A DNA stretch of 64,000 nt from a virus (Duplodnaviria; Caudoviricetes), in the IMG/VR virus record IMGVR_UViG_3300014039_000017, positions 64,001-128,000 of that record. One strand, written 5' to 3'. A model generated the notes under the pieces. It saw only the letters and a list, made by a program, of their open reading frames with translations, searched no databases and was not told where the DNA came from. Numbering within the stretch: position 1 is the first letter of the stretch; each line of letters opens with the position of its first letter. The translations under genes and the position numbers were made by a program. Positions 1 to 64,000 of the stretch are shown here, one piece after another.

Positions 1-246
1 AATGGAGACTTTCTTGATCTACCTAGTAATTCAGTTCTTCTTTTAAATGATGATGGAAGTGTACAATTTACTTTGCAAGGCGGTGAACGTATATTTTCTA
101 GAATATCTAGCCGAGTAATAGTTAGAAAAGCTAAGAAAGCTAAGAAATCTAAATCCGATACAGATTATAAAGACTTGGGGAGATATATATTTGGGGAAAT
201 GACTAGACAAGATAATAGAAAAGAAGAATATGTAGATAAACCCTAA
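1..246 (+). CDS. 3' end of a hypothetical protein (partial, runs off the window)
   Basis: Frame +1 is open from base 1: NGDFLDLPSNSVLLLNDDGSVQFTLQGGERIFSR...EEYVDKP, TAA at 244-246, followed directly by a terminator-like hairpin. No ATG start near the window edge, so it is absent from the ORF track. Confidence 0.75.
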   Translation, partial: NGDFLDLPSNSVLLLNDDGSVQFTLQGGERIFSRISSRVIVRKAKKAKKSKSDTDYKDLGRYIFGEMTRQDNRKEEYVDKP

Positions 247-248
247 AT

Positions 249-284
249 GCGATGTGGCTTTTCGTCCGAAAAGTCACTCGCTTT
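249..284 (+). terminator. Intrinsic terminator-like hairpin after the upstream gene
   Basis: GCGA-t-GTGGCTTTTCG / CGAAAAGTCAC-TCGC stem (one bulge, one G-U) followed by a short TTT, 2 nt after the stop codon. Confidence 0.6.
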
Positions 285-330
285 AAGTATAGTTACATTA
301 AGTATAGTATTAAGTATAGTATAATTATAG
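284..330. repeat. Short tandem repeat TAAGTATAGT x3 plus one degenerate copy
   Basis: taagtatagttacat taagtatagtat taagtatagtat aattatagt read directly. Confidence 0.8.
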
Positions 331-368
331 TTAGCTCTGTAACTAATTATTATTCATAACTTTATGCA

Positions 369-495
369 ATATCCCGTAGCGAGATCATTATATTTGGTAG
401 CGAAAACGTTATATTTGGTAGTCTTAATATTATATTTAGTAGTCCAATCGTTATATCTGGTAGCGAGATCGTTATATCTGGTAGTCTTTATCGTT
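369..495. repeat. Six tandem 21-bp direct repeats (iteron-like), core TTATATYTGGTAG
   Basis: Units start at 369, 390, 411, 432, 453, 474: atatcccgtagcgagatcatt, atatttggtagcgaaaacgtt, atatttggtagtcttaatatt, atatttagtagtccaatcgtt, atatctggtagcgagatcgtt, atatctggtagtctttatcgt. Followed by an almost pure A/T tract at 495-560. Confidence 0.9.
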
Positions 496-555
496 TTTAT
501 AGTATTTTTAATATATTTTTATATATATTATATAATGATTATATTATGTATATAC

Positions 556-585
556 AAAAAATCCCCGACTGTAACAGCCGAGGAT
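556..585 (-). terminator. Intrinsic terminator of the minus-strand small RNA
   Basis: Minus strand ATCCTCGGCTG-TTA-CAGTCGGGGAT then TTTTT. The 11-bp stem is complete only on the minus strand (two G-U pairs). Confidence 0.8.
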
Positions 586-656
586 ATGCGATCTAATAAT
601 ATTTTTAACGTAGTTTGCCGTAGCAGCGTTCACGCTCTGTTCTAACTTTATCGCAA
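556..656 (-). ncRNA. Putative ~100-nt structured small RNA
   Basis: Bounded by a TACATTTG promoter element (659-666) and a terminator (556-585). GC-rich island with a closing stem TGCGAT/ATCGCA and internal hairpins AGCG-TGAA-CGCT and TGC-TACG-GCA (cUACGg tetraloop). No ORF seen. Confidence 0.55.
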
Positions 657-658
657 TA

Positions 659-722
659 CAAATGTAAGTATAAATAATCATATACGCAATATTGTTTATT
701 TAAATTTATTTTTGTATATTTG
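659..722. promoter_or_regulatory. Divergent Bacteroidota-type promoters
   Basis: -7 element TAnnTTTG on the minus strand (659-666, TACATTTG) and plus strand (715-722, TATATTTG). The central palindrome CAATATTG (687-694) supplies a TTG -33-like element for both at about 20 nt spacing. Confidence 0.6.
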
Positions 723-790
723 CCCAAAATAGAAATAATATACACACAAATAAGAAGATAGATATTATTAATAATATAAATTTATTTTTT

Positions 791-1096
791 ATGGCATACG
801 TTCGTAAATATCAAGAGGGCGGGGTTACACCAACAGCCCCTCAGCAGGCTCCACAGCAGGGTGGAGTAGAAGAGCAGCTTGCTCAAGTTGCTCAACAGAT
901 TCTAGATTCTCTTATGCAGGCTCTTGGAGATCCTCAAGCAGTAGCAATGGTTCTTCAGATGGCTATGGAAATGCTTCAGGGTGCAGCTCAAGAAGTTGGT
1001 TCTGCACCAGCAGAAGGACAGCAGTTTATGCGTAAGGGTGGTAAAATATGCAAAAAGGCTTGTGGCGGTAAAGCCAAAATGACTAAGAAGGCCTAA
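791..1096 (+). CDS. Small Gln/Ala-rich putative virion cargo protein, 101 aa
   Basis: Intact ORF with its own promoter and terminator and a distinct codon bias. Carries RKYQEGG and FMRKGGK motifs shared with downstream proteins. Confidence 0.85.
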   Translation: MAYVRKYQEGGVTPTAPQQAPQQGGVEEQLAQVAQQILDSLMQALGDPQAVAMVLQMAMEMLQGAAQEVGSAPAEGQQFMRKGGKICKKACGGKAKMTKKA

Positions 1097-1116
1097 TTAA
1101 ATAGATAATTCTTTTT

Positions 1117-1153
1117 AAGGAGGTTGGGGTTTAACGACCTCAATCTCCTTTTT
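1117..1153 (+). terminator. Intrinsic terminator/attenuator
   Basis: AAGGAGGTTGGGGT-TTAACG-ACCTCAATCTCCTT followed by TTTATTTT. Confidence 0.75.
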
Positions 1154-1165
1154 ATTTTATATTAT

Positions 1166-4100
1166 ATGTCACAAGTAATAAAACTTAAAAAAGGAAATAA
1201 AACACCTAAATTGCCTAAGTTAGAAGAGCCTGTAATACAGGATGATGTTCAAATTCCAGAACAAAAACCTATGCTTGGTAATTTTTCTATGAATGGTAAA
1301 ACTATTCATGGTCAAAATGCGCTCGATAGGCTTTTTAGCGTTTATAAAGATAGAGATGTTTCTGAAAGAGGTATGTTTAATGTAGCTGACAAAGCTATTA
1401 GAGATGGATATAATGTAACTTACAATGCAGGAGACAATACAATCCAGGTAGTTGATTCAAATGGTAATGACATTACCAATAATTACATGGATGGGATTAA
1501 GGCTAAAACTACAGATTCTCTTATTAAAAGAACATGAGATGCAACATTTAGAAATAGAGCAGATGCCTTTAAAAGAAGTGGAAGATATATGCAAAATATT
1601 GATATGTCTGATGATTCTGAAAAAGTTACTGCTCCTAAATTTAAATGAGAAAGAGGTAATAATGATTGGTGAACAACTAAAAAAGTTGATAATAATGATG
1701 TATATGATTCAGATGACATAATGAATCAAGATCGTTGAAATACTGTTGTGAATAACTTTACAAATATAATTGGATCTTCTAAGATTGAAGATATTATGAA
1801 TGCTTCAGCATTTGATATGTCTGCATGAACTGGACACGAATCCGATTTGACGCAGCTTAGAAAACTATACAATGAAGTTGGAGGCACCAAAGAAGCTAGA
1901 GATCAATATTTAAATAATCTTAAACAAAGACTTGTTTCTGATAATTTGACAGAAGGAGATTATAATATACTTAGGCTTATGGGTTTTGTAAAGCCAAAAG
2001 TTCAAACTAGTACAGAAACATCATCAAATAATGGTAACAATAATACTTATACAATTCCAGATGGTTGGACAGGAAATACCGATGCAGCTAAAGATGCTGG
2101 AGTTACAATAAGTCATAATGATGATGGAACATGAAGTATTACAGGCCCTGACGAATATACAAAAAATACATGATATAATAAAGGGCTCAAGTTTTTGGAA
2201 AACACACCGTTTGCTGATGGATTTATCATTAATGGTATTCTTAGAAGTAAAGACGATATTTTAGCGAATCCTGATAATTATCAAGATAAAATTGGTAGCT
2301 TTATGTCTCTTGGTAATTCTAATGGATGAAATGATTGGTACGATCGCGCCAATGCTAGTGGTGTAAGATTTGTTGGAGATAGAATTTGGACAAATCAAGG
2401 AAATGATTATTATGGTATTTATAATAATTATAATTCTAATACAGACTATGTTCCTGCGCTGTGGGATTTTTTAAATAAAAATAGAATTAATTATGGTGGC
2501 GTTAGTGATGTATCAAATTTATTTGACTTATCAAATAAACCAGGAGTAAAAGTTTATTCATATCTTGATCCATCTAAAAGAAACTATGCAGGGGTTTATA
2601 TTCCTCAATATGTTATTAGAACTAATAATTCATTAAACTACACATCAGATAATATTGATGATATAGCAAATAAATTAGGTGTTTCTAAATCTGCTTATCC
2701 TCAAACCCCAGCTAGTTTAACAATTAATCCGTATGAAGACGTTAGAGGTATTCAAATGGCTTTAACTAGACAATTTGGTAAGCAAGGTCAAGAAGTCTCA
2801 TTAGGGAGAGATAAAAATGGAACGTATTATATATATAGAGGTAATGAAATTGATCCAATACAATTAACTGGATACGGTAGAGAAAGAGATCAAGAAGTAA
2901 TGCATAAAATAATGCAATATATTAGAGGTGAACTACCTTGGACTTGAAAAGATATAGAAGCATTAAAAGTTCAGAAACCATTCGTTCCTGCTGATACTGC
3001 TAGTACAGTCGCTTTTAAAAAGGATGGAGGTAAAATAAATTGGAATCGACTTCAAAAACTTCAATTTGGAGGATCTATACAAAATACAAGTGCAAATAAA
3101 GTAAATTCTAGCAAAATATCAGAAAGTTCAAAAGATATTACAAAAGATCATAAAATGAACGGATCTGATGGAGGCCTTACCCAGTCAGAAGTAAATCAAC
3201 TTATTGCCGCTGGGTTAGATTTGGGAGGCGTTGTTGCTAGTATGTTTGGCCCTGCTGGAAATGTTGCAGGAGCTGCCACAGGCGCAGCAGGATCTATTAT
3301 GAGATATAAAGCTGATAAAGCACAAGGAGATGAAAACGGAGTTAAAAACGCAGGGTGAGAATTAGCTGCAAATCTTGGTCTTGATGTACTGTCAGCTGTT
3401 CCAGTTGCTGGTATTTTAGCTAAATCCGCTAAAGCTACGAAAGCTTTAAATAGTATTAGAAAAGTAGCTAAACCTCTTATGACTTTAGCAATGACTGCCG
3501 GGATGACATCAATGGTTACTCCTTTAAAAAAGATGATAAGTGGAGAAGAACTCACATCTCAGGATTTAGTAGATCTTGGCAAAGGTTTATCTTCTGGAGT
3601 TTTGTTTGGAAGAGGTGCAGCTAAATCTATCAAAAAAGGAGTTGGGGCTAGGTTACTTGCTACAGACGCCAAAAAAGCTGCACAACAAGCTAAAGCTACA
3701 GCTAAAATTGGAGATAAAACTATTACCAAAACTAGGCGGGAACTTGAAGATTTAATTGAAGATACAGGAGGCTCTAGAAAAGAAATGGTTTCCAAAATTA
3801 AATCTGAAGCCAAATCTATGGGCGTTGAACTTTCTGACGCAGGGGCTAAAAAAGCTTTAAGTGATTTAGGTATTAATTGAACTGGAAATACTAGAGAAGG
3901 ATGGAGTATAAAACATCCGTTTAGTAGAGGTAAAGTAATAGATAGGATTGGATCATTACCAGCACTATCTGACGGAAGATCAACTTTAGGCTACGCTTGG
4001 AGAGATATGCTTGGTGGTTTTGGGAATGGAAAAATTGATGCAACTATAGCAAGTACAGTTCCTACGAATACACTGAGGGCTGTTATACCTGGATTTAGTG

Positions 4101-5443
4101 GGAATTCAAGTAAAAATTTCTACTTAAATGAATTGATGTATAATCAACCAAATTTATTTAATAACGTAAGATTTAAAAATGCTCAATTTCCTATAGGCTG
4201 ACGTAGTTATCAATATAATAGAAGAGTTAAGCCACAATTCTTACCAGATAATTATTATAAAAACGAAGCAAACAAATCCATCGAATCTGGAGTTGGCTTA
4301 ATATCTAATACGCAGCTATCATCACATATAAATACAGATCTTGGCAAAACTTATATTCCAGCATTAGTTAATAATTATGGTATTATGCGAAAAAGCTATT
4401 TACCACATAAGAAACAAAACAACAATATTGACGATATGTTAGAATATTTAAAGGAAACACATTCGCTTAAGAAAGGTGGCTCTATACCTAAATTTCAATC
4501 TGGAGGATTTACTGGTAATGCTTTGCAAGTAGATAAAAATAAAATTAGAGATGTTCTTTCTAATATAGCTGGAGACATTGCTAGTAATAAAGCTTGAAGA
4601 GAAGAAAAAGCATCTATTGGAGCTTTAGCAAATAGAACATTTCAAGCACCGGTACTAACTTCACCAAGATTTTCTACTGCCACAATAGATCAAAAGTATA
4701 ATGCTGCTTCAGAACCTTATAAGACAATTCAGTTTAACTCTTCTGATAATAGAGAAAATTTAGCGGGCAAGCTACAGTCTTCGTATCAACAAGGTCAATT
4801 GCAGGCGCAAAAAGGTGCAGAAATATCTGATTATATTAATAAATTTAATCAAGCTGATACAGAAAGAATAAATAAGCAAAGAGAGTTTGATGCTAATATA
4901 GCTAATCAAAAGAGCGATTATTACGCTCAATTAAATTCTCAATTAATGGCTAGAAAGTCTCTTAAAACTCAATCTGATTTTGGTAGATGAAACGAAATGT
5001 ATTATCAGTGAAGACAAGAAGCTAAAGATGCTTCTAATAAGCTTGCGCAATTAGAATACCAAAATAAATCAACTATTGCTAATCAGGATTATGCTGATAA
5101 GATAAAAGCATCTATGTATGGTTATAAAGACTGGAAAAAAGCTTATGATGCTGATACAAGTGCAAATAAACTTGATTTTGCTACCTGAGTTAGAACAAAT
5201 AGGGCTAACGAATATAGCGAATGGTTAGAGTCTGATATTGTTAAAAAAATTAGACAAAAGCTTCAAGATGATTTATATAATTACGGAAAACAAAGCCTTT
5301 ATGCAAGGGAACCAATCTTTAAAAGCGGTGGAAAGATTAGTAATGACAACAAATTTGCATTAGAATCAAGTAAAGCATCTAAAAAAGCTATTCGAGATGC
5401 TGCTAATCATTTAAATAAATTATTGCAACAATTACTTAAATAA
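1166..5443 (+). CDS. Large putative virion cargo/ejection protein, 1425 aa (TGA=Trp)
   Basis: ORF-track fragments 1124, 1847, 2756, 3155, 3479, 4007, 4385 and 4799 share one frame and end in TGA. ATG at 1166, TAA at 5441-5443. Gly/Ala-rich hydrophobic stretch at ~3200-3620; several K-x-x-G-G motifs. Confidence 0.85.
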
Positions 5444-5446
5444 TAT

Positions 5447-7303
5447 ATGAAAATAAAGAAATTTGCAGGAGGAGGTATATCTTATCTTCCAACAGTAAAT
5501 AGAAGAGAAGAAGAGGCTAAAACAAAAGCCTCTTCTACTTCTTCTACTAAAAATTCAGATTACATAAAGAAAATAATTGATTTGGTTACTGAAAATGGAA
5601 TTGATTCAGATGTATCTCAATTTCTAAATTCAGTACAAGCAACACTAGATTTAGCTGCAAATCCAAACGGAGACGACATGTCTATGCGTGATATATTAAA
5701 TATTGCAAGACAAGCATCTCTTGTAAAGACAAATTATACTGAATATCAAAAAGCACGTGAATCTCTTGACTCCCAAGACGCTTGAGGGGATGTCGCTCTA
5801 GACAATAGAGGTAATATGTATGCTTATGATACAGAAAATAATAATGTAACTACAGTTAGTTTAAATAAGTATAAAGAAAATCCAGAGAAATATCAAATTC
5901 TCACTAATGAAGACATTATTAATCTTAGAAGAAATGATAAAGGATTAGCTTATAATACAAACATTCTTGATAATTTAATGTCTGCAACAGGGATGAATAC
6001 TATTATTAATTTTGCTAAAGACCTTATTAAAGGGTTTGAATCGACAGATATTACTGGTTATACTGGTAAAGCTGGAAGTAATATTCAAACTGGATTACAA
6101 AACATTATAAGCGGATTATTTAATGAAAATAGTCTTCAAGGAGTAATTGCAGCTGGCCCAGATGGAATATACAAAATATCATCTAAACAGACAGTTGCTG
6201 ATACTCATATACAAGAAGCTTTAAATTACTTAAAGATTTCAATGCCAGAGACATATAAGCACAAACTTAAAGTAACAGCTGCTTTAAATGGCTATACTGA
6301 TGATGCTTATTTATTAACTGCAATAGCGGCTAATACGGGTAGAACTATTTCTGCTGATTATGATGGAGCAATAGATCCAAAAACAGGTAAAAAAATAACG
6401 GGAAGTGGTTCTGAATCAAAACCTCAAACAGACGAAGATACGCTAGCAATAAGGGTTGCTAAAGGAGATTTAACACAAACTAATGCGTTTATATCGCCTG
6501 TCGCAGAAAGAGTATCAGATAAAGCAATGATGTCTATAAAAGCATGGAATGCATATGCTCCTCAAAAAGACAATAAAGATCCAGTATATCAAAATAATTT
6601 AAGTGTAGTAATCCCTCAAACAACTCAGTTTAAAGCAGCTGATACATCTCAAGTATTTTATGGTAACCAAAGGCTAAAACCTTCGGATATTTCTAAAATT
6701 GTATGAGATGGTAGTTCTATGGTTAAAAGAGTTGCATTACCTATGAGAATAGAGAATGGGTATCAAACTCCAGACTTAGATTTGCTTATAAAAGTAAACG
6801 AAGCTAATAGAATGATTTCTGATAATCCTGGTATGACGGATATGGAGAAAAATCAAATATTAAGTGAAATAAACAGTCCGTACGTTAAATATGATCCAGA
6901 AACAAAACAGTATGTATGTACAAATATAGGCTTCTTTGTATCTATAGCAGGATATGCTAATGGAGATATACTTGATATACAAGACCAATCAAAACCATTC
7001 CTTGATCACTTAACGCGTCCAGAAGGGAAAGAAATTAAAGATATGTACGAAAGATATACGCAGTATGGAAAAGACTCTATATCTAAAAATGAAAAACCTT
7101 TAAATGATTATGGTTCTGTAGGAGCGGCAAACTTCTATTATGGTAATATATATATACCAATAACCGATCCTATACAAGGATTTGGTACAACTAAAGACCA
7201 AATTAGACTTAAATCAGAATTTGAGCATCCAGCAAAAGATTGGGAAATAACGCAGCAAGTAAGGGCAGCAGGACAGAATAGTACATGAAAAACAAATTTA
7301 TAA
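5447..7303 (+). CDS. Putative virion cargo protein, 618 aa (TGA=Trp)
   Basis: Fragments 5447, 5816 and 6719 in one frame joined by TGA; TAA at 7301-7303; begins MKIKKFAGGG. Confidence 0.85.
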
Positions 7304-7306
7304 TAT

Positions 7307-10300
7307 ATGGCTAATAATAACGATTGGATAGCAACTATACTATATAATAATCCGCAATCATTAGATGATATGGTTGCACATGGTATTACTCCAGAAAATA
7401 CAGATATTCAGAATATAGACTATTATAAAAATAATGACGCTATAAAAGAAAATGAAGCGTTTCAAACAGATGGAAAATTTGATGAAACTAAGTTTGATAA
7501 TTTTTATGATAGTGCTTTAAATATGTATAATCAGTTTTCAGAAGAAGACTGAACAAATAAACTTGTAGATTCACTAGCCGTAGATCCGTTTGACTATTCG
7601 CAACCATTTAAAACTGACATTAAAGACATAAGTGCAACAATACAAGTTAGTCCTTATAATCCAGATAGAAGAAGTAATAGTATTACGGGAATTGGCTTTC
7701 AAGGAGATCCTACATTTAGTATTAGAGAAATAGCTCAGGATAATTACGTCAGAGATCAAAATGGAAATAAACTTGATTGAACTCCAAATCAACACTCTGG
7801 AATATATAAATCAATACTTGATCCAACTATAGCCATTGCGGTTTGAGATGAAGATACTGACGAAAATATAAATGGAGCAATAGTACATCATAATAAAGGT
7901 GACTATAAAGTTGATGAAAATGGAGACTTCTATTATGAGATTCTAGGAACAAAAGAATCATATAATAGGGATGTGCTTAGGTGGACTGATACATTAACTG
8001 TAGATGGTTCAACTATGAATAAACTTGATTTCCTCGATTCCGACGGTTTAACAAAAAGTGTTGGTGGAACTATAATGAAAACGGCAGCTACTTTAGCTCC
8101 ATTTTTAATTCCGGGAGTAAATACAGTTGTTGGAGCGTTAGGCGTTGTATATGGTCTTGCTAGTATAGCTCCAACTCTTGGTAAAGCGATTAACGGCATT
8201 ATAACAAATGATAACACTAACGGATTTGGTTCAATTGCAACAAAAGCAGAAAATTGATTCCAAAAATTTGCACCAACACAATCTGACGAAGCAAGAAATA
8301 AAGGATTTATCTCACTTGAAAATATAGCTGAAATTTTAAGTTCTTCTGCTAGTCAATTATACTCTCAAAAAGTTTTAGGGAATATAGCATATTCATTAGC
8401 ACATATGAATAACGCGCAGAGAGCTTCTCAAATAGGTAGAAATCTATCTTTAGGATTTATGGCAATTACGTCTTCAGAGCAAGCTTATTCTGATTTTAAA
8501 AATGCTGGAGCTAGCGATGCCGCTGCGGGAATAGGAATGCTTGCGTCAATAGGTGCTTTATATGGATTGATGACTTCGGATTATTTTAGGGACCAGTTAT
8601 TTAAAGGGACTGTACTTGATGAGTCTGAAGCTGTAGATGTAATTAGGAATTATGTTGAAGCTGAAGGAAAACCAGTTATAGAAGCTTTATCTGGCGGTGC
8701 AGCAATGTCTAAAAAACAAGCAGTATCGCTATATAATAAATTGCATGATGGTATTAAAGCATACTGACAGAAATTTCTTACAAAATCAGTTTCTGGAGTA
8801 GCTCAACCAACATTATCTACAGATGTAAAAAGAAAGACGTTTAGTAATTTTGGTAAAGTTATAAATAGAGCATTTAATGAGGGTGTTGAGGAAACTATGG
8901 AAGAAGTTTCTACTGATCTTGTTAAATCTTTATTTGCAGGAGCAAACGCACTAGGCATTAATATTAAATCAGATAATGCAGAAGATCTTGATTTTGGATT
9001 CGATGCTAAGAGTATCGCTGTTAGGTATGGAGAGAATTTCCTAGGTGGATTCCTTGGTGGAGCTGTATTTGAAGGATTGAATCAGTATGAAAGATTTTTT
9101 GGTCCGAAAGTAGTACAGTTATCTGATTTAACTGCTAATGACCAGCTAATGTATATGATTGGATCTGGGCGTACAAAAGAGCTTCAAGATAGACTTAAAG
9201 TTTTGTATAAGAAAGGTATGCTAGGAGATGAAAATCTATCGGCAACTAAAACTAGAAAAAACGCTAAAGGTGAGACCATATACGAAAAGGGAACAGAAAC
9301 AAATAATCAAAATCTTTTAATGTACCAAGTATTACGTAATAGCATAAATTACATGAGTAATACTATAAATGATTTTGGAATAAATATAATGTATGGTGAC
9401 GACTTTTTGGATAAAAAAGATCTTATTAATGCAGTTTTAGGTAATAAAGAACTAAGCGAACTTTATAAAAAGAATTTGGATAAACAAAATGCCGAAATAG
9501 AAGATTTGGGAATTTCTTCAGAAGAGTATTTTGCGAATAATAAAACCAATGCATTATTAGAAACGATTAAACAATATAGGTTTCATACGTCTTATTTAGA
9601 CGATATTAAAAATCTAGGTACAGAATATCTGAAAACCAAAGCAAAACTTGACGAGCTTACTCAGTCTAAACCTGGGGCAAGTACAGAAGATGAAAAGAAA
9701 ACAGAGGCCGAAAACTTAAAAAAACAAAAAAATATAGAGTATCTAACCAATAAAATTAAGATGTTAGAAGAGCTCAGAGATAGCTATATAGAACATCGAC
9801 ATGATGACAGATATGCTGATCAGGTTATTTATATGGTCTCTAAAAAAATGCAAGATAGCTTTAGAAAGGGAATAAAATCTGATAAAGGACAAGAAGACGC
9901 TTATTGAAAAACATCTTTGGATAAATATACTCAATCAGTATATAGAAAAAATTTTGAAGACTTATCTGAATTCGAAAAGGAAGATGTTAAAAGAGAGTAT
10001 AATAGAATTAAGTCAACAGATGTAGACCAACTTAAACATGAAGCAGATTTACATTATAGACTTATGGAGCAGATGTCACCTAGGCTAAAAGAATTAGATG
10101 ATTTGCTTAAAGATTTAAAAGAAAGTTCTTATTATAAGCACGGAGTATTAGCTATATCTACTTCTGATTTTAAAGATTATGAAAATAATATGAATCAGAA
10201 AATTAAATTAACCAATGAACTTCAACAATTAACAAATAAGGATACAGCATTAACAAATAAAATTAATCAAGATATACTTTCTAAAGATAAATTTAAAGCA

Positions 10301-13300
10301 CTTAAAGAATTTGGAATTCAAACTATTTTAGATCAGCAAGAAGAAGCTGCTATGAATGGTACTACACCTGAAACAGATCCAGTTATAATTAATTTGTATG
10401 CAGAATATCAAGAAGAAGTTAATAATGAGGTAAATAGTAATGAAGATCATAAAGCTTATATTAAACAAATTAATTTAGATCAAAAACTTATTAATGAATT
10501 AGATCTAGAAATATCTAAATTTAATAAAACATATAATTATAATAAAGATACAGTTACGGATTCAGTTACAGACCAAGGCAAACAAGCATATGCAGAACCT
10601 ATTTACGACTCAATAACTAAAATATTAAATTTAAATGATTATAGAGTAAATTTAAGTAACAGAGGAGATTTGGCTACAAAAGAAATAGCTGCAGAATTAG
10701 GGATAGATATATCTGAGAACGACAAATTAATGTTATATATAAACGATAATATTAAAATAGAGCAAGAAAATATTATAAAGAAACTTGTAGAGTATTATTC
10801 AACCCTTAAAAACAATAAAATTATTTCTGAGAATGATAACGTTCTAAAATCTGTGCTATGAGTTGCTTTTTCAAGGTATGTAAATGCAGATGTGTTTAAT
10901 TCTACATTTAACGACTTTATAAGAGAATATAATATCGAAAATCCAGAAAATTTAAATGAATTCAGAAATAAGTTTAGAAATGCTATAATTAATTTATCAT
11001 CAGGTAATATTAACTTAAATGAGTTAAATGAACTTGAAGAACTTGGAAATACTTTAAGTGACAATTTATTTGACAATCTTATATATGATTTTACTGGTTG
11101 AAATAACCTAAAAGATAATTTAGATAAAATTCAAAAGTTAAAAAATGAAACACCATCATTTGGCGTTATTGAACTTTTACGTAAGTTTAATCTAGGAGTT
11201 GGTAAAGATGTTATAAGTGTAATAGATTTACTAAATAAAGAAGAGTCGGCATTAGCAGCTAAAGATGATGTAAATAAATATATTATTACAAATCCAGCTT
11301 ATGACTCGGCTTTAAGAGATATTCCTAGAGTAATGGATATGTTAGAATCTCTTATAAGCCCATTAGTTAATGGCTACTCAACAGTTTTAAACCAATATAG
11401 GACTAAAGGAGAATCAGAACCATTGATTGAAAATATCGGAGATTCAACAAGAAATATTCTTGTTTCTGATATAGAATATTTAAGAAATAAAGCAATTGCT
11501 CTAATTACCATTTCAGATAAAAATAAAGGGCAACAATTGTCTTATCATAAAGATTCTGAAAAAGTAAATAAATTAGAGCTTGTAAAAGGATTATTTATAA
11601 AACCTAGTCCAGAAGTAGACTCGTTTGCAGATTCTATTAAATCTAAATCTGGAGGGAAAATTGATATTGAAGGTGTTGCAAATGATGTTTTTGAAGACGA
11701 TATACCATCAGAACTGAATGATGAAAATATCGCTTTGTTTACAAGTAATTTATTTAGGTTTGCATCTGCTTTATATAAAGAGGCGAAAAATAGCGGATTT
11801 ACAGATGAGCAAATTGGAGAGTTCATATCTGAAAGTTTAACATCTTCTGCAATTAATTTAGATTCTGGAGAATATTCAAACGATCCAAATAAACACATTA
11901 CTAATTTATCAACAGCGTATCTCTTAGCTGGAATGATGTCTATAGATTTTAGTGAGACCTATAAGACTATAGATGAAATTTATAAAGAAGAAAAAGATGT
12001 AGCACCGTTATGAAGTCAGAAATTATCTGAACTTATGGCTGTAGCAGCTATGTCTAATTTTAATATATTTAATGCTGTAACAGAGGGAATTAAAAGTAAG
12101 GTTGATAACTACATTAAAGATTATTCCCCTGGAAATCCAGAATATTTTAAAAATTTATCAACAATAAAAAATATGATATTTTTAAAAGGAGGCCCAGGAA
12201 CTGGAAAAAGCTGGGTTGTTGATAAATTTGTAGCAAAAGCTATTAAAAAGCTTGATGAAAAAGCGGAAATAATTGTATGTGCACCAGCTCAATCTCAGTT
12301 AGATAATCTTAAAAAAGCAACTGATTCAGACGATAAACACGCAATCCTTTTAGAGGATTTAATTAATAAAATTTGTCCTCAGAAGCCTAAATATCAAGAA
12401 GCTAGCAAAACTTTTCATGCTGCACATTATAATGAAACTGATATAAAAACAGTTGGAACCGACGCTGGATTGTATACTAACGGGAAAAATAAGTATATGA
12501 TTATTGATGAGGCAACATTTGCATCTGAAGGAGATTTGCAAATAATATCTAAATGAGCTGAATCAAGAAATGTTAAAATTTTACTTACTGGTGATTTAAA
12601 ACAAAATGGTAAAATTGTAGAGTTTACTAACGAAGACGGCAAAACCGGAAAAGTTCTTGCAAATATTGACGATTGTATTTTAGCTACATTGCCAGAACTT
12701 ACAGCGGTAATTAGAAGTGAAAACATTGCTGTGCAAAGCAATACTTTAGCCGTGGGTAATTTAGCGGCAAGATTCGAAACCGAACATAGAAAAAATAAAA
12801 AATTATCTATGTTAGAAGTGTCTAATATTATTAAAGATCCTTTTGTTTCATTACAATATTATGAGGATAAAGATAGTTTTGTTGGATGTAAGATTTTAAA
12901 CTCTGCTGAAGATATTAATCATTATATATCTGACTTCTCAAAATTTGCTAAAGATAATACTGTAGCTATTATAACGGATAACCCTGCTAAATATAGTAGT
13001 GTTCCTGGAACATATAAAAACGTTGTTATTCTTGACTCTAATTCAAGCCAAGGTGGAGAATTTGATTATGTCATAATTGATAAAGATTTTAGTACGAGCA
13101 ACCCAACTCTATATAATAAAGTAATGGACCTTAACACCATGATTAGTAGAGCTAAAAAAGGAATTGTTGTAAATAATCAAAATAACACTTTGGATGGTAT
13201 TATACTAAATAACGAGCTTAGAGATAAAACTATTCTTGAAACGCCAACTTTAATATCTAATAATATTGATGAGTTAAAGAATTGGGATTCTATGGTTAAT

Positions 13301-16300
13301 CAATGAACATCGGAATCTGAAGAGTCGCACAAACCAGATAAGCCATCTAATCCAGATGATAGTCCAAAAAAGCCACAAGGAGAACCAGCACAATCCAGCA
13401 CCTCAAGCCCTGAACCTCCAAAAGAAGAAGTTGATGGTGGGATAGGTAATAGCTTTTTTAATGATACTCTTGACGATAAAGAAGGTGATGCTCCCGGAGT
13501 TTTATCAGCACCTCAAGACTCTAAGGAAATAGAGATAAAAGTAAATCAGGAAACAGAAAATACTAAAAAAGAAAATAAACTTAATTCAGATTTAAATTCA
13601 GTAAATAAGGAAGGAAAAGTTAGTAACAATAGAGTTAATGACGCTAAAAAAATTAATTCTAATTCTAAACCTAATTTAGTATTCTATGATAGAAAAGCAT
13701 TTATTGATGAGCTAAATAGCGATAATACTGCTTTTTGAAAAACTGAAAAAGAAAATAAGTATAGTATTAGATCTAAGTTTTCTGACGATTTAAGCTATAG
13801 AAACTTTGTGCGATTGTTTTCTTCTGGAGTTATGGTTGGTATGGGTTTAGAGCAAAGACATATAGAAAAACTTGCGCTAATGAGTAATATAGATGAAGAC
13901 TTTGCAAGAGCTATTGCCAATGCCTGAAATATGATGTCGGATAGTGATTACTATATATATTGTAAAAAAGTAAAAGGGCAGCAACAAAGGTCTATAATAT
14001 ATTTGCCATTAGTTGTTAACTCTGAAAACTATTTAATACCTATAGGAACATTTTCTGGTGTAGTACAAGGAAAACACCTTGTAAAACAAGGATGTGCATT
14101 ATTTGATATTGCTAAAGCGAGCGAATTAAAACTCATGCCAGATAACGGCTTTAGAAACATTACAAATCTTCCTTATGGTCAAGTAATGTCTTCTGCTAAA
14201 GTCTTTACCGCTAATACATCTGATGGACAGTTTGGTGATAGTAAAGATCCGTTGTATGCTCAGTCAAAATGTTTTAATTTTTATAAAGACAATACTGGTA
14301 AATCGTTTACAGTTTGAACTCCTGTAGATATACTTACTGACGAGGATTTACGTCAAGTATTTAAAACTAAACAAAGCAAAGAAAATAGAACTATATGATA
14401 TACAGATGTTGAATTAAGACAAAATGAAGCTTTTACAAAAGAGGATTTTGAATACCAAAACAAAAAAGCTGATTTAAAAGTAAAGCTAAATAATAAAGAA
14501 ATTTCAATATCTGAATATCAGAAAAGATTAAAAGAATTAAACGAAGAATATAAAGATGTTAAATCTCTAAATCCTGAGGGTACAAATTCTTTGCTTAATT
14601 TAAACGGTAATACAAGGGTATCTAAAGCAGACGGTACCAGTGGAGATAAAATATTAATTCCAGTAAATTTAGTTGAAGCGCATAGGGTTATTAAACTTGA
14701 AGATTTGGTTAACGCTGTAGCTGTTGTTAAGTTTATAACCGGAAGCATATCTTATGGTAATTTAACTACTGAACAGAAAAATTTATTTGAAGGGAATACT
14801 AGAACTGCTGCAATAAATTATATGAAAACTATATTAGGTGATTTTGAATATGATTTATCTGCTGAAGGTGTAGTAGTAGAGCAGTCAAGAGTTAATGCCG
14901 AAAATTTGAGAAAGCTTAGAACTAAATACAGACTACTAGTTGATACTGCATCTAGGAAGTTCTTGAATGCCGTATTGTGCGCATTTAATGACCCTACAAT
15001 AAATATAGACAATAAACTTACTACTAAATTAGATGAAAACTTACTATCTCTTGTACAAAGGACTGTTAAAAGTAAATCTGGAGTAGGTAATGTTAATAGG
15101 GTTGGATTTAAAATAACATTTAATGGCGGTACAAATCCATCGCATACTTATTTTGTAAAATATAATCAAACTACACAAAGTTATGATATATATTCAAAAT
15201 TGCGTGAAAATGGAAGAGATGTTCCTCAGGTAAATGCTTATGAAAATACTCCTATAGCTTCTATATCTGCGGCTGGATTACAAGTTGGGGAAATGATTAA
15301 ATCTAGGCTTGAATCTATTATTAAAGCTATAAATAATACAGAAGCCAATAGTTCAAGTAGACACGATTTTACTCTTGATAACTTAAGAAATTCCAATATT
15401 GTTATAGAACTAGAAACGGAAGTTACTAAACCAGATAAATCTGTTGGACATTATACTTTATCTGACTATGATATAATTTATAATTGCTTTAAAAATGTTC
15501 CAGTTTCAAGTTTTACTAAATTAGAAGAAATATTTAGGAAGGGGTATTTTAAGCACGGAATTACTTTAAATGATGCGTCTTCTATAATAGATGACCGAAG
15601 AGAAACAGTATGAGCTGATCTTCGTGTTAATAATACGACAGAAACAGATAGAGTAAGTAATGTTAAAGCAATGTTACCACCTATCTTTAAAGCCGAAATA
15701 TCGGCTGAAAGCCTTATTAAGGTAAACGATGAATCAGAGATATTTGAATCTACTGATGAAAATACGGAAAACACTTCTCAACAAACAAGAGGAGATATTT
15801 CTACTTTTAAGAAAAATGTTGTATCTTCGTATATGAATACGATTGGAGAAGAAATAACAGAAGATGAAATGTTTCCATTTGATTTTAGTGAAGAATGAAA
15901 TTCATTAAGTGATGTCGATTTTATAAATTATATAAACGAACAACTATCTAAACATAATATTTCTTACGCAATTACTAATTATGATTTTGTAACAGGAAAA
16001 ATAAGTGGAGCAGAAGTACAAGCTGCCGGAAGTATTGATTCTACTGTAGAAGAGTCACTTAAGAATATGGGATTTACTAACATACAAAATATAAATACAA
16101 GTATAAAAGACGGTAATCTAGAAAGCGTAACATTTATGAGCAAAGGAGTTGATTATAAGTATATAATGTATGATAACAAGTTTATAAATAAAGAGCTTTT
16201 TGATAATGTAAGTAATCTAAAAACATATTTAGATATAAATATAAACTCTATAATAAATTCTTTATTAGAAAATCATGATTCAGTACTTGACTCATTATGT

Positions 16301-16414
16301 GATATGGCGGATTCGTTATCAGAAGATGATAATATAAAGGCGCAAGATATTATAGATAATATATATATATTAATTTCAGGTAATTCCGCAGTATTAACCA
16401 GCTGTAAAATTTAA
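7307..16414 (+). CDS. Giant putative virion protein with hydrophobic N-terminal region and central SF1 (RecD-like) helicase domain, 3035 aa (TGA=Trp)
   Basis: 13 same-frame fragments joined by TGA. Helicase motifs at ~12170-13170: I KGGPGTGKS, II MIIDEATF, III LTGDLKQ, V SSQGGEFDYVII, VI TMISRAKKG. Hydrophobic helices at ~8080-8570 and ~9040. Confidence 0.85.
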
Positions 16415-16419
16415 TTAAA

Positions 16420-19400
16420 ATGGGATGTATTAGTAAACAAATTTTAAATGATGAATCTGGGCTTAGACGTATTAAACGTTGGATTAATCATAGACCAGAT
16501 TGGGAACAGCAAATTAGAGACAATTATGAGAATGCTGAGGATATTATTAGAATACTTAAAAGCAAGGGGGAGAACATCTCCCTTGCTGATTTAAGTATTA
16601 ATAATACCCCTAAACAGCAAGAACAAGTTAAATCTGTAAATCAATTTGCGGTAAAAGATGTATCAATAGATGTGAATTATGGAGGCGATAAAGCTGCTTT
16701 AGATAGAATGATTAGAAATTTTAGAAATAAAATTCTAAATAGTTCCGTATATAATATGGCTAAAGGTTCAATGGTTAACGCTAACTTAAAATTAAGAAAC
16801 TCTGAATTTAGTAATGTTTTGAATAAAAATATTTACGATTATAAAATTGAGTTAGTGAACACTATTTGAAATCTAGTTCAAAAAGGCAGAAAAACAGTAT
16901 TTGAATCACCTTACGTATTTATAAATGAAATGAATGAAGCTTTAACGGCTTATGATAATTATAAAGGAGATATAAATTCAGGTGAATATCAAGCCGCTAG
17001 AGATGCATATTCTATACTTAAAAACTTTGATTCCCTATTAGAGCAACAGGCGTCATTTATTAAAGTAAATAAAAAATACACATCAATTAATGAGGCCTAT
17101 GATAAATATATTTATGAAGGTGCAAATACAGATATGTTTAAAACATGGGTGACTAAAGAGGATGTTGATATAGAGGGCCAGTTAAGTGATCTTATATCTA
17201 CAATAATTGAAGCTTTTCCTAAATATAATAAGCTTGGCCAACCAATGTGAGACACTGGAATTTCTATTCCTGAATATAATAGAACAATGTCTTTATTTAA
17301 ATCTTGAATAACATCTGGTATGTTAGCTTCTGATGTTGGAATCAGAGGCGGAAATGCTGAATCAACATTTAAAAAATTTAAAGACTCTATTTTCAGAATA
17401 GATATAAATACATCTGAAAGAGCAAAAGTAGCTGACGAAAATCTTAAAAAAGCATTTGACGCTTTTGTTGGAAAAGCAAAATTAGGCCAAATAAGTCAAG
17501 TAAGTTTGGAGCTAATACAAGGAATTAATGCTATATTTCAATCGGGACTTGACCAACAAATTAAAAACGCAATGCTTAATTTGATGTTTAAAACCGATGA
17601 GAATAGAGGAATAATTACAAGCACATATAACAACACTATATCAAATAAGAGTATACAAGAAAACTATATTTCTAGGGCCGTATATCAAGTTCAAGACTCT
17701 ATAAATAGCGCAATAGATAAATTTAAATGGAGTAGCCCACAAGCTTATAAAAATTTAAAAGCCAAATACGGGATTAGAGTTGATTCAAATAATCACGATA
17801 AAATTTATATTGACGCATATAAGTTAACGTTAATATATAGACCTACAGGAGATATAGAAGTATGCGGAAAAGTTGGTAATGATATCGCGGCACAAATGAT
17901 TACCGATATTTTAAATTTGAACTTACCAACAAACTATAATGATATTTTAATCCAAATGCGAGGTTCTAATAACTATGCCGGAGCATTGTTTAATCAGTTT
18001 AAAAATGCTATAGGCATGGTCTTATTTGCATCTGATCCCGACGCCTTTAATAGTTCTATTAATGACGATAAAAATTGGAAAAACGGTAAGGACGATCCGC
18101 TTAGAAGTGTATTTAACGTTAGAATGTTTAGTACAGGATTACAATCGGCTTCAGAAATGTTGGGAATTGGATGAGGGATTAATATAGCTAGTACTCAAAG
18201 AAATAGTTTTGGAAATAATATAGCAGCATATACATTAACTTCTCTTATAAATCAAATGGGAAGAAATATTTTAAATATGGATAGAAAAGAAAATTCTATA
18301 TTTAAAGACAATCCTGTTTATAAGGAATTTTTTACCCATGTTGGAAAACCATATACTAGAATCGACGTAGATATTTCTAAAAATAAGAAAGCTGCAAGAG
18401 ATTTAACTTTAAATGAGTTGGCAACTACAGGTATTTTTTACGATTTCTTTAAGAATTACAAAAAATTTATATCAGGAGCAAGTAATTATATATATTTTCA
18501 AAATAGTTGTTTCTCTGATAAAAATACACACTGATTAATTCCGTATCATAAAGATTTTAAATTAGATTCTACTAATACATTAGGTGGAACCCTAGATTTA
18601 ATATTTAGTCAAAATAAGCATGATGATGGTGTAAAGATATTTATGGATTCAATATTTAATACTCGTAAAAGCGAGTATTCTAAAATATTCAATAACATAG
18701 CGTCCGATTACATTATGGCTTTTGATTATTTGGCGAATATTAATAAGGTTATTCCCGAAAGTATAAAATCTGATGTACTTAATCTAAAATCTTCTAATGC
18801 AGAAACAAAACTAAACGCATTAAGAAATATATCTAATTATGTCTCTAATAACAAAGATTTTACAGAAGTAATAAAATACGCTTTTGCTGCTAATAAACTA
18901 GATTTTACAGAGGAGTTACACTATAGTAAAGTTGGATTTAATGAAACACTGGATCATGATATACAAATGTATGTTCTAGATTCAACCAAATCTAAATTTA
19001 ATAATAGAATACAGCAACAAAAGGAATTATTTGTAAAAGACTTACACGATTGTGATTTTTCATTTAATGGAGATCTAGATAATGAAACTTATAATCAAGT
19101 AAAATCTACTATTGGTGATTCTTGGTTTGATGATAACCAAGAAATGTTAATTACAAAAGACGGTAAATTAAATCCTCTACTTGAAGCATATTATCTGTCT
19201 GATATTTTATTGTCTAATGGGTATAATGATTTATTGTTTGGAAAAACATTCTTTCACCCAAATAAATACAAGCCAACTAAAGAGGAACTTGATATAAAAA
19301 ATAAAACTGGAAAATGACCAGAATCTTATTTTATACATTCTGAAGCATCCAGACTTAGTGCATCATATAAAAGAACTGTAATTGCTGGTGCAACTACACA

Positions 19401-22400
19401 TACATTTTATCCTGATACATTTGGAATATCTTCTGATATTAATTTCGCTGTAATGGAAGATTATAAAGCCGATCCATATAATATGAATGGTGTAACTTCT
19501 GGTGGAATTGATGCTATGGATGGCTCCGGATGATCGTCCCCAATACAATCATTGCTCGAAAATATGTCATTGCTTGATGCTAAGGTCGGATGGGATAAGA
19601 AAACTATTTTTGGAGATATTGATCCAAAAACAGGATGTCCAACACTTCTTAAATGAGCTGTATATGCGTTAACTAATGAAAGAAGACGTAACTCTGAATG
19701 TAGTGTGATATCTGCAAATAGCATGTTTAAGAAAATGCATAATATTGCATTTAATAAACGGATTAATATTGCTGAGTATTATAACCCAAGTAAAGGAACT
19801 ACCACAACTGTTAATGGAAGAAAAGTTTCTGAAAGTAACTATATTTATTACCAAGATGTAGAATCCGGTAGTATGTTTAGAATAGATAGGCTTGAACAAG
19901 ATCAAAATAATATAGTTCATATATTTGAAACAAAAGTAAATAATTTTGGACAGCCTATAGGAAACACCTTTGAAAAAAGACGAGTCCAACTTAATACTAT
20001 AAATGCAATTGATGAAATATTTGGTGGCGCATACGCAATGCAAAAAGATGACTCTGGACGACTTGTGTGAAGTGACGTAAATAATAGATTGTGCGCAAAT
20101 ATTGTATGTAACGAGGATTTAAAACAAAATATGATTGCTTATGCTGTTAATAAATCAGCAATTAAAGTTGGAGCAAGAAATGTTAATTTAAGGTCTTCTT
20201 GAACAGATAATTCAGAATTGTTATATACAAATATGTCATTAATATTTGGTGGAGTTCAGATGGACGCAGATCACGTTTTAGGGGATGATACAGATGTTAC
20301 AGAAATGTCACAAATGATTTCATCGCTTATACAATCTGGGCTAGCCAAAGAACAAGCTATTGATATTTATAAAGAAATTGGTGAGGTTGTTACAGAATCT
20401 TTAAAAAATAAAAATTATCTAGTATATAACGGAGATTATTCTGCTGTACATGAACTGCTTGGTAGAGAGTTTATTAATTCTTTTTCTAAAGGTACTAGAG
20501 ATACAATGGGATTAGCTCAATCATATCTTATTAAAGCGTCTCAAGAATTAGCAAAAGATCCCAACGCAAAAATTAATATTCCGTTTAGTGACCCTACAGT
20601 ACTTGGAATATTTACATCTAATATAGCATCTGAGATTAATAAGAAAGGAATTAAACGTAAATATGCTGGTATTGCATCAGTACAAGTTCCATCAAGAGGA
20701 ATGATTCAATACTTCAATTATAATGGAAGTCAGATGCTTTATACAACTTTAGCTAAAAAAATTAGAGAAGCAGGATATCAATTTACAGCAAAGCAATATA
20801 TAACAACTCAAAGATATAATAAAGATACTGGTAATTTTGAAATATATGGATTAAATAGGAATGGGGAATTAGCTACAGAAATACATCCTTTTATAAGGCA
20901 GGTTAATCCTTGAGAATTAGATATGGGCGATACTGTAATAGTTGTAAAAAATGGAGTTGCTTCAAAACCTATAGTTCTTGATACATGAAATAATTACGAT
21001 ACAATAAAACATATTACTGATGGCGTATTATATAAATGAAGTATTAGGCCAGTAGATTTAAGGCAATCCGATATAACATTTGAAGTTAATGGAAAACGTT
21101 ATTCTATATATGATTTAGACTCAGTAAGAGCCACACACTATATAAAAGAACTTATTAATAATAAGCAATCTTATTTTGATTTAACTCCAGAAAAGAAGCT
21201 TGTAGTAGATAATACTATAGGTGATGCCGATAAAAATAATCTTATTAAGTTATATAAGACTGCAAATTTAAAAGTTAATGAAGATTTAAAAAAGATTAAT
21301 AACGGAATTAAAATAGGTAGAAATTCTGCATTTGGGGATGTAATTGGGAGAAAATATGTTAATTTAACAGGATCAGTTAATGGTATAGAAGATATTATAA
21401 TAGCAAATAATAATATAAATAACAGAGAACAATTATTTGAGGATATTATAGCAAATAGTAAAAATATTAACGTTGTTAGATTCTTAAAAAGAATTGTCCA
21501 AGAGTTTAATCTAGATCCCCAAGAATTTACGGCTGCTTATACACAGTACTCGTTAGATAGAGAAAACGAACATAATTTTTCAAATGTAAATACAAGATTT
21601 GCAGAAATCATAACTGGAAAAATAAATAAAACTCAATTAGGATTACGTGATGATGATTCTATAGCGGATATTAAAGATGCAAACTTTTTTATAAATAGAA
21701 TTAAAGAAAATGAGTCTTTAAGAGATAGTAATATTAATACAAATAGTTATGATGCTGTATTAAAGGGTATTAACGGAGAAAACTTATATGTAAGGATATC
21801 GCCACTGCATACTGAAATAGATGCGGTTACCGGAGAAAAAATTCCAGAGCAGCTTCCAGGATGATTTGTAAATAATACTACGTTTGATAATGTAGATGGA
21901 AATATATATTACAAAGACAAAGTATTATGCACAGCAGATGGAAAACAATTCTATACGCAGCCAGGAGTTACCAACGTAAATAATATGGTTGTTCTAAATA
22001 GTATAGAACAATTACAAGAGCTACTTGATTCCGACTTATTTAATAGAGTTGAATATAATTATAATTCTAATAATCTAAATGAAATACTGAAATACAGAGG
22101 ATATATTAATGATGAGGGTTTAGTTACAAAAGAAATAAAGTTTCATCAAGCAGCAAATCGTTTATCTCCTGTAGAGACAGACAGATTCAGACTTAGATAT
22201 ATAGTAGGAAAGCAGATTGAAGTTGGAACAGATATAACAAAACTTGATGTAGAATCATTGATTGAAGACCTAAACCAAGAGGTAGAATATGAAAAAGATA
22301 GAGATATTAAACAAATAGCTTATAATAGGTTTAATGCTTTTAAAAAACAGCTTGAAGTCATTGGAGCACGTATTCCAACGCAAAGTATGCAATCTTATAT

Positions 22401-25400
22401 GGGATTGAAAATTGTGGCATTGACAAATAGCATTTATAACGAAGTATATATTCCTGCTGCTATGGCCTGGCTTGAAGGATCTAATAAAAAAATTAAAGCC
22501 AAGTTTGGAAGTATAGTGTATTTTTGCTAACTTGCATTAGCAAAAATATGTATATATGAATATTGATATCGAAAAATTTAAAGCTGAAGTAAATCTTAAG
22601 AAGAATTACCAGCAATTATCAAATGAGTTTAATTGTTCTATAAAAACAATAAAAAGATATGCAAAAGAATTAGATTTAACAGTTGCAACTAAAATTTGTA
22701 AATCAAATGATCCAGAAGTTATAAACTCAGTCAAAAATCTTTTAGAGAAAAATAAAACTAATTTAGAAATTTCTAGAGAACTTGGAATCAGTCCAACGAC
22801 TGCAAGAAAATATACAAAGTTACTTGGAATGGAAACAAATACAGTAAGAAATAAATCGTTAAAAAGTCCAATAACTTTAACTAAAGAACAAGAAGAAATA
22901 ATTTATGGATCTATGCTTGGAGATATGTGTTTAACGACTACACAAAAATCGTATAGATTTTCCATATCTCAAGGAGGTGGGCATGAAGAATACTTTGATC
23001 ATCTAGCTAATATATTTTCTAATGTTATAGGAAAAGTAAATAAAACTCCAAGATACGATAAAAGAACCAAGTTGTTCTACAATAAATTTATGGTTAAATT
23101 TTTAGCATCTACATCTTACAAAAAGTATTATGATATAATGGTTATAAATGGTAAAAAGACTGTAACGGAAAAGTGGGCAAACCATTTAACTGCTAGGGGA
23201 TTAGCTTATTGATTTATGGATGATGGTTGTGTAAACGGAATTATAGCTACAAATGGATTTGCATTAGAAGAAGTTAATTTATTATCTCGTGTAATATTAA
23301 ATAAATTTAATATTCACACAGATGTTCAAAAAGTTTCAAAGAAAGAACAATGAATATTACATATTCAAGTAAAAGACAGAAAGGCGTTTGAAGATATAAT
23401 AAGACCTTTCATAATTCCATCAATGATGTATAAGTTAAAATATAAATAGTTGGATCCTAACCTCGTGAACTGCGGGAAACTCCTTAGAGACTTAACTACT
23501 AACTATATATAGAGATATATATAGGGTGTAACTAATCATTACAGTATAGTAAAAAGGCTAAGTATTGGACAATCCGCAACCAAGCCTCTAAAATAGAGGA
23601 AGGCTCATCGACTATCGAAAAGCGTGCAAGCGAACCAAGTAGAGTAGCGTAAAAGCGAAGTGCGAGGCGTGTTTTTTAAACACGAAGATATAGTCAGGTC
23701 AATTATTAACGTAATTGTGCGTTTAGGACTATGATATAGATAAACTATATATGATGGGTTATGAACTTAATTCAAAAGGAGGATTTGTAGGATTCTCAAG
23801 GCTGCTTAATGACGCTTTAACTCAACAAGAATTTGATGATATTCTTGATTTACCAAAACCAAATGGAATAAAATATGTAATTGGAGAAAATTCTGATTCT
23901 GGATTAAGTGAATTGGATGTTTTAAGTGTTATCGGGGACGTGGCACAAAGAGATTATACATTACTTAAAAATGTAATTAATTCTGATTCAGATCAAGTGC
24001 ATTTTAAACCAGAAGTATCAAAATCTAGTAGATACCGATTCTTAAACATTCTTAATAAGCATAGTCAAACTAAATTATCTAATTATACTAAAGAGGCTGC
24101 TTTAAGAAATTCTGTTGTGTATAAAATTAATACACTGCTTAGAAATGCAAGATTATCTCCATTGGCACATAAATCCGTGGATGATAGTATGGCGCTGTTT
24201 AGAAATATAGCGAAGAAATCAATGCTTGCAGCAACAGAGCTTTCTCTATCATCTGATAATCCTCTTGTTAAATTCCTTATGCAAACTCAAAATATGGTTG
24301 GTAAGGATGTAATTGGTATTACGGCGGTTGGAATGAAAGTATTCTTTGGAGTTACTACTGCATTAAATCAAACAATAACAGATTTAGTTGAGCATATAAA
24401 AACAAAGGATTTTGTTTCAGCACAATCAGATTTTCAAAATTTATTGTTTAAAGATCCTATTACAGGACAAGATATAACATTGGCTAATTTAAATTTTGAA
24501 CCATTGCTTGATTTGCTTAATAATTTATCAGAACAAGACAAATTAGATGTAAATAATGCTTTGGGGGATTATTTAAATGAATTGCCAAAAATAATAGAAC
24601 AATCACAACACACCGACGCAGCGGAAGCAATCTCAGGTTTGCTATCTGCGGCCACTGATTTTTGTAGCAACAAAAAGAAACACTTGCATATTTAAATTTT
24701 TATAAGTAAATTTGCATAAACTTAAAATATATTAATTATGCAAAAAATTTCTGAAGAAAAAATTAATCAAATGTATGAACTTTATAAACAAAATTTTAAT
24801 AAAGTTCAAATTTCAAAACAATTAGGAGTTAATGAAGAAACCGTTAGAAAATATTTAACAAAAAGATTTAATATTCCTCTTAAAGATTATTCTAAAAAAG
24901 TAGATCAACAAAAATTTGAAGAACTCTGAAAACAAGGAAAAACAGATAAAGAAATATCTGATTTTTTTGGAGTTTCTGAATTGACGATTAAAACTTATAG
25001 GACAAAAGGCGATAACGCTGGAAAATTTAATGTTGTTAGATATTTTTCACAAACAGAACAAAAGCTTACGTATGAACAAGATCAATTTATTAGAGGATCT
25101 CTTTTAGGGGATTTAAATTTATCTAAACCAAAGACAAATAGACATATAAACTCTCGTTTAGCAATTGTTCAATGTGAAAAACAAAAAGCGCTTTTTATAA
25201 AAAAAGTAGAAATTTTAGGAGATTTTATGGGAAATTATAAATTAGTAGTCCCGAAACCTGATACTAGAACAGGAAAAATATATACTTCTTATAGAGGAAA
25301 TTCGAAATCACATAAAGTTTTTACGGATTTATATAATGAGTTATATATAAATGGAAAGAAAACAGTAACAAAAGAGTTTTTAGATAAAATAACTTCTCCT

Positions 25401-28400
25401 ACAGCATTAGCGTTTTGATTTATGGATGATGGAACTTTTAATGGAAGTATTGCAACTAACGGATTTTCAGAAAACGAAGTTGATTTGTTAATTAAATGAT
25501 TATCTGAATACTGACATATAATTTCGTATAAAGAAAAAAATTTAAACAAATTTATAATTAGAATATCCGAAAAGTCTAGAAAATATTTCGATAATTTGAT
25601 TAAACCTTATATAATTCCAGAAATGGAATATAAATTAAAATACAAGTAATAAGACAATAGTTAGTGGATAAAACCTCGTGAACTCAGGGAAACTCCTTAA
25701 AGTCTTATATACCAAGCAATTATAGTAATATAATTGTGGATGAAGTAACTACTCATGTATGGTAACAAGTATAAGAATTGGACAATCCTGATCTAAGCTT
25801 CTGAAAAGAAGAAAGAGCAACGACTAATTTGTAGGGTTTAAGTAAACCCGAAGTGCGAGGAATCTAGAAATAGATTAAGATATAGTCTGATCTTTTACGA
25901 AAGTAAAAGAGATTATACGGAAACGGTATAATCGTAACACAAATGAATGCTAAAGAGCTAATATTAGCCAAAATTAACGCTACAGCCGATTTTGCTGATG
26001 CATGAACATTTTTGATTTCTACTGGAAGAACTCCAGAAGAAATATCAAAAATTATGATGTCTCCAATATTTTCTGTAGTACAAAAATATAGTCACTCAAA
26101 TCTATTCTCAACAATAGGCTTAACTAACAGTAAAAAAACAGCTATTGAATTTACACTAGGGTTAAAACAGTTATCTGGTATAAATCTTAGAGATTTAAAA
26201 CTTATAGTTGGGGCTTATAGAGGTAAGGGACTAACTTGAGATAATAAATGTTTCATAGATAAATTGTTATATGAAACCGAGAATGGAGAGATTAAATTAG
26301 ATTCTACTGGAAATCCAATTAGGAGGCAAGTAAAATTAGTTGATGATAAGTATTTAAGTTCAGAAGACGGAATATTTGTTCAGGGAAGCGAAGTACGTAA
26401 AAACATGTTTGAGTTATTTAGTGATCCTAATAACGCCAATAGTACAATAATATCTAAAATACTTCTTGAACATATTGATTATTTAAGAAAACATTCATCT
26501 GATTATAATGTTAATTCTGACGATTCGGATTATGATCCTAGTATAGAGGAAGACTATAATGAAATTGAAAATTATGAAAATGATTATCAAGATCAAGAAT
26601 ACGACTTAGAAAATGATGAGTTAAACGATGAAATAAATAATCAAGTTAATAATTCCGACTTTGGGTCTGATATAAAAATTAAGGTTACTCTAAATTCTCT
26701 TAATAATATAAGAAGATATGTATCAAAATGCATAATTCCTAAAAATGAACAAATCGCAAAAATTAATGAACAGGATCCAGAAGCTATTACAACTTTGACT
26801 GATTTCTATAATAACGTTCTCCCAGCGGTTGAAGAGCAAACAATCTTGGGGGCAATGCTCGGAGTAAATCAAGGACTTAAGAGTAAATTATCAGATTTTA
26901 TAGGCGTCCTTAAAAGAGTTGAAAACTTTGTAAACGCAAGAATCCCTAGAGATCAAAATGGTCCAATATACGAAGCATTTAATATAATTAAATTTTTAGA
27001 GGATGATGAGTACAGGCAAGACTGAATACAAAATTATGCATCAATGAAATCTTATAATAATATATTAAGAACTATTTCAGAAGTACCTAATTTTGCATCA
27101 ATGTATAAACAAAATGCTTTAACATATAGATTGGAATCCCATTCAGCAAGAAATAAAATTAATATTAAACTTGAAAAAGCGATACTTGAGTATAATAGAC
27201 GTGGAAGTTCTGCTACTAGAAAGTTAACTGGTGATGAATGAAGCGTTATGGATAAGTATACTAGAGATTTAATTTTAACTAATTGATTGCTTACACAGAA
27301 TATTAGTTTTACAATTCCAAGTAATCAAGATTTTTACGATAATGGAAATCTTGTATATATAAAAGATGATATTGATGATAATGGAAATGTAATTCATGAT
27401 CATTCTGATGCAAGAAAAATTAATTTAAATACATTTAGTGGACAAGCTTCATTTATAAGATACTTTGAAAATACATTATTTGACATATTAAAACAAAGGT
27501 ATGCTAATGATGAAGATAAGAAAGCATTTTTAAATAATGTCGTAGCATCTCCGGATTTTAGTAGTGTTTATAACCAAAAAACACATCATTTAAAGCTATC
27601 TATTAATTCTATGCTTGCAGATAAAAATCAAGGGTTAAAAACTATATACAGTGAAATCCTAAAAGCATTTAATAATCTTTCCACAGAAAAGATTCCAGAA
27701 CTAAATAACATGACTTTTGGAGATGCTTTATTTATATACAATTCTCTTGTTTATAAGAATGCATTTACAGAAAAAGGATTTACCAGATTATTTGAATCGC
27801 TAATATTTGATGAAAACTCAATAATTAATTCTTATGTAAGCTTTTTATCTGACCTAGATAGTAATACTATCGATACAGGATCTGCGAATGATCTAGATAG
27901 CGATCTTGAAATAAACGATAACGGAACATTTACTTGAGGAATGATAAGAGGTAATATAAATGATTTTCTTAGAAGATTGGCATTTAATCAAGTATCTGCT
28001 AATAAATTTGGGGTATCACTTAATAAAGATTCTGAAAAATCTATATCAGAATTAGCGTTTCAAGATATGTTTGGGCGTCCAACTAAAAACGAATATGGAA
28101 TGGACAAACCATCTATTTATATAGGTGTATCTAATGCAAATGATTGAACTTCAGAAATGCCTTGTATGACACAAGATTTTGAAGATGCTACATTTAGTTA
28201 TGGAGAAAATTATAACCAATCTAATTGTTATAGGTGAAATTCTGAAGTAGTAATAAGAACTGTTATTGACACTCTTGCAGATAGACTTAATTTGACAGTT
28301 GGGGACAATTCCGATTCCGATATAGTTTTATTTGATAGTAATAAATTACCATCATGAGCGGAATATAATAACGGAGTAGAATCACCAATAAGTTATAAGA

Positions 28401-29011
28401 GTTTCTCTGATTATATGAGAGTTATGAGGAGTTCTGCATTTATTAATAATGGTAAAATATTTATTAATACTAACAAAATGAATGTGGATACAACAGTACA
28501 CGAACTAATGCATATATTCTGTGCAAATCTTAAGTTTAATAAAAATGAGGATATAGTTAAACTATATTACGATGCTATTGATGCAGCTAATAATTTATAT
28601 AAAACTAAAATGCGCAAAGAATACGTTGAAATGCGAGAGCAATACAATGGTGATTATGGTTCAGATTTCAAGGAAGAGTTGCTAGTTAAACTAATGTCAG
28701 ATCAATTTACTCATTCATTTAAAAATAGTTTTGGATCACAAAAATGAGTTGATGATATAAAATCTGAAATAGTTAATACAATTAACCAAATTTTTGCTTC
28801 AAATGTAAAAGAGGATATAAATGTAAAGAAATTAGGTGATACAAGATTAGCTGATTTCTTGCAGGCATTTAATTCTAAATTATTTGATACAGATGGAAAT
28901 AACCTTTTAGCAAATATGCAGCTTGATCAAGAAATGAAGACCATTAAGCGAATTCTTATTAATAATGCAGAAGATCCTACTAAAAATAGTAAAATAGAAT
29001 ATAATTGTTAA
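16420..29011 (+). CDS. Virion-packaged two-barrel RNA polymerase (crAss-type) with C-terminal zincin-like domain, 3353 aa after splicing
   Basis: Exons 16420-22482, 23727-24659, 25946-29011 (TGA=Trp). Splicing restores RIPTQ...GS|DYDIDK (catalytic DxDxD) and SAATD|NAKELILAKIN. Also DAMDGSG, KSAIKVG, GVQMDADH. HELMH...EE at ~28500-28680. Confidence 0.9.
22483..23726 (+). mobile_element. Group I intron 1 in RNA polymerase gene
   Basis: 5' exon ends GGATCT (U), intron ends TTTAG (G). IGS TTGGATCC at ~23450 pairs with the exon end. Core elements GAACTGCGGGAAACTCC, GACAATCCGCAACCAAG, TCATCGACTATC, AAGATATAGTC. Removal restores frame and the DYDID motif. Confidence 0.92.
22556..23449 (+). CDS. Intron-encoded LAGLIDADG homing endonuclease with N-terminal HTH-like region, 297 aa
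   Basis: IIYGSMLGDM and GLAYW(TGA)FMDDG motifs; ends TAG 23447-23449. Confidence 0.9.
24707..24714 (+). promoter_or_regulatory. Intron-internal Bacteroidota-type promoter for the endonuclease
   Basis: TAAATTTG (TAnnTTTG) with CTTG 20 nt upstream, 23 nt before the ATG at 24738. Confidence 0.6.
24738..25649 (+). CDS. Intron-encoded LAGLIDADG homing endonuclease, 303 aa
   Basis: Fragments 24738 and 24981 in frame. FIRGSLLGDL and ALAFW(TGA)FMDDG; TAA 25647-25649. Confidence 0.9.
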
Positions 29012-29012
29012 T

Positions 29013-32000
29013 ATGCCTAATTGTAATATAAACTTAGTCTTAAAAGGCAAAGTAAATACTACATTTAATAGCGATAGAGAGCTTGATGCAGAATTGCTGC
29101 ATCGAGCCTCATCGCTTAAAAATTTGTATTTAAAAAGTAATAAAAAATTAGATAAAATATTTCAAACGCTATCTCCTCAAGAAGATGCTGAACAAAAAAT
29201 TAATGAGATTACTAGTATTTATAATAAAGCGTTAAAAGAGCGTGGTATTAATAAATCTAGAATAAAGTTGAAAGACGAGTTTGAAGAAGCTATAGAAGGA
29301 GACGATGATTATAATGGAGGTAAAATTTCTGGAACTATATCAATGTCTAATATAGTAAGCTTAATTGGAGGCAAAAAAGACTTGAGTGAAGCAGCAATTA
29401 CAGCTATTAATAAAGGTTATGAAGAAAACTTTAGAGTAAAAAAGTGTAAAGAACTTGGCTTAGAAGATTCAGAAATATATAATCCTACAATTACGGCTTT
29501 GTGAGAGCATGAAAAAGCTAAAAATATTTTTTCAGCTGAAATTGGTGAGGATGTTCATAAAATAATGGAGTTAATATTTAGACAAGTATCAGATCCATCT
29601 ATTAAAATAGACGAAAGCTCTTGTAAATATTTTAAGGGCTCGGTATTTACAGATACTTATAATGTGCTTAAAAATATTGCTGATAGAATTATTAAAGAAC
29701 ATCCAAATGCTAAATTCTATCCCGAATTTAGTGTATTATCGAAAACTTTAGATAATAATACACAAGAATCTCTAAAAGCCGCTAATGCGCCAGGAGTTAC
29801 ACAATGCTCAGGACGTTTGGACTTACTTATTTTAAATGAAGACGGATCTGTTGAAATATATGATTGAAAATCATCATTAAAACCAGTAGGAGATTGAGCT
29901 GAAACAAATAATAAAGTTTGTAACGAACACGGTTGACAATCTTCTGCTAAAAAAGCCTCTAATTTACTTCAAATTGGAGGTTATGCAGCCATACTTGAAC
30001 AATATGGTCTAGACGTAGGTGATAAAAAGTTAGTAAATTTTAAACTGGATTTTGATGTTGAGAAAGGCTCAGACGGAAAATGACATCCAGTTAATGTTAA
30101 AACAGTTAAATACGATACTCCTGTTGTTGGATCAAAAGGAATATTGCAAACATCTTTGGCAACGTCAAAACAACGACAAATGGAGTATGTATTTACTAAT
30201 AATAAATTTATTGATACAACATCATTAAATCCATCTAACGAGATGCTTAAAAATTTGTTTCCAGATACTGATTTGGCTAATACCAAAGTACAGCAGTTTA
30301 AAGCATCTATTGATTATTACAAGAAAAAACTTAATTTTATTAGAGAAATAACTGATCCTAATAGTAGTGCTTATAAGCAAGGTTTTAGATTCTATTTTGT
30401 AAAAGATGGGATTCCAACTCAAAGTAAAAACCTTGTATTCTGTAAAAACATGGAAGATGTTGACAAGCAACTTGAGAAGTATGTTTCTGAAATAGAAAAA
30501 TTCAAAAGCACAGAAATGACAGCTTTTGCAAAAAACTTACAAAAGGTAATGGATACTAAAGGTCAGTCTGATAATGCTATATATGGTGATTGGCTTAATG
30601 CATTTGGTGAAGAACAGCAACAATTCTTAATAACAGAATTTAAAAAATATTATAATAATGGATGAAACTTTGTTGCAGATGACGCATTAAATTCAAATGG
30701 AATATTTTTATTTAATAAAAACGACCAAATGGATATGATTATTTTGGATTCACATAATGTCAGACAACAATTAACCATAAACGGACAAACAAATATATGC
30801 GGAACAAAACTTAAAGATGGTGAAGATGGGACCGATCCATATAACCTCTTTAAAGCTGAATATGGTAATTTGTTACTAATGAAAGGAGTGTCAATTATTG
30901 CGTCAAATCCAAAACTTTTAAATAATTGTAAACTAAATACAATGAAAGTTATAAATCCATGACATTCTACAGAATTTATGTCATATTCTAATTCTAAACT
31001 TGTTAATAACTGAAACTTTTTAGCAAGGCATAATTCTGAGTATAAAATTCCAACTGTGTCAATGGATTGATTTTTTGATGACGTATCATCTTATATGAAT
31101 GTTGTTCTTGAGTTAAGTAACAGTCTTGAAAATAATATATTTATGGATAAAGCAAGACCTACTGCTGAAGATGCAAATTATAATAATGATACAATATCTG
31201 AAATGATGTGAGAAATGCGTAAGAATTACAAACAAACTTACGATGATCCACACACAGTTGAAGGAGCTGTTTATTTTAATTTATCACAAGCTTTACTTGC
31301 TTCTAATGGAATATCATTTACAGATGAAGAAGATTACGGTAAATATTTAAATTCCGGAATTATTCCTTCTGGAACTTATATTACAGCGGCAGACCAATCT
31401 AATTCAGTCGGAGTTAGAACAATGGGTAAATTAATGTCTAGATATAGAGACTTATATACTACTGAATTCACTAATATTGCAACCCAATTCTCGGAACTTG
31501 TAAGTAAGGTATTTAAAGCATGGGGCTTTAATCCTAGTATAGATAGTCCTACTGCATTTTGAAAACAATTTTTTGAGTTAGGAGATAATAATTCTCCTAA
31601 TCAAAAAGGTTTTAGATTAAAAAACCCAAATAGCTCATTTTTTACTACAGGAAGAACTAAAGAACAAACAGAAAGTGCCCAAAAATTAATTGAATTTATA
31701 GGTGATTATATGTTTAATTTTAAAAACACTAAAATGGGGCCAGAGCAAATTGAAATGGCAAAATTAAATGGATCTTATTATGAAATGCCTTTACAAGAAG
31801 CGAATACTGGGCAATTTATAAGAGACCAATATAAATCTAATGGTATTAAAGGTGTTTTAAAAGGAATAGTTCAAAATGTACGTTATAGAATTAAGCCAGC
31901 TGAGGAAGAAATATTTAGAGGCGGAAGAGTAAAACAAAGGCAATTTGAGAAAGAGAAAAGTGAGTACGCAGGAGCATTTAATAGATATACAGATATAAGT

Positions 32001-33692
32001 CCGAGAGAAAGAGAAGCATTACTTTTAGACCCAAATAGAGTATGAAATACAGATATTCAAACATTGTTTCTAGAAACCGCAGCCGCAGCTTGTGTTACAA
32101 AAGCATCTAAACAAATGATTCCACAATTTTTGGCTTACAAAAGCGCTGTGGTATGAGCCAATAGTATTGGTGGAGCTAAAACTCCAGAGCTTCTAGAATG
32201 AATGGATAAATACGTAGATAGTAAAGTGCTTCGTAGGAAAATTATGGATGAATCTCTTGATACAGTTAAAGATATAATAAATGCATTAAAGGGTTTTACA
32301 TCATTCATTACTTTAGGTGGTAATACTAGAGCTTTTGCGAGAGAGATGATAGTAGATATATACCAATCAAATACTAGAGCATTTACACAACAGCTACCAG
32401 GTGTAACAAACTCTGATTTTGCTGAAGCGGTAGCCCTTGTTGGACGGCATAAACCATTGACTCTTGAAGGCGAAAATATAATTACAGATATATGCAGAAG
32501 AATGGCAATGTCTTCATATTCTATGACAGAAATGGCAGAGTCTAGTAAAATTAAAAAATATGGAATTAGACAAGGATTCGATAAAATGGCATATTGGACC
32601 TCTTCTCTACCTGATGACTATTTTAGAATGGCAATTTGTGTAGCAAAAATGTTACACGATGGATGTTTCGATGCTTATGTAGAAGATAAAGACGGAGTAC
32701 ATTATGAAATATGAAAGGATAAACGATTTAATAAGCTATTTGATTCTAAAGGGAATATTATAGAGTCAAAAGATACTGATGATATAAAAACCTGAACGGA
32801 ACAAAACGAATTATACAAACAATATATTAACGCTTGAAAAATACAAGGAATAGATATTGAATATGGAGATACGTTACCAGATTGCTACTCGCCAGAAGAA
32901 AAAGCAACATTAAGAACAGCGGCATCTAGTTTGTTTGGATTCTTTGATACAGAAGATAAGTCTTTATTAACAGCTACTTTACTTGGTTCTGCATTTATGC
33001 AATTTAAAACATTTATGAGTGCTAAAATTAATCAGCACGCTAAATCGCCTGGATTCGAAAATCAGTGAAGGACATATATTGAAAAAGATAAAGACGGGAA
33101 AGAAATATGAATGATAGCTAGCACGGAAGAAGAAATAGCTAAGGGAGTTCCTCCGATTCAATATGTTACAAAAGATGAAGTAACTGAAGAAGATATTAAT
33201 AATAAAAATGCGAGACCTGTATTTGTAACAGAAGGAACTTATACTAAAGGTATGATACAAGCTACAGGAAGCGTTTTAATGCAAATAGCAAATTGTAAGT
33301 CTCAAGAAGAATTTAATAAAATACTTAGTGATCCTATTAACAGAGGCCAATTATTAAATGGCCTTATGGATACTTTAGGACTATTAATATTTGCTGCATT
33401 AATTAAAGCTCTATATGGAGAAGATGTTGTAAATAATAAATCTGAGCAAGATTGGTGAACACAATGATCCTATGGAGTGCTTATGGGATTTGCAGATGAT
33501 GGACCAGTTAATAAAGTAATAGGAAGCGTAGCAGGAAGTATAGAACCACCAGCAATTGGAATTATACAACAATGAGCTAATACTGCTGGATCTGTTTTAT
33601 CTGGAAGTAAATCTATTTGAAATGGTTTAGTTTCATCATTTGGTATGACTAGAGAATGGTCTGGTGCAGGTATTTTAAGTAAACAAAATTAG
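29013..33692 (+). CDS. Giant putative virion protein with RecB-like PD-(D/E)XK nuclease domain, 1559 aa (TGA=Trp)
   Basis: Eight same-frame fragments joined by TGA; TAG 33690-33692. Motifs IGEDVHKIME...PEF...GRLDLLI...IYDW(TGA)KSS...LQIGGYAAIL at ~29540-30000. Confidence 0.85.
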
Positions 33693-33694
33693 AG

Positions 33695-33742
33695 AAAAAA
33701 TAAGCCCCTAATACCAATTAAGGTACTAGGGGCTATATTTTT
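33695..33742. terminator. Bidirectional terminator between convergent genome arms
   Basis: AGCCCCTAATACC / GGTACTAGGGGCT hairpin (33703-33734) with an A-run on the left and a T-run on the right, in the 48-nt gap between convergent stops. Confidence 0.85.
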
Positions 33743-33998
33743 ACTTAGATTCTTCTTTTTCAGAATACTTTTCTACTTTATTTTTAATAAGTTCTATTGT
33801 AAGTGGACGAATATGCTCATCTATAACTCTTTTATATATACTTTTAAAAGAGTTGATATCTGGAGTTGTTCCATATTTTTCTAGTGACGCATCTAATGAA
33901 ACAACCGATGCAACCATACCAAAACATCCACCAAATAAAAATGCAATTATAAGAAGAATAATAACCGCGAGTATTGTAAACACAATTAACATAAACAT
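33741..33998 (-). CDS. Hypothetical protein with N-terminal transmembrane segment, 85 aa
   Basis: Hydrophobic first ~35 residues; overlaps the end of the upstream gene. Confidence 0.7.
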   Translation of the reverse strand: MFMLIVFTILAVIILLIIAFLFGGCFGMVASVVSLDASLEKYGTTPDINSFKSIYKRVIDEHIRPLTIELIKNKVEKYSEKEESK

Positions 33999-34672
33999 TT
34001 AATTTTATTAAAAAGATCTTTTAATGTTTCGGAATTATCAATTATATAATCGAACATATTAGACTTATATAACATATATATCTCCTGTTCTGAAGCGTGG
34101 TTCCCAGGAATAGCGGAAGGACGATTTATATAAATAGTAATTCCTTTTCTTTTTTTAATTTCATCATATTCAACTTTAAATCGCATATCAGATACAATAA
34201 TATTGTCATAAATATTGTTTAAAGTTGATTCGATTCATAATTTATCTCCAAAAATATCTCTTGCTATATTAGTTCCAAAAGCTTGTAAAAGTTGTCTAAT
34301 TGTAATAAATTTTGTTTTAAAGAAACTAAAATCTTTACTTTCGAGCATTTTATTAAACTTGTTATCTGAAATTGGAATTGCAGAATTAGTTAGAACAATC
34401 GGATCGAACATAATACACCAGCACTCTTTAAAGTACCTTTTATCAAACATTTTTCTATCAATTCCAGTAATCCCAGATAAACAATCCTTTAAATGATCTG
34501 CAAATGAAACTATTTTATATTTATAATTTATATAATTTCCAAAACATTTATAACATCAATATTGTCTAAGTACTTTAGGAACACTTAGACAATATTGCAA
34601 CATTTTAGAAACTTCATCTTTTCCTGAGTTTTTTAAACCACCTATAGCAATAAGTTTATTATCCTGTAACAT
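33986..34672 (-). CDS. Deoxynucleoside monophosphate kinase (T4 gp1-like), 228 aa (TGA=Trp)
   Basis: IAIGGLKNSGKD P-loop, SFADHLK, RQLLQAFGT, DKLW(TGA)I, IVSDMRF..E, HASE, IDN. Joins track ORFs 34235-34450 and 33986-34186. Confidence 0.88.
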
Positions 34673-35711
34673 TATATGAGATGTTAATTCCAAATTTATC
34701 TACAAAACCAGCTCTTTTAAGCTCATTTACTGCACTATCCAAATAATACTCACACCCATTTATATAAGTGTCTTTGATTAGTAACTTGTCTTCATCTGTA
34801 ACAGGGTCATTATCTCTTGGAACAATATTATACATCCTTAATGGAAAAGAACCAAATCCTCTCCAACCTATAGTATTTTTGACTTGCTCTATACCTACGC
34901 TATTCCATTCATTTAAGTAACGAACTTTATTTTCTCTAATTCCAAGCATAAACCTAACAGCATTAGGGGTTTTAGATATATTAAATCCTGTAAGCATTTT
35001 TAGACCTAAACCTCTAGTTGTTTCATCGGAGGAATCAAGCATATCACATATAGATTTATATGTATCCGGAGTTAATGCTCCAAAGTTATTATTAATAATC
35101 TTATCTAGCATTTTATCAGTAATTATGCATGTAGTTTTATTACTCAATACCATATCTACAGCTTTACCGAAACCACATAAAATACTATCGTTTGTACAAT
35201 ATCTTACAAATACTACATCTTCAGGAAATATCCTAGATTTAATGTTATCAATATAAGATTTTTGATCTTTTAAGAACAGTTCTTCCTCTTTTGTCTTTGA
35301 CCAAGGCGATATATAAATATTTGATTCAGTAAGAAGATAATAACATTCTTTTCCTCTATATAGAATGCATCTATTATTTAAAGAAGCGTCTTTCCATTTA
35401 TTGCTAATAACTATATAATCAGCTTTATCAGGAGATAAGCATCTACTAAATTTAGTATCAGACAGCTTAAATCTTGGAAACTCAGAACTAGGTGTAAAAT
35501 ATAGTTTATAACTAGATTTAGAACAATCTATATCTTTAGTGCAACTTTCTATATATCGTGTAATATTAATATTTTTTGTGTATAAAGCATAATCGTTACA
35601 CTTATGAAAAGTTGAGTTGCTAACACCCCAAAAGTTAGAAATATTAAATTCTGAAGAAAGCCTTCTAGTATCACAATTAACCTTAACTGGAATATTATTA
35701 TACGTTATCAT
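34659..35711 (-). CDS. Hypothetical protein, 350 aa
   Basis: Long intact ORF translationally coupled to the MoxR-like gene; no motif recognised. Confidence 0.8.
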   Translation of the reverse strand: MITYNNIPVKVNCDTRRLSSEFNISNFWGVSNSTFHKCNDYALYTKNINITRYIESCTKDIDCSKSSYKLYFTPSSEFPRFKLSDTKFSRCLSPDKADYIVISNKWKDASLNNRCILYRGKECYYLLTESNIYISPWSKTKEEELFLKDQKSYIDNIKSRIFPEDVVFVRYCTNDSILCGFGKAVDMVLSNKTTCIITDKMLDKIINNNFGALTPDTYKSICDMLDSSDETTRGLGLKMLTGFNISKTPNAVRFMLGIRENKVRYLNEWNSVGIEQVKNTIGWRGFGSFPLRMYNIVPRDNDPVTDEDKLLIKDTYINGCEYYLDSAVNELKRAGFVDKFGINISYNVTG

Positions 35712-38266
35712 TACAGTACTTTATTTCTAATTTTAGTGTTTAACATAAACTTATTAGTCCTATTTGGGAACTTCTTTATAAGATTCCTTATAATATCAAA
35801 AAGAAAATCCTCAGAGAAAATCATTTTCTCATCTGGATTATCGTTACATTCGATAAGTTTAAGCAATCTATCTTGTACAACGTCTGTTTTTGCTTTAGCC
35901 TGTTCAAAATAATAAGCCGAATAATTCAACAATCTTGTATGAAGTATTGCGGCTACATCAGGTCTATAAGTTCCATTAGATGTATATACACATTCTATAA
36001 GTTTATCTTTAATAGAATCCCAAGGTTTAAGTAATAAATCTTCTGGAGATATAAGTTTATCAAGCTTATTTGCTATAAATGTGGTAAATAAACCACCTAT
36101 AATATTATCTTTATCATCTACAAATGCTCCAGATGCAATTTGATTTATTAAAGCAAGGTTTGTAGGAGTTTCCCAATCGGATATACCTGAAATGGCATTT
36201 GCAAACATTACATAATTTCTAGCATTAACTGCGTGTTTATGTTGCTCGTTCTCTTTCATTAATTCGTAAGAATATTGTAAAAAGAAATTAATCCTATTCT
36301 TAATATATTGGCTTTTTATCCAATATTTCTTATATTTTCATATAAGAGGAGCATATATCTTCACCATATGGTGCCCCGCGCTCGTGTTGCTTCATAATCC
36401 GTTCTGGATCGTTTGCATTATGCGTTGAACCTTCTACTTATTCCTAAGCAGCTTGGCTGCAGATTGTCCAATTTTCAACCTTTTTACTATTTCCAAGTAA
36501 TTAATTTGGCCATATATATATTACTATACATATTTAGTAGTTGAAACTCTAAGGATTTTCCTGCAATTCACGGGGTTACGAACCTATAATTTTTTTAATA
36601 TTCTATCTTTATATTTATAACAAATTTCATTATCTATAATTACTTTACTTGCACTACTTTTAATAGTTTTATTAAACGCCTCTAAAGTTTCTCAAATTCC
36701 AACTTGATTTCCGTCAATATCATATTCTACAACAATAAATTTTCGTTGTTTTTTTCTATTAATAGAGTTATCTAACTGCTCAGCATGCCCACGAGCAATT
36801 CTATATTTGTTAAAAAATCCCGAGGAATTATTTAATCTAACTCAAAGAAAATTATGTTTTTGTCGCACCTCTTTTAGAGTTAATCCTGGGAAAAGATATT
36901 CAGATAAATCTGTTATAGATTTAAATGTTTTTAATCTTTTGCCATATAGATCGTACAAACTACATTCTTTTCGACTTTTTTCTCCGGAATTTGATCGATA
37001 TTTTGGAATTTTTTCAGAAAACTCTCGTCTTCACTGAAATTTACCCGCAGATTGGTTACGTAATCCATTTTCTGGGCTAAATCCAAGAACATGAATTACT
37101 TCTGCTGAGTTTTTTCATTTTTTTATAAAATTACCATCTAAATCATACTGATAGATAGGATTTTCAATATCTACAAAAATTCCAAAATCAGAATACGGAT
37201 GTAGTTGAGTATTAAAATCAGGAGAATATTTTGTTATAAATTCTTCCTCGGTCTTTAATAAAATTTCTTTGTAATCCGCAGATTTAAATGGTATGATTCT
37301 ATTAAAAGATTTTAGAATTTCAATTTCGAAATATTCAGCTCCATATTTATTAAAACAATTTTGCATTTGGCTACTATTATGCCTGTTGCCTAATAAATCG
37401 TTTCTATGATCTTTTACTCTTTTTCGAAAAGAAATTGTACTCCCAATATAAAACTTATTGTTTTTAGTACAAGTAATTTTATAAATACAAGATACTTTTG
37501 GGCAATCTTGATATTTTACAGTAAATAATTGCATAAAATTTATTTTTTAAGGTTAAAAAATTAAAATTATATGCAAATATAGTGAAATTTATTTAAGATA
37601 AAAAATATTATTTTTTTAAGCTCGACCATCAATTTGAGCTCGTTCTGCCCATTGAGACCAAGTATTAATGTCAAATTTTATTCTAAACTTCATATAACGG
37701 CTCTGCATGGCATCATCAAGATCGCTAACATTGTAGGATCCATCATTAGGGTTCTCTGTCATTATAATTGTACTATACTTCGGAAGTTTCCATGAAATAT
37801 ACTCTTGACGGCATACTATTTCCATTGCAGCCTGTGCTATAGCTGGAGTAACTCTAGTCCAATCATCTAGAACGATAATCGACGATTTTTCTGGATCTAG
37901 GGATTTAACCCAAGCAGGAATAGCATAACTCATTCTAGTTTCAGATGTTAGCTTATATCCCATCTGTGTATAAGTTGGAATAAGCTCTGCTGATATCCAC
38001 TCACAACCTTTTTCATCATTGCAAACATAATGTTCCTTTAACGGCCAACCAACAAGGTCGCTAGGATCGCTAATCTGGCTTAGATTTATTTTAACATAGT
38101 TACAATTAAGCTTAGATGCTATTTGGTCACATACTGATGTTTTTCCTATTCCGGCAGGAGATTCTAGGCTCACAGAAATAGGATATTGTCCACAGTCTTG
38201 TAGAGTACGATTGTTTTTAATTATATATAAAAGCAAGTCCTTTGCTTCACTTAAATTTAATTCCAT
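35711..38266 (-). CDS. MoxR-like AAA+ ATPase, 409 aa after splicing
   Basis: Exons 38266-37619 and 36292-35711. Walker A SPAGIGKTS, Walker B IVLDDWTR, DDAMQSR. Splice gives IDGRA|INFFL. Adjacent to a vWA gene. Confidence 0.85.
36293..37618 (-). mobile_element. Group I intron in MoxR-like ATPase
   Basis: Exon ends CGAGCT, IGS AGGTTCG directly after the endonuclease stop. Core GAATTGCAGGAAAATCC, GACAATCTGCAGCCAAG, GTTCAACGCATA, AAGATATATGC; terminal G at 36293; frame restored. Confidence 0.88.
36584..37534 (-). CDS. Intron-encoded GIY-YIG homing endonuclease with NUMOD1-like repeats, 316 aa
   Basis: CIYKITC...FYIGST...R..DH. Continues through 4 TGA codons (YQYDLDGNFIKKW...) to TAG at 36584-36586. 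Promoter TATATTTG at 37574-37581. Confidence 0.88.
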
Positions 38267-39387
38267 TATTCTTTTGGCATATATATTGTAGTCCCTGGAA
38301 AATCTTGGTGTTGTCCTACACCTGATATAACCCAAACTACATCTCTTGTTTTGTGTAATTCATTTAAATAAAATTCACCATCAGTAAACATCACTAATGT
38401 TGAAAATTCTTTTTTATTGCTATTATAGTGATCTATAACTGGATTTAAATCAGTTCCACCTCTACCACATATCTCAATTTCAAATTTACCATTGTATTCC
38501 CAAGTTTTTGTAATCCTTGTATCACACTCATCAATAGTAACTTTAACTCCGGATCTCCATAAGTGATATATTTCTGAAAAAAAGTCCTTTAATTCAGACA
38601 TACTAACACTTCCAGAGGTATCAATTCCAACAAGTATATGGGGTTTTCTAATAAATCGGACACCTCGACCGTCGGGAAATCTTCTAGACGGTCTCATTTT
38701 AGTAAGTTTAAGTTCAGATGTAATTAAATTTCCAATCACTCTTCTAAAATATGCTTTCCAATTAAATACTTGTTTCTTTATTTTAAATAAAGAATCAATA
38801 TATTCTTTAAATTGTCCTGGAATATTTCCGTAAGTTTTCTTGACTTGTTCGGCAGTACTTTTAGCAATAAAATCAACTTGATTTGAGATTAATTGCTTTT
38901 CAGACTCGCTTATATCGCTAGCCTCCTTCCAATTAGAATGGTCGTCTACTAATTCTCCTACACCATTTGACATAGACTCATTTTGAGGAAAGTCTGGTAA
39001 ATTATCATAATACCATTTAGTTCCTTTAAATGAATCGAAGTTAAATAATGCAGGATAAACATAAGGGATTTTCTGTAATTCTGGTATTGCAGAATTAACT
39101 TCTAAGTCAGCCGCATAGTTAAATCTTGTATGATTACTATATTCTGGACCATATATAGGATGTTTATATATTATATGGCTTACCTCGTGTTTAAGAACTG
39201 CTATAGCTTCAATTTCTGAAAGGGTTTCAAAAAAATCTTTATTAACAGCTAATTCAAAATTAATCCCATTTAATCTAACGCCAGCAGTAGGAACTTTATC
39301 ACTATAAAATCTATTTAAATTTAACATAAAGAGCCCATAGAAGGGCTCCTTTATGAGTAAATTTTTAACACATCTATCTAATTCCAT
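38266..39387 (-). CDS. Metallopeptidase-like (HExxH) plus vWA domain protein (DUF2201-like), MoxR partner
   Basis: LKHEVSHII, NYAADLEVN, MIDAS IDTSGS, GRGGTD, FTDG. Confidence 0.88.
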   Translation of the reverse strand: MELDRCVKNLLIKEPFYGLFMLNLNRFYSDKVPTAGVRLNGINFELAVNKDFFETLSEIEAIAVLKHEVSHIIYKHPIYGPEYSNHTRFNYAADLEVNSAIPELQKIPYVYPALFNFDSFKGTKWYYDNLPDFPQNESMSNGVGELVDDHSNWKEASDISESEKQLISNQVDFIAKSTAEQVKKTYGNIPGQFKEYIDSLFKIKKQVFNWKAYFRRVIGNLITSELKLTKMRPSRRFPDGRGVRFIRKPHILVGIDTSGSVSMSELKDFFSEIYHLWRSGVKVTIDECDTRITKTWEYNGKFEIEICGRGGTDLNPVIDHYNSNKKEFSTLVMFTDGEFYLNELHKTRDVVWVISGVGQHQDFPGTTIYMPKE

Positions 39388-39539
39388 TTTGCCGTAACAT
39401 GATTATCACCCCACTTTGGAGGGTCGGTATATATTGGAGTATATGTCCAATTCGATATAGGAGGAACTTCATTATATAGTTCCTTATACTCTTGAACTGT
39501 TAATTCAAGAATTTCTCCGTTTTTCTTAATTAGTTTCAT
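39375..39539 (-). CDS. Small hypothetical protein, 54 aa
   Basis: MKLIKKNGEILELTVQEYKELY... fills the gap and overlaps both neighbours; below the ORF-track cutoff. Confidence 0.5.
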
Positions 39540-39735
39540 TTTTACTAGTCTCTAATTCTACATTAGTATCTTGTATATCATTTGGTACAATTATACATTT
39601 CTTTATAAAAAGATTTAGAAGATTTTCTGGTCCTCCTATTTTATTTATAAAAGCTGTAACTAATTGCTCCCTAGTAGGCTCTGAAGAAACTTCTAATTCC
39701 ATACAAAGCCTATTAAAATATATATTATACTCCAC
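39526..39735 (-). CDS. Hypothetical protein, 69 aa
   Basis: Intact ORF tiling between neighbours. Confidence 0.65.
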   Translation of the reverse strand: MEYNIYFNRLCMELEVSSEPTREQLVTAFINKIGGPENLLNLFIKKCIIVPNDIQDTNVELETSKNETN

Positions 39736-40711
39736 AGTTAAATTGTTGTTTTAAATTATCAGCAAGTACTTTAAGATCTGGATGAGCTCTTTGTGAGCAT
39801 CTAAGTTCAAAGAAATGATTCCAATCAGATTCAAAACCACATACAAACATTCTAGTTGCCGTGTCATTAGGTAATACACCTCTAGCAAATTGAGGTTTAA
39901 TACCTTCATCAAGCAATTTAAAATATTGATATTCGCACGCTTTCATAGTTCTATACCAACAACGAGTTGGATCAGACATTTTAGAATAAGGCTTATCTAT
40001 GTCTTTAATCCAAGTTGGCTGAATAAATTTAACGTTATTATCAAATTTATCTGCGTTATATGCGCAGTATCTTTGCGACTCTTGAATAAAAGACATTGTT
40101 CTATGCCTTACTATTTCATTAGCTATAGCTCTAGAACAAATAAATTCAGCGGTTACTCGTTTTTCGTGATATTGAGTTGGTTCACAAAGATAATTCAAAT
40201 CTTGCTCCCAACCGTTTTCAACGATTACTCGCATATTAGTTGTAATATATTTATCAAGATTAAATACTTTTACAATGCTATACTTATTTGCGCTATATTT
40301 ACTAAAATCAAATAAAGAGCCGGATGGCACTTTAAGATAAACAGTACCAAACTCAAATACACTTAAATGTCCATTCTTTTTAATCATAGCACAGAACTCT
40401 TCTGCTGTACGATTCTCATAAAGAGGACTATCTTCAAGATTTTCTTCTTTATAATTAGAAAGTTCTGGGAATAAATTAACTAGTTTATGCGGAATAGATA
40501 CATAATATCCTTCGTCAAAAAACGGACCTTCTTTTACAAGAATTGAAGGATTAGCTTTAAGCAAATCAATATTTTCTGATTTAGGTATTCTAAAATACTG
40601 AGTCCCCACACTAGCATAACTAACCCTTCCAGCTTCCTCAATACTACGATAAATATCTTTTAATGTATATCCAGATTGCTTTATTTTTACACTACTATTA
40701 ATTATTTTCAT
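39725..40711 (-). CDS. thyX: Flavin-dependent thymidylate synthase
   Basis: GHLSVFEF, SRAIANEIVRHRTMSFIQESQRY (RHRx7S), ARGVLP, FFELR...AHP. Confidence 0.93.
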   Translation of the reverse strand: MKIINSSVKIKQSGYTLKDIYRSIEEAGRVSYASVGTQYFRIPKSENIDLLKANPSILVKEGPFFDEGYYVSIPHKLVNLFPELSNYKEENLEDSPLYENRTAEEFCAMIKKNGHLSVFEFGTVYLKVPSGSLFDFSKYSANKYSIVKVFNLDKYITTNMRVIVENGWEQDLNYLCEPTQYHEKRVTAEFICSRAIANEIVRHRTMSFIQESQRYCAYNADKFDNNVKFIQPTWIKDIDKPYSKMSDPTRCWYRTMKACEYQYFKLLDEGIKPQFARGVLPNDTATRMFVCGFESDWNHFFELRCSQRAHPDLKVLADNLKQQFNCGV

Positions 40712-40856
40712 CGTCTATAAAATTATAATCATACCCCATATTTTTAGAGTACATCGCATGTAAAAGATCTATTGCTTCCATTCTTGTATTTGCTGTTATC
40801 TCTACTATTCTATAATCATCTGTATGATTATTTACTTCAAACATAAATTTAGACAT
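40698..40856 (-). CDS. Small hypothetical protein, 52 aa
   Basis: MSKFMFEVNNH...; this start gives a short overlap with the thioredoxin stop. Confidence 0.55.
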   Translation of the reverse strand: MSKFMFEVNNHTDDYRIVEITANTRMEAIDLLHAMYSKNMGYDYNFIDDENN

Positions 40857-41109
40857 AATTATTATCTTTAATAAAATTAACCAAATCATTTTTTGAAATA
40901 AACCCTACATGCTTATTAACTTCTTTATTTGACTCGTCTAATAAAACAATAACTGGAAGACTTTTAATATTATATTTATCACACAAAGAATCATTTTCGT
41001 CGGCATCTATTTCTGTAATTGGAAGATAATTAAAGTCCTTTAATTCTTTTTGCAGCAATTTACACTGTGAACATCAGTCCGCGTGAAAAAATAAAATTTG
41101 ATTAATCAT
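40849..41109 (-). CDS. trxA: Thioredoxin, 86 aa (TGA=Trp)
   Basis: MINQILFFHADW(TGA)CSQCK...IDAD...KYNIKSLPV; the active-site WCxxC needs TGA=Trp. Confidence 0.88.
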
Positions 41110-41674
41110 TTTGTTTAATACTTATTTTAGCGATTTTTTCTTTTAAGAGAGCATCATCTGTATATTTTTTAAGTATCTTATATACAGGTTCTTTATATTT
41201 TTCAAATAATTCTATTTCCTCTTGTTTTGTTTTACATTGTTTGCAGAGTTCGTAATAATCGTTACATACGGAATAATTTTTTATTTTATGATATTCAATT
41301 ATTTGGATTACGTAATTAATATCCTTTAAAAGTTGATAACTACATCCTATACTAGATTTTAATGGTTCTAGTTTTAACTTTTTATCAATATATTTACGCA
41401 AATCAACAGGAATGCATCTACTTAGAAGTTTTACATATTCTTTAATAATATACTTCTTTCCAAGGCAAGAACATTTCCATACCAGCAAATCATTATTAAC
41501 CCCCAAATCCATTCAGTCATCTACTGGTAATGCGAAGATATTTATATCTTGAGGTAAATCTTCTAAATTAAACTTATTAGTATAAACAATTATATAATTA
41601 TCATACAAATAATATGGAAATAAATTATAAATATATAATATTTCTTTATTCTCTATTAGATGTATTAGATCCAT
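41102..41674 (-). CDS. Hypothetical protein, 190 aa (TGA=Trp)
   Basis: Track ORF 41102-41512 extends upstream through one TGA to ATG 41674, closing the intergenic gap. Confidence 0.7.
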
Positions 41675-41903
41675 TTATTTTATTCCATAATGTGTCAAAT
41701 GATATTTGACGTTGTTTAAATAGATATTCTTCTATTAAGTCAGAATTAATCTCACCAAATATATTTGTTAATAATAATCTTAGCATATATTCATAATTAG
41801 AAACTATGTAATTAAATTCTTCTGATTTATTTTCATAATTTCTTAAATGTATAAGATTTTTATTATAAGTATCTACATATTTTTTAAGTTCACTTTTTGT
41901 CAT
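41646..41903 (-). CDS. Hypothetical protein, 85 aa
   Basis: Intact ORF, TAATG-coupled to the upstream gene. Confidence 0.7.
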   Translation of the reverse strand: MTKSELKKYVDTYNKNLIHLRNYENKSEEFNYIVSNYEYMLRLLLTNIFGEINSDLIEEYLFKQRQISFDTLWNKINGSNTSNRE

Positions 41904-42259
41904 TAATCATGTTCATTTTTTCAAATTATATTCATATCAATTTTTTCTTGAAGCTTTTTAAAGTATTCATCAAGATTGTTTAACCAATAGATAAGCTCTT
42001 CTGTGGTGTATCCGAAATCATAGCAACTAAATAAATCAAAAACTTCTTGACACTGTATATTTTCCCCCTCAATATTTCCTATTACACTACCTTTTATATC
42101 TGGCGTAAAAACAACAGTATTTTTATCTTTGTATATAAATGTTGTTGGTTTATAAATAGGATGTTTCGTTGTCCAATATATACGCGTCTTACCAGCTATA
42201 GTTTTTATAATATATTTATCTTTAAAATTAGATATTAAATATAAATTTGGAATTATCAT
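41903..42259 (-). CDS. Hypothetical protein, 118 aa (TGA=Trp)
   Basis: Reading through TGA at 41921 reaches TAA at 41903-41905, forming a TAATG overlap with the next start. Confidence 0.72.
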
Positions 42260-43452
42260 TACATATCAGTTTTATCCCTAACAGATTTTCATACAGGCTG
42301 AAGAGGTATACCATCATCAGATAGATAAAAATAAGTGCACGTAGCCATTTTACCAATAATGCCATTAATATTATTAAACATTTCTTGCTTAAGTTCTCTA
42401 GATCCTACTGGTTTAGCTTTAAATTCCTTACCATCCGATGTTTGCATTTTAAATACCAAATCTTCCACGCCACGTAAACCAAGTTCATATCCTATAGTTT
42501 TAAACTCGGAATCAAGTCTAGATTTAAGTTTAATCATATCTCTAGCTCCAGGGTTATATTTCTTAGTAGGATCTCTTAAAACGGCTCCTTCCCAACCTTC
42601 AGACACAAATTTATTATGAAGATTCCACATAATTTTTTCGTCATTTGGAATTAAAGTTTGTGGAAGAATTTGAATCATTAATTCATCGTCCTTAAAATCT
42701 CTATTCGGATCAAAGCCCAAACTCAATTCTTCTTTAAATGCCTGAATAATTTTATATCTTTCATAGAAATTAAGATTGGAATCTACAACATCGTATACAT
42801 AATATTGTAGCTTAAATGGCAATACGCCGCTTTCAAGTCTTGCGCATCCACTAATTTGCTGAAGGGTTTTTCCAAATACAAATCCTTCTCCATCAAGAAC
42901 AAGCGTAGGATGTAATTTAAAATATTCTATAAGTTTTGGGTTGTTACAAATATGGGAAAACGCATAATCATAATTTCCTCCACCTCTAGAAGCTGTTTTA
43001 ATTACTCCAGAATCAAAATAGAGCTCTGTTCTAATTCCGTCTATCTTTTTCGAGATGTACCACTCTTTAACTTTAGCTAGGGTGCTTTTAGGGACACTTT
43101 GAATAAGTTTGGCAAGCATTGGTTTAGCTGCTCCATTTTGATCCTGTTTTGTAGTTGGCAACAAAGTGTCTATATCCTGTATTGGATCATTATAGAATAC
43201 ATATCCTTTATCAAGATAACTTTTAATATTAGATTTATACTCTAGCTCCATTTGTTCAGTAATAGTTCGTTTTACTTTACCTTTTTTAATTTCTATATTA
43301 GGATGTACAGTAAACTTTCCACCTCTTAAACCTGATTCTCTATGAATAATATAAATCTGAAATTGTTCGTTTCATTCAGATTTTATATTAACCTGTCTTA
43401 TTTTACCTTTAGAATCTCTAGCAATAAGCGTATCTTGCTTTATAACACTCAT
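42259..43452 (-). CDS. lig: ATP-dependent DNA ligase, 397 aa (TGA=Trp)
   Basis: KPMLAK, SKKIDGIR (KxDG), LDGE, YVYD, EGAVLR, KLK. Extends via TGA at both ends (ATG 43452; PVW(TGA)KSVRD, TAA at 42259-42261). Confidence 0.92.
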
Positions 43453-43573
43453 TTACAAATGTTGCATTTAATTTACCTTCATCATATCCATTAGAATATG
43501 CTTCATCTATTAAAAAATCTATATAATCTCTTTGTTCTTTAGTTAAAGTATTATAAAATTCTTTTTTAGACAT
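43418..43573 (-). CDS. Small hypothetical protein, ~51 aa
   Basis: MSKKEFYNTLTKEQRDYIDFLIDEAYSNGYDEG...; fills the gap between a terminator and the ligase. Confidence 0.5.
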   Translation of the reverse strand: MSKKEFYNTLTKEQRDYIDFLIDEAYSNGYDEGKLNATFVNECYKARYAYC

Positions 43574-43577
43574 ATAT

Positions 43578-43613
43578 AAAAATAGGCTAGGTACGTTAAT
43601 ACCTAGCCTTATT
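43578..43613 (-). terminator. Intrinsic terminator
   Basis: AGGCTAGGTA / TACCTAGCCT perfect 10-bp stem with a T-run on the minus strand, just after the stop at 43618. Confidence 0.75.
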
Positions 43614-43617
43614 AAGA

Positions 43618-44211
43618 TTAGAGAAGTTCAAAAATATCTTTGAACATATCTGAAATTTCTGAGTTTTTATCTTCCCAGCGATTCATAAGCATCTCTACAA
43701 GATCTTTATCAGTAACTCCACTGTGATATTTTCCACTAACTCCCTTATAAGCAAATTTAATAGTAGTTCTATCTACAACTTCTCCGTCCCATTTAATTGG
43801 AATTGAATAAAGATTTCTAGATTCTTTAATAATAGTATCATCAAGAATTGGCTTAGGGGCCCTATCGTCAGGAATATTCTCCATTGGTTCTGTCTGCGAT
43901 TTAGTCATATCTACACCATCTTTAATATCACAAACAACGTTACCGTTTTCAGTATACTTAAATGTAATGCCCTTAATCTGCTCGTCTGTAAAACCGCACT
44001 TCTTAAGAAGATTAAGACAATCAAATTCCTGTTTCTTACGCTCAGGGGTAACACATACTTTAATACCTACAAAATCATTATTTTCATCAAACTCAAGATT
44101 AAAACCCTTGATATTATCCATCTTAATCTTCAAATCATTTACAACGCTATTAATAAAATTAACAGGAATATCTCCTGCCATAGCCTCATTAAGTGTAATA
44201 AATTTATTCAT
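43618..44211 (-). CDS. Hypothetical protein, 197 aa
   Basis: True start likely MNKFITL at 44211 after an AT-rich leader; the longer track start overlaps dut. Confidence 0.75.
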   Translation of the reverse strand: MNKFITLNEAMAGDIPVNFINSVVNDLKIKMDNIKGFNLEFDENNDFVGIKVCVTPERKKQEFDCLNLLKKCGFTDEQIKGITFKYTENGNVVCDIKDGVDMTKSQTEPMENIPDDRAPKPILDDTIIKESRNLYSIPIKWDGEVVDRTTIKFAYKGVSGKYHSGVTDKDLVEMLMNRWEDKNSEISDMFKDIFELL

Positions 44212-44230
44212 AATTATATATTTTAAGTTA

Positions 44231-44662
44231 TTATCTACCAGTTGAACCAAAACCACCTTCACCACGCTCAGTTTCATCCAGCGTAGTAACTTCGTCCCAC
44301 TCAATGGTTTCAAATTTATTCAAAACAGCCTGTGCAATACGATCTCCAGGATTTATCACAAAGTTATTTTTACCAAAATTAGCTAGAATAACTCCTACGT
44401 TATTTCTGTATCCAGAATCAATCGTACCTGGTGAATTAAGACAGAATATTGACTCTTTAGCTGCTAATCCGCTTCTAGATCTTACCTGAATTTCATAACC
44501 GTCTGGAATGGCCATATAAAGTCCTGTTGGTATAACTTGTACTTCGCCAGGTTTTAGTACAATTGGCTCTGAAATATCTGCTTTAAGATCCATTCCCGCG
44601 TCACCAGAATGTTTATATTCCGGCAATCTATGATTTGACTTATTAATTACTTTTACTTTCAT
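44231..44662 (-). CDS. dut: Trimeric dUTPase
   Basis: AGMDL, RSGLA, GTIDSGYR, GDRIAQ, RGEGGFGSTG; start MKVKVINKS at 44662. Confidence 0.95.
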   Translation of the reverse strand: MKVKVINKSNHRLPEYKHSGDAGMDLKADISEPIVLKPGEVQVIPTGLYMAIPDGYEIQVRSRSGLAAKESIFCLNSPGTIDSGYRNNVGVILANFGKNNFVINPGDRIAQAVLNKFETIEWDEVTTLDETERGEGGFGSTGR

Positions 44663-44861
44663 TTTCCTTAATATAAAGATTACAACAACATTTATCATTC
44701 TCCCTGTAAGATTTACAAGGGCACAATCTATCTTCTCTTGTAAGGCCTGGATTATGACAAGGGCATTCTCCGTCATTAGCCTCACATCGTTTTAAAATAG
44801 CGTTTACTATTTTATCATTAGGATTAAGAATCCAACCTTCTTTTCTATAAAGTGGAATCAT
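44643..44861 (-). CDS. Ferredoxin-thioredoxin reductase catalytic subunit-like protein, 72 aa
   Basis: W.LNPN...CPC...CPC...CCCNLY cysteine pattern of the FTR beta chain. Confidence 0.8.
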   Translation of the reverse strand: MIPLYRKEGWILNPNDKIVNAILKRCEANDGECPCHNPGLTREDRLCPCKSYRENDKCCCNLYIKENESKSN

Positions 44862-45342
44862 TAGACCAAAATTTTGAGGTGGTATCATAAAAGACATTCG
44901 GATTTGCATTCATTTTATGAAGTAGTGCACCTCTTGTGTAAAATCTTTGATTTGTTTTTGGATTGTTCAAAGGACCAAATTGTTCATCATAAGGACCAAG
45001 TTTATAATAATCTAAATATTGTATATCAATATCTGGAGATAAGTCACTATCTCCAGAATACCAACATACTTTTAAATTTTTAAAATTCTTCTTAACAAAT
45101 TTAGCTAATTGAGAAATATATTTTGGATCTTTATCTCCACCCATTAAACATACGCAAGATATACCTGCATTTCTTAAAATCAGGTCATTTAAGACACTTT
45201 CATTAAGCTCTTGACCAACATTACCCCATAGGTATTTTGAGTGGCAAGAAGGACACTTTATAGGGCATTCAGATATATCTATACATAATGATATTTCGTC
45301 TGGGACTTCTCTAAACCCAATTATAGTATCAACGTACTTCAT
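44845..45342 (-). CDS. nrdG: Anaerobic RNR activating protein (radical SAM), second type
   Basis: FREVPDEISL..ISECPIKCPSCHS (CxxxCxxC), CLMGGD, WYSG, KLGPY...GPL...TNQRFY. Confidence 0.85.
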   Translation of the reverse strand: MKYVDTIIGFREVPDEISLCIDISECPIKCPSCHSKYLWGNVGQELNESVLNDLILRNAGISCVCLMGGDKDPKYISQLAKFVKKNFKNLKVCWYSGDSDLSPDIDIQYLDYYKLGPYDEQFGPLNNPKTNQRFYTRGALLHKMNANPNVFYDTTSKFWSNDSTL

Positions 45343-45737
45343 TAATAAGAATCGTAAAAATAAACCTCTAAATCTGGGTGTTTATCCCAATATTTTATAA
45401 GTTGTTTGAGAGCGACAATATAGTTTATATTAGTCTCAATTATTTCATCATAAGACCAAATAGAATCTCCTTCATCCTCCCAAACATCATTATTGCAAAA
45501 ATGTAATAGAATTTTAATTATTACTGGAATATCTTCTTTATCAAGCTTAAATTCATACTCTCCATCTTCAAAATGGAATTTCTTCATTATAGCATTTCTT
45601 ATACCCCAGCATTTACGCCAATAACAAATTTCGTATTTACAATCACCATGATCAAGTTCTGGCCAACAATCTGGCCCAAGCTCATCATAAAGTTCTTTAT
45701 ATTTATTCTTTATGAATATACCATTGTCTAGACCCAT
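45342..45737 (-). CDS. Hypothetical protein, 131 aa
   Basis: Intact acidic ORF, MGLDNG...YWRK...FYDSY. Confidence 0.78.
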   Translation of the reverse strand: MGLDNGIFIKNKYKELYDELGPDCWPELDHGDCKYEICYWRKCWGIRNAIMKKFHFEDGEYEFKLDKEDIPVIIKILLHFCNNDVWEDEGDSIWSYDEIIETNINYIVALKQLIKYWDKHPDLEVYFYDSY

Positions 45738-45739
45738 AT

Positions 45740-45940
45740 TTAAACTCCTTCGTAAATAAGTTTATTATTCCTATAATTATAATGATAAATATTATAATCA
45801 TTTATTCTCATCCAAGAACAATTGCTAAGATGAAATTCCTGATTTAAAACAGATTCTATTTCAAAATCTGAATAATTATCTGGAATACCATGTATTTTAT
45901 TAATCGTTCCTGTAGAGTAATCTAATACTATTATATTCAT
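45740..45940 (-). CDS. Hypothetical protein, 66 aa
   Basis: Intact ORF tiling between neighbours. Confidence 0.65.
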   Translation of the reverse strand: MNIIVLDYSTGTINKIHGIPDNYSDFEIESVLNQEFHLSNCSWMRINDYNIYHYNYRNNKLIYEGV

Positions 45941-46412
45941 ATCCAGTTTTTAAATCAATAATTCTTTGGTTTTTACTACCTCTAAAAGGCAGCGACAAAT
46001 CCTTTTTTGTTAATATAAATTTTCCATCAATAAGAATATCGCAAAAAGATAATATTTCTTTTTTAGTTGTATTTTTGATTAGATTTTCATAAGTATCTCC
46101 TGAATATATCCAAATAGTTTTAGATGGAAATATAGTTTTAATTTCTTTAATTAACTCTAATAACTGTTTTAAATCATTATCAGATTGGTCTAGAGGATCC
46201 CCTCCAGATAAGGTTAGTCCAGAAATATATGGTTTATTCAACGCATCAAACAGCTCTTTTTTAAATTCATTAATTGGTTTTCCAATTTTATAATCTTGTA
46301 ATCATTCGTTATGACATCCAGGACATTTATGCGTACACCCGGAAATTCAAAGGGCTGCTCTAAAACCAATACCATTGTTAATATCTGGATAAGTTATTCC
46401 TACGCTATTCAT
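45900..46412 (-). CDS. nrdG: Anaerobic RNR activating protein (radical SAM), 170 aa (TGA=Trp)
   Basis: DINNGIGFRAALW(TGA)ISGCTHKCPGCHNEW(TGA)...GLTLSGGDPL...DGKF...FRGSKNQR; TAATG-coupled to nrdD. Confidence 0.92.
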
Positions 46413-49410
46413 TAGTTTTTAATATGCTTTACTCTATCTTCAGTTTCTTTCTGTTTACCATAATTAAATGCAGACTTATAGTCGCCCGTAAGATATCCTG
46501 TCACTCTTCTCAACCGCTGTATGTTTGTTCCGCCGCATTCTGGACAATTTTCTCCAATTTCATCAGTGTAACCACAATTCATACACGTGTCATTAGGAAC
46601 ATTTATTGCAAAATATGGAATATCTTTATCCATAGCATAATTAACTAGAGTTTCAAGGGCTGGAATATTATTTTTTGCGGTGCTAGGAAGTTCTACATAA
46701 GTAATACATCCCGCATTAGAATATCCGGTTAATTGAGACTCTATATCAATTTTTTCAAAAGGATTCATTTCTTTCCAAACTGGAACATGAATAGAATTTG
46801 TAAAATAATCTTTATCTGAAACATTTTCTATTTTTCCATATTTCTGTTGAAATTTCTTCATTGCTGTGTAACAGAGATTTTCTGCCGGGGTAAAATATAC
46901 ACCAAAATTAAGAGAATATTTCTTTTTAAATTCAGCACATCTTGTCTTAAATAAACATTCAATTCTTTTAGCAAGATTCATACCATCTTCTGTTGTGTGA
47001 TCTTTTCCAATTAGAAGATAAAGAGTATTAGAAAGTCCAAGTTGTCCAATCGCTAATGTTCCATGTTTCATTGCGGATTCAACAGTTTTACCATCAAATC
47101 CAGCTATTACATTATTTTCATACATAAATTTAGCTGATTCTATTGGTTGCTTACATATTCAATCATAACGCTCTAAAAGCATATCTTTTGCTTCAGAAAT
47201 CTTTTTATCTAATAAAGTTATAAAATCTTCAACGGGATTTTTTGACTTATTATCAATAACAACTTCTGCAGCAAGTGTTGGAAGTATAATAGTAACAGGG
47301 CAGATATTCCCTCTGCCATCTTTTTGTTGACCAAAACCATTAATATCAAAACCATTATAGGTTCTGCACATGCTATCTGATGTTGCCATCAGCACTGACT
47401 ATATATTCTATCATTTTGATAGCCTTCTGTTTGGAACTAGCGCTTATCTCTAGCTCTACTCGCTTACATTCATCAGCGATAGTCGATACACATTAAATAT
47501 ATTGAAATTCATAATCATAATTATTTGTTGTTTTAGTTCCTTTTAAAATAGCAGTTATTGTTTTTCTATTTAATCCTAATTGTTCTGAACACATTCGAAT
47601 ACTCTTAAAAATTAATTCCTTACCGTCTTTTGTAATAACTTTAACTGCATGGCTTCTTTTTCTACTATGGTATAGATTATTATCATATCCGTATTGAGTA
47701 TTTTCAGCATTAGAAACTCATTCTAGATTAGAAATATTATTATTTAACTTATTTCCGTCTATATGATTAACTTGTTTTAAACATTTTGGATTAGGAATTA
47801 ATGTTTCTGCTATTAGTCTATGAACTCTAACGTATTTTCTTTTACCGTTAATTCTAAAAACTACTTGATAATAACCAGTATTATCAATTCATTTAGATAA
47901 TTTATGATATTCACCATTAATTATTCGGTAAATATCTTCTCCACTTATATAAACATTTTCAAAAGAAGTTTGTACCATATTTTATAGTCTTAATTGTTAA
48001 TATAATACAAAATTACTCCATTTGTGTCGAATTTCAAAATATTCTTTAGCACGGTCTCATCTTTTTCAAGACCTAACCGTTAGCACATTTCTGTACACCC
48101 TTAAGCAAGGTTAAGAAGGTTTTAAATGGGCTGCATATTCACTAACCCATTGTAGATGTGTAAGTTAGAGGATTTTTAGGATCATACCCTTCGTTTACAG
48201 TTCAATCTACATTAACATAATTAGGATACAATCGTAACGCGGTAGATTTTAATGCTTTTTGAAAAAGATAATAATTTGGATCCCCAGGAGCCCTGTTAAT
48301 TCCTTTCATGCATTGAAATATAGAACAAGGAAAAATTGGAGTTTTATGAAACTTACCAACTCCTTTAATAGATGCATTTAAAAGTGCATCTATAACAAGC
48401 TGTCCCTCATACAGTGTACACGTACCATAATTAATAGACGTAAATGGTAGTTGATTTCCAGAACGACTTTGAAGAGTATTTAAATTGTGAAATAAGCCCT
48501 CTGCTGCTTGATTAAGCTCTTTAATTGTCATATCAAGAGCGTAGTTATATACTTCTGGGTACTTCTCAGTAAAGCATCTGGAATTAATAGGTAATGTTTT
48601 TAAGTATTCCCAATCAAGTTCGTCTGTCGCTCCGGCAATATAATGATATCCATCACGCCAATGCTTAATAAAACTCTTGCGAACATAAGGAACCATAGTT
48701 CAATCTAGGTGAGTAGCCGCAACTCCTCCAAATTGTTGTAAGCTTTGTAATTGAAATATAACGGCAACAAGCTGAAAAGCGGTATTAATACTATTAGCTG
48801 GACGAACATCTGTTTGTCTTGTATTAAAGCCTTTTGCAAGTAAATCATCAAATGGAATAGACAAGCAATTGTGGTCTCCTATAGCATAAGAATCAAGATC
48901 ATGGATATAAATTTCATTATTTATATGATTGTTTCTAGATGTTTCAGACATATAATCAGATAGAGCTAGTTGTTTTAAAGCAATTCTACTTGCTTCTCCA
49001 ACTCTACCACCAAATGACATTTCATCAACATTTGCATTTTGGTTTTCAATATTCTTTGCTTCTAGCTTTTCTTTCATTCTGTTGAGAATAACATAGTCTC
49101 TTTCTCTAATTTTTCTATGCTCTTCTCTATACAAAATATATCTCTTAGCTGCATCATAATACTCATTAACCATCATAATACGTTCTACAACATCTTGAAT
49201 ATCTTCTACAGATACTTCTCCATCTTGGTCACTAAACAGATTATTTACACCTGTTTTAAGAGCTTGCACTAGTACAGGACCAATTAGTTTACCTGTGGTA
49301 GTTTCCCATTTATTAGGATCTTGTGAGCCTATTGCTTTACCAACTGCAATCTTAATCTTTTCAAAATTAAATTCTTCTTTTTGTCCATTACGCTTCGTTA
49401 CTTGCTTCAT
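46412..49410 (-). CDS. nrdD: Class III (anaerobic) ribonucleotide reductase with ATP cone, 740 aa after splicing
   Basis: Exons 49410-48145 and 47368-46412. VTKRNG ATP cone, IYIHDLD, HLDW(TGA), TMG|CRT, TPAENL, YFTNS, CxxC...CxxC, RRVTGYL glycyl-radical motif. Confidence 0.95.
47369..48144 (-). mobile_element. Group I intron in nrdD
   Basis: Exon ends ATGGGT, IGS GCCCAT 13 nt into the intron; ATCGACTATC and GAATATATAGTC elements; terminal G at 47369; restores MG|CRT. Confidence 0.9.
47493..47978 (-). CDS. Intron-encoded HNH homing endonuclease, 161 aa (TGA=Trp; missing from ORF track)
   Basis: VHRLIAETLIPNPKCLKQVNHIDGNKLNNNISNLEW(TGA)VSNAEN; promoter TAATTTTG at 48008-48015. Confidence 0.9.
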
Positions 49411-50167
49411 ATTTAATAAAATCAAACAACATACCCACGAGAATTGTTTTCTCGAATCTATTAATTATATCTTTACCTTGTGTTATTTGTGAACATACTG
49501 AAGAATACATATTATGTAGAGACCCTTCAGTTGACGGTGATACATAATAATTAGAAGTTGGCTTATTAACAACATCGTTATATGCTTTAATAATATCGTT
49601 AGGAGAAAGCTTTACCTTTCCGCCAATATCATTACGTTCATATAAAAGAGACTTGTTAATAAGAGAACCAAGCAACTCATTTAAATGATCCGGAGATATA
49701 AAATTATTTTTAATGGATTTAATTTTCCTCCCAAATCCATTTTCTTTTGACATCAAATTCTTAAAATCAAATTCAAACTTTATCTCTGGTTTAAGTTCCT
49801 TGGTTTCAATCCATGTTGGCTCAAATACAACTAAATTATTAGTTTTAGAACTTTTATATGCTCTATAATATTTACATACTGGAGTTTTAGTATCTAAAGC
49901 ATAAATTAATCCATATACTTCTTTATATTCTTCTATAGAGTCTTTATCTGGCATTATAGCCTGAATTCAGACTCTATTATATGTTAAATCCTTTTCAGTT
50001 ATATTACCAGTTATTTGGTCTGGTAATTGTACATTTATTTCAAAATCTACCGCTATAGGTTTAAAGAAATTAAGAAAATCTTCTACATAGTCTTTTGTAG
50101 ATAAATATTGATTTTCTTTAATTATTGTTGGTTTACCAAGCAATAAAGCATCAATAGTAGTTTGCAT
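49388..50167 (-). CDS. Conserved crAss-like hypothetical protein, 259 aa (TGA=Trp)
   Basis: Track ORFs 49967-50167 and 49388-49954 join as TYNRVW(TGA)IQAIMPD. Confidence 0.8.
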
Positions 50168-50478
50168 TAATATCTAGCAACTTTTCTAATTATATTAATA
50201 TCTGGATTTATTCTATCTATTCAATATTGTTCTCTAGCACAAACATCATCTCTTGTAACATATTCAATTACTTCAATTTTGATTGTATTTAACGATGAAA
50301 ATCAATTTTGCATAATAGAATTATAATGTTTTCCGTGAATTAATAATCTTATATGTTCTTGAATTCTAACTTTAGCACACCGTTTTGTACTTCCTATATA
50401 TTGGTGCGTTCCTATAGTTATCTTATATATAACAGGAAAAAGCAAATCAAGTATATTAAAATTATATTCTATACTCAT
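50167..50478 (-). CDS. Free-standing minimal GIY-YIG nuclease, 103 aa (TGA=Trp)
   Basis: VIYKIT...YIGST..R..EH...HYNSIMQNW(TGA)...REQYW(TGA)ID..NP..N; TAATG overlap at 50167. Confidence 0.8.
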
Positions 50479-50485
50479 AGAGATA

Positions 50486-50522
50486 AAAAATGAGCCAGAG
50501 ATTTCACAACCTCTGACTCTCA
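50486..50522 (-). terminator. Intrinsic terminator
   Basis: Minus strand GAGTCAGAGG-TTGTGAAA-TCTCTGGCTC followed by ATTTTT. Confidence 0.65.
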
Positions 50523-50557
50523 AACGTCTTATTAAAAATTCTATTATGAAAAGAAAA

Positions 50558-51058
50558 CTAGTTTCCAAAAACAATATATGTACCAAGCTTAGTTTTAGCT
50601 GAAGGTACATATTTCAATGTAAATGCAAGCTCATGATCCTTATCTACACGATAAACATGCTTACATACCATATCTTTCTTAAAATCTTTCATTGCGGCCT
50701 TAGCCTTACGTGTAGCTTCGCCCTTGGTTTCTGCTTCTGCAACAAATTCGCCATCAATAGTTCTAATCTCAAGAACTCTCTTCTTTGAAAGAGGCCCTTC
50801 AACGACATTATTTACATACTCATAAGGTCTTTCACGAGTATCAGCAGAACCAGGCTCCTTTACAACAATACAAGCAACTCCAGTGGTATCTGTAAGCTTG
50901 TTCTTATCAAGCATCTCCTGGGCAAATGTATCAAAATCTGTAGGATTAAGACTCTTAAATGAAAGAGTTACATTCTTTACGACTGTAAGACCATACTGGC
51001 TAACAGCAATTTCCTTAGCCTCATTAAAGCTATAAGCGTTAATTTCAAATTTTCTCAT
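50558..51058 (-). CDS. Hypothetical protein, probably highly expressed, 166 aa
   Basis: Own promoter (51110-51141) and terminator; AAG/CTT/GCT/CGT-rich codon bias; no TGA. Confidence 0.85.
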   Translation of the reverse strand: MRKFEINAYSFNEAKEIAVSQYGLTVVKNVTLSFKSLNPTDFDTFAQEMLDKNKLTDTTGVACIVVKEPGSADTRERPYEYVNNVVEGPLSKKRVLEIRTIDGEFVAEAETKGEATRKAKAAMKDFKKDMVCKHVYRVDKDHELAFTLKYVPSAKTKLGTYIVFGN

Positions 51059-51109
51059 ATTACATTATCATTTTTAATTAAACATATTATCTCTTGTTAT
51101 TTGTATATA

Positions 51110-51141
51110 CAAATATAAGATATTTTTATATAATTTACAAA
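51110..51141 (-). promoter_or_regulatory. Consensus Bacteroidota primary-sigma promoter
   Basis: Minus strand TTTG (51141-51138), N20, TATATTTG (51117-51110). Confidence 0.75.
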
Positions 51142-51885
51142 TTAATTTTTAAAAGAATCTAATTTTTTAGATACTATATTAGTTATTTCTTCTAAAGACA
51201 TATTTGTATTTACTTCAATATTAATATTGAATACTTTTGGTTCTTGATTAATTTTAGATTTATCAAATGAAACAATATCAAGATTTTTATTTTTGTTAGA
51301 CAAATATTGTTTAACCTCTTCTTCTGTAGACCACTTTTTATTTCCAATAGAAACCCCGTCTTTGGCTAGTGTTAATTTATGATCCTTTAAAAGAAATGTA
51401 TTAGCACTTACAGTTTCTCTAGCCGGTATGAGACTTGTTGTATTATAATCCCAATAATACAGATCAATATAGTAATTCCATCCATACATGCCCATTTTTC
51501 CATACGAGTATCCTGTATTTATAATTTCATATTTAGTGATATCGTCTAAACATGTACATTTAGAATTATTGGACGCATCGTAACTAGTAATATAAACAGG
51601 TCGATACGTATAATTCCCCATTGTTATCTCGGTCTCTTTATTTGAATTGAGCACTAACTCCCCTTTACCATCGAAAATCGTATTCTTTAAAGGGGTTTCG
51701 AATCTAGCGCATATTTTAGCCATATTAGTATCAATTAATTTTATATAAGATTTAATAATTTTAATGGCTAAAATTTGATTATTATATATAGTATAGAATA
51801 TGTCTCCAGTATTAAAGACCGGAGCCCAAATTGGAGAATTTCTCCAATTTTTACCACTTAAATTATATATAGTCATATTATACAA
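51142..51885 (-). CDS. Hypothetical protein, ~247 aa
   Basis: Intact ORF; the start could be 51885 or 51876. Confidence 0.75.
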   Translation of the reverse strand: MYNMTIYNLSGKNWRNSPIWAPVFNTGDIFYTIYNNQILAIKIIKSYIKLIDTNMAKICARFETPLKNTIFDGKGELVLNSNKETEITMGNYTYRPVYITSYDASNNSKCTCLDDITKYEIINTGYSYGKMGMYGWNYYIDLYYWDYNTTSLIPARETVSANTFLLKDHKLTLAKDGVSIGNKKWSTEEEVKQYLSNKNKNLDIVSFDKSKINQEPKVFNINIEVNTNMSLEEITNIVSKKLDSFKN

Positions 51886-52921
51886 ATTCTACTATTTCAT
51901 CATATCCAAAGATTTCATAATAAGCAACTCTTTTAAGGAGCTCTTCATATAATTTCTTTCCTCTCTTATATAATTCGTTATTCATATTGCAACACTTACT
52001 GTTATATGGATAATTATTTTTGACCGCCAAAAAATTAATTTCAGTAGTCCAATTATCATTAAATCCATACTGTTGCATACAATATAATTTAAGAACATCC
52101 ATATAAAGAGCTCCCTGGCAATCGTACCTAAAAGAGTGAAAATGTCCTGTTTTTGGATGCATAAAATAATCGGGGTTATCTCTCGTAGTCTTCAAATCAT
52201 TTAAAACAAGACGTTTGTTATCTACGTCAATAGTCCAATTATCTATCTTCATCTTATAGTGAAGTATTTTTGCTTTATCTTTATATACAACGCAAAAATC
52301 TATAAACATAGCATCTTCATTATACGAAGGGAGTTTTTCACCAAATACATCTTCTGGATGAAGTTTAGACATAATCTCTCTATTAGATGCCAAAGAATTT
52401 ATACAAGCTTCTGCAATATCATGATCAGAATCACTTAATATAATATTGCCATCACTCAAATCAATATCTTTAGCTTTAAGATAGTATCCTAAACCCTTCT
52501 TTATAATACTTTTTATTATAGAATTAGTTAGCCTTCCAGAATAATAATCAGCTGATGCACTAGCTTTAGTTATAGAATCTAGTATAGAAAAACCTTGTTT
52601 CCTATATTTAATTATATAATCAAGACATAAACCTAATTTAGCAGAAGGTTTACCCATTTTAGGTAAAAACTCAAACTCATCTTTTTGAAGGGTTTGTAGA
52701 TGAACTACAGATCCAATTGCTAATGACTGAGTAGAAAAATGCGGAGGATTTTTATACTGTTCTGGACTTCCGCCTCTTATAGGATCAATATTTTTTAACC
52801 TAGAATTAGATACATAGTTGGCGTATTTTTTACTAAAATACTCCTCATCACTCATATCAACTCTTTTTAAACTATCTAAGATAGGAATTATCTTAAAATC
52901 TTTGAATTTAATTTGTTTCAT
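51878..52921 (-). CDS. PD-(D/E)XK exonuclease-like protein (RecE/exonuclease VIII-like)
   Basis: VSNSRLK, LAIGSVVH, YNE, KMKIDNW, LNDLKTT, YDCQGALY. Confidence 0.78.
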   Translation of the reverse strand: MKQIKFKDFKIIPILDSLKRVDMSDEEYFSKKYANYVSNSRLKNIDPIRGGSPEQYKNPPHFSTQSLAIGSVVHLQTLQKDEFEFLPKMGKPSAKLGLCLDYIIKYRKQGFSILDSITKASASADYYSGRLTNSIIKSIIKKGLGYYLKAKDIDLSDGNIILSDSDHDIAEACINSLASNREIMSKLHPEDVFGEKLPSYNEDAMFIDFCVVYKDKAKILHYKMKIDNWTIDVDNKRLVLNDLKTTRDNPDYFMHPKTGHFHSFRYDCQGALYMDVLKLYCMQQYGFNDNWTTEINFLAVKNNYPYNSKCCNMNNELYKRGKKLYEELLKRVAYYEIFGYDEIVEFV

Positions 52922-53680
52922 TTAAATATTTAAATTTAAATTATATATTCTTCTATGCTGAGGGACATTAAACCATTTATTATGTGGCGAATCCATTAAA
53001 TAACAAAATATTCCAGCATTTGTTATTTCTTGATAATTTTGAACTTTATCGTCTATGTGGATTTGACATTTATGTTCTTTTAGAAGATCTACTTTACTTT
53101 CATTATATGGAACGCAATAGACCGGAGCACAAGGAAACCCATTCTTTTCTAAGCATTCTTTAGTCCACTCAACAGGAATACTTCTGCTTGTAATATAACA
53201 AGTAGGGTTAAATGTGGGAAGATTTTTAACAGGAAGATTTACCCAAAATTCCTTATCGTCCTTAACCTTATCAAGCATTTCTTTCATTTGATAAGAACCA
53301 TCCCAATAATTATTTAGCTTTACACCAAATTTAGATTCAAAACTTGGAATAAAATCCAAGCATACATCATCTACATCTAAAGACACTCTAGGTGTAGATA
53401 TGTTACCAAGAAGCCTATCATCTCCTTGTGGATATATTTTATAATATTCGCAGAGAATCAAGGCTTCTTCGGCAACATGAGCTATTTGTAATAGACCGTC
53501 TTTATCATAGTCATTACCAAGCTCAAATTCAGTTAAATGCTTTTTAAGAGACGATATAACTTCTGCCCAAGAAATACCGTACTTCCATTGATTGATATTA
53601 AATTTTTCAAGTTTTTTAGTTAATACTTTACTAACTTCTTCTATTCCTTGAGCAGGAATTAAATCGTATCTTGTATCCAT
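52922..53680 (-). CDS. dATP/dGTP diphosphohydrolase-like (DUF5664) domain fused to a HAD 5'-nucleotidase-like domain
   Basis: RYDLIP...W..G..W.....SL..H...D...GL..IAH N-terminus; LDVDDV, ITSR, K, HIDD HAD motifs. Confidence 0.7.
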   Translation of the reverse strand: MDTRYDLIPAQGIEEVSKVLTKKLEKFNINQWKYGISWAEVISSLKKHLTEFELGNDYDKDGLLQIAHVAEEALILCEYYKIYPQGDDRLLGNISTPRVSLDVDDVCLDFIPSFESKFGVKLNNYWDGSYQMKEMLDKVKDDKEFWVNLPVKNLPTFNPTCYITSRSIPVEWTKECLEKNGFPCAPVYCVPYNESKVDLLKEHKCQIHIDDKVQNYQEITNAGIFCYLMDSPHNKWFNVPQHRRIYNLNLNI

Positions 53681-53681
53681 A

Positions 53682-54980
53682 TTATATTAATGAATATTCT
53701 TTTGTTTGTTCATTATAAGCAACTTGAGGATTCCATACATAATACCATTCATCATTTATTAGAACGTAATCTTCATTATCCTCTATATAGCACATTGGAA
53801 TTTCTTCTATTCTTGTTTTGTTAACGTGTACATCAACATATTTTTCGTTAATTGAAAAATTATCATTACACCATTCACAATAATGAGCACAATCTTCACA
53901 AAGCCAATCGCCATAAAATGACGAATAACACCATCCACTTGGACCCTCATCATCATATCCGTATGCGGATTCCCCACAACAGTAACAAGTGTAAAGGAAT
54001 CTTCCCGAACCATTTAAACCACCTTCAGTATCATCGGCTGTATAATATCCGTCATCTGAATTAGTGCTTATATATTTTTTATCTTCAGTTACATATCTAA
54101 AACTATCCAGATAAGGGAAATATTCATATTCCTCATTTAAATGAATTGTAAGATTAATATATTTTGATTCAGCATAATCATCTTCTGGCCCAAACCAATA
54201 CTGCTCATCCCCAGTACTAAGCAAACTATTATTAACCCTATAATACCATTTATGTTCTTTTGCGTATTCAATAAATTGAGAATCAAGAAAATCTTCACAA
54301 GTATAGAACCTATCCATAAATGTGCCTTCTGGGAGTTCCCAAACTATAGCTCTACCCATAAGTAGACCGTCTTTAAAGCATCCTAGCATTTTAGCGTGAT
54401 CTTCATATATTTTAAAATATGATTCACACTCTCCATGCCGCATACAACTATTACCCAAAGTTCCAGAGTCTTTATAATAATTATCAGCGTTATAATATTT
54501 AGTTATGTCTGAACCTGAAACGAGCTTAAATTCTCCAGATTGAAAAAGTTCATTTTTAATCCAGTTGGCAAAATCCTCAAATTCTTTACATTTATATTCG
54601 TGCTTTAGAACTCTTTGAATTAGCTTAGAAGGCTTAGATTCCTGTCTTCCTTCGCGAGACCATACGCCACAATCAGAATATTTAGCCTCTTTTCCTTTAG
54701 GAAGGAATGAAATTGTTAGAGAATTTATTCTATATGTAAGCATTCTAGCCTCATCAGTAATTAGAGAATTGATAATATCAAGTAATGGTTGTACCAAATA
54801 TTTTTTATCACTTATTGGATTATATGTCAAGTCTATAACACAACTATTATATGTGTTAATACATGTATTTGCTGTAAGAATTTCTGATGCAATTTTACAT
54901 TCAGGATGTTTTTGGTATACAGCTTCAAATATTTCTTTAAGACTATCTGAAAGTAAAGGTAATAACTTTGTATATTCCAT
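53682..54980 (-). CDS. Hypothetical protein with C-terminal Cys clusters, 432 aa
   Basis: GTLGNSCMR, GRAIVW, FMDRFY, FPYLDSF, three CxxC pairs; all Trp codons are TGG. Confidence 0.8.
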   Translation of the reverse strand: MEYTKLLPLLSDSLKEIFEAVYQKHPECKIASEILTANTCINTYNSCVIDLTYNPISDKKYLVQPLLDIINSLITDEARMLTYRINSLTISFLPKGKEAKYSDCGVWSREGRQESKPSKLIQRVLKHEYKCKEFEDFANWIKNELFQSGEFKLVSGSDITKYYNADNYYKDSGTLGNSCMRHGECESYFKIYEDHAKMLGCFKDGLLMGRAIVWELPEGTFMDRFYTCEDFLDSQFIEYAKEHKWYYRVNNSLLSTGDEQYWFGPEDDYAESKYINLTIHLNEEYEYFPYLDSFRYVTEDKKYISTNSDDGYYTADDTEGGLNGSGRFLYTCYCCGESAYGYDDEGPSGWCYSSFYGDWLCEDCAHYCEWCNDNFSINEKYVDVHVNKTRIEEIPMCYIEDNEDYVLINDEWYYVWNPQVAYNEQTKEYSLI

Positions 54981-54981
54981 T

Positions 54982-55170
54982 TTATTTCTCTCTTAATGAT
55001 TTTATAAAAATATCAGCAAGAATTCCTACAAAATCCAAATTAGAATTCTCGTCGCAATTATTAAATTTAACATCATAATCCAAATTTCCAACTTCTTTAT
55101 CATAAGTAAGATTAATTTGGATTTCATTGTCTGAATTAACGTTTTTAAACGTTACTATGGCTTTCTCCAT
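54982..55170 (-). CDS. Hypothetical protein, 62 aa
   Basis: Intact ORF tiling between neighbours. Confidence 0.7.
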   Translation of the reverse strand: MEKAIVTFKNVNSDNEIQINLTYDKEVGNLDYDVKFNNCDENSNLDFVGILADIFIKSLREK

Positions 55171-55537
55171 AAGATTTAATTAAATTATAAAATAATTTTA
55201 TATCCATTATAGCACATCTTCCAACTGTTACTATATTTTTTTCTTTTGGCTCTTGTTTATCTCACAAAATAACAAAAGATTCATTTGGAACTGTAGATTG
55301 CTCTCTAATTTTAAAGTATTGAGGATAAGGTATTTGATGTTTAATTTGGATATTCATTCCAAATGGAAGTTGATTTTCAGTATCTAATACATCAACTTTA
55401 TTATCATCAGTAGCTTTTGAACCTTGTCTAGAAGACATTACTTTATCAAAACCTAATTCTTTAAGTTCATTTATTACTTTTTGTTCTGCTCTGATCCCTC
55501 TACTTCTGTTATATGATCCAGATCGTCTTTTAGGCAT
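55145..55537 (-). CDS. Holliday junction resolvase-like (Hjc-type PD-(D/E)XK), 130 aa (TGA=Trp)
   Basis: NRSRG..AE......L...GF..V.SSR..SK..DD..VD....IQIK; reads through TGA 55262 to TAA 55145-55147. Confidence 0.65.
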
Positions 55538-56523
55538 AAAAACTCTTTAGCTTTATTAATTAATTCCAGAGTTTTATCTTTACCGTATTTTTTATAAAAA
55601 TCTGAAATATCTTTTGCTTCGTACTTTCTAGGAATAAATACAAATTTAAGTTCTGGATGTATTCTCTTAATTCTATTCATACCTTCAATGCCCGGTAAGT
55701 CGTTATCATATCCTACGACTATATTCTTAAATTTTTGTTTAAGCCGATCTAGCTGTGAATCAGTTACAAACAGATTTTCACTATTTGGAGCAATAGCTGT
55801 AATTCCCAATTCATATAAAAGCATACAATCTTTAAGAGATTTGGTAATTACTAGTAGATTTCCTCCATTTCTTGGAAGTAACCCCTGAATTTTAGTTTTC
55901 TCTCAATTAGACAGAAATTTAAATTTATGATTATTTGGAAAGTAAAGTCTTCAAAGATCCATATTATTCTTCTTTCCTCCAAAATACCCAAATATTTTTT
56001 GAGTAGGAGTTTCCAAATGAAATAAATGCCCGTTAAGTCATATATTCTTACAAGAAAATACATTAAATCTTTTTAAAGTATTTTCTGTTATTCCGTAAGA
56101 TAACCACCAATCTAGTTCGTATTGTTGAAATGGTCTAATCTCAACCTGTATAATTGAAGATTGTACTGGCTCTAAAATAGTTGACTCTACCTTGACTGGG
56201 TTAACAGCCAAAGTAGAGTTCTTAACTATTCCAAAATCATTAGCCGCAATTAGCAACGCTTTTACGAAATCACAGCTAAATTTATGTTGAACCACATACA
56301 ACCAATCCCCACAAAAATCAGAACCAAAATCTTTAACAATTAATCTTCCTTTACTATTCTTATAGTAACATACAGTAGGATTATTATCAGATCTAAATTT
56401 AGATTTAAATAAGCCTTTACGGATTGGAACTCCATAATATGTTGCCATAAGAGTTTCTTGACTAATTCTAGATTCTATTAATTCCTTAGTTATTTTTGGA
56501 GGAATAGTTATAATAGACTCCAA
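55474..56523 (-). CDS. dnaG: DNA primase (TOPRIM), 349 aa (TGA=Trp, TTG start)
   Basis: Track ORFs 56038-56523 and 55474-55824 in frame via three TGA. S.FR.D.NP, ITKSLKD, APNSE, YDNDLPG, KDISD. Confidence 0.85.
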
Positions 56524-56525
56524 GA

Positions 56526-57185
56526 TTAAGCAAATGGAAGATCATCAACAGAATTATTAAGATCTTCTGATACTGCTCCTAGAATATCATCAGCAGTCTT
56601 AGGAGACATTGTTGTAGGTTTTGCGTTATTAGCAGCATCAATCTTCTTAACTTCACTAGAAGTAAGAGTAAGCTCGTGACCGATAACTCTAGTAGCAATA
56701 CCCAAATCACCACTCTTTGTAATTCTTGCAACAAAAGTTGGCATAGATACATAACCATTAGACTGAGGAACAAGCTTAATTTGAACTTTAAGCTTACCAA
56801 CGGCAGGATCAGTCCACTGCTTAATAGTATCACAAATTTGTTTAAAGTTACCAGTAAGAGTCTTTGTACCAGAATCAATATCCTTTACAATCTGAGGATC
56901 TACTGCTTCAAGAATTTCTCTTACAAGAACAAGAAAATGATCCAGCATAGACGCTGATACTCCCCACTGCATAGCTGTACGCTCATCTGACTGAGGTTCA
57001 AAGAAATTCTGTGTATATGGGCCGTATCCATCAATATCAAGCTTTAGTGCAAGCGTCTTAAATGAGTTGCCATCTTTCTGACTAGTCTTAGTCTCAAAAG
57101 CAACTCCCATAAAAGTAGCATCTTTAATTCCTGCCGTAAGCTTACCAGCAGACTCTACAACCTTCTGTGCAAAATTAAAATTCAT
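56526..57185 (-). CDS. Putative single-stranded DNA-binding protein
   Basis: Acidic C-terminus DDLPFA; lies between primase and Sak4-like ATPase; high-expression codon bias. Confidence 0.65.
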   Translation of the reverse strand: MNFNFAQKVVESAGKLTAGIKDATFMGVAFETKTSQKDGNSFKTLALKLDIDGYGPYTQNFFEPQSDERTAMQWGVSASMLDHFLVLVREILEAVDPQIVKDIDSGTKTLTGNFKQICDTIKQWTDPAVGKLKVQIKLVPQSNGYVSMPTFVARITKSGDLGIATRVIGHELTLTSSEVKKIDAANNAKPTTMSPKTADDILGAVSEDLNNSVDDLPFA

Positions 57186-57197
57186 ATAAATTAAAAA

Positions 57198-57623
57198 TTA
57201 GTTTAAATCAATATTTTCGTTTAATTCATTTAAGGAATCAATTTCTTCTTTAAGAGGATCGATTTCTTCAATTCTCTCTACTTTTTCCATTTTAAGATAA
57301 TTCTTAAAAGGAACTAGTTTAAAGAAACTGCCGTATTCTTTCAGAATTGTATTCTGAATTCCTCTAAACGATACGGTCTTAGATTTCGTTAGCCTATTTC
57401 CATTAATAGAGTCTTTACATATTAATGGGAATGTTGTTTCTTTATCTACATTTCAATATGTAATAGCTATTTTATCTCCTGGAATAGCTCCAAGAGCTTT
57501 AACCGCTTCTTTAGATAACACAAGTCTTGAATTATCCACTTCTACAGTAGCTAAATCTTGATTATATGAGATATCAGAAACTTTATCTTCTATTGGTAGT
57601 TTAGGTAATGTGTAATTAAGCAT
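57198..57623 (-). CDS. Hypothetical protein, 141 aa (TGA=Trp)
   Basis: Reads through TGA 57453 (ITYW) to TAA 57198-57200; GNRLTKSKTVSFRG. Confidence 0.75.
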
Positions 57624-58296
57624 TAAACTCGTTGATTTTATCAATTACATACTGCATATCATTAGGAATAAGCATAGTATCAAAACAATCAATTGGAGTT
57701 TTTGCTGTTGTAGAACCATCAGATTTAGTTATAAATGAATACACAGTATTATTCTTATCGTCTGTTGAAATATTAGTAAATAGAACATAGGTAAACAAAC
57801 CTTCTACAGTAATAAGATTATCGATCATCTTACCTACAGTTTTAATTTTATACTTAGGTTCATCTGCTGTACCAATATTTTCAGAATGACAAGAAACTAT
57901 AATATTCAAATCATCTCGCATAGAAATAGACTCTTTAAGAATAGAATAAAATTTCTGTGCGATTTCAGTAAATTTATCAAAACCTCTTTCCTTAGCTCTA
58001 TCCATAGCTTCAAATGCCATTAGATATTGAGCGTCGTCAATTATAATATTCTTTATTTCTAGACGTTTCTGGTCAATATAAGTAAGCATTTTATTAATTG
58101 TGCCTACATCAGAAGTTGAAATATAATTACCAGTTGGATTATCTTTATTAAATGTAGTATAGTTAGTTTTCCATCCTCTAAAAGGTAGAGGTTTAGATGC
58201 TACATTAATAATAAAGGTTTCCTTTGGATTAAGAGTTCTAAAACTTGTACTTTTACCTGAACCTGAGTTTCCTACAATTGCAATAAGATTAGCCAT
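57616..58296 (-). CDS. AAA_24 / Sak4-like ATPase
   Basis: IVGNSGSGKSTS, KPLPF, IIIDDAQY, HSE, GKMID...EGLF, AKTP. Confidence 0.82.
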   Translation of the reverse strand: MANLIAIVGNSGSGKSTSFRTLNPKETFIINVASKPLPFRGWKTNYTTFNKDNPTGNYISTSDVGTINKMLTYIDQKRLEIKNIIIDDAQYLMAFEAMDRAKERGFDKFTEIAQKFYSILKESISMRDDLNIIVSCHSENIGTADEPKYKIKTVGKMIDNLITVEGLFTYVLFTNISTDDKNNTVYSFITKSDGSTTAKTPIDCFDTMLIPNDMQYVIDKINEFNA

Positions 58297-58299
58297 AAT

Positions 58300-60636
58300 T
58301 TAAAAATGATATTGTAATTCTTTTTTAGACTCTTTTTGAGTCTGATCTTCTATTTTTGTTTTATTTGGGTTTATGTTTTGATTGTCAAGGCTTAGATAAG
58401 GACGCCAATCAGTAACTTGTTTAGGGGGCGGCAATTGTCGAAATATACCTAATTCTCCAAAGAAGTTTACAGGAATTACTCTATCTGATACTCCTTGGCG
58501 GTTTTTTAGTAAACAACAAATTCTGATACGATCTCTTAACCCTAAAAATGGATTCTGTTGTCCAGAATCTTCTACAATTACTGGGTATCCTTGATATGAT
58601 TTTAATTTAAACTTTAGAGGATAGTAAACTCCAATACATACTTCACACAATTTTGTTATCTTCACAGCTCTTTATCTGTGAAATCTATATGTTACCATAT
58701 AGTTCAGACTATATCTTCTCTTTTTTTAGAGTTGCTCCGTTTTCGTGGTAGATTTATATCCTCGACTTTACGTTAGGAATCACTACTAGTCGTTAGGCAT
58801 TTTCCTTTATTTCTAAAGGGTTTAGCACGGGATTGTCCATTTTTGGAGTTTCCCCGTTTAGCGGAGTTTTACAACGACTATGTAATTTATATTTACAACA
58901 ATCTTGTATATAAGGAATTATTAGATTTTCAAATAATTGTGCAGATTTAGATTTTATATAGAGTCTATTATCACTATGAATAGCTGTATAGATGTTATAC
59001 TTATATAAAAACATATCTTGCATCATTTTAATTTCAGATTTAGTAAAGCAATTAGTAGCTAAATAATAACCATTTCCAGTAGCTTTAAACCCATCATCTT
59101 GAAATCATATAGCTAAACCTAAAGGTTTTATAGAATTTAACATTTCTTTATTTATATATTTAATTTTTTTATCACCTTCTATTTTATAAAACATATTATA
59201 AAATTTTCATAAACATTTATTTTGTCTAGAATGAGCTGTATATAAATAATAAATTTTATTTGTTCTTTTATCAAATTCTTTAGTTAAGAAAAATGATTTA
59301 AATAAAGGCTGCATCTGATCAAACTTTCATTTACAGTAATCTTTTTGTTTTGGAGAATGCCCGAAAATTAAATAAGGGGTTTCTGTGCGATTAGGAGTTA
59401 TCATACATGAATCTCCTAAAAGACCTCCTATAATTATTTGATATTGATCATCAGTTAATTCTATTTCCTTTAGAAAATTTGGTTCTAATCCAAGTTTGTT
59501 TCTATAATCACAAACTCTTTTAGATGGAATTTTAATTATTTCAGAAATTTCTGGATCGGTTAGACCTTTGTTATAAAGATCCATAAATTTATCATAATCA
59601 AAATTTCATTTAATTCTAAAATCTGCAAGTGAAATATTATACTTTTTACACCGAGCATATAAAGTACCATATTTTACATTTAATAAATCTAACATTTCTT
59701 TTACGCAACTTGATTTCTCTTTTGCGTTTTCAATTTCTTTTTTAGTTAAAATAAATTTTTCCATATTTTATATATTTTTAATTTTTATATACAAATATAG
59801 TAAAAAATTATTCTTTTTAAAGAAACTGGATAATTTTAATATAAATTTCGTTTATCGTTAAACGGACCTCCAGAATCTTTGAGACCGTCTGGGGAACATT
59901 CTGTCATACCAGCTTTTACCCTATCAATATCAGATGAATTTCTATTCTCTTGTTGAAGAATAGTAAACGATACGCGACATTTTTCTCGAATAGAAACACA
60001 GTACGAAGAGATTAAATCGATTTCTTCTTTTTTAGAGTGATTATCAACAGATTGGCACAATCCGATATGATCTATAACGACTTGAACTATTTGAGTTGGA
60101 TCGTTTTTAATATATATTGTTTGCTTACCATCATTTATAGGCTCAAATGTTCCTCACTCTTCTAATAAACTCATTAAAGAATGATAGAAAGATTTATTAT
60201 TAAGAGATTTATCAAATATAATAAACTTCTTCTCAATAGATTTTAATCAGTCTTTTCCCTTTTGTACATATATATAATTTTCATCAGAAAGTTTATCCTG
60301 CCATGACATAAGTGTTGTATAAGGTATTATCTTTCCAAATTCTTCATATATATACATGCATAGAAGCTTAGATAGGAGTATTGGAGCTGACATTTCCAAA
60401 CTATAATACGCAATAACAATATTAGCGTCTGGATTATCCTTTAGTGGCCTATAAATATAGCTATAAAGCGCTAGGGCAGTCTTTCCAGCCCCAGAAAGTC
60501 CAAAGATTAACGTATATATTCCAGAACGTACTCCACCTGTGTATTCATCAAGTTTTGGAATTCCGGTACTAAATCCTTTATTTTTACCTTCTCGACCTTG
60601 ATCAATTGTCTTATAAAGAATATCTACATTAGTCAT
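58300..60636 (-). CDS. dnaB: DnaB-like replicative helicase, 376 aa after splicing
   Basis: Exons 60636-59854 and 58647-58300. STGIPKLD, GLSGAGKT, YSLEM, VIDHIGL, QQENR, LKDSGGPFND|CEVCIG, LKNR; two TGA=Trp. Confidence 0.88.
58648..59853 (-). mobile_element. Group I intron in DnaB-like helicase
   Basis: Exon ends AACGAT, IGS GTCGTT at ~58875. Core CTAAACGGGGAAACTCC, GACAATCCCGTGCTAAA, CTAACGACTA, AAGATATAGTC; terminal G at 58648. Confidence 0.9.
58793..59764 (-). CDS. Intron-encoded LAGLIDADG homing endonuclease, 323 aa
   Basis: IIIGGLLGDS and GLAIW(TGA)FQDDG; joins track ORFs 59327-59584 and 58793-59026; promoter TATATTTG at 59792-59799. Confidence 0.88.
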
Positions 60637-61225
60637 CCATTAAACAAATATTATTAGCAACTTTGATCTTATTAGGATCATCTCTCAACTCTTTTAACAT
60701 TTCCCACTGATGATTACCAACAAAATTTATAAGTGAAAAATTAACATAATTATTCTCTATTCCTCATCTTAATATATCCATAATCTCAGCATGTTTATCT
60801 GGATTATGACATATTTGAGTACCATACCAAAAATAAAATTCATCTAAATCAGTAAATTTCTTAGTAATATCTCTCAATGGAACTAATTTTCCATTAATTT
60901 CAACACTTTTTGGATAAGTATTGAAGAGTTCACTACCCATAAATCCTGATTCTTTAAAAAAGCGTTTAAGAAAGTTTTTATTAAATTCTATATCATTACA
61001 AATATAATTATCTGTATTATAAGATTTTAATATAACACCTTTCTCTTTTAAGGAATTAAATAGATCTCTTAATCTATTTTTTCCTCCATTTTCAAATCAT
61101 TTATTAAAATATGTAATATTACCACCATTTTCTATTCTAGCAATATACGTTACATAAACTAACAATAATTCTTCGGCAGTTAAATTATATTCTGCCATTA
61201 TGTTTAAGATTGTATTTAAGTTCAA
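60629..61225 (-). CDS. Hypothetical protein upstream of the helicase, 198 aa (TGA=Trp; missing from ORF track)
   Basis: Open frame with two TGA from TTG 61225 (or ATG 61198) to TAA 60629-60631, overlapping the helicase start. Confidence 0.75.
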
Positions 61226-61295
61226 TTTAAATAAATTAAAAGAATCTATTTAAATTACAATGTTTAAAACTTTTACGTGTGCATTGTATTAACTT

Positions 61296-63874
61296 TTAAA
61301 ATCTATTTTCATAATCAGTTATAAAATTCATAGGTCTTGTTTCTACTTTTTCATAGTTTAAGACCTTTTTTAATTTATCTTCTGAATCTATAACAATATA
61401 GTCAGAAGTATTGCTATTTGCAAACCATTTTAATTCTTGAGTGTCTGCAATAACAAGAGTAAACATTTCAGCTGTTTTACCTGGCTCAAATCTACAGATT
61501 CGGCCTGATTGTTGAACCGCAGTTATTTTAGAACTATTTATGTTCATCCTAACTCCAACAGATAGCCCTTTTAAATCTACGCCTTCATTTAAAGCTTTAG
61601 AGGAATTCAATACACCTGAAGCAGAATTATTAAAATCTTCTATAGCTTTTTTATTTTCAGATTCCTTTTTACCTGAATGAAGAGTTGTTCCACGTTTAAT
61701 AGATTCTGCAAATTTAATTGTAGGGCAAAATGTAATGCATTTTTTATCTTTACGTGCATCTAGAATCATTCTACAGGTTTCTATCTTTTTAGGATGGTTT
61801 TCTATAAAATCTTTTCTAGCATGTAAAGCTTTCATTCATTGCGCAGATTGAGCTAATACTTGTTTTGGATTACTTCCAATTTCTTTAGCATATTTATTGC
61901 GAAACTTCCAATCTTGCAAACATCCCATCGCAATTTTAAAATCTCATTGAAAGAACGCAAAATAACTATTAAATTTCTTATTTAATTCTTTATATTGAGT
62001 TAAATCAACATTTAAAAGAACTAAATAATTTTTAACTGGAGCAACCCAACCATTTTTAAGCGCTTCATCTAAAGTGATTGTGTCACATACAGGAGCGTAC
62101 TTTTTTATTATTATTTCCTTTCCATCAAGTCTCTCAAGCGTTGCGGTTAAACACATAATAAATGTATAATTAACAGCTTTAAATAACTCTGAAAAGGTGT
62201 CTGAAGCCATTCTATGGCATTCCATTTATATTAACTTATACTTTCGCATAAGATTAGACTATATCTTATTTATAATTACTATAAATTTTGCTATTTCCAA
62301 ATACTGTTGTTGTGCATATATGCGCAATATTTGTACTCCTAAAAGGATAGTCGTTGAGCCTACATCCTATAAGGATGTTTGGTTGCGGATTTCCCAATCT
62401 TTTTCTTTTTTACTATACTGAGGTAATTATTCTCACCGTTATATATGTTGCCATTATAATTTAGTAGAAAAAGCTCTAAGGGAGTTCCCGACAATTAAGC
62501 AAATTTAAAGTCAACAAATTATTCATCGACTATAAGTAAGTCAGTATTTCACTGCTTTTTTATCACTGTGTTAATAACTTCAACATCACAATTTTGTATT
62601 AATCCAAAATTCATTATAGAAGTTAATCACTGCTGTTTTAAAAAGGTTGTAGGTACAACAACTAAAACATTTAATGTAGGACGTTTTTTACAAAGGAGTT
62701 TAATTGCTTTTAAGGCTGTCCGGGTTTTCAGTTTTGTTATCCTAAAGGCTTTTTATCCTTTAGCTCTATATATTTCTATATAGCTCGGCGTACATTTTCA
62801 CCCACTTATTTCAGTTGGGGTGTTGAGCACTCTTGGGAACATTATATTCTATTTATAGGTTCAGTTCCTACGCTCTACGGTGACTAATTATATTATTAAT
62901 TAGTTTACCTCGGTATTATCCGTTAGGACTTTTACCGATTTTGCTCAATAAAATTCTCTCATTCTTGAGGAGATCGGCTTTCTTGTTTAAAGAAAGTATA
63001 TTTTAAATATTTTCTTTTAAGATATACTGTAGAATTGTTATAAATATAATCTAAAAACTTAAATGTATCTTTTAAGCTAAAATATATAATTCAAGTTTCA
63101 TTTGAATGTCGTTTATCATGTAAAAAATTTATATTAAAACCAGAATATTCTCCAATTTTAATTAAAAACTGTTTTGTCCCAATAATTGAAATATTAGGAG
63201 ATACAATTGTTTTACATATATGTTGAGAAAAACATCCATCTCCATCAAAATATCCACGAATAAAATGCCGAATTAAGTTTTTTGATTTAAATATTGATTC
63301 TTTCGGAAAATTAAGAGTTAAAGATTTATTCGGAGTGCAGCCATAATTGTTAAGAATTGTTCATAAATGTTTATTCGTAACACATCATCTACATCTTCCA
63401 AAAACTTTATCTTTAATCTTACTTTTACTTATTTTAATATTTTCCCCGTTATATCCAACAAATTTATTAAACTTATATAAATGTTCGGTATCCTTTTCGC
63501 ACAAAGAAATTTCAAAAGTATAATGCGCTTTTTTATTTTCTATATTAGCAATATATCCATCAGCGTATATAAATCCTAATCAGTATGCTTTTTCTTCAGC
63601 ATCAATAGAATCAAATATATTTTCATTAAATTTTGATATATTTCATCTATTAATAATTTTTATTTTAGCACTTTTAATTATTTTAGTAATTTCTCATCTA
63701 GATACATTTTCTATTTTAGCTAATTTACTTAATGAATATCCATTCTTGTAATCACTTATAATATCAATTCTATTTCTCATATAAACCTACCCCAGTGGCA
63801 TAACATATTGAGCCACAGCCTTTTACATTAATTCACCTTTTTATTCCAAGTTCTTGTCGTTCATCCCTAGTCAT
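61296..63874 (-). CDS. Superfamily 2 (DExH, UvsW/XPB-like) helicase, 406 aa after splicing two introns
   Basis: Exons 63874-63785, 62728-62525, 62222-61296. ATGVG|KT, VVVPT..LKQQW(TGA), LIVD|ECH, LTAT, LNEGVD, QQSGRICR. Confidence 0.9.
62223..62524 (-). mobile_element. ORF-less group I intron (302 nt) in SF2 helicase Walker B
   Basis: Exon ends GTCGAT, IGS GTTGAC 9 nt into the intron. Core AATTGTCGGGAACTCC, GAAATCCGCAACCAAA, CTCAACGACTATC, AAGATATAGTC; terminal G at 62223. Confidence 0.9.
62729..63784 (-). mobile_element. Group I intron in SF2 helicase Walker A
   Basis: Exon ends GTAGGT, intron ends AACTG. Core AAATCGGTAAAAGTCC, GATAATACCGAGGTAAA, GTAGAGCGTA, AAAATGTACGC; restores GVG|KT. 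Confidence 0.88.
62932..63780 (-). CDS. Intron-encoded LAGLIDADG homing endonuclease, 282 aa (missing from ORF track)
   Basis: FDSIDAEEKAYW(TGA)LGFIYADG and LIRHFIRGYFDGDG; about seven in-frame TGA; TAA 62932-62934. Confidence 0.88.
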
Positions 63875-64000
63875 TAAAACTGTTTATCGCAATTCATACA
63901 ATCCTGTGTAGTGCATTTATTACAAGGAATATCATTATTGTAATAATCACTTTCACTAGGATAGTCATCTATATAATTTCTATAATAAGTAGAAGAGATA
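63874..64000 (-). CDS. 3' end of a hypothetical protein (partial)
   Basis: ...DIPCNKCTTQDCMNCDKQF-TAA, with TAATG overlap on the helicase start. Confidence 0.5.
   Translation of the reverse strand, partial: ISSTYYRNYIDDYPSESDYYNNDIPCNKCTTQDCMNCDKQF

Follow-up and report, generated by a model that had tools for sequence, protein, structure and literature searches.

A very probable small RNA gene back to back with the promoter of the virion RNA polymerase block in TGA-recoded crAss-like phages

The window, by which we mean the whole stretch of 64,000 nucleotides analysed here, comprises bases 64001-128000 of a 146.8-kb virus record (G+C 30%), and TGA must be read as Trp for its long genes to open. 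The only tRNAs of the record lie outside the window, a tRNA(TCA) at genome positions 137443-137514 and a tRNA-Gln(TTG) at 140814-140885; the first is a suppressor, labelled SeC by ARAGORN, and the presence of these two as sole tRNAs fits the reading of TGA as Trp. On the plus strand, a gene for a DUF192 protein, recognised by its domain match, ends at position 246 and is followed by a terminator-like hairpin (249-284), an element of its own on that strand which is also present in a related metagenome contig, L021. Next come TAAGTATAGT repeats (282-320), five 21-bp iterons (381-485) and an AT-rich tract (487-555), all of which are context and not part of the RNA described below. A gene for a 101-aa protein without a family match (791-1096, plus strand) opens a series of giant plus-strand genes which we take to be the cargo / virion RNA polymerase block of a crAss-like phage. 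BLAST of window positions 1-1200 against GenBank phage records gave no match. Between the AT-rich tract and the 101-aa gene, on the minus strand, lies a predicted small RNA of about 97-102 nt (555-656) with a body of ~70 nt, which the covariance models R1 and R2 recover at full length in relatives.

The sigma-ABfr consensus of Bacteroidota consists of a -33 TTTG and a -7 TAnnTTTG element (PMC7366714). Pattern matching placed a predicted promoter of this type ahead of the RNA, TTG-N20-TACATTTG at 659-689 on the minus strand. Its -7 box (666-659) had been pointed out in the initial annotation; to this we add the -33 TTG (689-687), separated from the box by a 20-nt spacer. Its divergent partner, TTG-N20-TATATTTG at 692-722 on the plus strand, would serve the 101-aa gene and the cargo block. 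The full TTG-N20-TAnnTTTG pattern has 7 sites in the window versus 2.06 expected, and 1 of 100 shuffles reaches 7; the back-to-back pair accounts for two of the seven. Three sites, at 692-722 (+), 24684-24714 (+) and 51110-51140 (-), each stand 24-69 nt ahead of a gene start (24 and 52 nt for the latter two, which suggests that host-type promoters are used within both gene arms). Taken alone, TAnnTTTG matches 122 times in the window versus 102 expected, and the ease with which such words arise in AT-rich phage DNA speaks for a reading in which a terminator stands by chance behind a promoter-like sequence.

The 5' end of the predicted RNA should lie near 656-651 and its 3' end in the U run at 560-556. 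The outermost helix, P1, pairs UGCGAU (650-655) with AUCGCA (587-592), and the long-range helix P2 pairs AGCGUG (631-636) with UACGUU (607-612). P3 is a hairpin, UGC-UACG-GCA (616-625, with the UACG loop at 622-619), in the form chosen by RNAalifold. The elements named initially, that is, the pairing ends TGCGAT (655-650) and ATCGCA (592-587) and the two compact hairpins AGCG-TGAA-CGCT and TGC-TACG-GCA, are all present in the sequence, and comparison among relatives separates the two hairpins. The UACG-capped one stands as P3, with compensatory changes in L155 and L162, whereas AGCG-UGAA-CGCU is broken in L101, so that the comparison favours P2 in its place.

An intrinsic terminator of -14 kcal/mol follows at 556-585 (minus strand), consisting of an 11-pair hairpin (585-561), AUCCUCGGCUG-UUA-CAGUCGGGGAU, and a U run (T5, 560-556). 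Two of its pairs are G-U on the minus strand and would be C-A mismatches on the plus strand, in agreement with the earlier remark that the terminator forms on one strand only. The minus-strand RNA 555-656 folds with -29.1 kcal/mol (z = -3.66), a value equalled by 0 of 200 shuffles, and the plus-strand fold is no better than shuffles (z = 0.07). For the 70-nt body alone, 16 of 200 shuffles were as good (z = -1.57). The body fold is thus not significant, so within a single sequence only the terminator beats chance, and this too favours a reading without an RNA gene.

Two mechanical open reading frames overlap the stretch on the minus strand (544-681 and 605-745). We rejected a small protein-coding gene because these frames are not conserved: no conserved reading frame was found across the relatives, the sole GTG frame being cut after 5-13 codons in L099 and L101 and the TTG frame amounting to 2 codons. 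A tRNA or tmRNA was rejected on the negative results of ARAGORN and the Rfam tRNA model. The initial annotation had likewise seen neither a coding frame nor a tRNA shape here. Searches of Rfam found no family for the RNA element in the window at E <= 10, in L099 and L101 at E <= 1, or, under permissive settings, in the phage L111, and the element thus does not coincide with a family catalogued there. A riboswitch or attenuator leader was rejected because the minus strand past the terminator is the antisense of plus-strand genes or iterons and Rfam returned no riboswitch.

Homologues were sought with R1, a covariance model built from the window sequence alone, in 36 related IMG/VR records. R1 matched the L099 type (G014, G032) with 68.7 bits and the L101 type (G029, G030 and later also G036) with 37.4 bits; with 104.8 bits it matched L119, a contig of 143 kb from a bin labelled 'Phocaeicola dorei'. 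A degenerate core pattern returned only the R1-matched records from IMG/VR and added one, L119, from a genome collection. A second scan, with a DUF192 protein alignment as query, yielded 28 more loci. L155 and L162 were recognised as diverged members by reading the gaps; they occupy the same slot on the same strand, and the RNAs of L156-L161 are the same as, or nearly the same as, that of L155. R2 with default filters missed both; with filters off it scored L155 at 21.1 bits and L162 at 17.5 bits, each the best non-self match of its locus. The family totals six distinct sequences (window, L119, L099, L101, L155 and L162) in about 17 records, carried by TGA-recoded, large gut-type crAss-like phages of at least six diverged lineages.

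The distribution is patchy. Many close relatives (L002-L020, L023, L163-L183) have no such RNA, which is therefore dispensable for these phages, and in most of the relatives found through DUF192 (L002-L020, L023, L054) the DUF192 and 101-aa genes are separated by an empty gap of 45-80 nt. An exact 20-mer of the RNA core had no match in IMG/VR, R2 had none over 120 other genomes of the family to which the bin of L119 belongs, and in G003, G005, G006 and G024 R2 gave weak, unconvincing matches only. The remaining relatives covered by these searches likewise yielded no copy.

The promoter travels with the RNA. In all six lineages, a -33 TTG or TTTG stands 18-20 nt upstream of a TAnnTTTG box, which itself lies 3 bases before the 5' stem in the window, L119, L099 and L101, and 3-5 bases before it in L155 and L162. 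The back-to-back promoter pair is also found in L119, L155 and L162. A predicted sigma-ABfr promoter of its own, a feature of the intergenic sRNA genes of Bacteroidota, is thus seen in every lineage, and the other such feature, a Rho-independent 3' terminator, is present with compensatory changes among lineages.

The helices are likewise retained through sequence change. In an alignment of four lineages that was model-fitted, i.e. fitted to the structure under test, 96.1% of cells are paired versus 32-43% with slid partners, and 7 pairs show changes on both sides, a number reached by 0 of 500 shuffles. RNAalifold independently retains P1, P2 and the terminator. G-U pairs make up 16 of the 98 paired cells of this alignment and would be A-C mismatches on the opposite strand, which assigns the fold to the minus strand. 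In P1, 4 of 6 pairs are changed on both sides among the four lineages, and the helix is replaced by a different one in L101, L155 and L162; across the six lineages its forms are UGCGAU/AUCGCA, GCAAUA/UAUUGC, UGACG/CGUCA, UAACCUA/UAGGUUA and AGAAC/GUUCU. Within P2, the second pair is G-U, A-U or G-C, and the third is U-A in four lineages but C-G in the other two. P3 reads UGC-UACG-GCA in the window, CUC-UACG-GAG in L155 and ACC-AUAU-GGU in L162, and L101 has a different, six-pair hairpin at this spot. The terminator covaries among lineages as well. When each sequence was folded singly, the minimum-energy structures of 5 of the 6 lineages shared the P1-P2-P3 layout; that of L101 kept P1, P3 and the terminator, with an alternative hairpin in place of P2. 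The covariation set comprises six distinct sequences, two of which (scoring 21.1 and 17.5 bits) were aligned by hand: the helices of L155 and L162 were tabulated manually, as a MAFFT alignment of the six RNAs mis-aligns both. Homologous units with compensatory changes in six lineages raise the observation above chance and support the initial proposal of a stand-alone, structured, non-coding RNA unit antisense to the plus-strand gene run, for which a search for covarying homologues had been suggested.

Every carrier has the RNA in the interval that separates DUF192 from the 101-aa gene, antisense to both. The promoter of the RNA is paired back to back with the 101-aa gene's promoter, except in G014, where an ORF inserted ahead of that gene supplies the partner promoter. 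It is the lone minus-strand unit inside a long plus-strand run in 4 of the 4 genomes mapped whole. The content of the interval between DUF192 and the RNA varies. It holds nothing in L119 and L155-L161, a 131-aa ORF in L162, and the short repeats, iterons and AT-rich tract in the window. In L021 it is as in the window with the addition of Rep; in G014 it holds a 113-aa ORF, TAGGTATAT repeats, 21-bp iterons and a Rep paralogue; and in G029/G036 it is as in G014 with the addition of a MUG113/T5orf172-wHTH gene. Because this gap is variable, the fixed partner of the RNA is the cargo-block promoter, not the origin module. The iteron-plus-Rep module is found beside the RNA in three lineages and is absent in three; it is an insertion beside the RNA in some lineages, and the RNA is independent of it. 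The idea that RNA and array form one RNA-plus-iteron control module does not hold as a general rule, since L119, L155-L161 and L162 have the RNA without iterons or Rep; the present analysis corrects that link, in that the neighbouring array belongs to a separate, insertable Rep/origin module.

The origin of the iterons in the window can be read from L021. This contig carries an RNA identical to that of the window, its DUF192 protein is 96% identical, and its flanking DNA is 98.6-99.5% identical on both sides. It has an 829-nt segment (L021:1341-2169) where the window, at 545-549, has instead ~28 unrelated bases. The segment encodes a 240-aa Rep-like protein (HTH_36 + DnaD_N) that matches phage replication-initiator families, and it follows from this comparison that the iterons of the window are orphans, left over from an origin module that combined iterons and Rep. 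A search of 84% of the window's genome returned no Rep homologue. In one sequencing run of unspecified kind, parts of the window stretch occur as short contigs only, and one contig of that run departs from the window left of 549 and continues like L021. The L021 Rep protein had no BLAST match in GenBank phage records and none in a close-relative scan of IMG/VR, its relatives being reached with an alignment of Rep homologues. About 370 Rep homologues were found. In 36 Rep loci of related phages (L062-L097), the RNA had no match by nhmmer or BLAST.

From its sequence and conservation, the segment 555-689 on the minus strand is very probably the gene for a folded RNA of ~100 nt. We consider it probable that this is, as a whole, a host-transcribed gene for a structured small RNA, itself probably acting in trans. 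Transcription would start from the sigma-ABfr promoter a few bases after TACATTTG. The RNA would form a closed rod, in which an A-rich internal loop separates P1 from P2 and a second internal loop, small and conserved, separates P2 from the capped P3, and the transcript would stop at the strong intrinsic terminator one base past P1. As a lone counter-transcript back to back with the cargo-block promoter, it would probably be made by the host polymerase together with that block, in the middle or late phase of infection. In the crAss-like phage phi14:2, the middle and late genes have promoters of host type, from which the host polymerase transcribes them (bioRxiv 10.1101/2020.03.07.982082). Since the helices and a conserved core, AGYGUGAMCG...ACKACRUU, are kept and the flanks turn over, the RNA may act in trans through this core, perhaps by binding a protein or RNA partner. 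Halted by its terminator, transcription of the RNA would also not run on into the gene or origin that converges on it from upstream.

Searches for a target or partner found none. The duplex energy of the RNA with the neighbouring 5' UTR was no better than that of shuffles, and target words sought in four genomes were recurrent complementary 10-12-mers in unrelated coding contexts, apparently due to chance or to biased codon content. The modelled architecture, a closed rod capped by a UNCG loop and containing a conserved internal loop, would be more typical of a protein-binding than of a base-pairing RNA.

The main competitor, which we regard as unlikely, is a boundary element that acts in cis, comparable to pO/oop of lambda, in which the counter-directed promoter and terminator inside a co-directional run are what matters. 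Firing of the promoter, and pairing of its product with plus-strand read-through, would uncouple DUF192 or Rep from the cargo block; an origin module would be shielded from incoming transcription, and the fold would serve mainly the stability of the RNA. The position of the RNA as the only minus-strand unit of the run agrees with this, as does the arrangement in L119, L099 and L101, where the upstream stop codon abuts the RNA terminator and no plus-strand U tract follows the hairpin. With no terminator of their own in these three, upstream transcripts must cross the RNA gene and would be fully complementary to its product. In lambda, pO activity modulates pR-driven transcription and replication, and oop is an antisense RNA (PMC3985674). 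However, a boundary would need neither the conserved core nor the compensated helices, yet both are kept where the flanking proteins are 41-66% identical; the DUF192 gene of the window and of L021 has its own terminator-like hairpin; and the RNA overlaps no coding sequence.

We speculate, although we hold this proposal to be quite improbable, that the RNA serves as a dedicated partner to the cargo / virion RNA polymerase module, since it faces the promoter of that module in all carriers. Such a partner could be packed with, chaperone or time the giant injected proteins, or act as a decoy against a host defence. If this were true, it would represent a class of function so far undescribed for Crassvirales.

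We judge it very unlikely that there is no RNA gene here at all. The locus would then be a signal at the level of DNA, such as hairpins in single strands or a site bound by a protein; a very small protein-coding gene; or a terminator that has a promoter-like sequence beside it by chance. The body fold that shuffles can match and the abundance of promoter-like words leave room for this, but promoter, three helices and terminator recur in order on one strand in six lineages, the G-U pairs make the fold strand-specific, the reading frame is not conserved, and some 58 nt separate the arms of P1, more than the usual binding site of a dimer would span.

We also hold a replication-linked RNA to be very unlikely, be it a primer, an origin-opening activator or a copy-control RNA of the iteron/Rep module. 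A role of this kind was raised in the initial annotation, next to the likewise hypothetical ones of protein sponge and antitoxin mimic. It would suit the abutment of the RNA 3' end on the AT-rich tract beside the iterons in the window and the converging Rep-like genes (HTH_36 + DnaD_N) and iterons that adjoin the RNA in L021, G014 and G029/G036. It fits only half of the lineages, however, given that the RNA persists in L119, L155-L161 and L162, whose gaps contain neither iterons nor Rep. In lineages that do have Rep, RNA and iterons are 0.7-1.5 kb of coding sequence apart. The RNA is positioned 3' of rep, without overlap with the rep leader or coding sequence, and it is found beside rep, or in the rest of the record, for 0 of the 36 other Rep loci. 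A primer fits poorly because most lineages have either a Rep gene between the RNA and the AT-rich tract or no origin.

Among known systems, the copy-control RNAs of plasmids, examples being RNAI of ColE1, CopA of R1 and the pMV158-family ctRNAs, act via kissing complementary loops and overlap either the leader of rep or the primer. Like them, the phage RNA is small, structured, terminator-ended and, where rep is present, beside it on the opposite strand; unlike them, it lies 3' of rep, overlaps nothing and persists without rep. We therefore rejected a copy-control ctRNA on the position 3' of rep and on the lack of Rep in the gap of L119, L155-L161 and L162 and in the searched part of the window's own genome.

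The closest resemblance in gene plan is to the intergenic sRNAs of Bacteroides (GibS and the 'high-confidence' set of Ryan et al. 2020, PMC7366714), which share with the phage RNA a sigma-ABfr promoter, a length of ~100 nt, the lack of an ORF, a Rho-independent terminator, and an AT-rich composition with a GC-richer core. The RNA described here differs in being phage-encoded and in having no sequence or Rfam match. GibS and FopS have a long single-stranded 5' seed (PMC11697453), whereas both body ends of the phage RNA would be locked in P1; membership in the GibS/FopS family was rejected on this paired 5' end and on the absence of an Rfam match. As judged by sequence and Rfam, the predicted RNA is thus a new family with a gene plan already known from Bacteroides intergenic sRNAs, and it supplies a new entry for RNA databases.

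Lambda oop, transcribed from pO (PMC3985674), is similarly a short, terminator-ended counter-transcript from a constitutive-type promoter within a long co-directional operon, and four genome strand maps place the phage RNA in the same kind of setting. In half of the lineages it also adjoins a replication initiator and iterons; an old hypothesis casts oop RNA as a primer (PMC3985674). The two differ in that oop overlaps the 3' end of cII as an antisense RNA and the phage RNA abuts the upstream gene without coding overlap: in L099, L101 and L119 its 3' end comes within 0-3 nt of the stop codon, and in the window no gene is near it. Moreover, oop lies upstream of O and points away from the origin, whereas the phage RNA lies downstream of rep and points toward the origin, and three of its lineages have no origin module.

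Non-coding RNAs have been described for phi14:2 in the g004-g005 and g005-g006 gaps; these are long, early and rightward, and come from the other genome end (bioRxiv 10.1101/2020.03.07.982082). They share with our prediction that a crAss-like phage would make a non-coding transcript. Compared by description, they are probably made by the injected phage polymerase, unlike the RNA at hand, which has ~100 nt, a host-type promoter and a place where the cargo block begins. Few gut viruses are as abundant as crAss-like phages, and RNA-level regulation in them is almost unknown; a putative RNA gene fixed at the head of the block for the injected RNA polymerase offers a handle on the timing or protection of that block.

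Several minor observations concern the Rep loci. The TAAGTATAGT repeats (TAGGTATAT in G014 and G029) recur, 85-97% identical, in over 30 related records, where they stand upstream of Rep and immediately precede the 21-bp iterons (in L062-L097, ~200 nt upstream of rep; also L106:2764-2803 and L109:2768-2787), and are a candidate for a conserved origin or operator word. Some relatives have tandem Rep genes (L064:2483-4220; L069, 2495-3043 and 3574-4299), each with its own copy of the short repeat upstream. The MUG113/T5orf172 gene of L101 (798-1499; also L108:3750-4451) encodes a 233-aa GIY-YIG-like protein fused to winged-helix domains; the gene separates the Rep paralogue from the small RNA and has the look of a mobile insertion. 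A search for counter-transcripts downstream of other rep genes revealed no general pattern; L071 alone has a promoter-like box, TAACTTTG, ~100 nt before a minus-strand terminator downstream of its Rep gene (L071:3383-3480, minus strand), and the stretch between them is unstructured and AT-rich and may be an unrelated short counter-transcript. In L111, a 176-kb phage, the small-RNA slot after the Rep paralogue holds a plus-strand terminator and a minus-strand tRNA (L111:3785-3857), which scores 36.8 bits with the Rfam tRNA model (gathering score 29) and was missed by ARAGORN. Finally, a 17-nt word from the J1/2-P2 stretch of the RNA, TTAGAACAGAGCGTGAA, also occurs at L104:1495-1520 (+) and G011:90817-90913; this copy in another phage has a different context, precedes a different terminator, and may be a fragment or a distant paralogue.

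Follow-up and report, generated by a model that had tools for sequence, protein, structure and literature searches.

Paired cysteines at the facing ends of giant RNA polymerase-associated cargo proteins suggest an end-to-end tether in crAss-like phages

The cargo locus and its split RNA polymerase gene

The window analysed here is a stretch of 64,000 nucleotides of a Caudoviricetes genome (IMG/VR record IMGVR_UViG_3300014039_000017, positions 64,001 to 128,000 of that record), and its open reading frames (ORFs) were translated with TGA read as tryptophan. Three giant cargo proteins, P1, the RNA polymerase (RNAP, P2) and P3, are encoded on its + strand together with the following features:

1124..7303, +, two proteins 5' of P1 in the same strand block (1439 aa, 0 Cys; 618 aa, 1 Cys)
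7307..16414, +, P1, helicase-like cargo protein, 3035 aa (ORF with TGA as Trp); N-terminus MANNNDW without Cys, C-terminus ..LTSCKI before the stop
16403..16405, +, codon of P1 Cys 3033, third residue from the end, junction 1 (read from the sequence)
16420..29011, +, RNAP (P2) gene in three exons, spliced product 3353 aa; N-terminus MGCISK, C-terminus ..IEYNC before the stop
16426..16428, +, codon of RNAP Cys 3, junction 1 (read from the sequence)
16420..22482, +, RNAP exon 1, 2021 aa, ending ..AWLEGS directly before the catalytic motif (tblastn with the homolog P0004, motif position)
22483..23726, +, intervening sequence 1, about 1244 nt, a gap in the P0004 alignment inside the catalytic motif (between GS and DYDIDK); boundaries accurate to a few nt
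22556-23449, +, LAGLIDADG ORF in intervening sequence 1 (PHROG 11023, E=2e-15)
23727..24659, +, RNAP exon 2, 311 aa, starting DYDIDKLY (catalytic Asp triad motif)
24660..25945, +, intervening sequence 2, about 1286 nt, a gap in the alignment with P0004
24738-25649, +, LAGLIDADG ORF in intervening sequence 2, paralogous to the first (PHROG 11023, E=3e-13)
25946..29011, +, RNAP exon 3, 1021 aa, ending ..IEYNC before the stop
29006..29008, +, codon of the last-residue Cys of RNAP (3353/3353), junction 2 (read from the sequence)
29013..33692, +, P3, cargo protein, 1559 aa; N-terminus MPNCNI, C-terminus ..ILSKQN before the stop, without Cys
29022..29024, +, codon of P3 Cys 4, junction 2 (read from the sequence)

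The two proteins 5' of P1 are context outside the proposed Cys-linked series, and they occupy the position of the Cys-poor proteins found 5' of P1 in phi14:2, crAss001, Fpv1, and Suoliviridae.

The terminal peptides from which the original prediction started were all recovered in place once TGA was read as Trp: all four inner ends carry a Cys, and the outer ends (N-terminus of P1 and C-terminus of P3) are Cys-free. Its figure of about 7,900 residues agrees with the 7947 aa of the trio (P2 spliced), and the scarcity of Cys that it had noticed is borne out by contents of 11/3035 in P1 (0.36%), 15/3353 in P2 (0.45%), and 14/1559 in P3 (0.90%) vs 1.75% in the 40 other ORFs of the window, three of which have a Cys at positions 2-8 and three in the last 6 residues. 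Calculated from the window frequencies, the chance of a Cys at all four inner ends is about 1e-6 by composition.

RNAP had been taken for one ORF, which proved wrong: the gene consists of three exons parted by two insertions of about 1.25 kb with one LAGLIDADG endonuclease ORF in each. Across these gaps the exons are colinear with residues 1-2030, 2031-2331, and 2332-3366 of the intron-less homolog P0004 (tblastn). On the criterion that an endonuclease ORF is present and that an intron-less homolog aligns with the exons in order, the insertions were classed as putative introns; the Rfam group I covariance model gave no match at E<=0.01 in positions 22000-26500, and the internal ORF may disrupt a match to this model.

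The label of P1 as a helicase rests on an SF1 helicase-like domain at aa ~1604-1954, whose P-loop helicase core scored above the Pfam cut-offs (AAA_30, 43.5 bits, cut-off 27; AAA_19, 42.5 bits, cut-off 25.1); UvrD_C_2 scored 20.2 bits, under its cut-off of 27.4. For P3, earlier called a nuclease, a PD-(D/E)XK-like stretch does exist at aa 175-331 and is weak (PDDEXK_1, 20.6 bits, E=5e-4, below the Pfam cut-off of 22); a fragment from a relative likewise gave a weak match. The catalytic motif of the giant RNAP, GSDYDIDKLY, is of the DFDxD type and straddles the joint of exons 1 and 2; full-length members of the family have DYDID (84) or DFDID (9), and the counterparts are GSDFDIDK in phi14:2 gp077 and GSDFDVDK in crAss001 gp50. 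Against the characterised crAss-like RNAPs no match was obtained by phmmer or tblastn, nor was there a PDB sequence match, and hhalign against crAss001 gp50 gave a probability of 1.4% (E=0.036), with the aligned region being the right one. Since homology to crAss001 is undetectable by sequence, what relates the two sets of proteins is their catalytic motif, sizes, and order, together with the junction-Cys rule itself.

The nearest systems are those of two cultured phages, gp078-gp077-gp076 of Cellulophaga phage phi14:2 (GenBank tags), in which gp077 (2180 aa, with DFDID) corresponds to the crystallised virion RNAP ('gp66'), and gp47-gp50-gp49 of Bacteroides phage crAss001. They share with the window three giant proteins with the RNAP mid-series and the motif GSD[FY]D[IV]DK, and they likewise follow the junction-Cys rule and are depleted in Cys; their proteins were detected in virions. 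The window trio is larger (7947 aa vs 5398-6102 aa), has no detectable sequence similarity to theirs, uses TGA as Trp, and has an RNAP gene split by two putative introns. By analogy with the phi14:2 and crAss001 proteomics, and given its position in a late + strand block, the trio is probably packed in the virion and ejected. The cargo proteins are of a known kind and the junction-Cys property is what is new; junction cysteines are unmentioned in the crAss001 paper (PMC10172136) and the phi14:2 preprint.

Conservation and pairing of the junction cysteines

Conservation of the terminal Cys was the test set in advance, and it was passed: a Cys was present at positions 2-9 in 225 of 237 P2 homologs and in the last 6 residues in 129 of the 132 that are full-length, where composition leads one to expect about 3%, and each exception examined within a phage cargo block could be traced to faulty gene calling. 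Three P2 homologs of more than 3000 aa (P0036, P0163, and P0236) have 2-4 Cys and have kept exactly both terminal ones, and the P1 homologs P0122-P0124 retain the Cys at the C-terminus. When the ends were aligned, Cys was the only column conserved in at least 90% of 30 P1 C-termini (30/30), formed together with the start Met the only such columns of 222 P2 N-termini, and was the only invariant column both of 124 RNAP C-termini (mean column identity 12%) and of 26 P3 N-termini. It is thus the sole conserved non-Met column of all four junction ends, and no second conserved Cys, His, Asp, or Glu column was found in these alignments. Conservation of the junction Cys spans hundreds of homologs with identities as low as 26% and holds under three genetic codes.

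The expectation that the cysteines would be paired and follow protein order was also borne out. The 83 distinct junction-end strings obtained from 80 IMG/VR loci all contain a Cys (C-terminus of P1, 22/22; N-terminus of P2, 22/22; C-terminus of P2, 19/19; N-terminus of P3, 20/20), vs 0 of the outer P3 C-termini in 11 distinct lineages. Judged by these comparisons, the terminal Cys pairs are non-random.

The rule is also valid in phi14:2, crAss001, DAC15, IAS virus, Intestiviridae, and Suoliviridae. All 4 Cys in the 5398 aa of phi14:2 are at junction ends, and crAss001 has a single Cys in gp47 (2339/2341), Cys 5 and 2404/2412 in gp50, and a single Cys in gp49 (residue 5), a pattern that DAC15 and IAS virus resemble; in some phages (crAss001 gp50, cr10_1) the C-terminal Cys lies 9-11 residues from the terminus. 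As predicted, the pairs vanish in gene fusions: where P2 and P3 are fused (Intestiviridae: p-crAssphage, crAss002, Rudgehvirus) only the pair between P1 and P2 is retained, and where P1 and P2 are fused (Fpv1 and six Suoliviridae) only the pair before P3. The fusion protein of Fpv1 (4401 aa) has a single Cys, at 4400, that of Rudgehvirus no Cys after residue 1802 of 4098, and that of cr1_1 two Cys in 4551 aa. Conversely, in four lineages with an inserted protein X of 791-1007 aa both X ends have a Cys; in L106 the only two Cys of this protein are residues 3 and 791. A single unpaired junction Cys was encountered at none of the junctions compared.

Gene order, which the prediction had tied to the chain, is not strictly required, although protein order is followed: in crAss001, DAC15, and IAS virus P1 is encoded on the opposite strand, and the effect is therefore not at the level of nucleotides or gene junctions. 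In the sequences compared, every break in the P1-P2-(X)-P3 series has one Cys per facing end, about 1-11 residues from the terminus, and the outer ends of the series never bear a Cys. The cargo is otherwise strongly Cys-depleted, with 0.04-0.16% in the cargo blocks vs 0.5-2.3% in the remaining ORFs of these phages.

A proposed tether between the facing ends and its alternatives

This pattern suggests an end-to-end tether, probably a disulfide, and we regard it as reasonably probable that inter-protein disulfides link the cargo head to tail into a single thread. Each facing Cys pair would form a disulfide in the assembled virion, so that P1-S-S-P2-S-S-P3 (7947 aa here) would be a nearly linear pseudo-polyprotein. 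As the links would lie at the extreme ends they would leave stubs of only a few residues, and the chain, partly unfolded, could therefore pass the portal and tail channel with its order and stoichiometry fixed. The reducing cytoplasm of the host would then cut the links and set the three proteins free, and the general Cys depletion would have been selected because stray thiols could cross-link wrongly under the same oxidising conditions. That one covalent thread of about 5,400-8,000+ residues is ejected in thread order, and that reduction by the host thioredoxin system on arrival releases and activates the virion RNAP, is a further-reaching version that we hold to be rather doubtful; if true, a redox-gated start of infection would be common to the most abundant human-gut phages.

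What the comparative data bear on is the pairing, and a disulfide and another thiol-based link are indistinguishable by them. The crAss001 virions contain inter-subunit disulfides, and their cargo is thought to exit partly unfolded via constrictions under 50 A (PMC10172136). As a counterpoint, the host cytoplasm is reducing and the gut anoxic, the crAss001 virions were purified in air, and the C-terminal Cys of crAss001 gp50 and cr10_1 is not at the extreme end. Complex prediction for the terminal peptides, which had been proposed as a check, favoured the pair of P2 C-terminus and P3 N-terminus weakly (score 0.32 vs 0.00 for the best of 3 controls; 58 of 80 solved complexes attain the mark used, as do 2 of 110 mismatched pairs, whereas at 0.60 or under only 7 of the 80 solved complexes attain it, together with both passing mismatches). 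The runs have at least 26% of contacts in common, and the partner pLDDT is low, at least 43.

The original prediction had left a shared metal site beside the disulfide, and of this the pairing stood. A metal ion such as Zn bridging the facing cysteines in a labile clasp would also tie the proteins end to end: thiolates are good metal ligands, a clasp could form under the reducing, anoxic conditions that hinder disulfide formation, and an acidic or amide residue often stands just before the C-terminal Cys (..NNEC, ..EDCK, ..YNC). Structural metal sites normally have 3-4 ligands, however, and each terminus has one conserved residue; the lack of a conserved second ligand makes a metal site the less likely option, and because the terminal Cys count is 2, 4, or 6 by architecture there is not one shared four-Cys centre. 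We consider such a clasp unlikely. It is somewhat less likely still that each Cys acts independently, as an anchor to the portal, capsid interior, or other cargo or as a modification site, with the facing ends unbonded. Many disulfides do occur among the crAss001 structural proteins, and a lone Cys without a facing partner is found near the C-terminus in the gp45-like cargo proteins of p-crAssphage and crAss002, but the pairing of C-terminus with N-terminus at breaks, the joint loss on fusion, the Cys at both ends of the inserted protein, and the Cys-free outer ends would be left unexplained, as would the complete lack of unpaired junctions.

A closed loop, in which the ends of RNAP bond to each other and P1 bonds P3, is equally compatible with the Cys counts of three- and four-protein systems. 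The two-protein systems (P1 with fused P2P3, fused P1P2 with P3) speak against it, as they are without any protein bearing Cys at both ends and only a bond between consecutive proteins is possible; a loop would moreover require re-pairing at each fusion, and a looped protein of 3353 aa would be unable to thread a narrow channel. This leaves it very improbable. Slightly less credible than the loop is the idea that the thiols serve ligation into a true polypeptide by thioester exchange or persist as relics of the sites at which an ancestral polyprotein was cleaved. The phi14:2 preprint does describe a polyprotein, likely cleaved, in which these proteins are fused in some phages, and reports a zincin-like protease in P1 orthologs; yet the fused forms (Rudgehvirus, Fpv1, cr1_1) are free of Cys around the fusion point, a relic would not persist as the sole invariant residue, and virion mass spectrometry of crAss001 lists gp47, gp49, and gp50 as separate proteins. 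To our knowledge no ligase for this has been described. Chance, composition, or a nucleotide-level signal at gene junctions deserved attention for an observation made post hoc in a single AT-rich genome whose genes are tightly packed, but the estimate of 1e-6 from the window alone speaks against it and the comparative data (hundreds of homologs, three genetic codes, P1 on the opposite strand about 11 kb from the start of P2) refute it, so its probability is negligible.

Relation to known systems and use in annotation

In AB toxins an inter-chain disulfide keeps the catalytic chain attached to the translocating one up to its arrival in the reducing cytosol. The proposed tether would resemble it in surviving membrane passage and being cut by cytosolic reduction; the toxins differ in that the proteins are unrelated, that there is one bond in a nicked single gene product rather than a series of separately encoded giant proteins, and that no virion is involved. 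Disulfides in the crAss001 virion (portal-vertex gp57 dimer, tail hub, and ring proteins; PMC10172136) staple parts that remain in the particle, whereas the bonds proposed here would link the ends of cargo proteins that are ejected from it. The ejection-protein stacks of the podoviruses T7 and P22 are also internal head proteins expelled via the tail before the DNA (PMC10172136); these stacks are non-covalent, and no covalent end-to-end links or terminal-Cys rule were found for them in the literature searched. A giant RNAP (~3500 aa) that is packed in the head and starts transcription once expelled into the host is also known from N4 (Schitoviridae), whose gp50, ejected with gp51 and gp52, unites an N-terminal domain, the catalytic core, and a C-terminal domain in one polypeptide that a Cys-linked P1-P2-P3 would mimic (PMC13434306). 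In this 2026 study of N4 the words disulfide and cysteine are absent and the relation of the three crassvirus proteins is called unresolved.

No published description of an end-to-end junction-Cys tether was found in the literature searched. The present observations bear on how crassviruses pack, order, and eject about 0.7-0.9 MDa of RNAP-associated protein; according to the crAss001 atlas the proteins are probably extruded in an order set by their packing and their interactions with one another (PMC10172136). A strictly conserved Cys pair that tracks gene architecture at every polypeptide break leads to the concrete hypothesis that the cargo travels as a disulfide-stitched thread.

The junction-Cys rule also helps annotators to locate the true starts and ends of the giant cargo genes. 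Measured against it, one RefSeq start and several gene calls in databases appear to be in error.

Cargo Genes of the Window and the Interrupted RNAP

The source IMG/VR virus record is 146.8 kb long and the window comprises its bases 64001-128000. Reading of the cargo region with translation table 11 gave only many short ORFs; long frames on the + strand open with TGA read as Trp, and reading TAG as Gln brought no gain in long frames of the window. The helicase-like protein, the RNAP and the third cargo protein are referred to as P1, P2 and P3, respectively.

Genes of the + strand block (ORFs with TGA=Trp; P2 by homolog alignment)
1124-5443, +, 1439-aa protein without Cys, first in the block
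5447-7303, +, 618-aa protein
7307-16414, +, P1, 3035 aa
16420-29011, +, P2 (RNAP), broken stretch
29013-33692, +, P3, 1559 aa

LAGLIDADG endonuclease ORFs within P2
22556-23449, in insertion 1
24738-25649, in insertion 2

P1 contains an SF1 helicase-like core (AAA_30, 43.5 bits; AAA_19, 42.5 bits), and the sole domain match of P3 was a sub-threshold one to PD-(D/E)XK. P2 is interrupted twice, with residues 1-2030, 2031-2331, and 2332-3366 of the intron-less homolog P0004 (3366 aa) aligning to three blocks of the window; the spliced P2 has 3353 aa, and P1, P2, and P3 together have 7947 aa. Since exon 1 ends with ..AWLEGS and exon 2 starts with DYDIDKLY, insertion 1 (22483-23726) lies inside the catalytic motif, the counterpart of which is GSDFDIDK in phi14:2 gp077 and GSDFDVDK in crAss001 gp50. 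Insertion 2 occupies 24660-25945. No Rfam match to a group I intron was obtained in the RNAP insertions of the window. The two endonuclease ORFs are paralogs with similar C-ends (..YKLKYK*) and common sequence in the non-coding tails behind them. Dozens of database ‘proteins’ of the RNAP family with ~1900-2450 aa (P0002, P0003, P0017, P0020, P0025-P0029, and many more) share ..WLQGSDY as their end point; the ..WLEGS/DYDIDK.. site is therefore a hot spot at which insertions recur throughout this family. Reading through from exon 1 into intron 1 (22483-22530) ends with ..VYFC*, the Cys of which was rejected as a junction Cys and is not to be counted, because this is an artefactual ORF end and no real protein terminus.

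Terminal Cysteines in the Window and Their Conservation

The original prediction held that terminal Cys pairs could chain the three cargo proteins head to tail by disulfides or shared metal sites, and the six protein termini that it quoted were all found to be correct by reading the sequence. P1 has a Cys 3 residues from its end, P2 has one at residue 3 and another as its final residue, and P3 has one at residue 4, whereas the outer ends (P1 N-end and P3 C-end) have none. The Cys content is 0.36% in P1, 0.45% in P2, and 0.90% in P3 compared to 1.75% in the 40 other ORFs of the window, among which three have a Cys at positions 2-8 and three have one in the last six residues. By our arithmetic, the probability of Cys at four of four inner ends by composition alone is ~1e-6.

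A word-index search using the conserved RNAP core retrieved 127 homologs, and an exhaustive RNAP profile search retrieved 1111 clusters at 50% identity, with 150 of the 1111 among the matches listed. An N-end Cys (positions 2-9) was present in 225 of 237 RNAP-family proteins of at least 1800 aa, and a C-end Cys (last six residues) in 129 of 132 of at least 2800 aa, for which composition predicts about 3%. The only Cys of individual members can be the terminal ones, as in P0036 (3147 aa; positions 5 and 3146) and P0151 (2144 aa; position 3). Cys was the sole invariant column in 124 aligned P2 C-ends and in 26 aligned P3 N-ends and the only column reaching 90% in 30 aligned P1 C-ends. In 222 aligned P2 N-ends two columns reached 90%, the start Met and the Cys. 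Word-index searches using the C-terminal region of P1 and the N-terminal region of P3 yielded at least four proteins each. A profile-based scan of IMG/VR provided 80 loci, each taken with flanks of 10 kb (55 with TGA=Trp, 25 with the standard code). Across the analysis, no Cys was present among those P1 N-ends that were readable.

Termini with Cys in the IMG/VR loci (counts are distinct terminal strings)
P1 C-end: 22/22
P2 N-end: 22/22
P2 C-end: 19/19
P3 N-end: 20/20
P3 C-end (outer): 0/11

The window proteins gave no significant match to crAss001 by phmmer or hhalign, PDB sequence searches using P1, P3, and the RNAP profile gave no match, nor did a single-protein locus search using the RNAP N-terminal 500 aa, and tblastn of RNAP exon 1 against published phages retrieved two unannotated records only. 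Homologs of crAss001 gp50 occur in 136 published genomes. The trio of phi14:2 has four Cys in 5398 aa, namely the last residue of gp078 (1797 aa), residues 3 and 2179 of gp077 (2180 aa), and residue 3 of gp076 (1421 aa). The single Cys of crAss001 gp47 is residue 2339 of 2341 and that of gp49 is residue 5, and gp50 (2412 aa) has Cys at residues 5, 1334, and 2404; the masses of this trio (262.5, 276.9, and 154.5 kDa) add up to about 694 kDa. The rule of one Cys near each facing end at every polypeptide break and none at the outer ends is obeyed in DAC15 and IAS virus, too. The conservation and pairing of terminal Cys expected across crAss-like RNAP loci was thus borne out in the RNAP family, the IMG/VR loci, and the cultured phages. 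In cr7_1 and cr52_1 the annotated giant genes have 26-148 in-frame stops under table 11, i.e., recoded stop codons, and both phages keep the Cys rule despite these.

Gene Fusions, Insertions, and Apparent Exceptions

P2 and P3 are fused in Intestiviridae, and P1 and P2 are fused in Fpv1 and six Suoliviridae. In p-crAssphage, gp45 ends with ..SFSCM*, and gp44 (4070 aa), a P2+P3 fusion starting with MSC, lacks Cys near its C-end and in the sequence up to about 200 residues from the estimated fusion point. In Rudgehvirus the only Cys of P1 is residue 2017 of 2018, and the P2+P3 fusion (4098 aa) starts with MAC and is free of Cys after residue 1802. In crAss002 the single Cys of gp32 is residue 2019 of 2020, and an in-frame MSC resembling the starts of p-crAssphage gp44 and the Rudgehvirus fusion is located 32 codons past the RefSeq start of gp33 (11088-11190 of its locus); it is probably the true start, with the RefSeq start placed 32 codons too far upstream. 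In Fpv1 the P1+P2 fusion gp33 contains just one Cys, residue 4400 of 4401, and is followed by gp34 starting with MAC, and the P1+P2 fusions of the six Suoliviridae (4460-5443 aa) have an N-end without Cys, a C-end with Cys, and a following protein with Cys at residue 3-6 of its N-end. Four divergent lineages, using TAG=Gln and the standard code, encode between P2 and P3 an extra protein of 791-1007 aa of no known family with Cys at both ends.

Extra proteins between P2 and P3, by locus
L089, 19705-22152
L105, 22410-25433
L106, 20218-22593
L107, 20544-23009

The only two Cys of the L106 protein are residues 3 and 791, and the 815-aa protein of L089 had no detectable similarity to the window proteins. 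The number of Cys pairs equaled the number of breaks in every fusion and insertion case, and pairs had vanished in the fusions of Intestiviridae, Fpv1, and Suoliviridae as foreseen by the original prediction. The upstream gp45-like cargo proteins p-crAssphage gp47 (588-3161; Cys 856 of 857) and crAss002 gp30 (393-2066; Cys 550 of 557) each have a single, unpaired C-end Cys, the following protein being without a facing Cys.

Seven apparent exceptions to the Cys rule were checked at the DNA level; P0013, P0014, P0016, P0031, P0045, and P0146, several of which are N-truncated by length, were left out, as was P0060. The gene calls of P0019, P0033, P0077, P0110, and P0205 begin downstream of the true starts, which have the form M-x(1-2)-C. 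P0011 is an exon split, the final piece of which ends with ..VYNC*, and P0250 is a lone RNAP homolog amid bacterial genes without partner genes in the contig part covered. In the case of P0019, two independent metagenome contigs (L087/L088, ~20416-20418) carry a TAG in frame, 12 codons upstream of the conserved RNAP tail ..NSYIKYNC*, which in this TGA=Trp phage could be read through, be a second recoded stop, or mark a tail-less variant. Contig L109 (8001-16679) encodes a 2892-aa RNAP-family homolog amid ordinary bacterial genes (TamB, PRK, SLT, YqeY, HD), with no P1 upstream, no C-end Cys, and the contig end about 100 nt further on.

Putative Function of the Cysteine Pairs

The terminal Cys pairs are real, show strong conservation, and follow the architecture of what is a known cargo module, and chance was rejected given the value of ~1e-6 and the conservation across the family. 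The pairs must act jointly, across consecutive proteins. Two-protein systems allow no other pairing, and closure of the RNAP on itself was therefore ruled out. A nucleotide-level signal at the gene junctions was rejected because in crAss001, DAC15, and IAS virus the P1 gene is not on the same strand as the genes of P2 and P3, and the terminal Cys therefore cannot be a DNA or mRNA signal. One shared four-Cys metal centre was rejected as well. Each end has a single conserved residue and a second ligand is absent in the alignments, which argues against a structural metal site. Modification of each terminus and a relic of a cleavage site were also rejected.

Disulfides at the extreme ends would turn the cargo series into one nearly unbranched thread, and the host cytoplasm would cut the linked thread. 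We consider such an end-to-end thread, cut by the host cytoplasm, the best reading with moderate confidence, the comparative part of which is shown and the chemistry and purpose of which we infer. The observation behind the original prediction was confirmed and its interpretation supported by its own comparative test; the proposed disulfide-thread mechanism is plausible and would be cheap to test. The cargo block contains 0.04-0.16% Cys vs. 0.5-2.3% in other ORFs, a depletion exceeding ten-fold in all phages checked, which would be understandable if stray thiols did harm in the surroundings of the cargo proteins. The crAss001 cargo has been placed in the capsid and is thought to exit partly unfolded via constrictions <50 Å, in an order thought to be set by packing and mutual interactions, and inter-subunit disulfides are present in the particles (PMC10172136). 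LC-MS/MS data on non-reduced crAss001 samples exist from the same study. The word cysteine is absent from this crAss001 atlas, in which disulfides are given only for portal-vertex and tail proteins (PMC10172136). Neither cysteine nor disulfide is mentioned in the phi14:2 RNAP preprint or in a 2026 paper on N4, in which it is left open how the three crassvirus proteins relate to one another (PMC13434306). Crassvirales and ‘terminal cysteine’ were not found combined in the literature covered, and as most subscription papers were outside its scope this absence is unproven.

A complex of the 87-aa P2 C-end (with alignment) and the 163-aa P3 N-end was predicted using the window segment and search-result proteins. 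The pair scored 0.32 compared to 0.00 for the best of three controls. Of 80 solved complexes 58 attained this mark, as did 2 of 110 mismatched pairs; only 7 of those 80 complexes, and both passing mismatches, attained it with a score of 0.60 or under. With a run agreement of at least 26% and a partner pLDDT of at least 43, the prediction weakly supports a contact between the P2 C-end and the P3 N-end.
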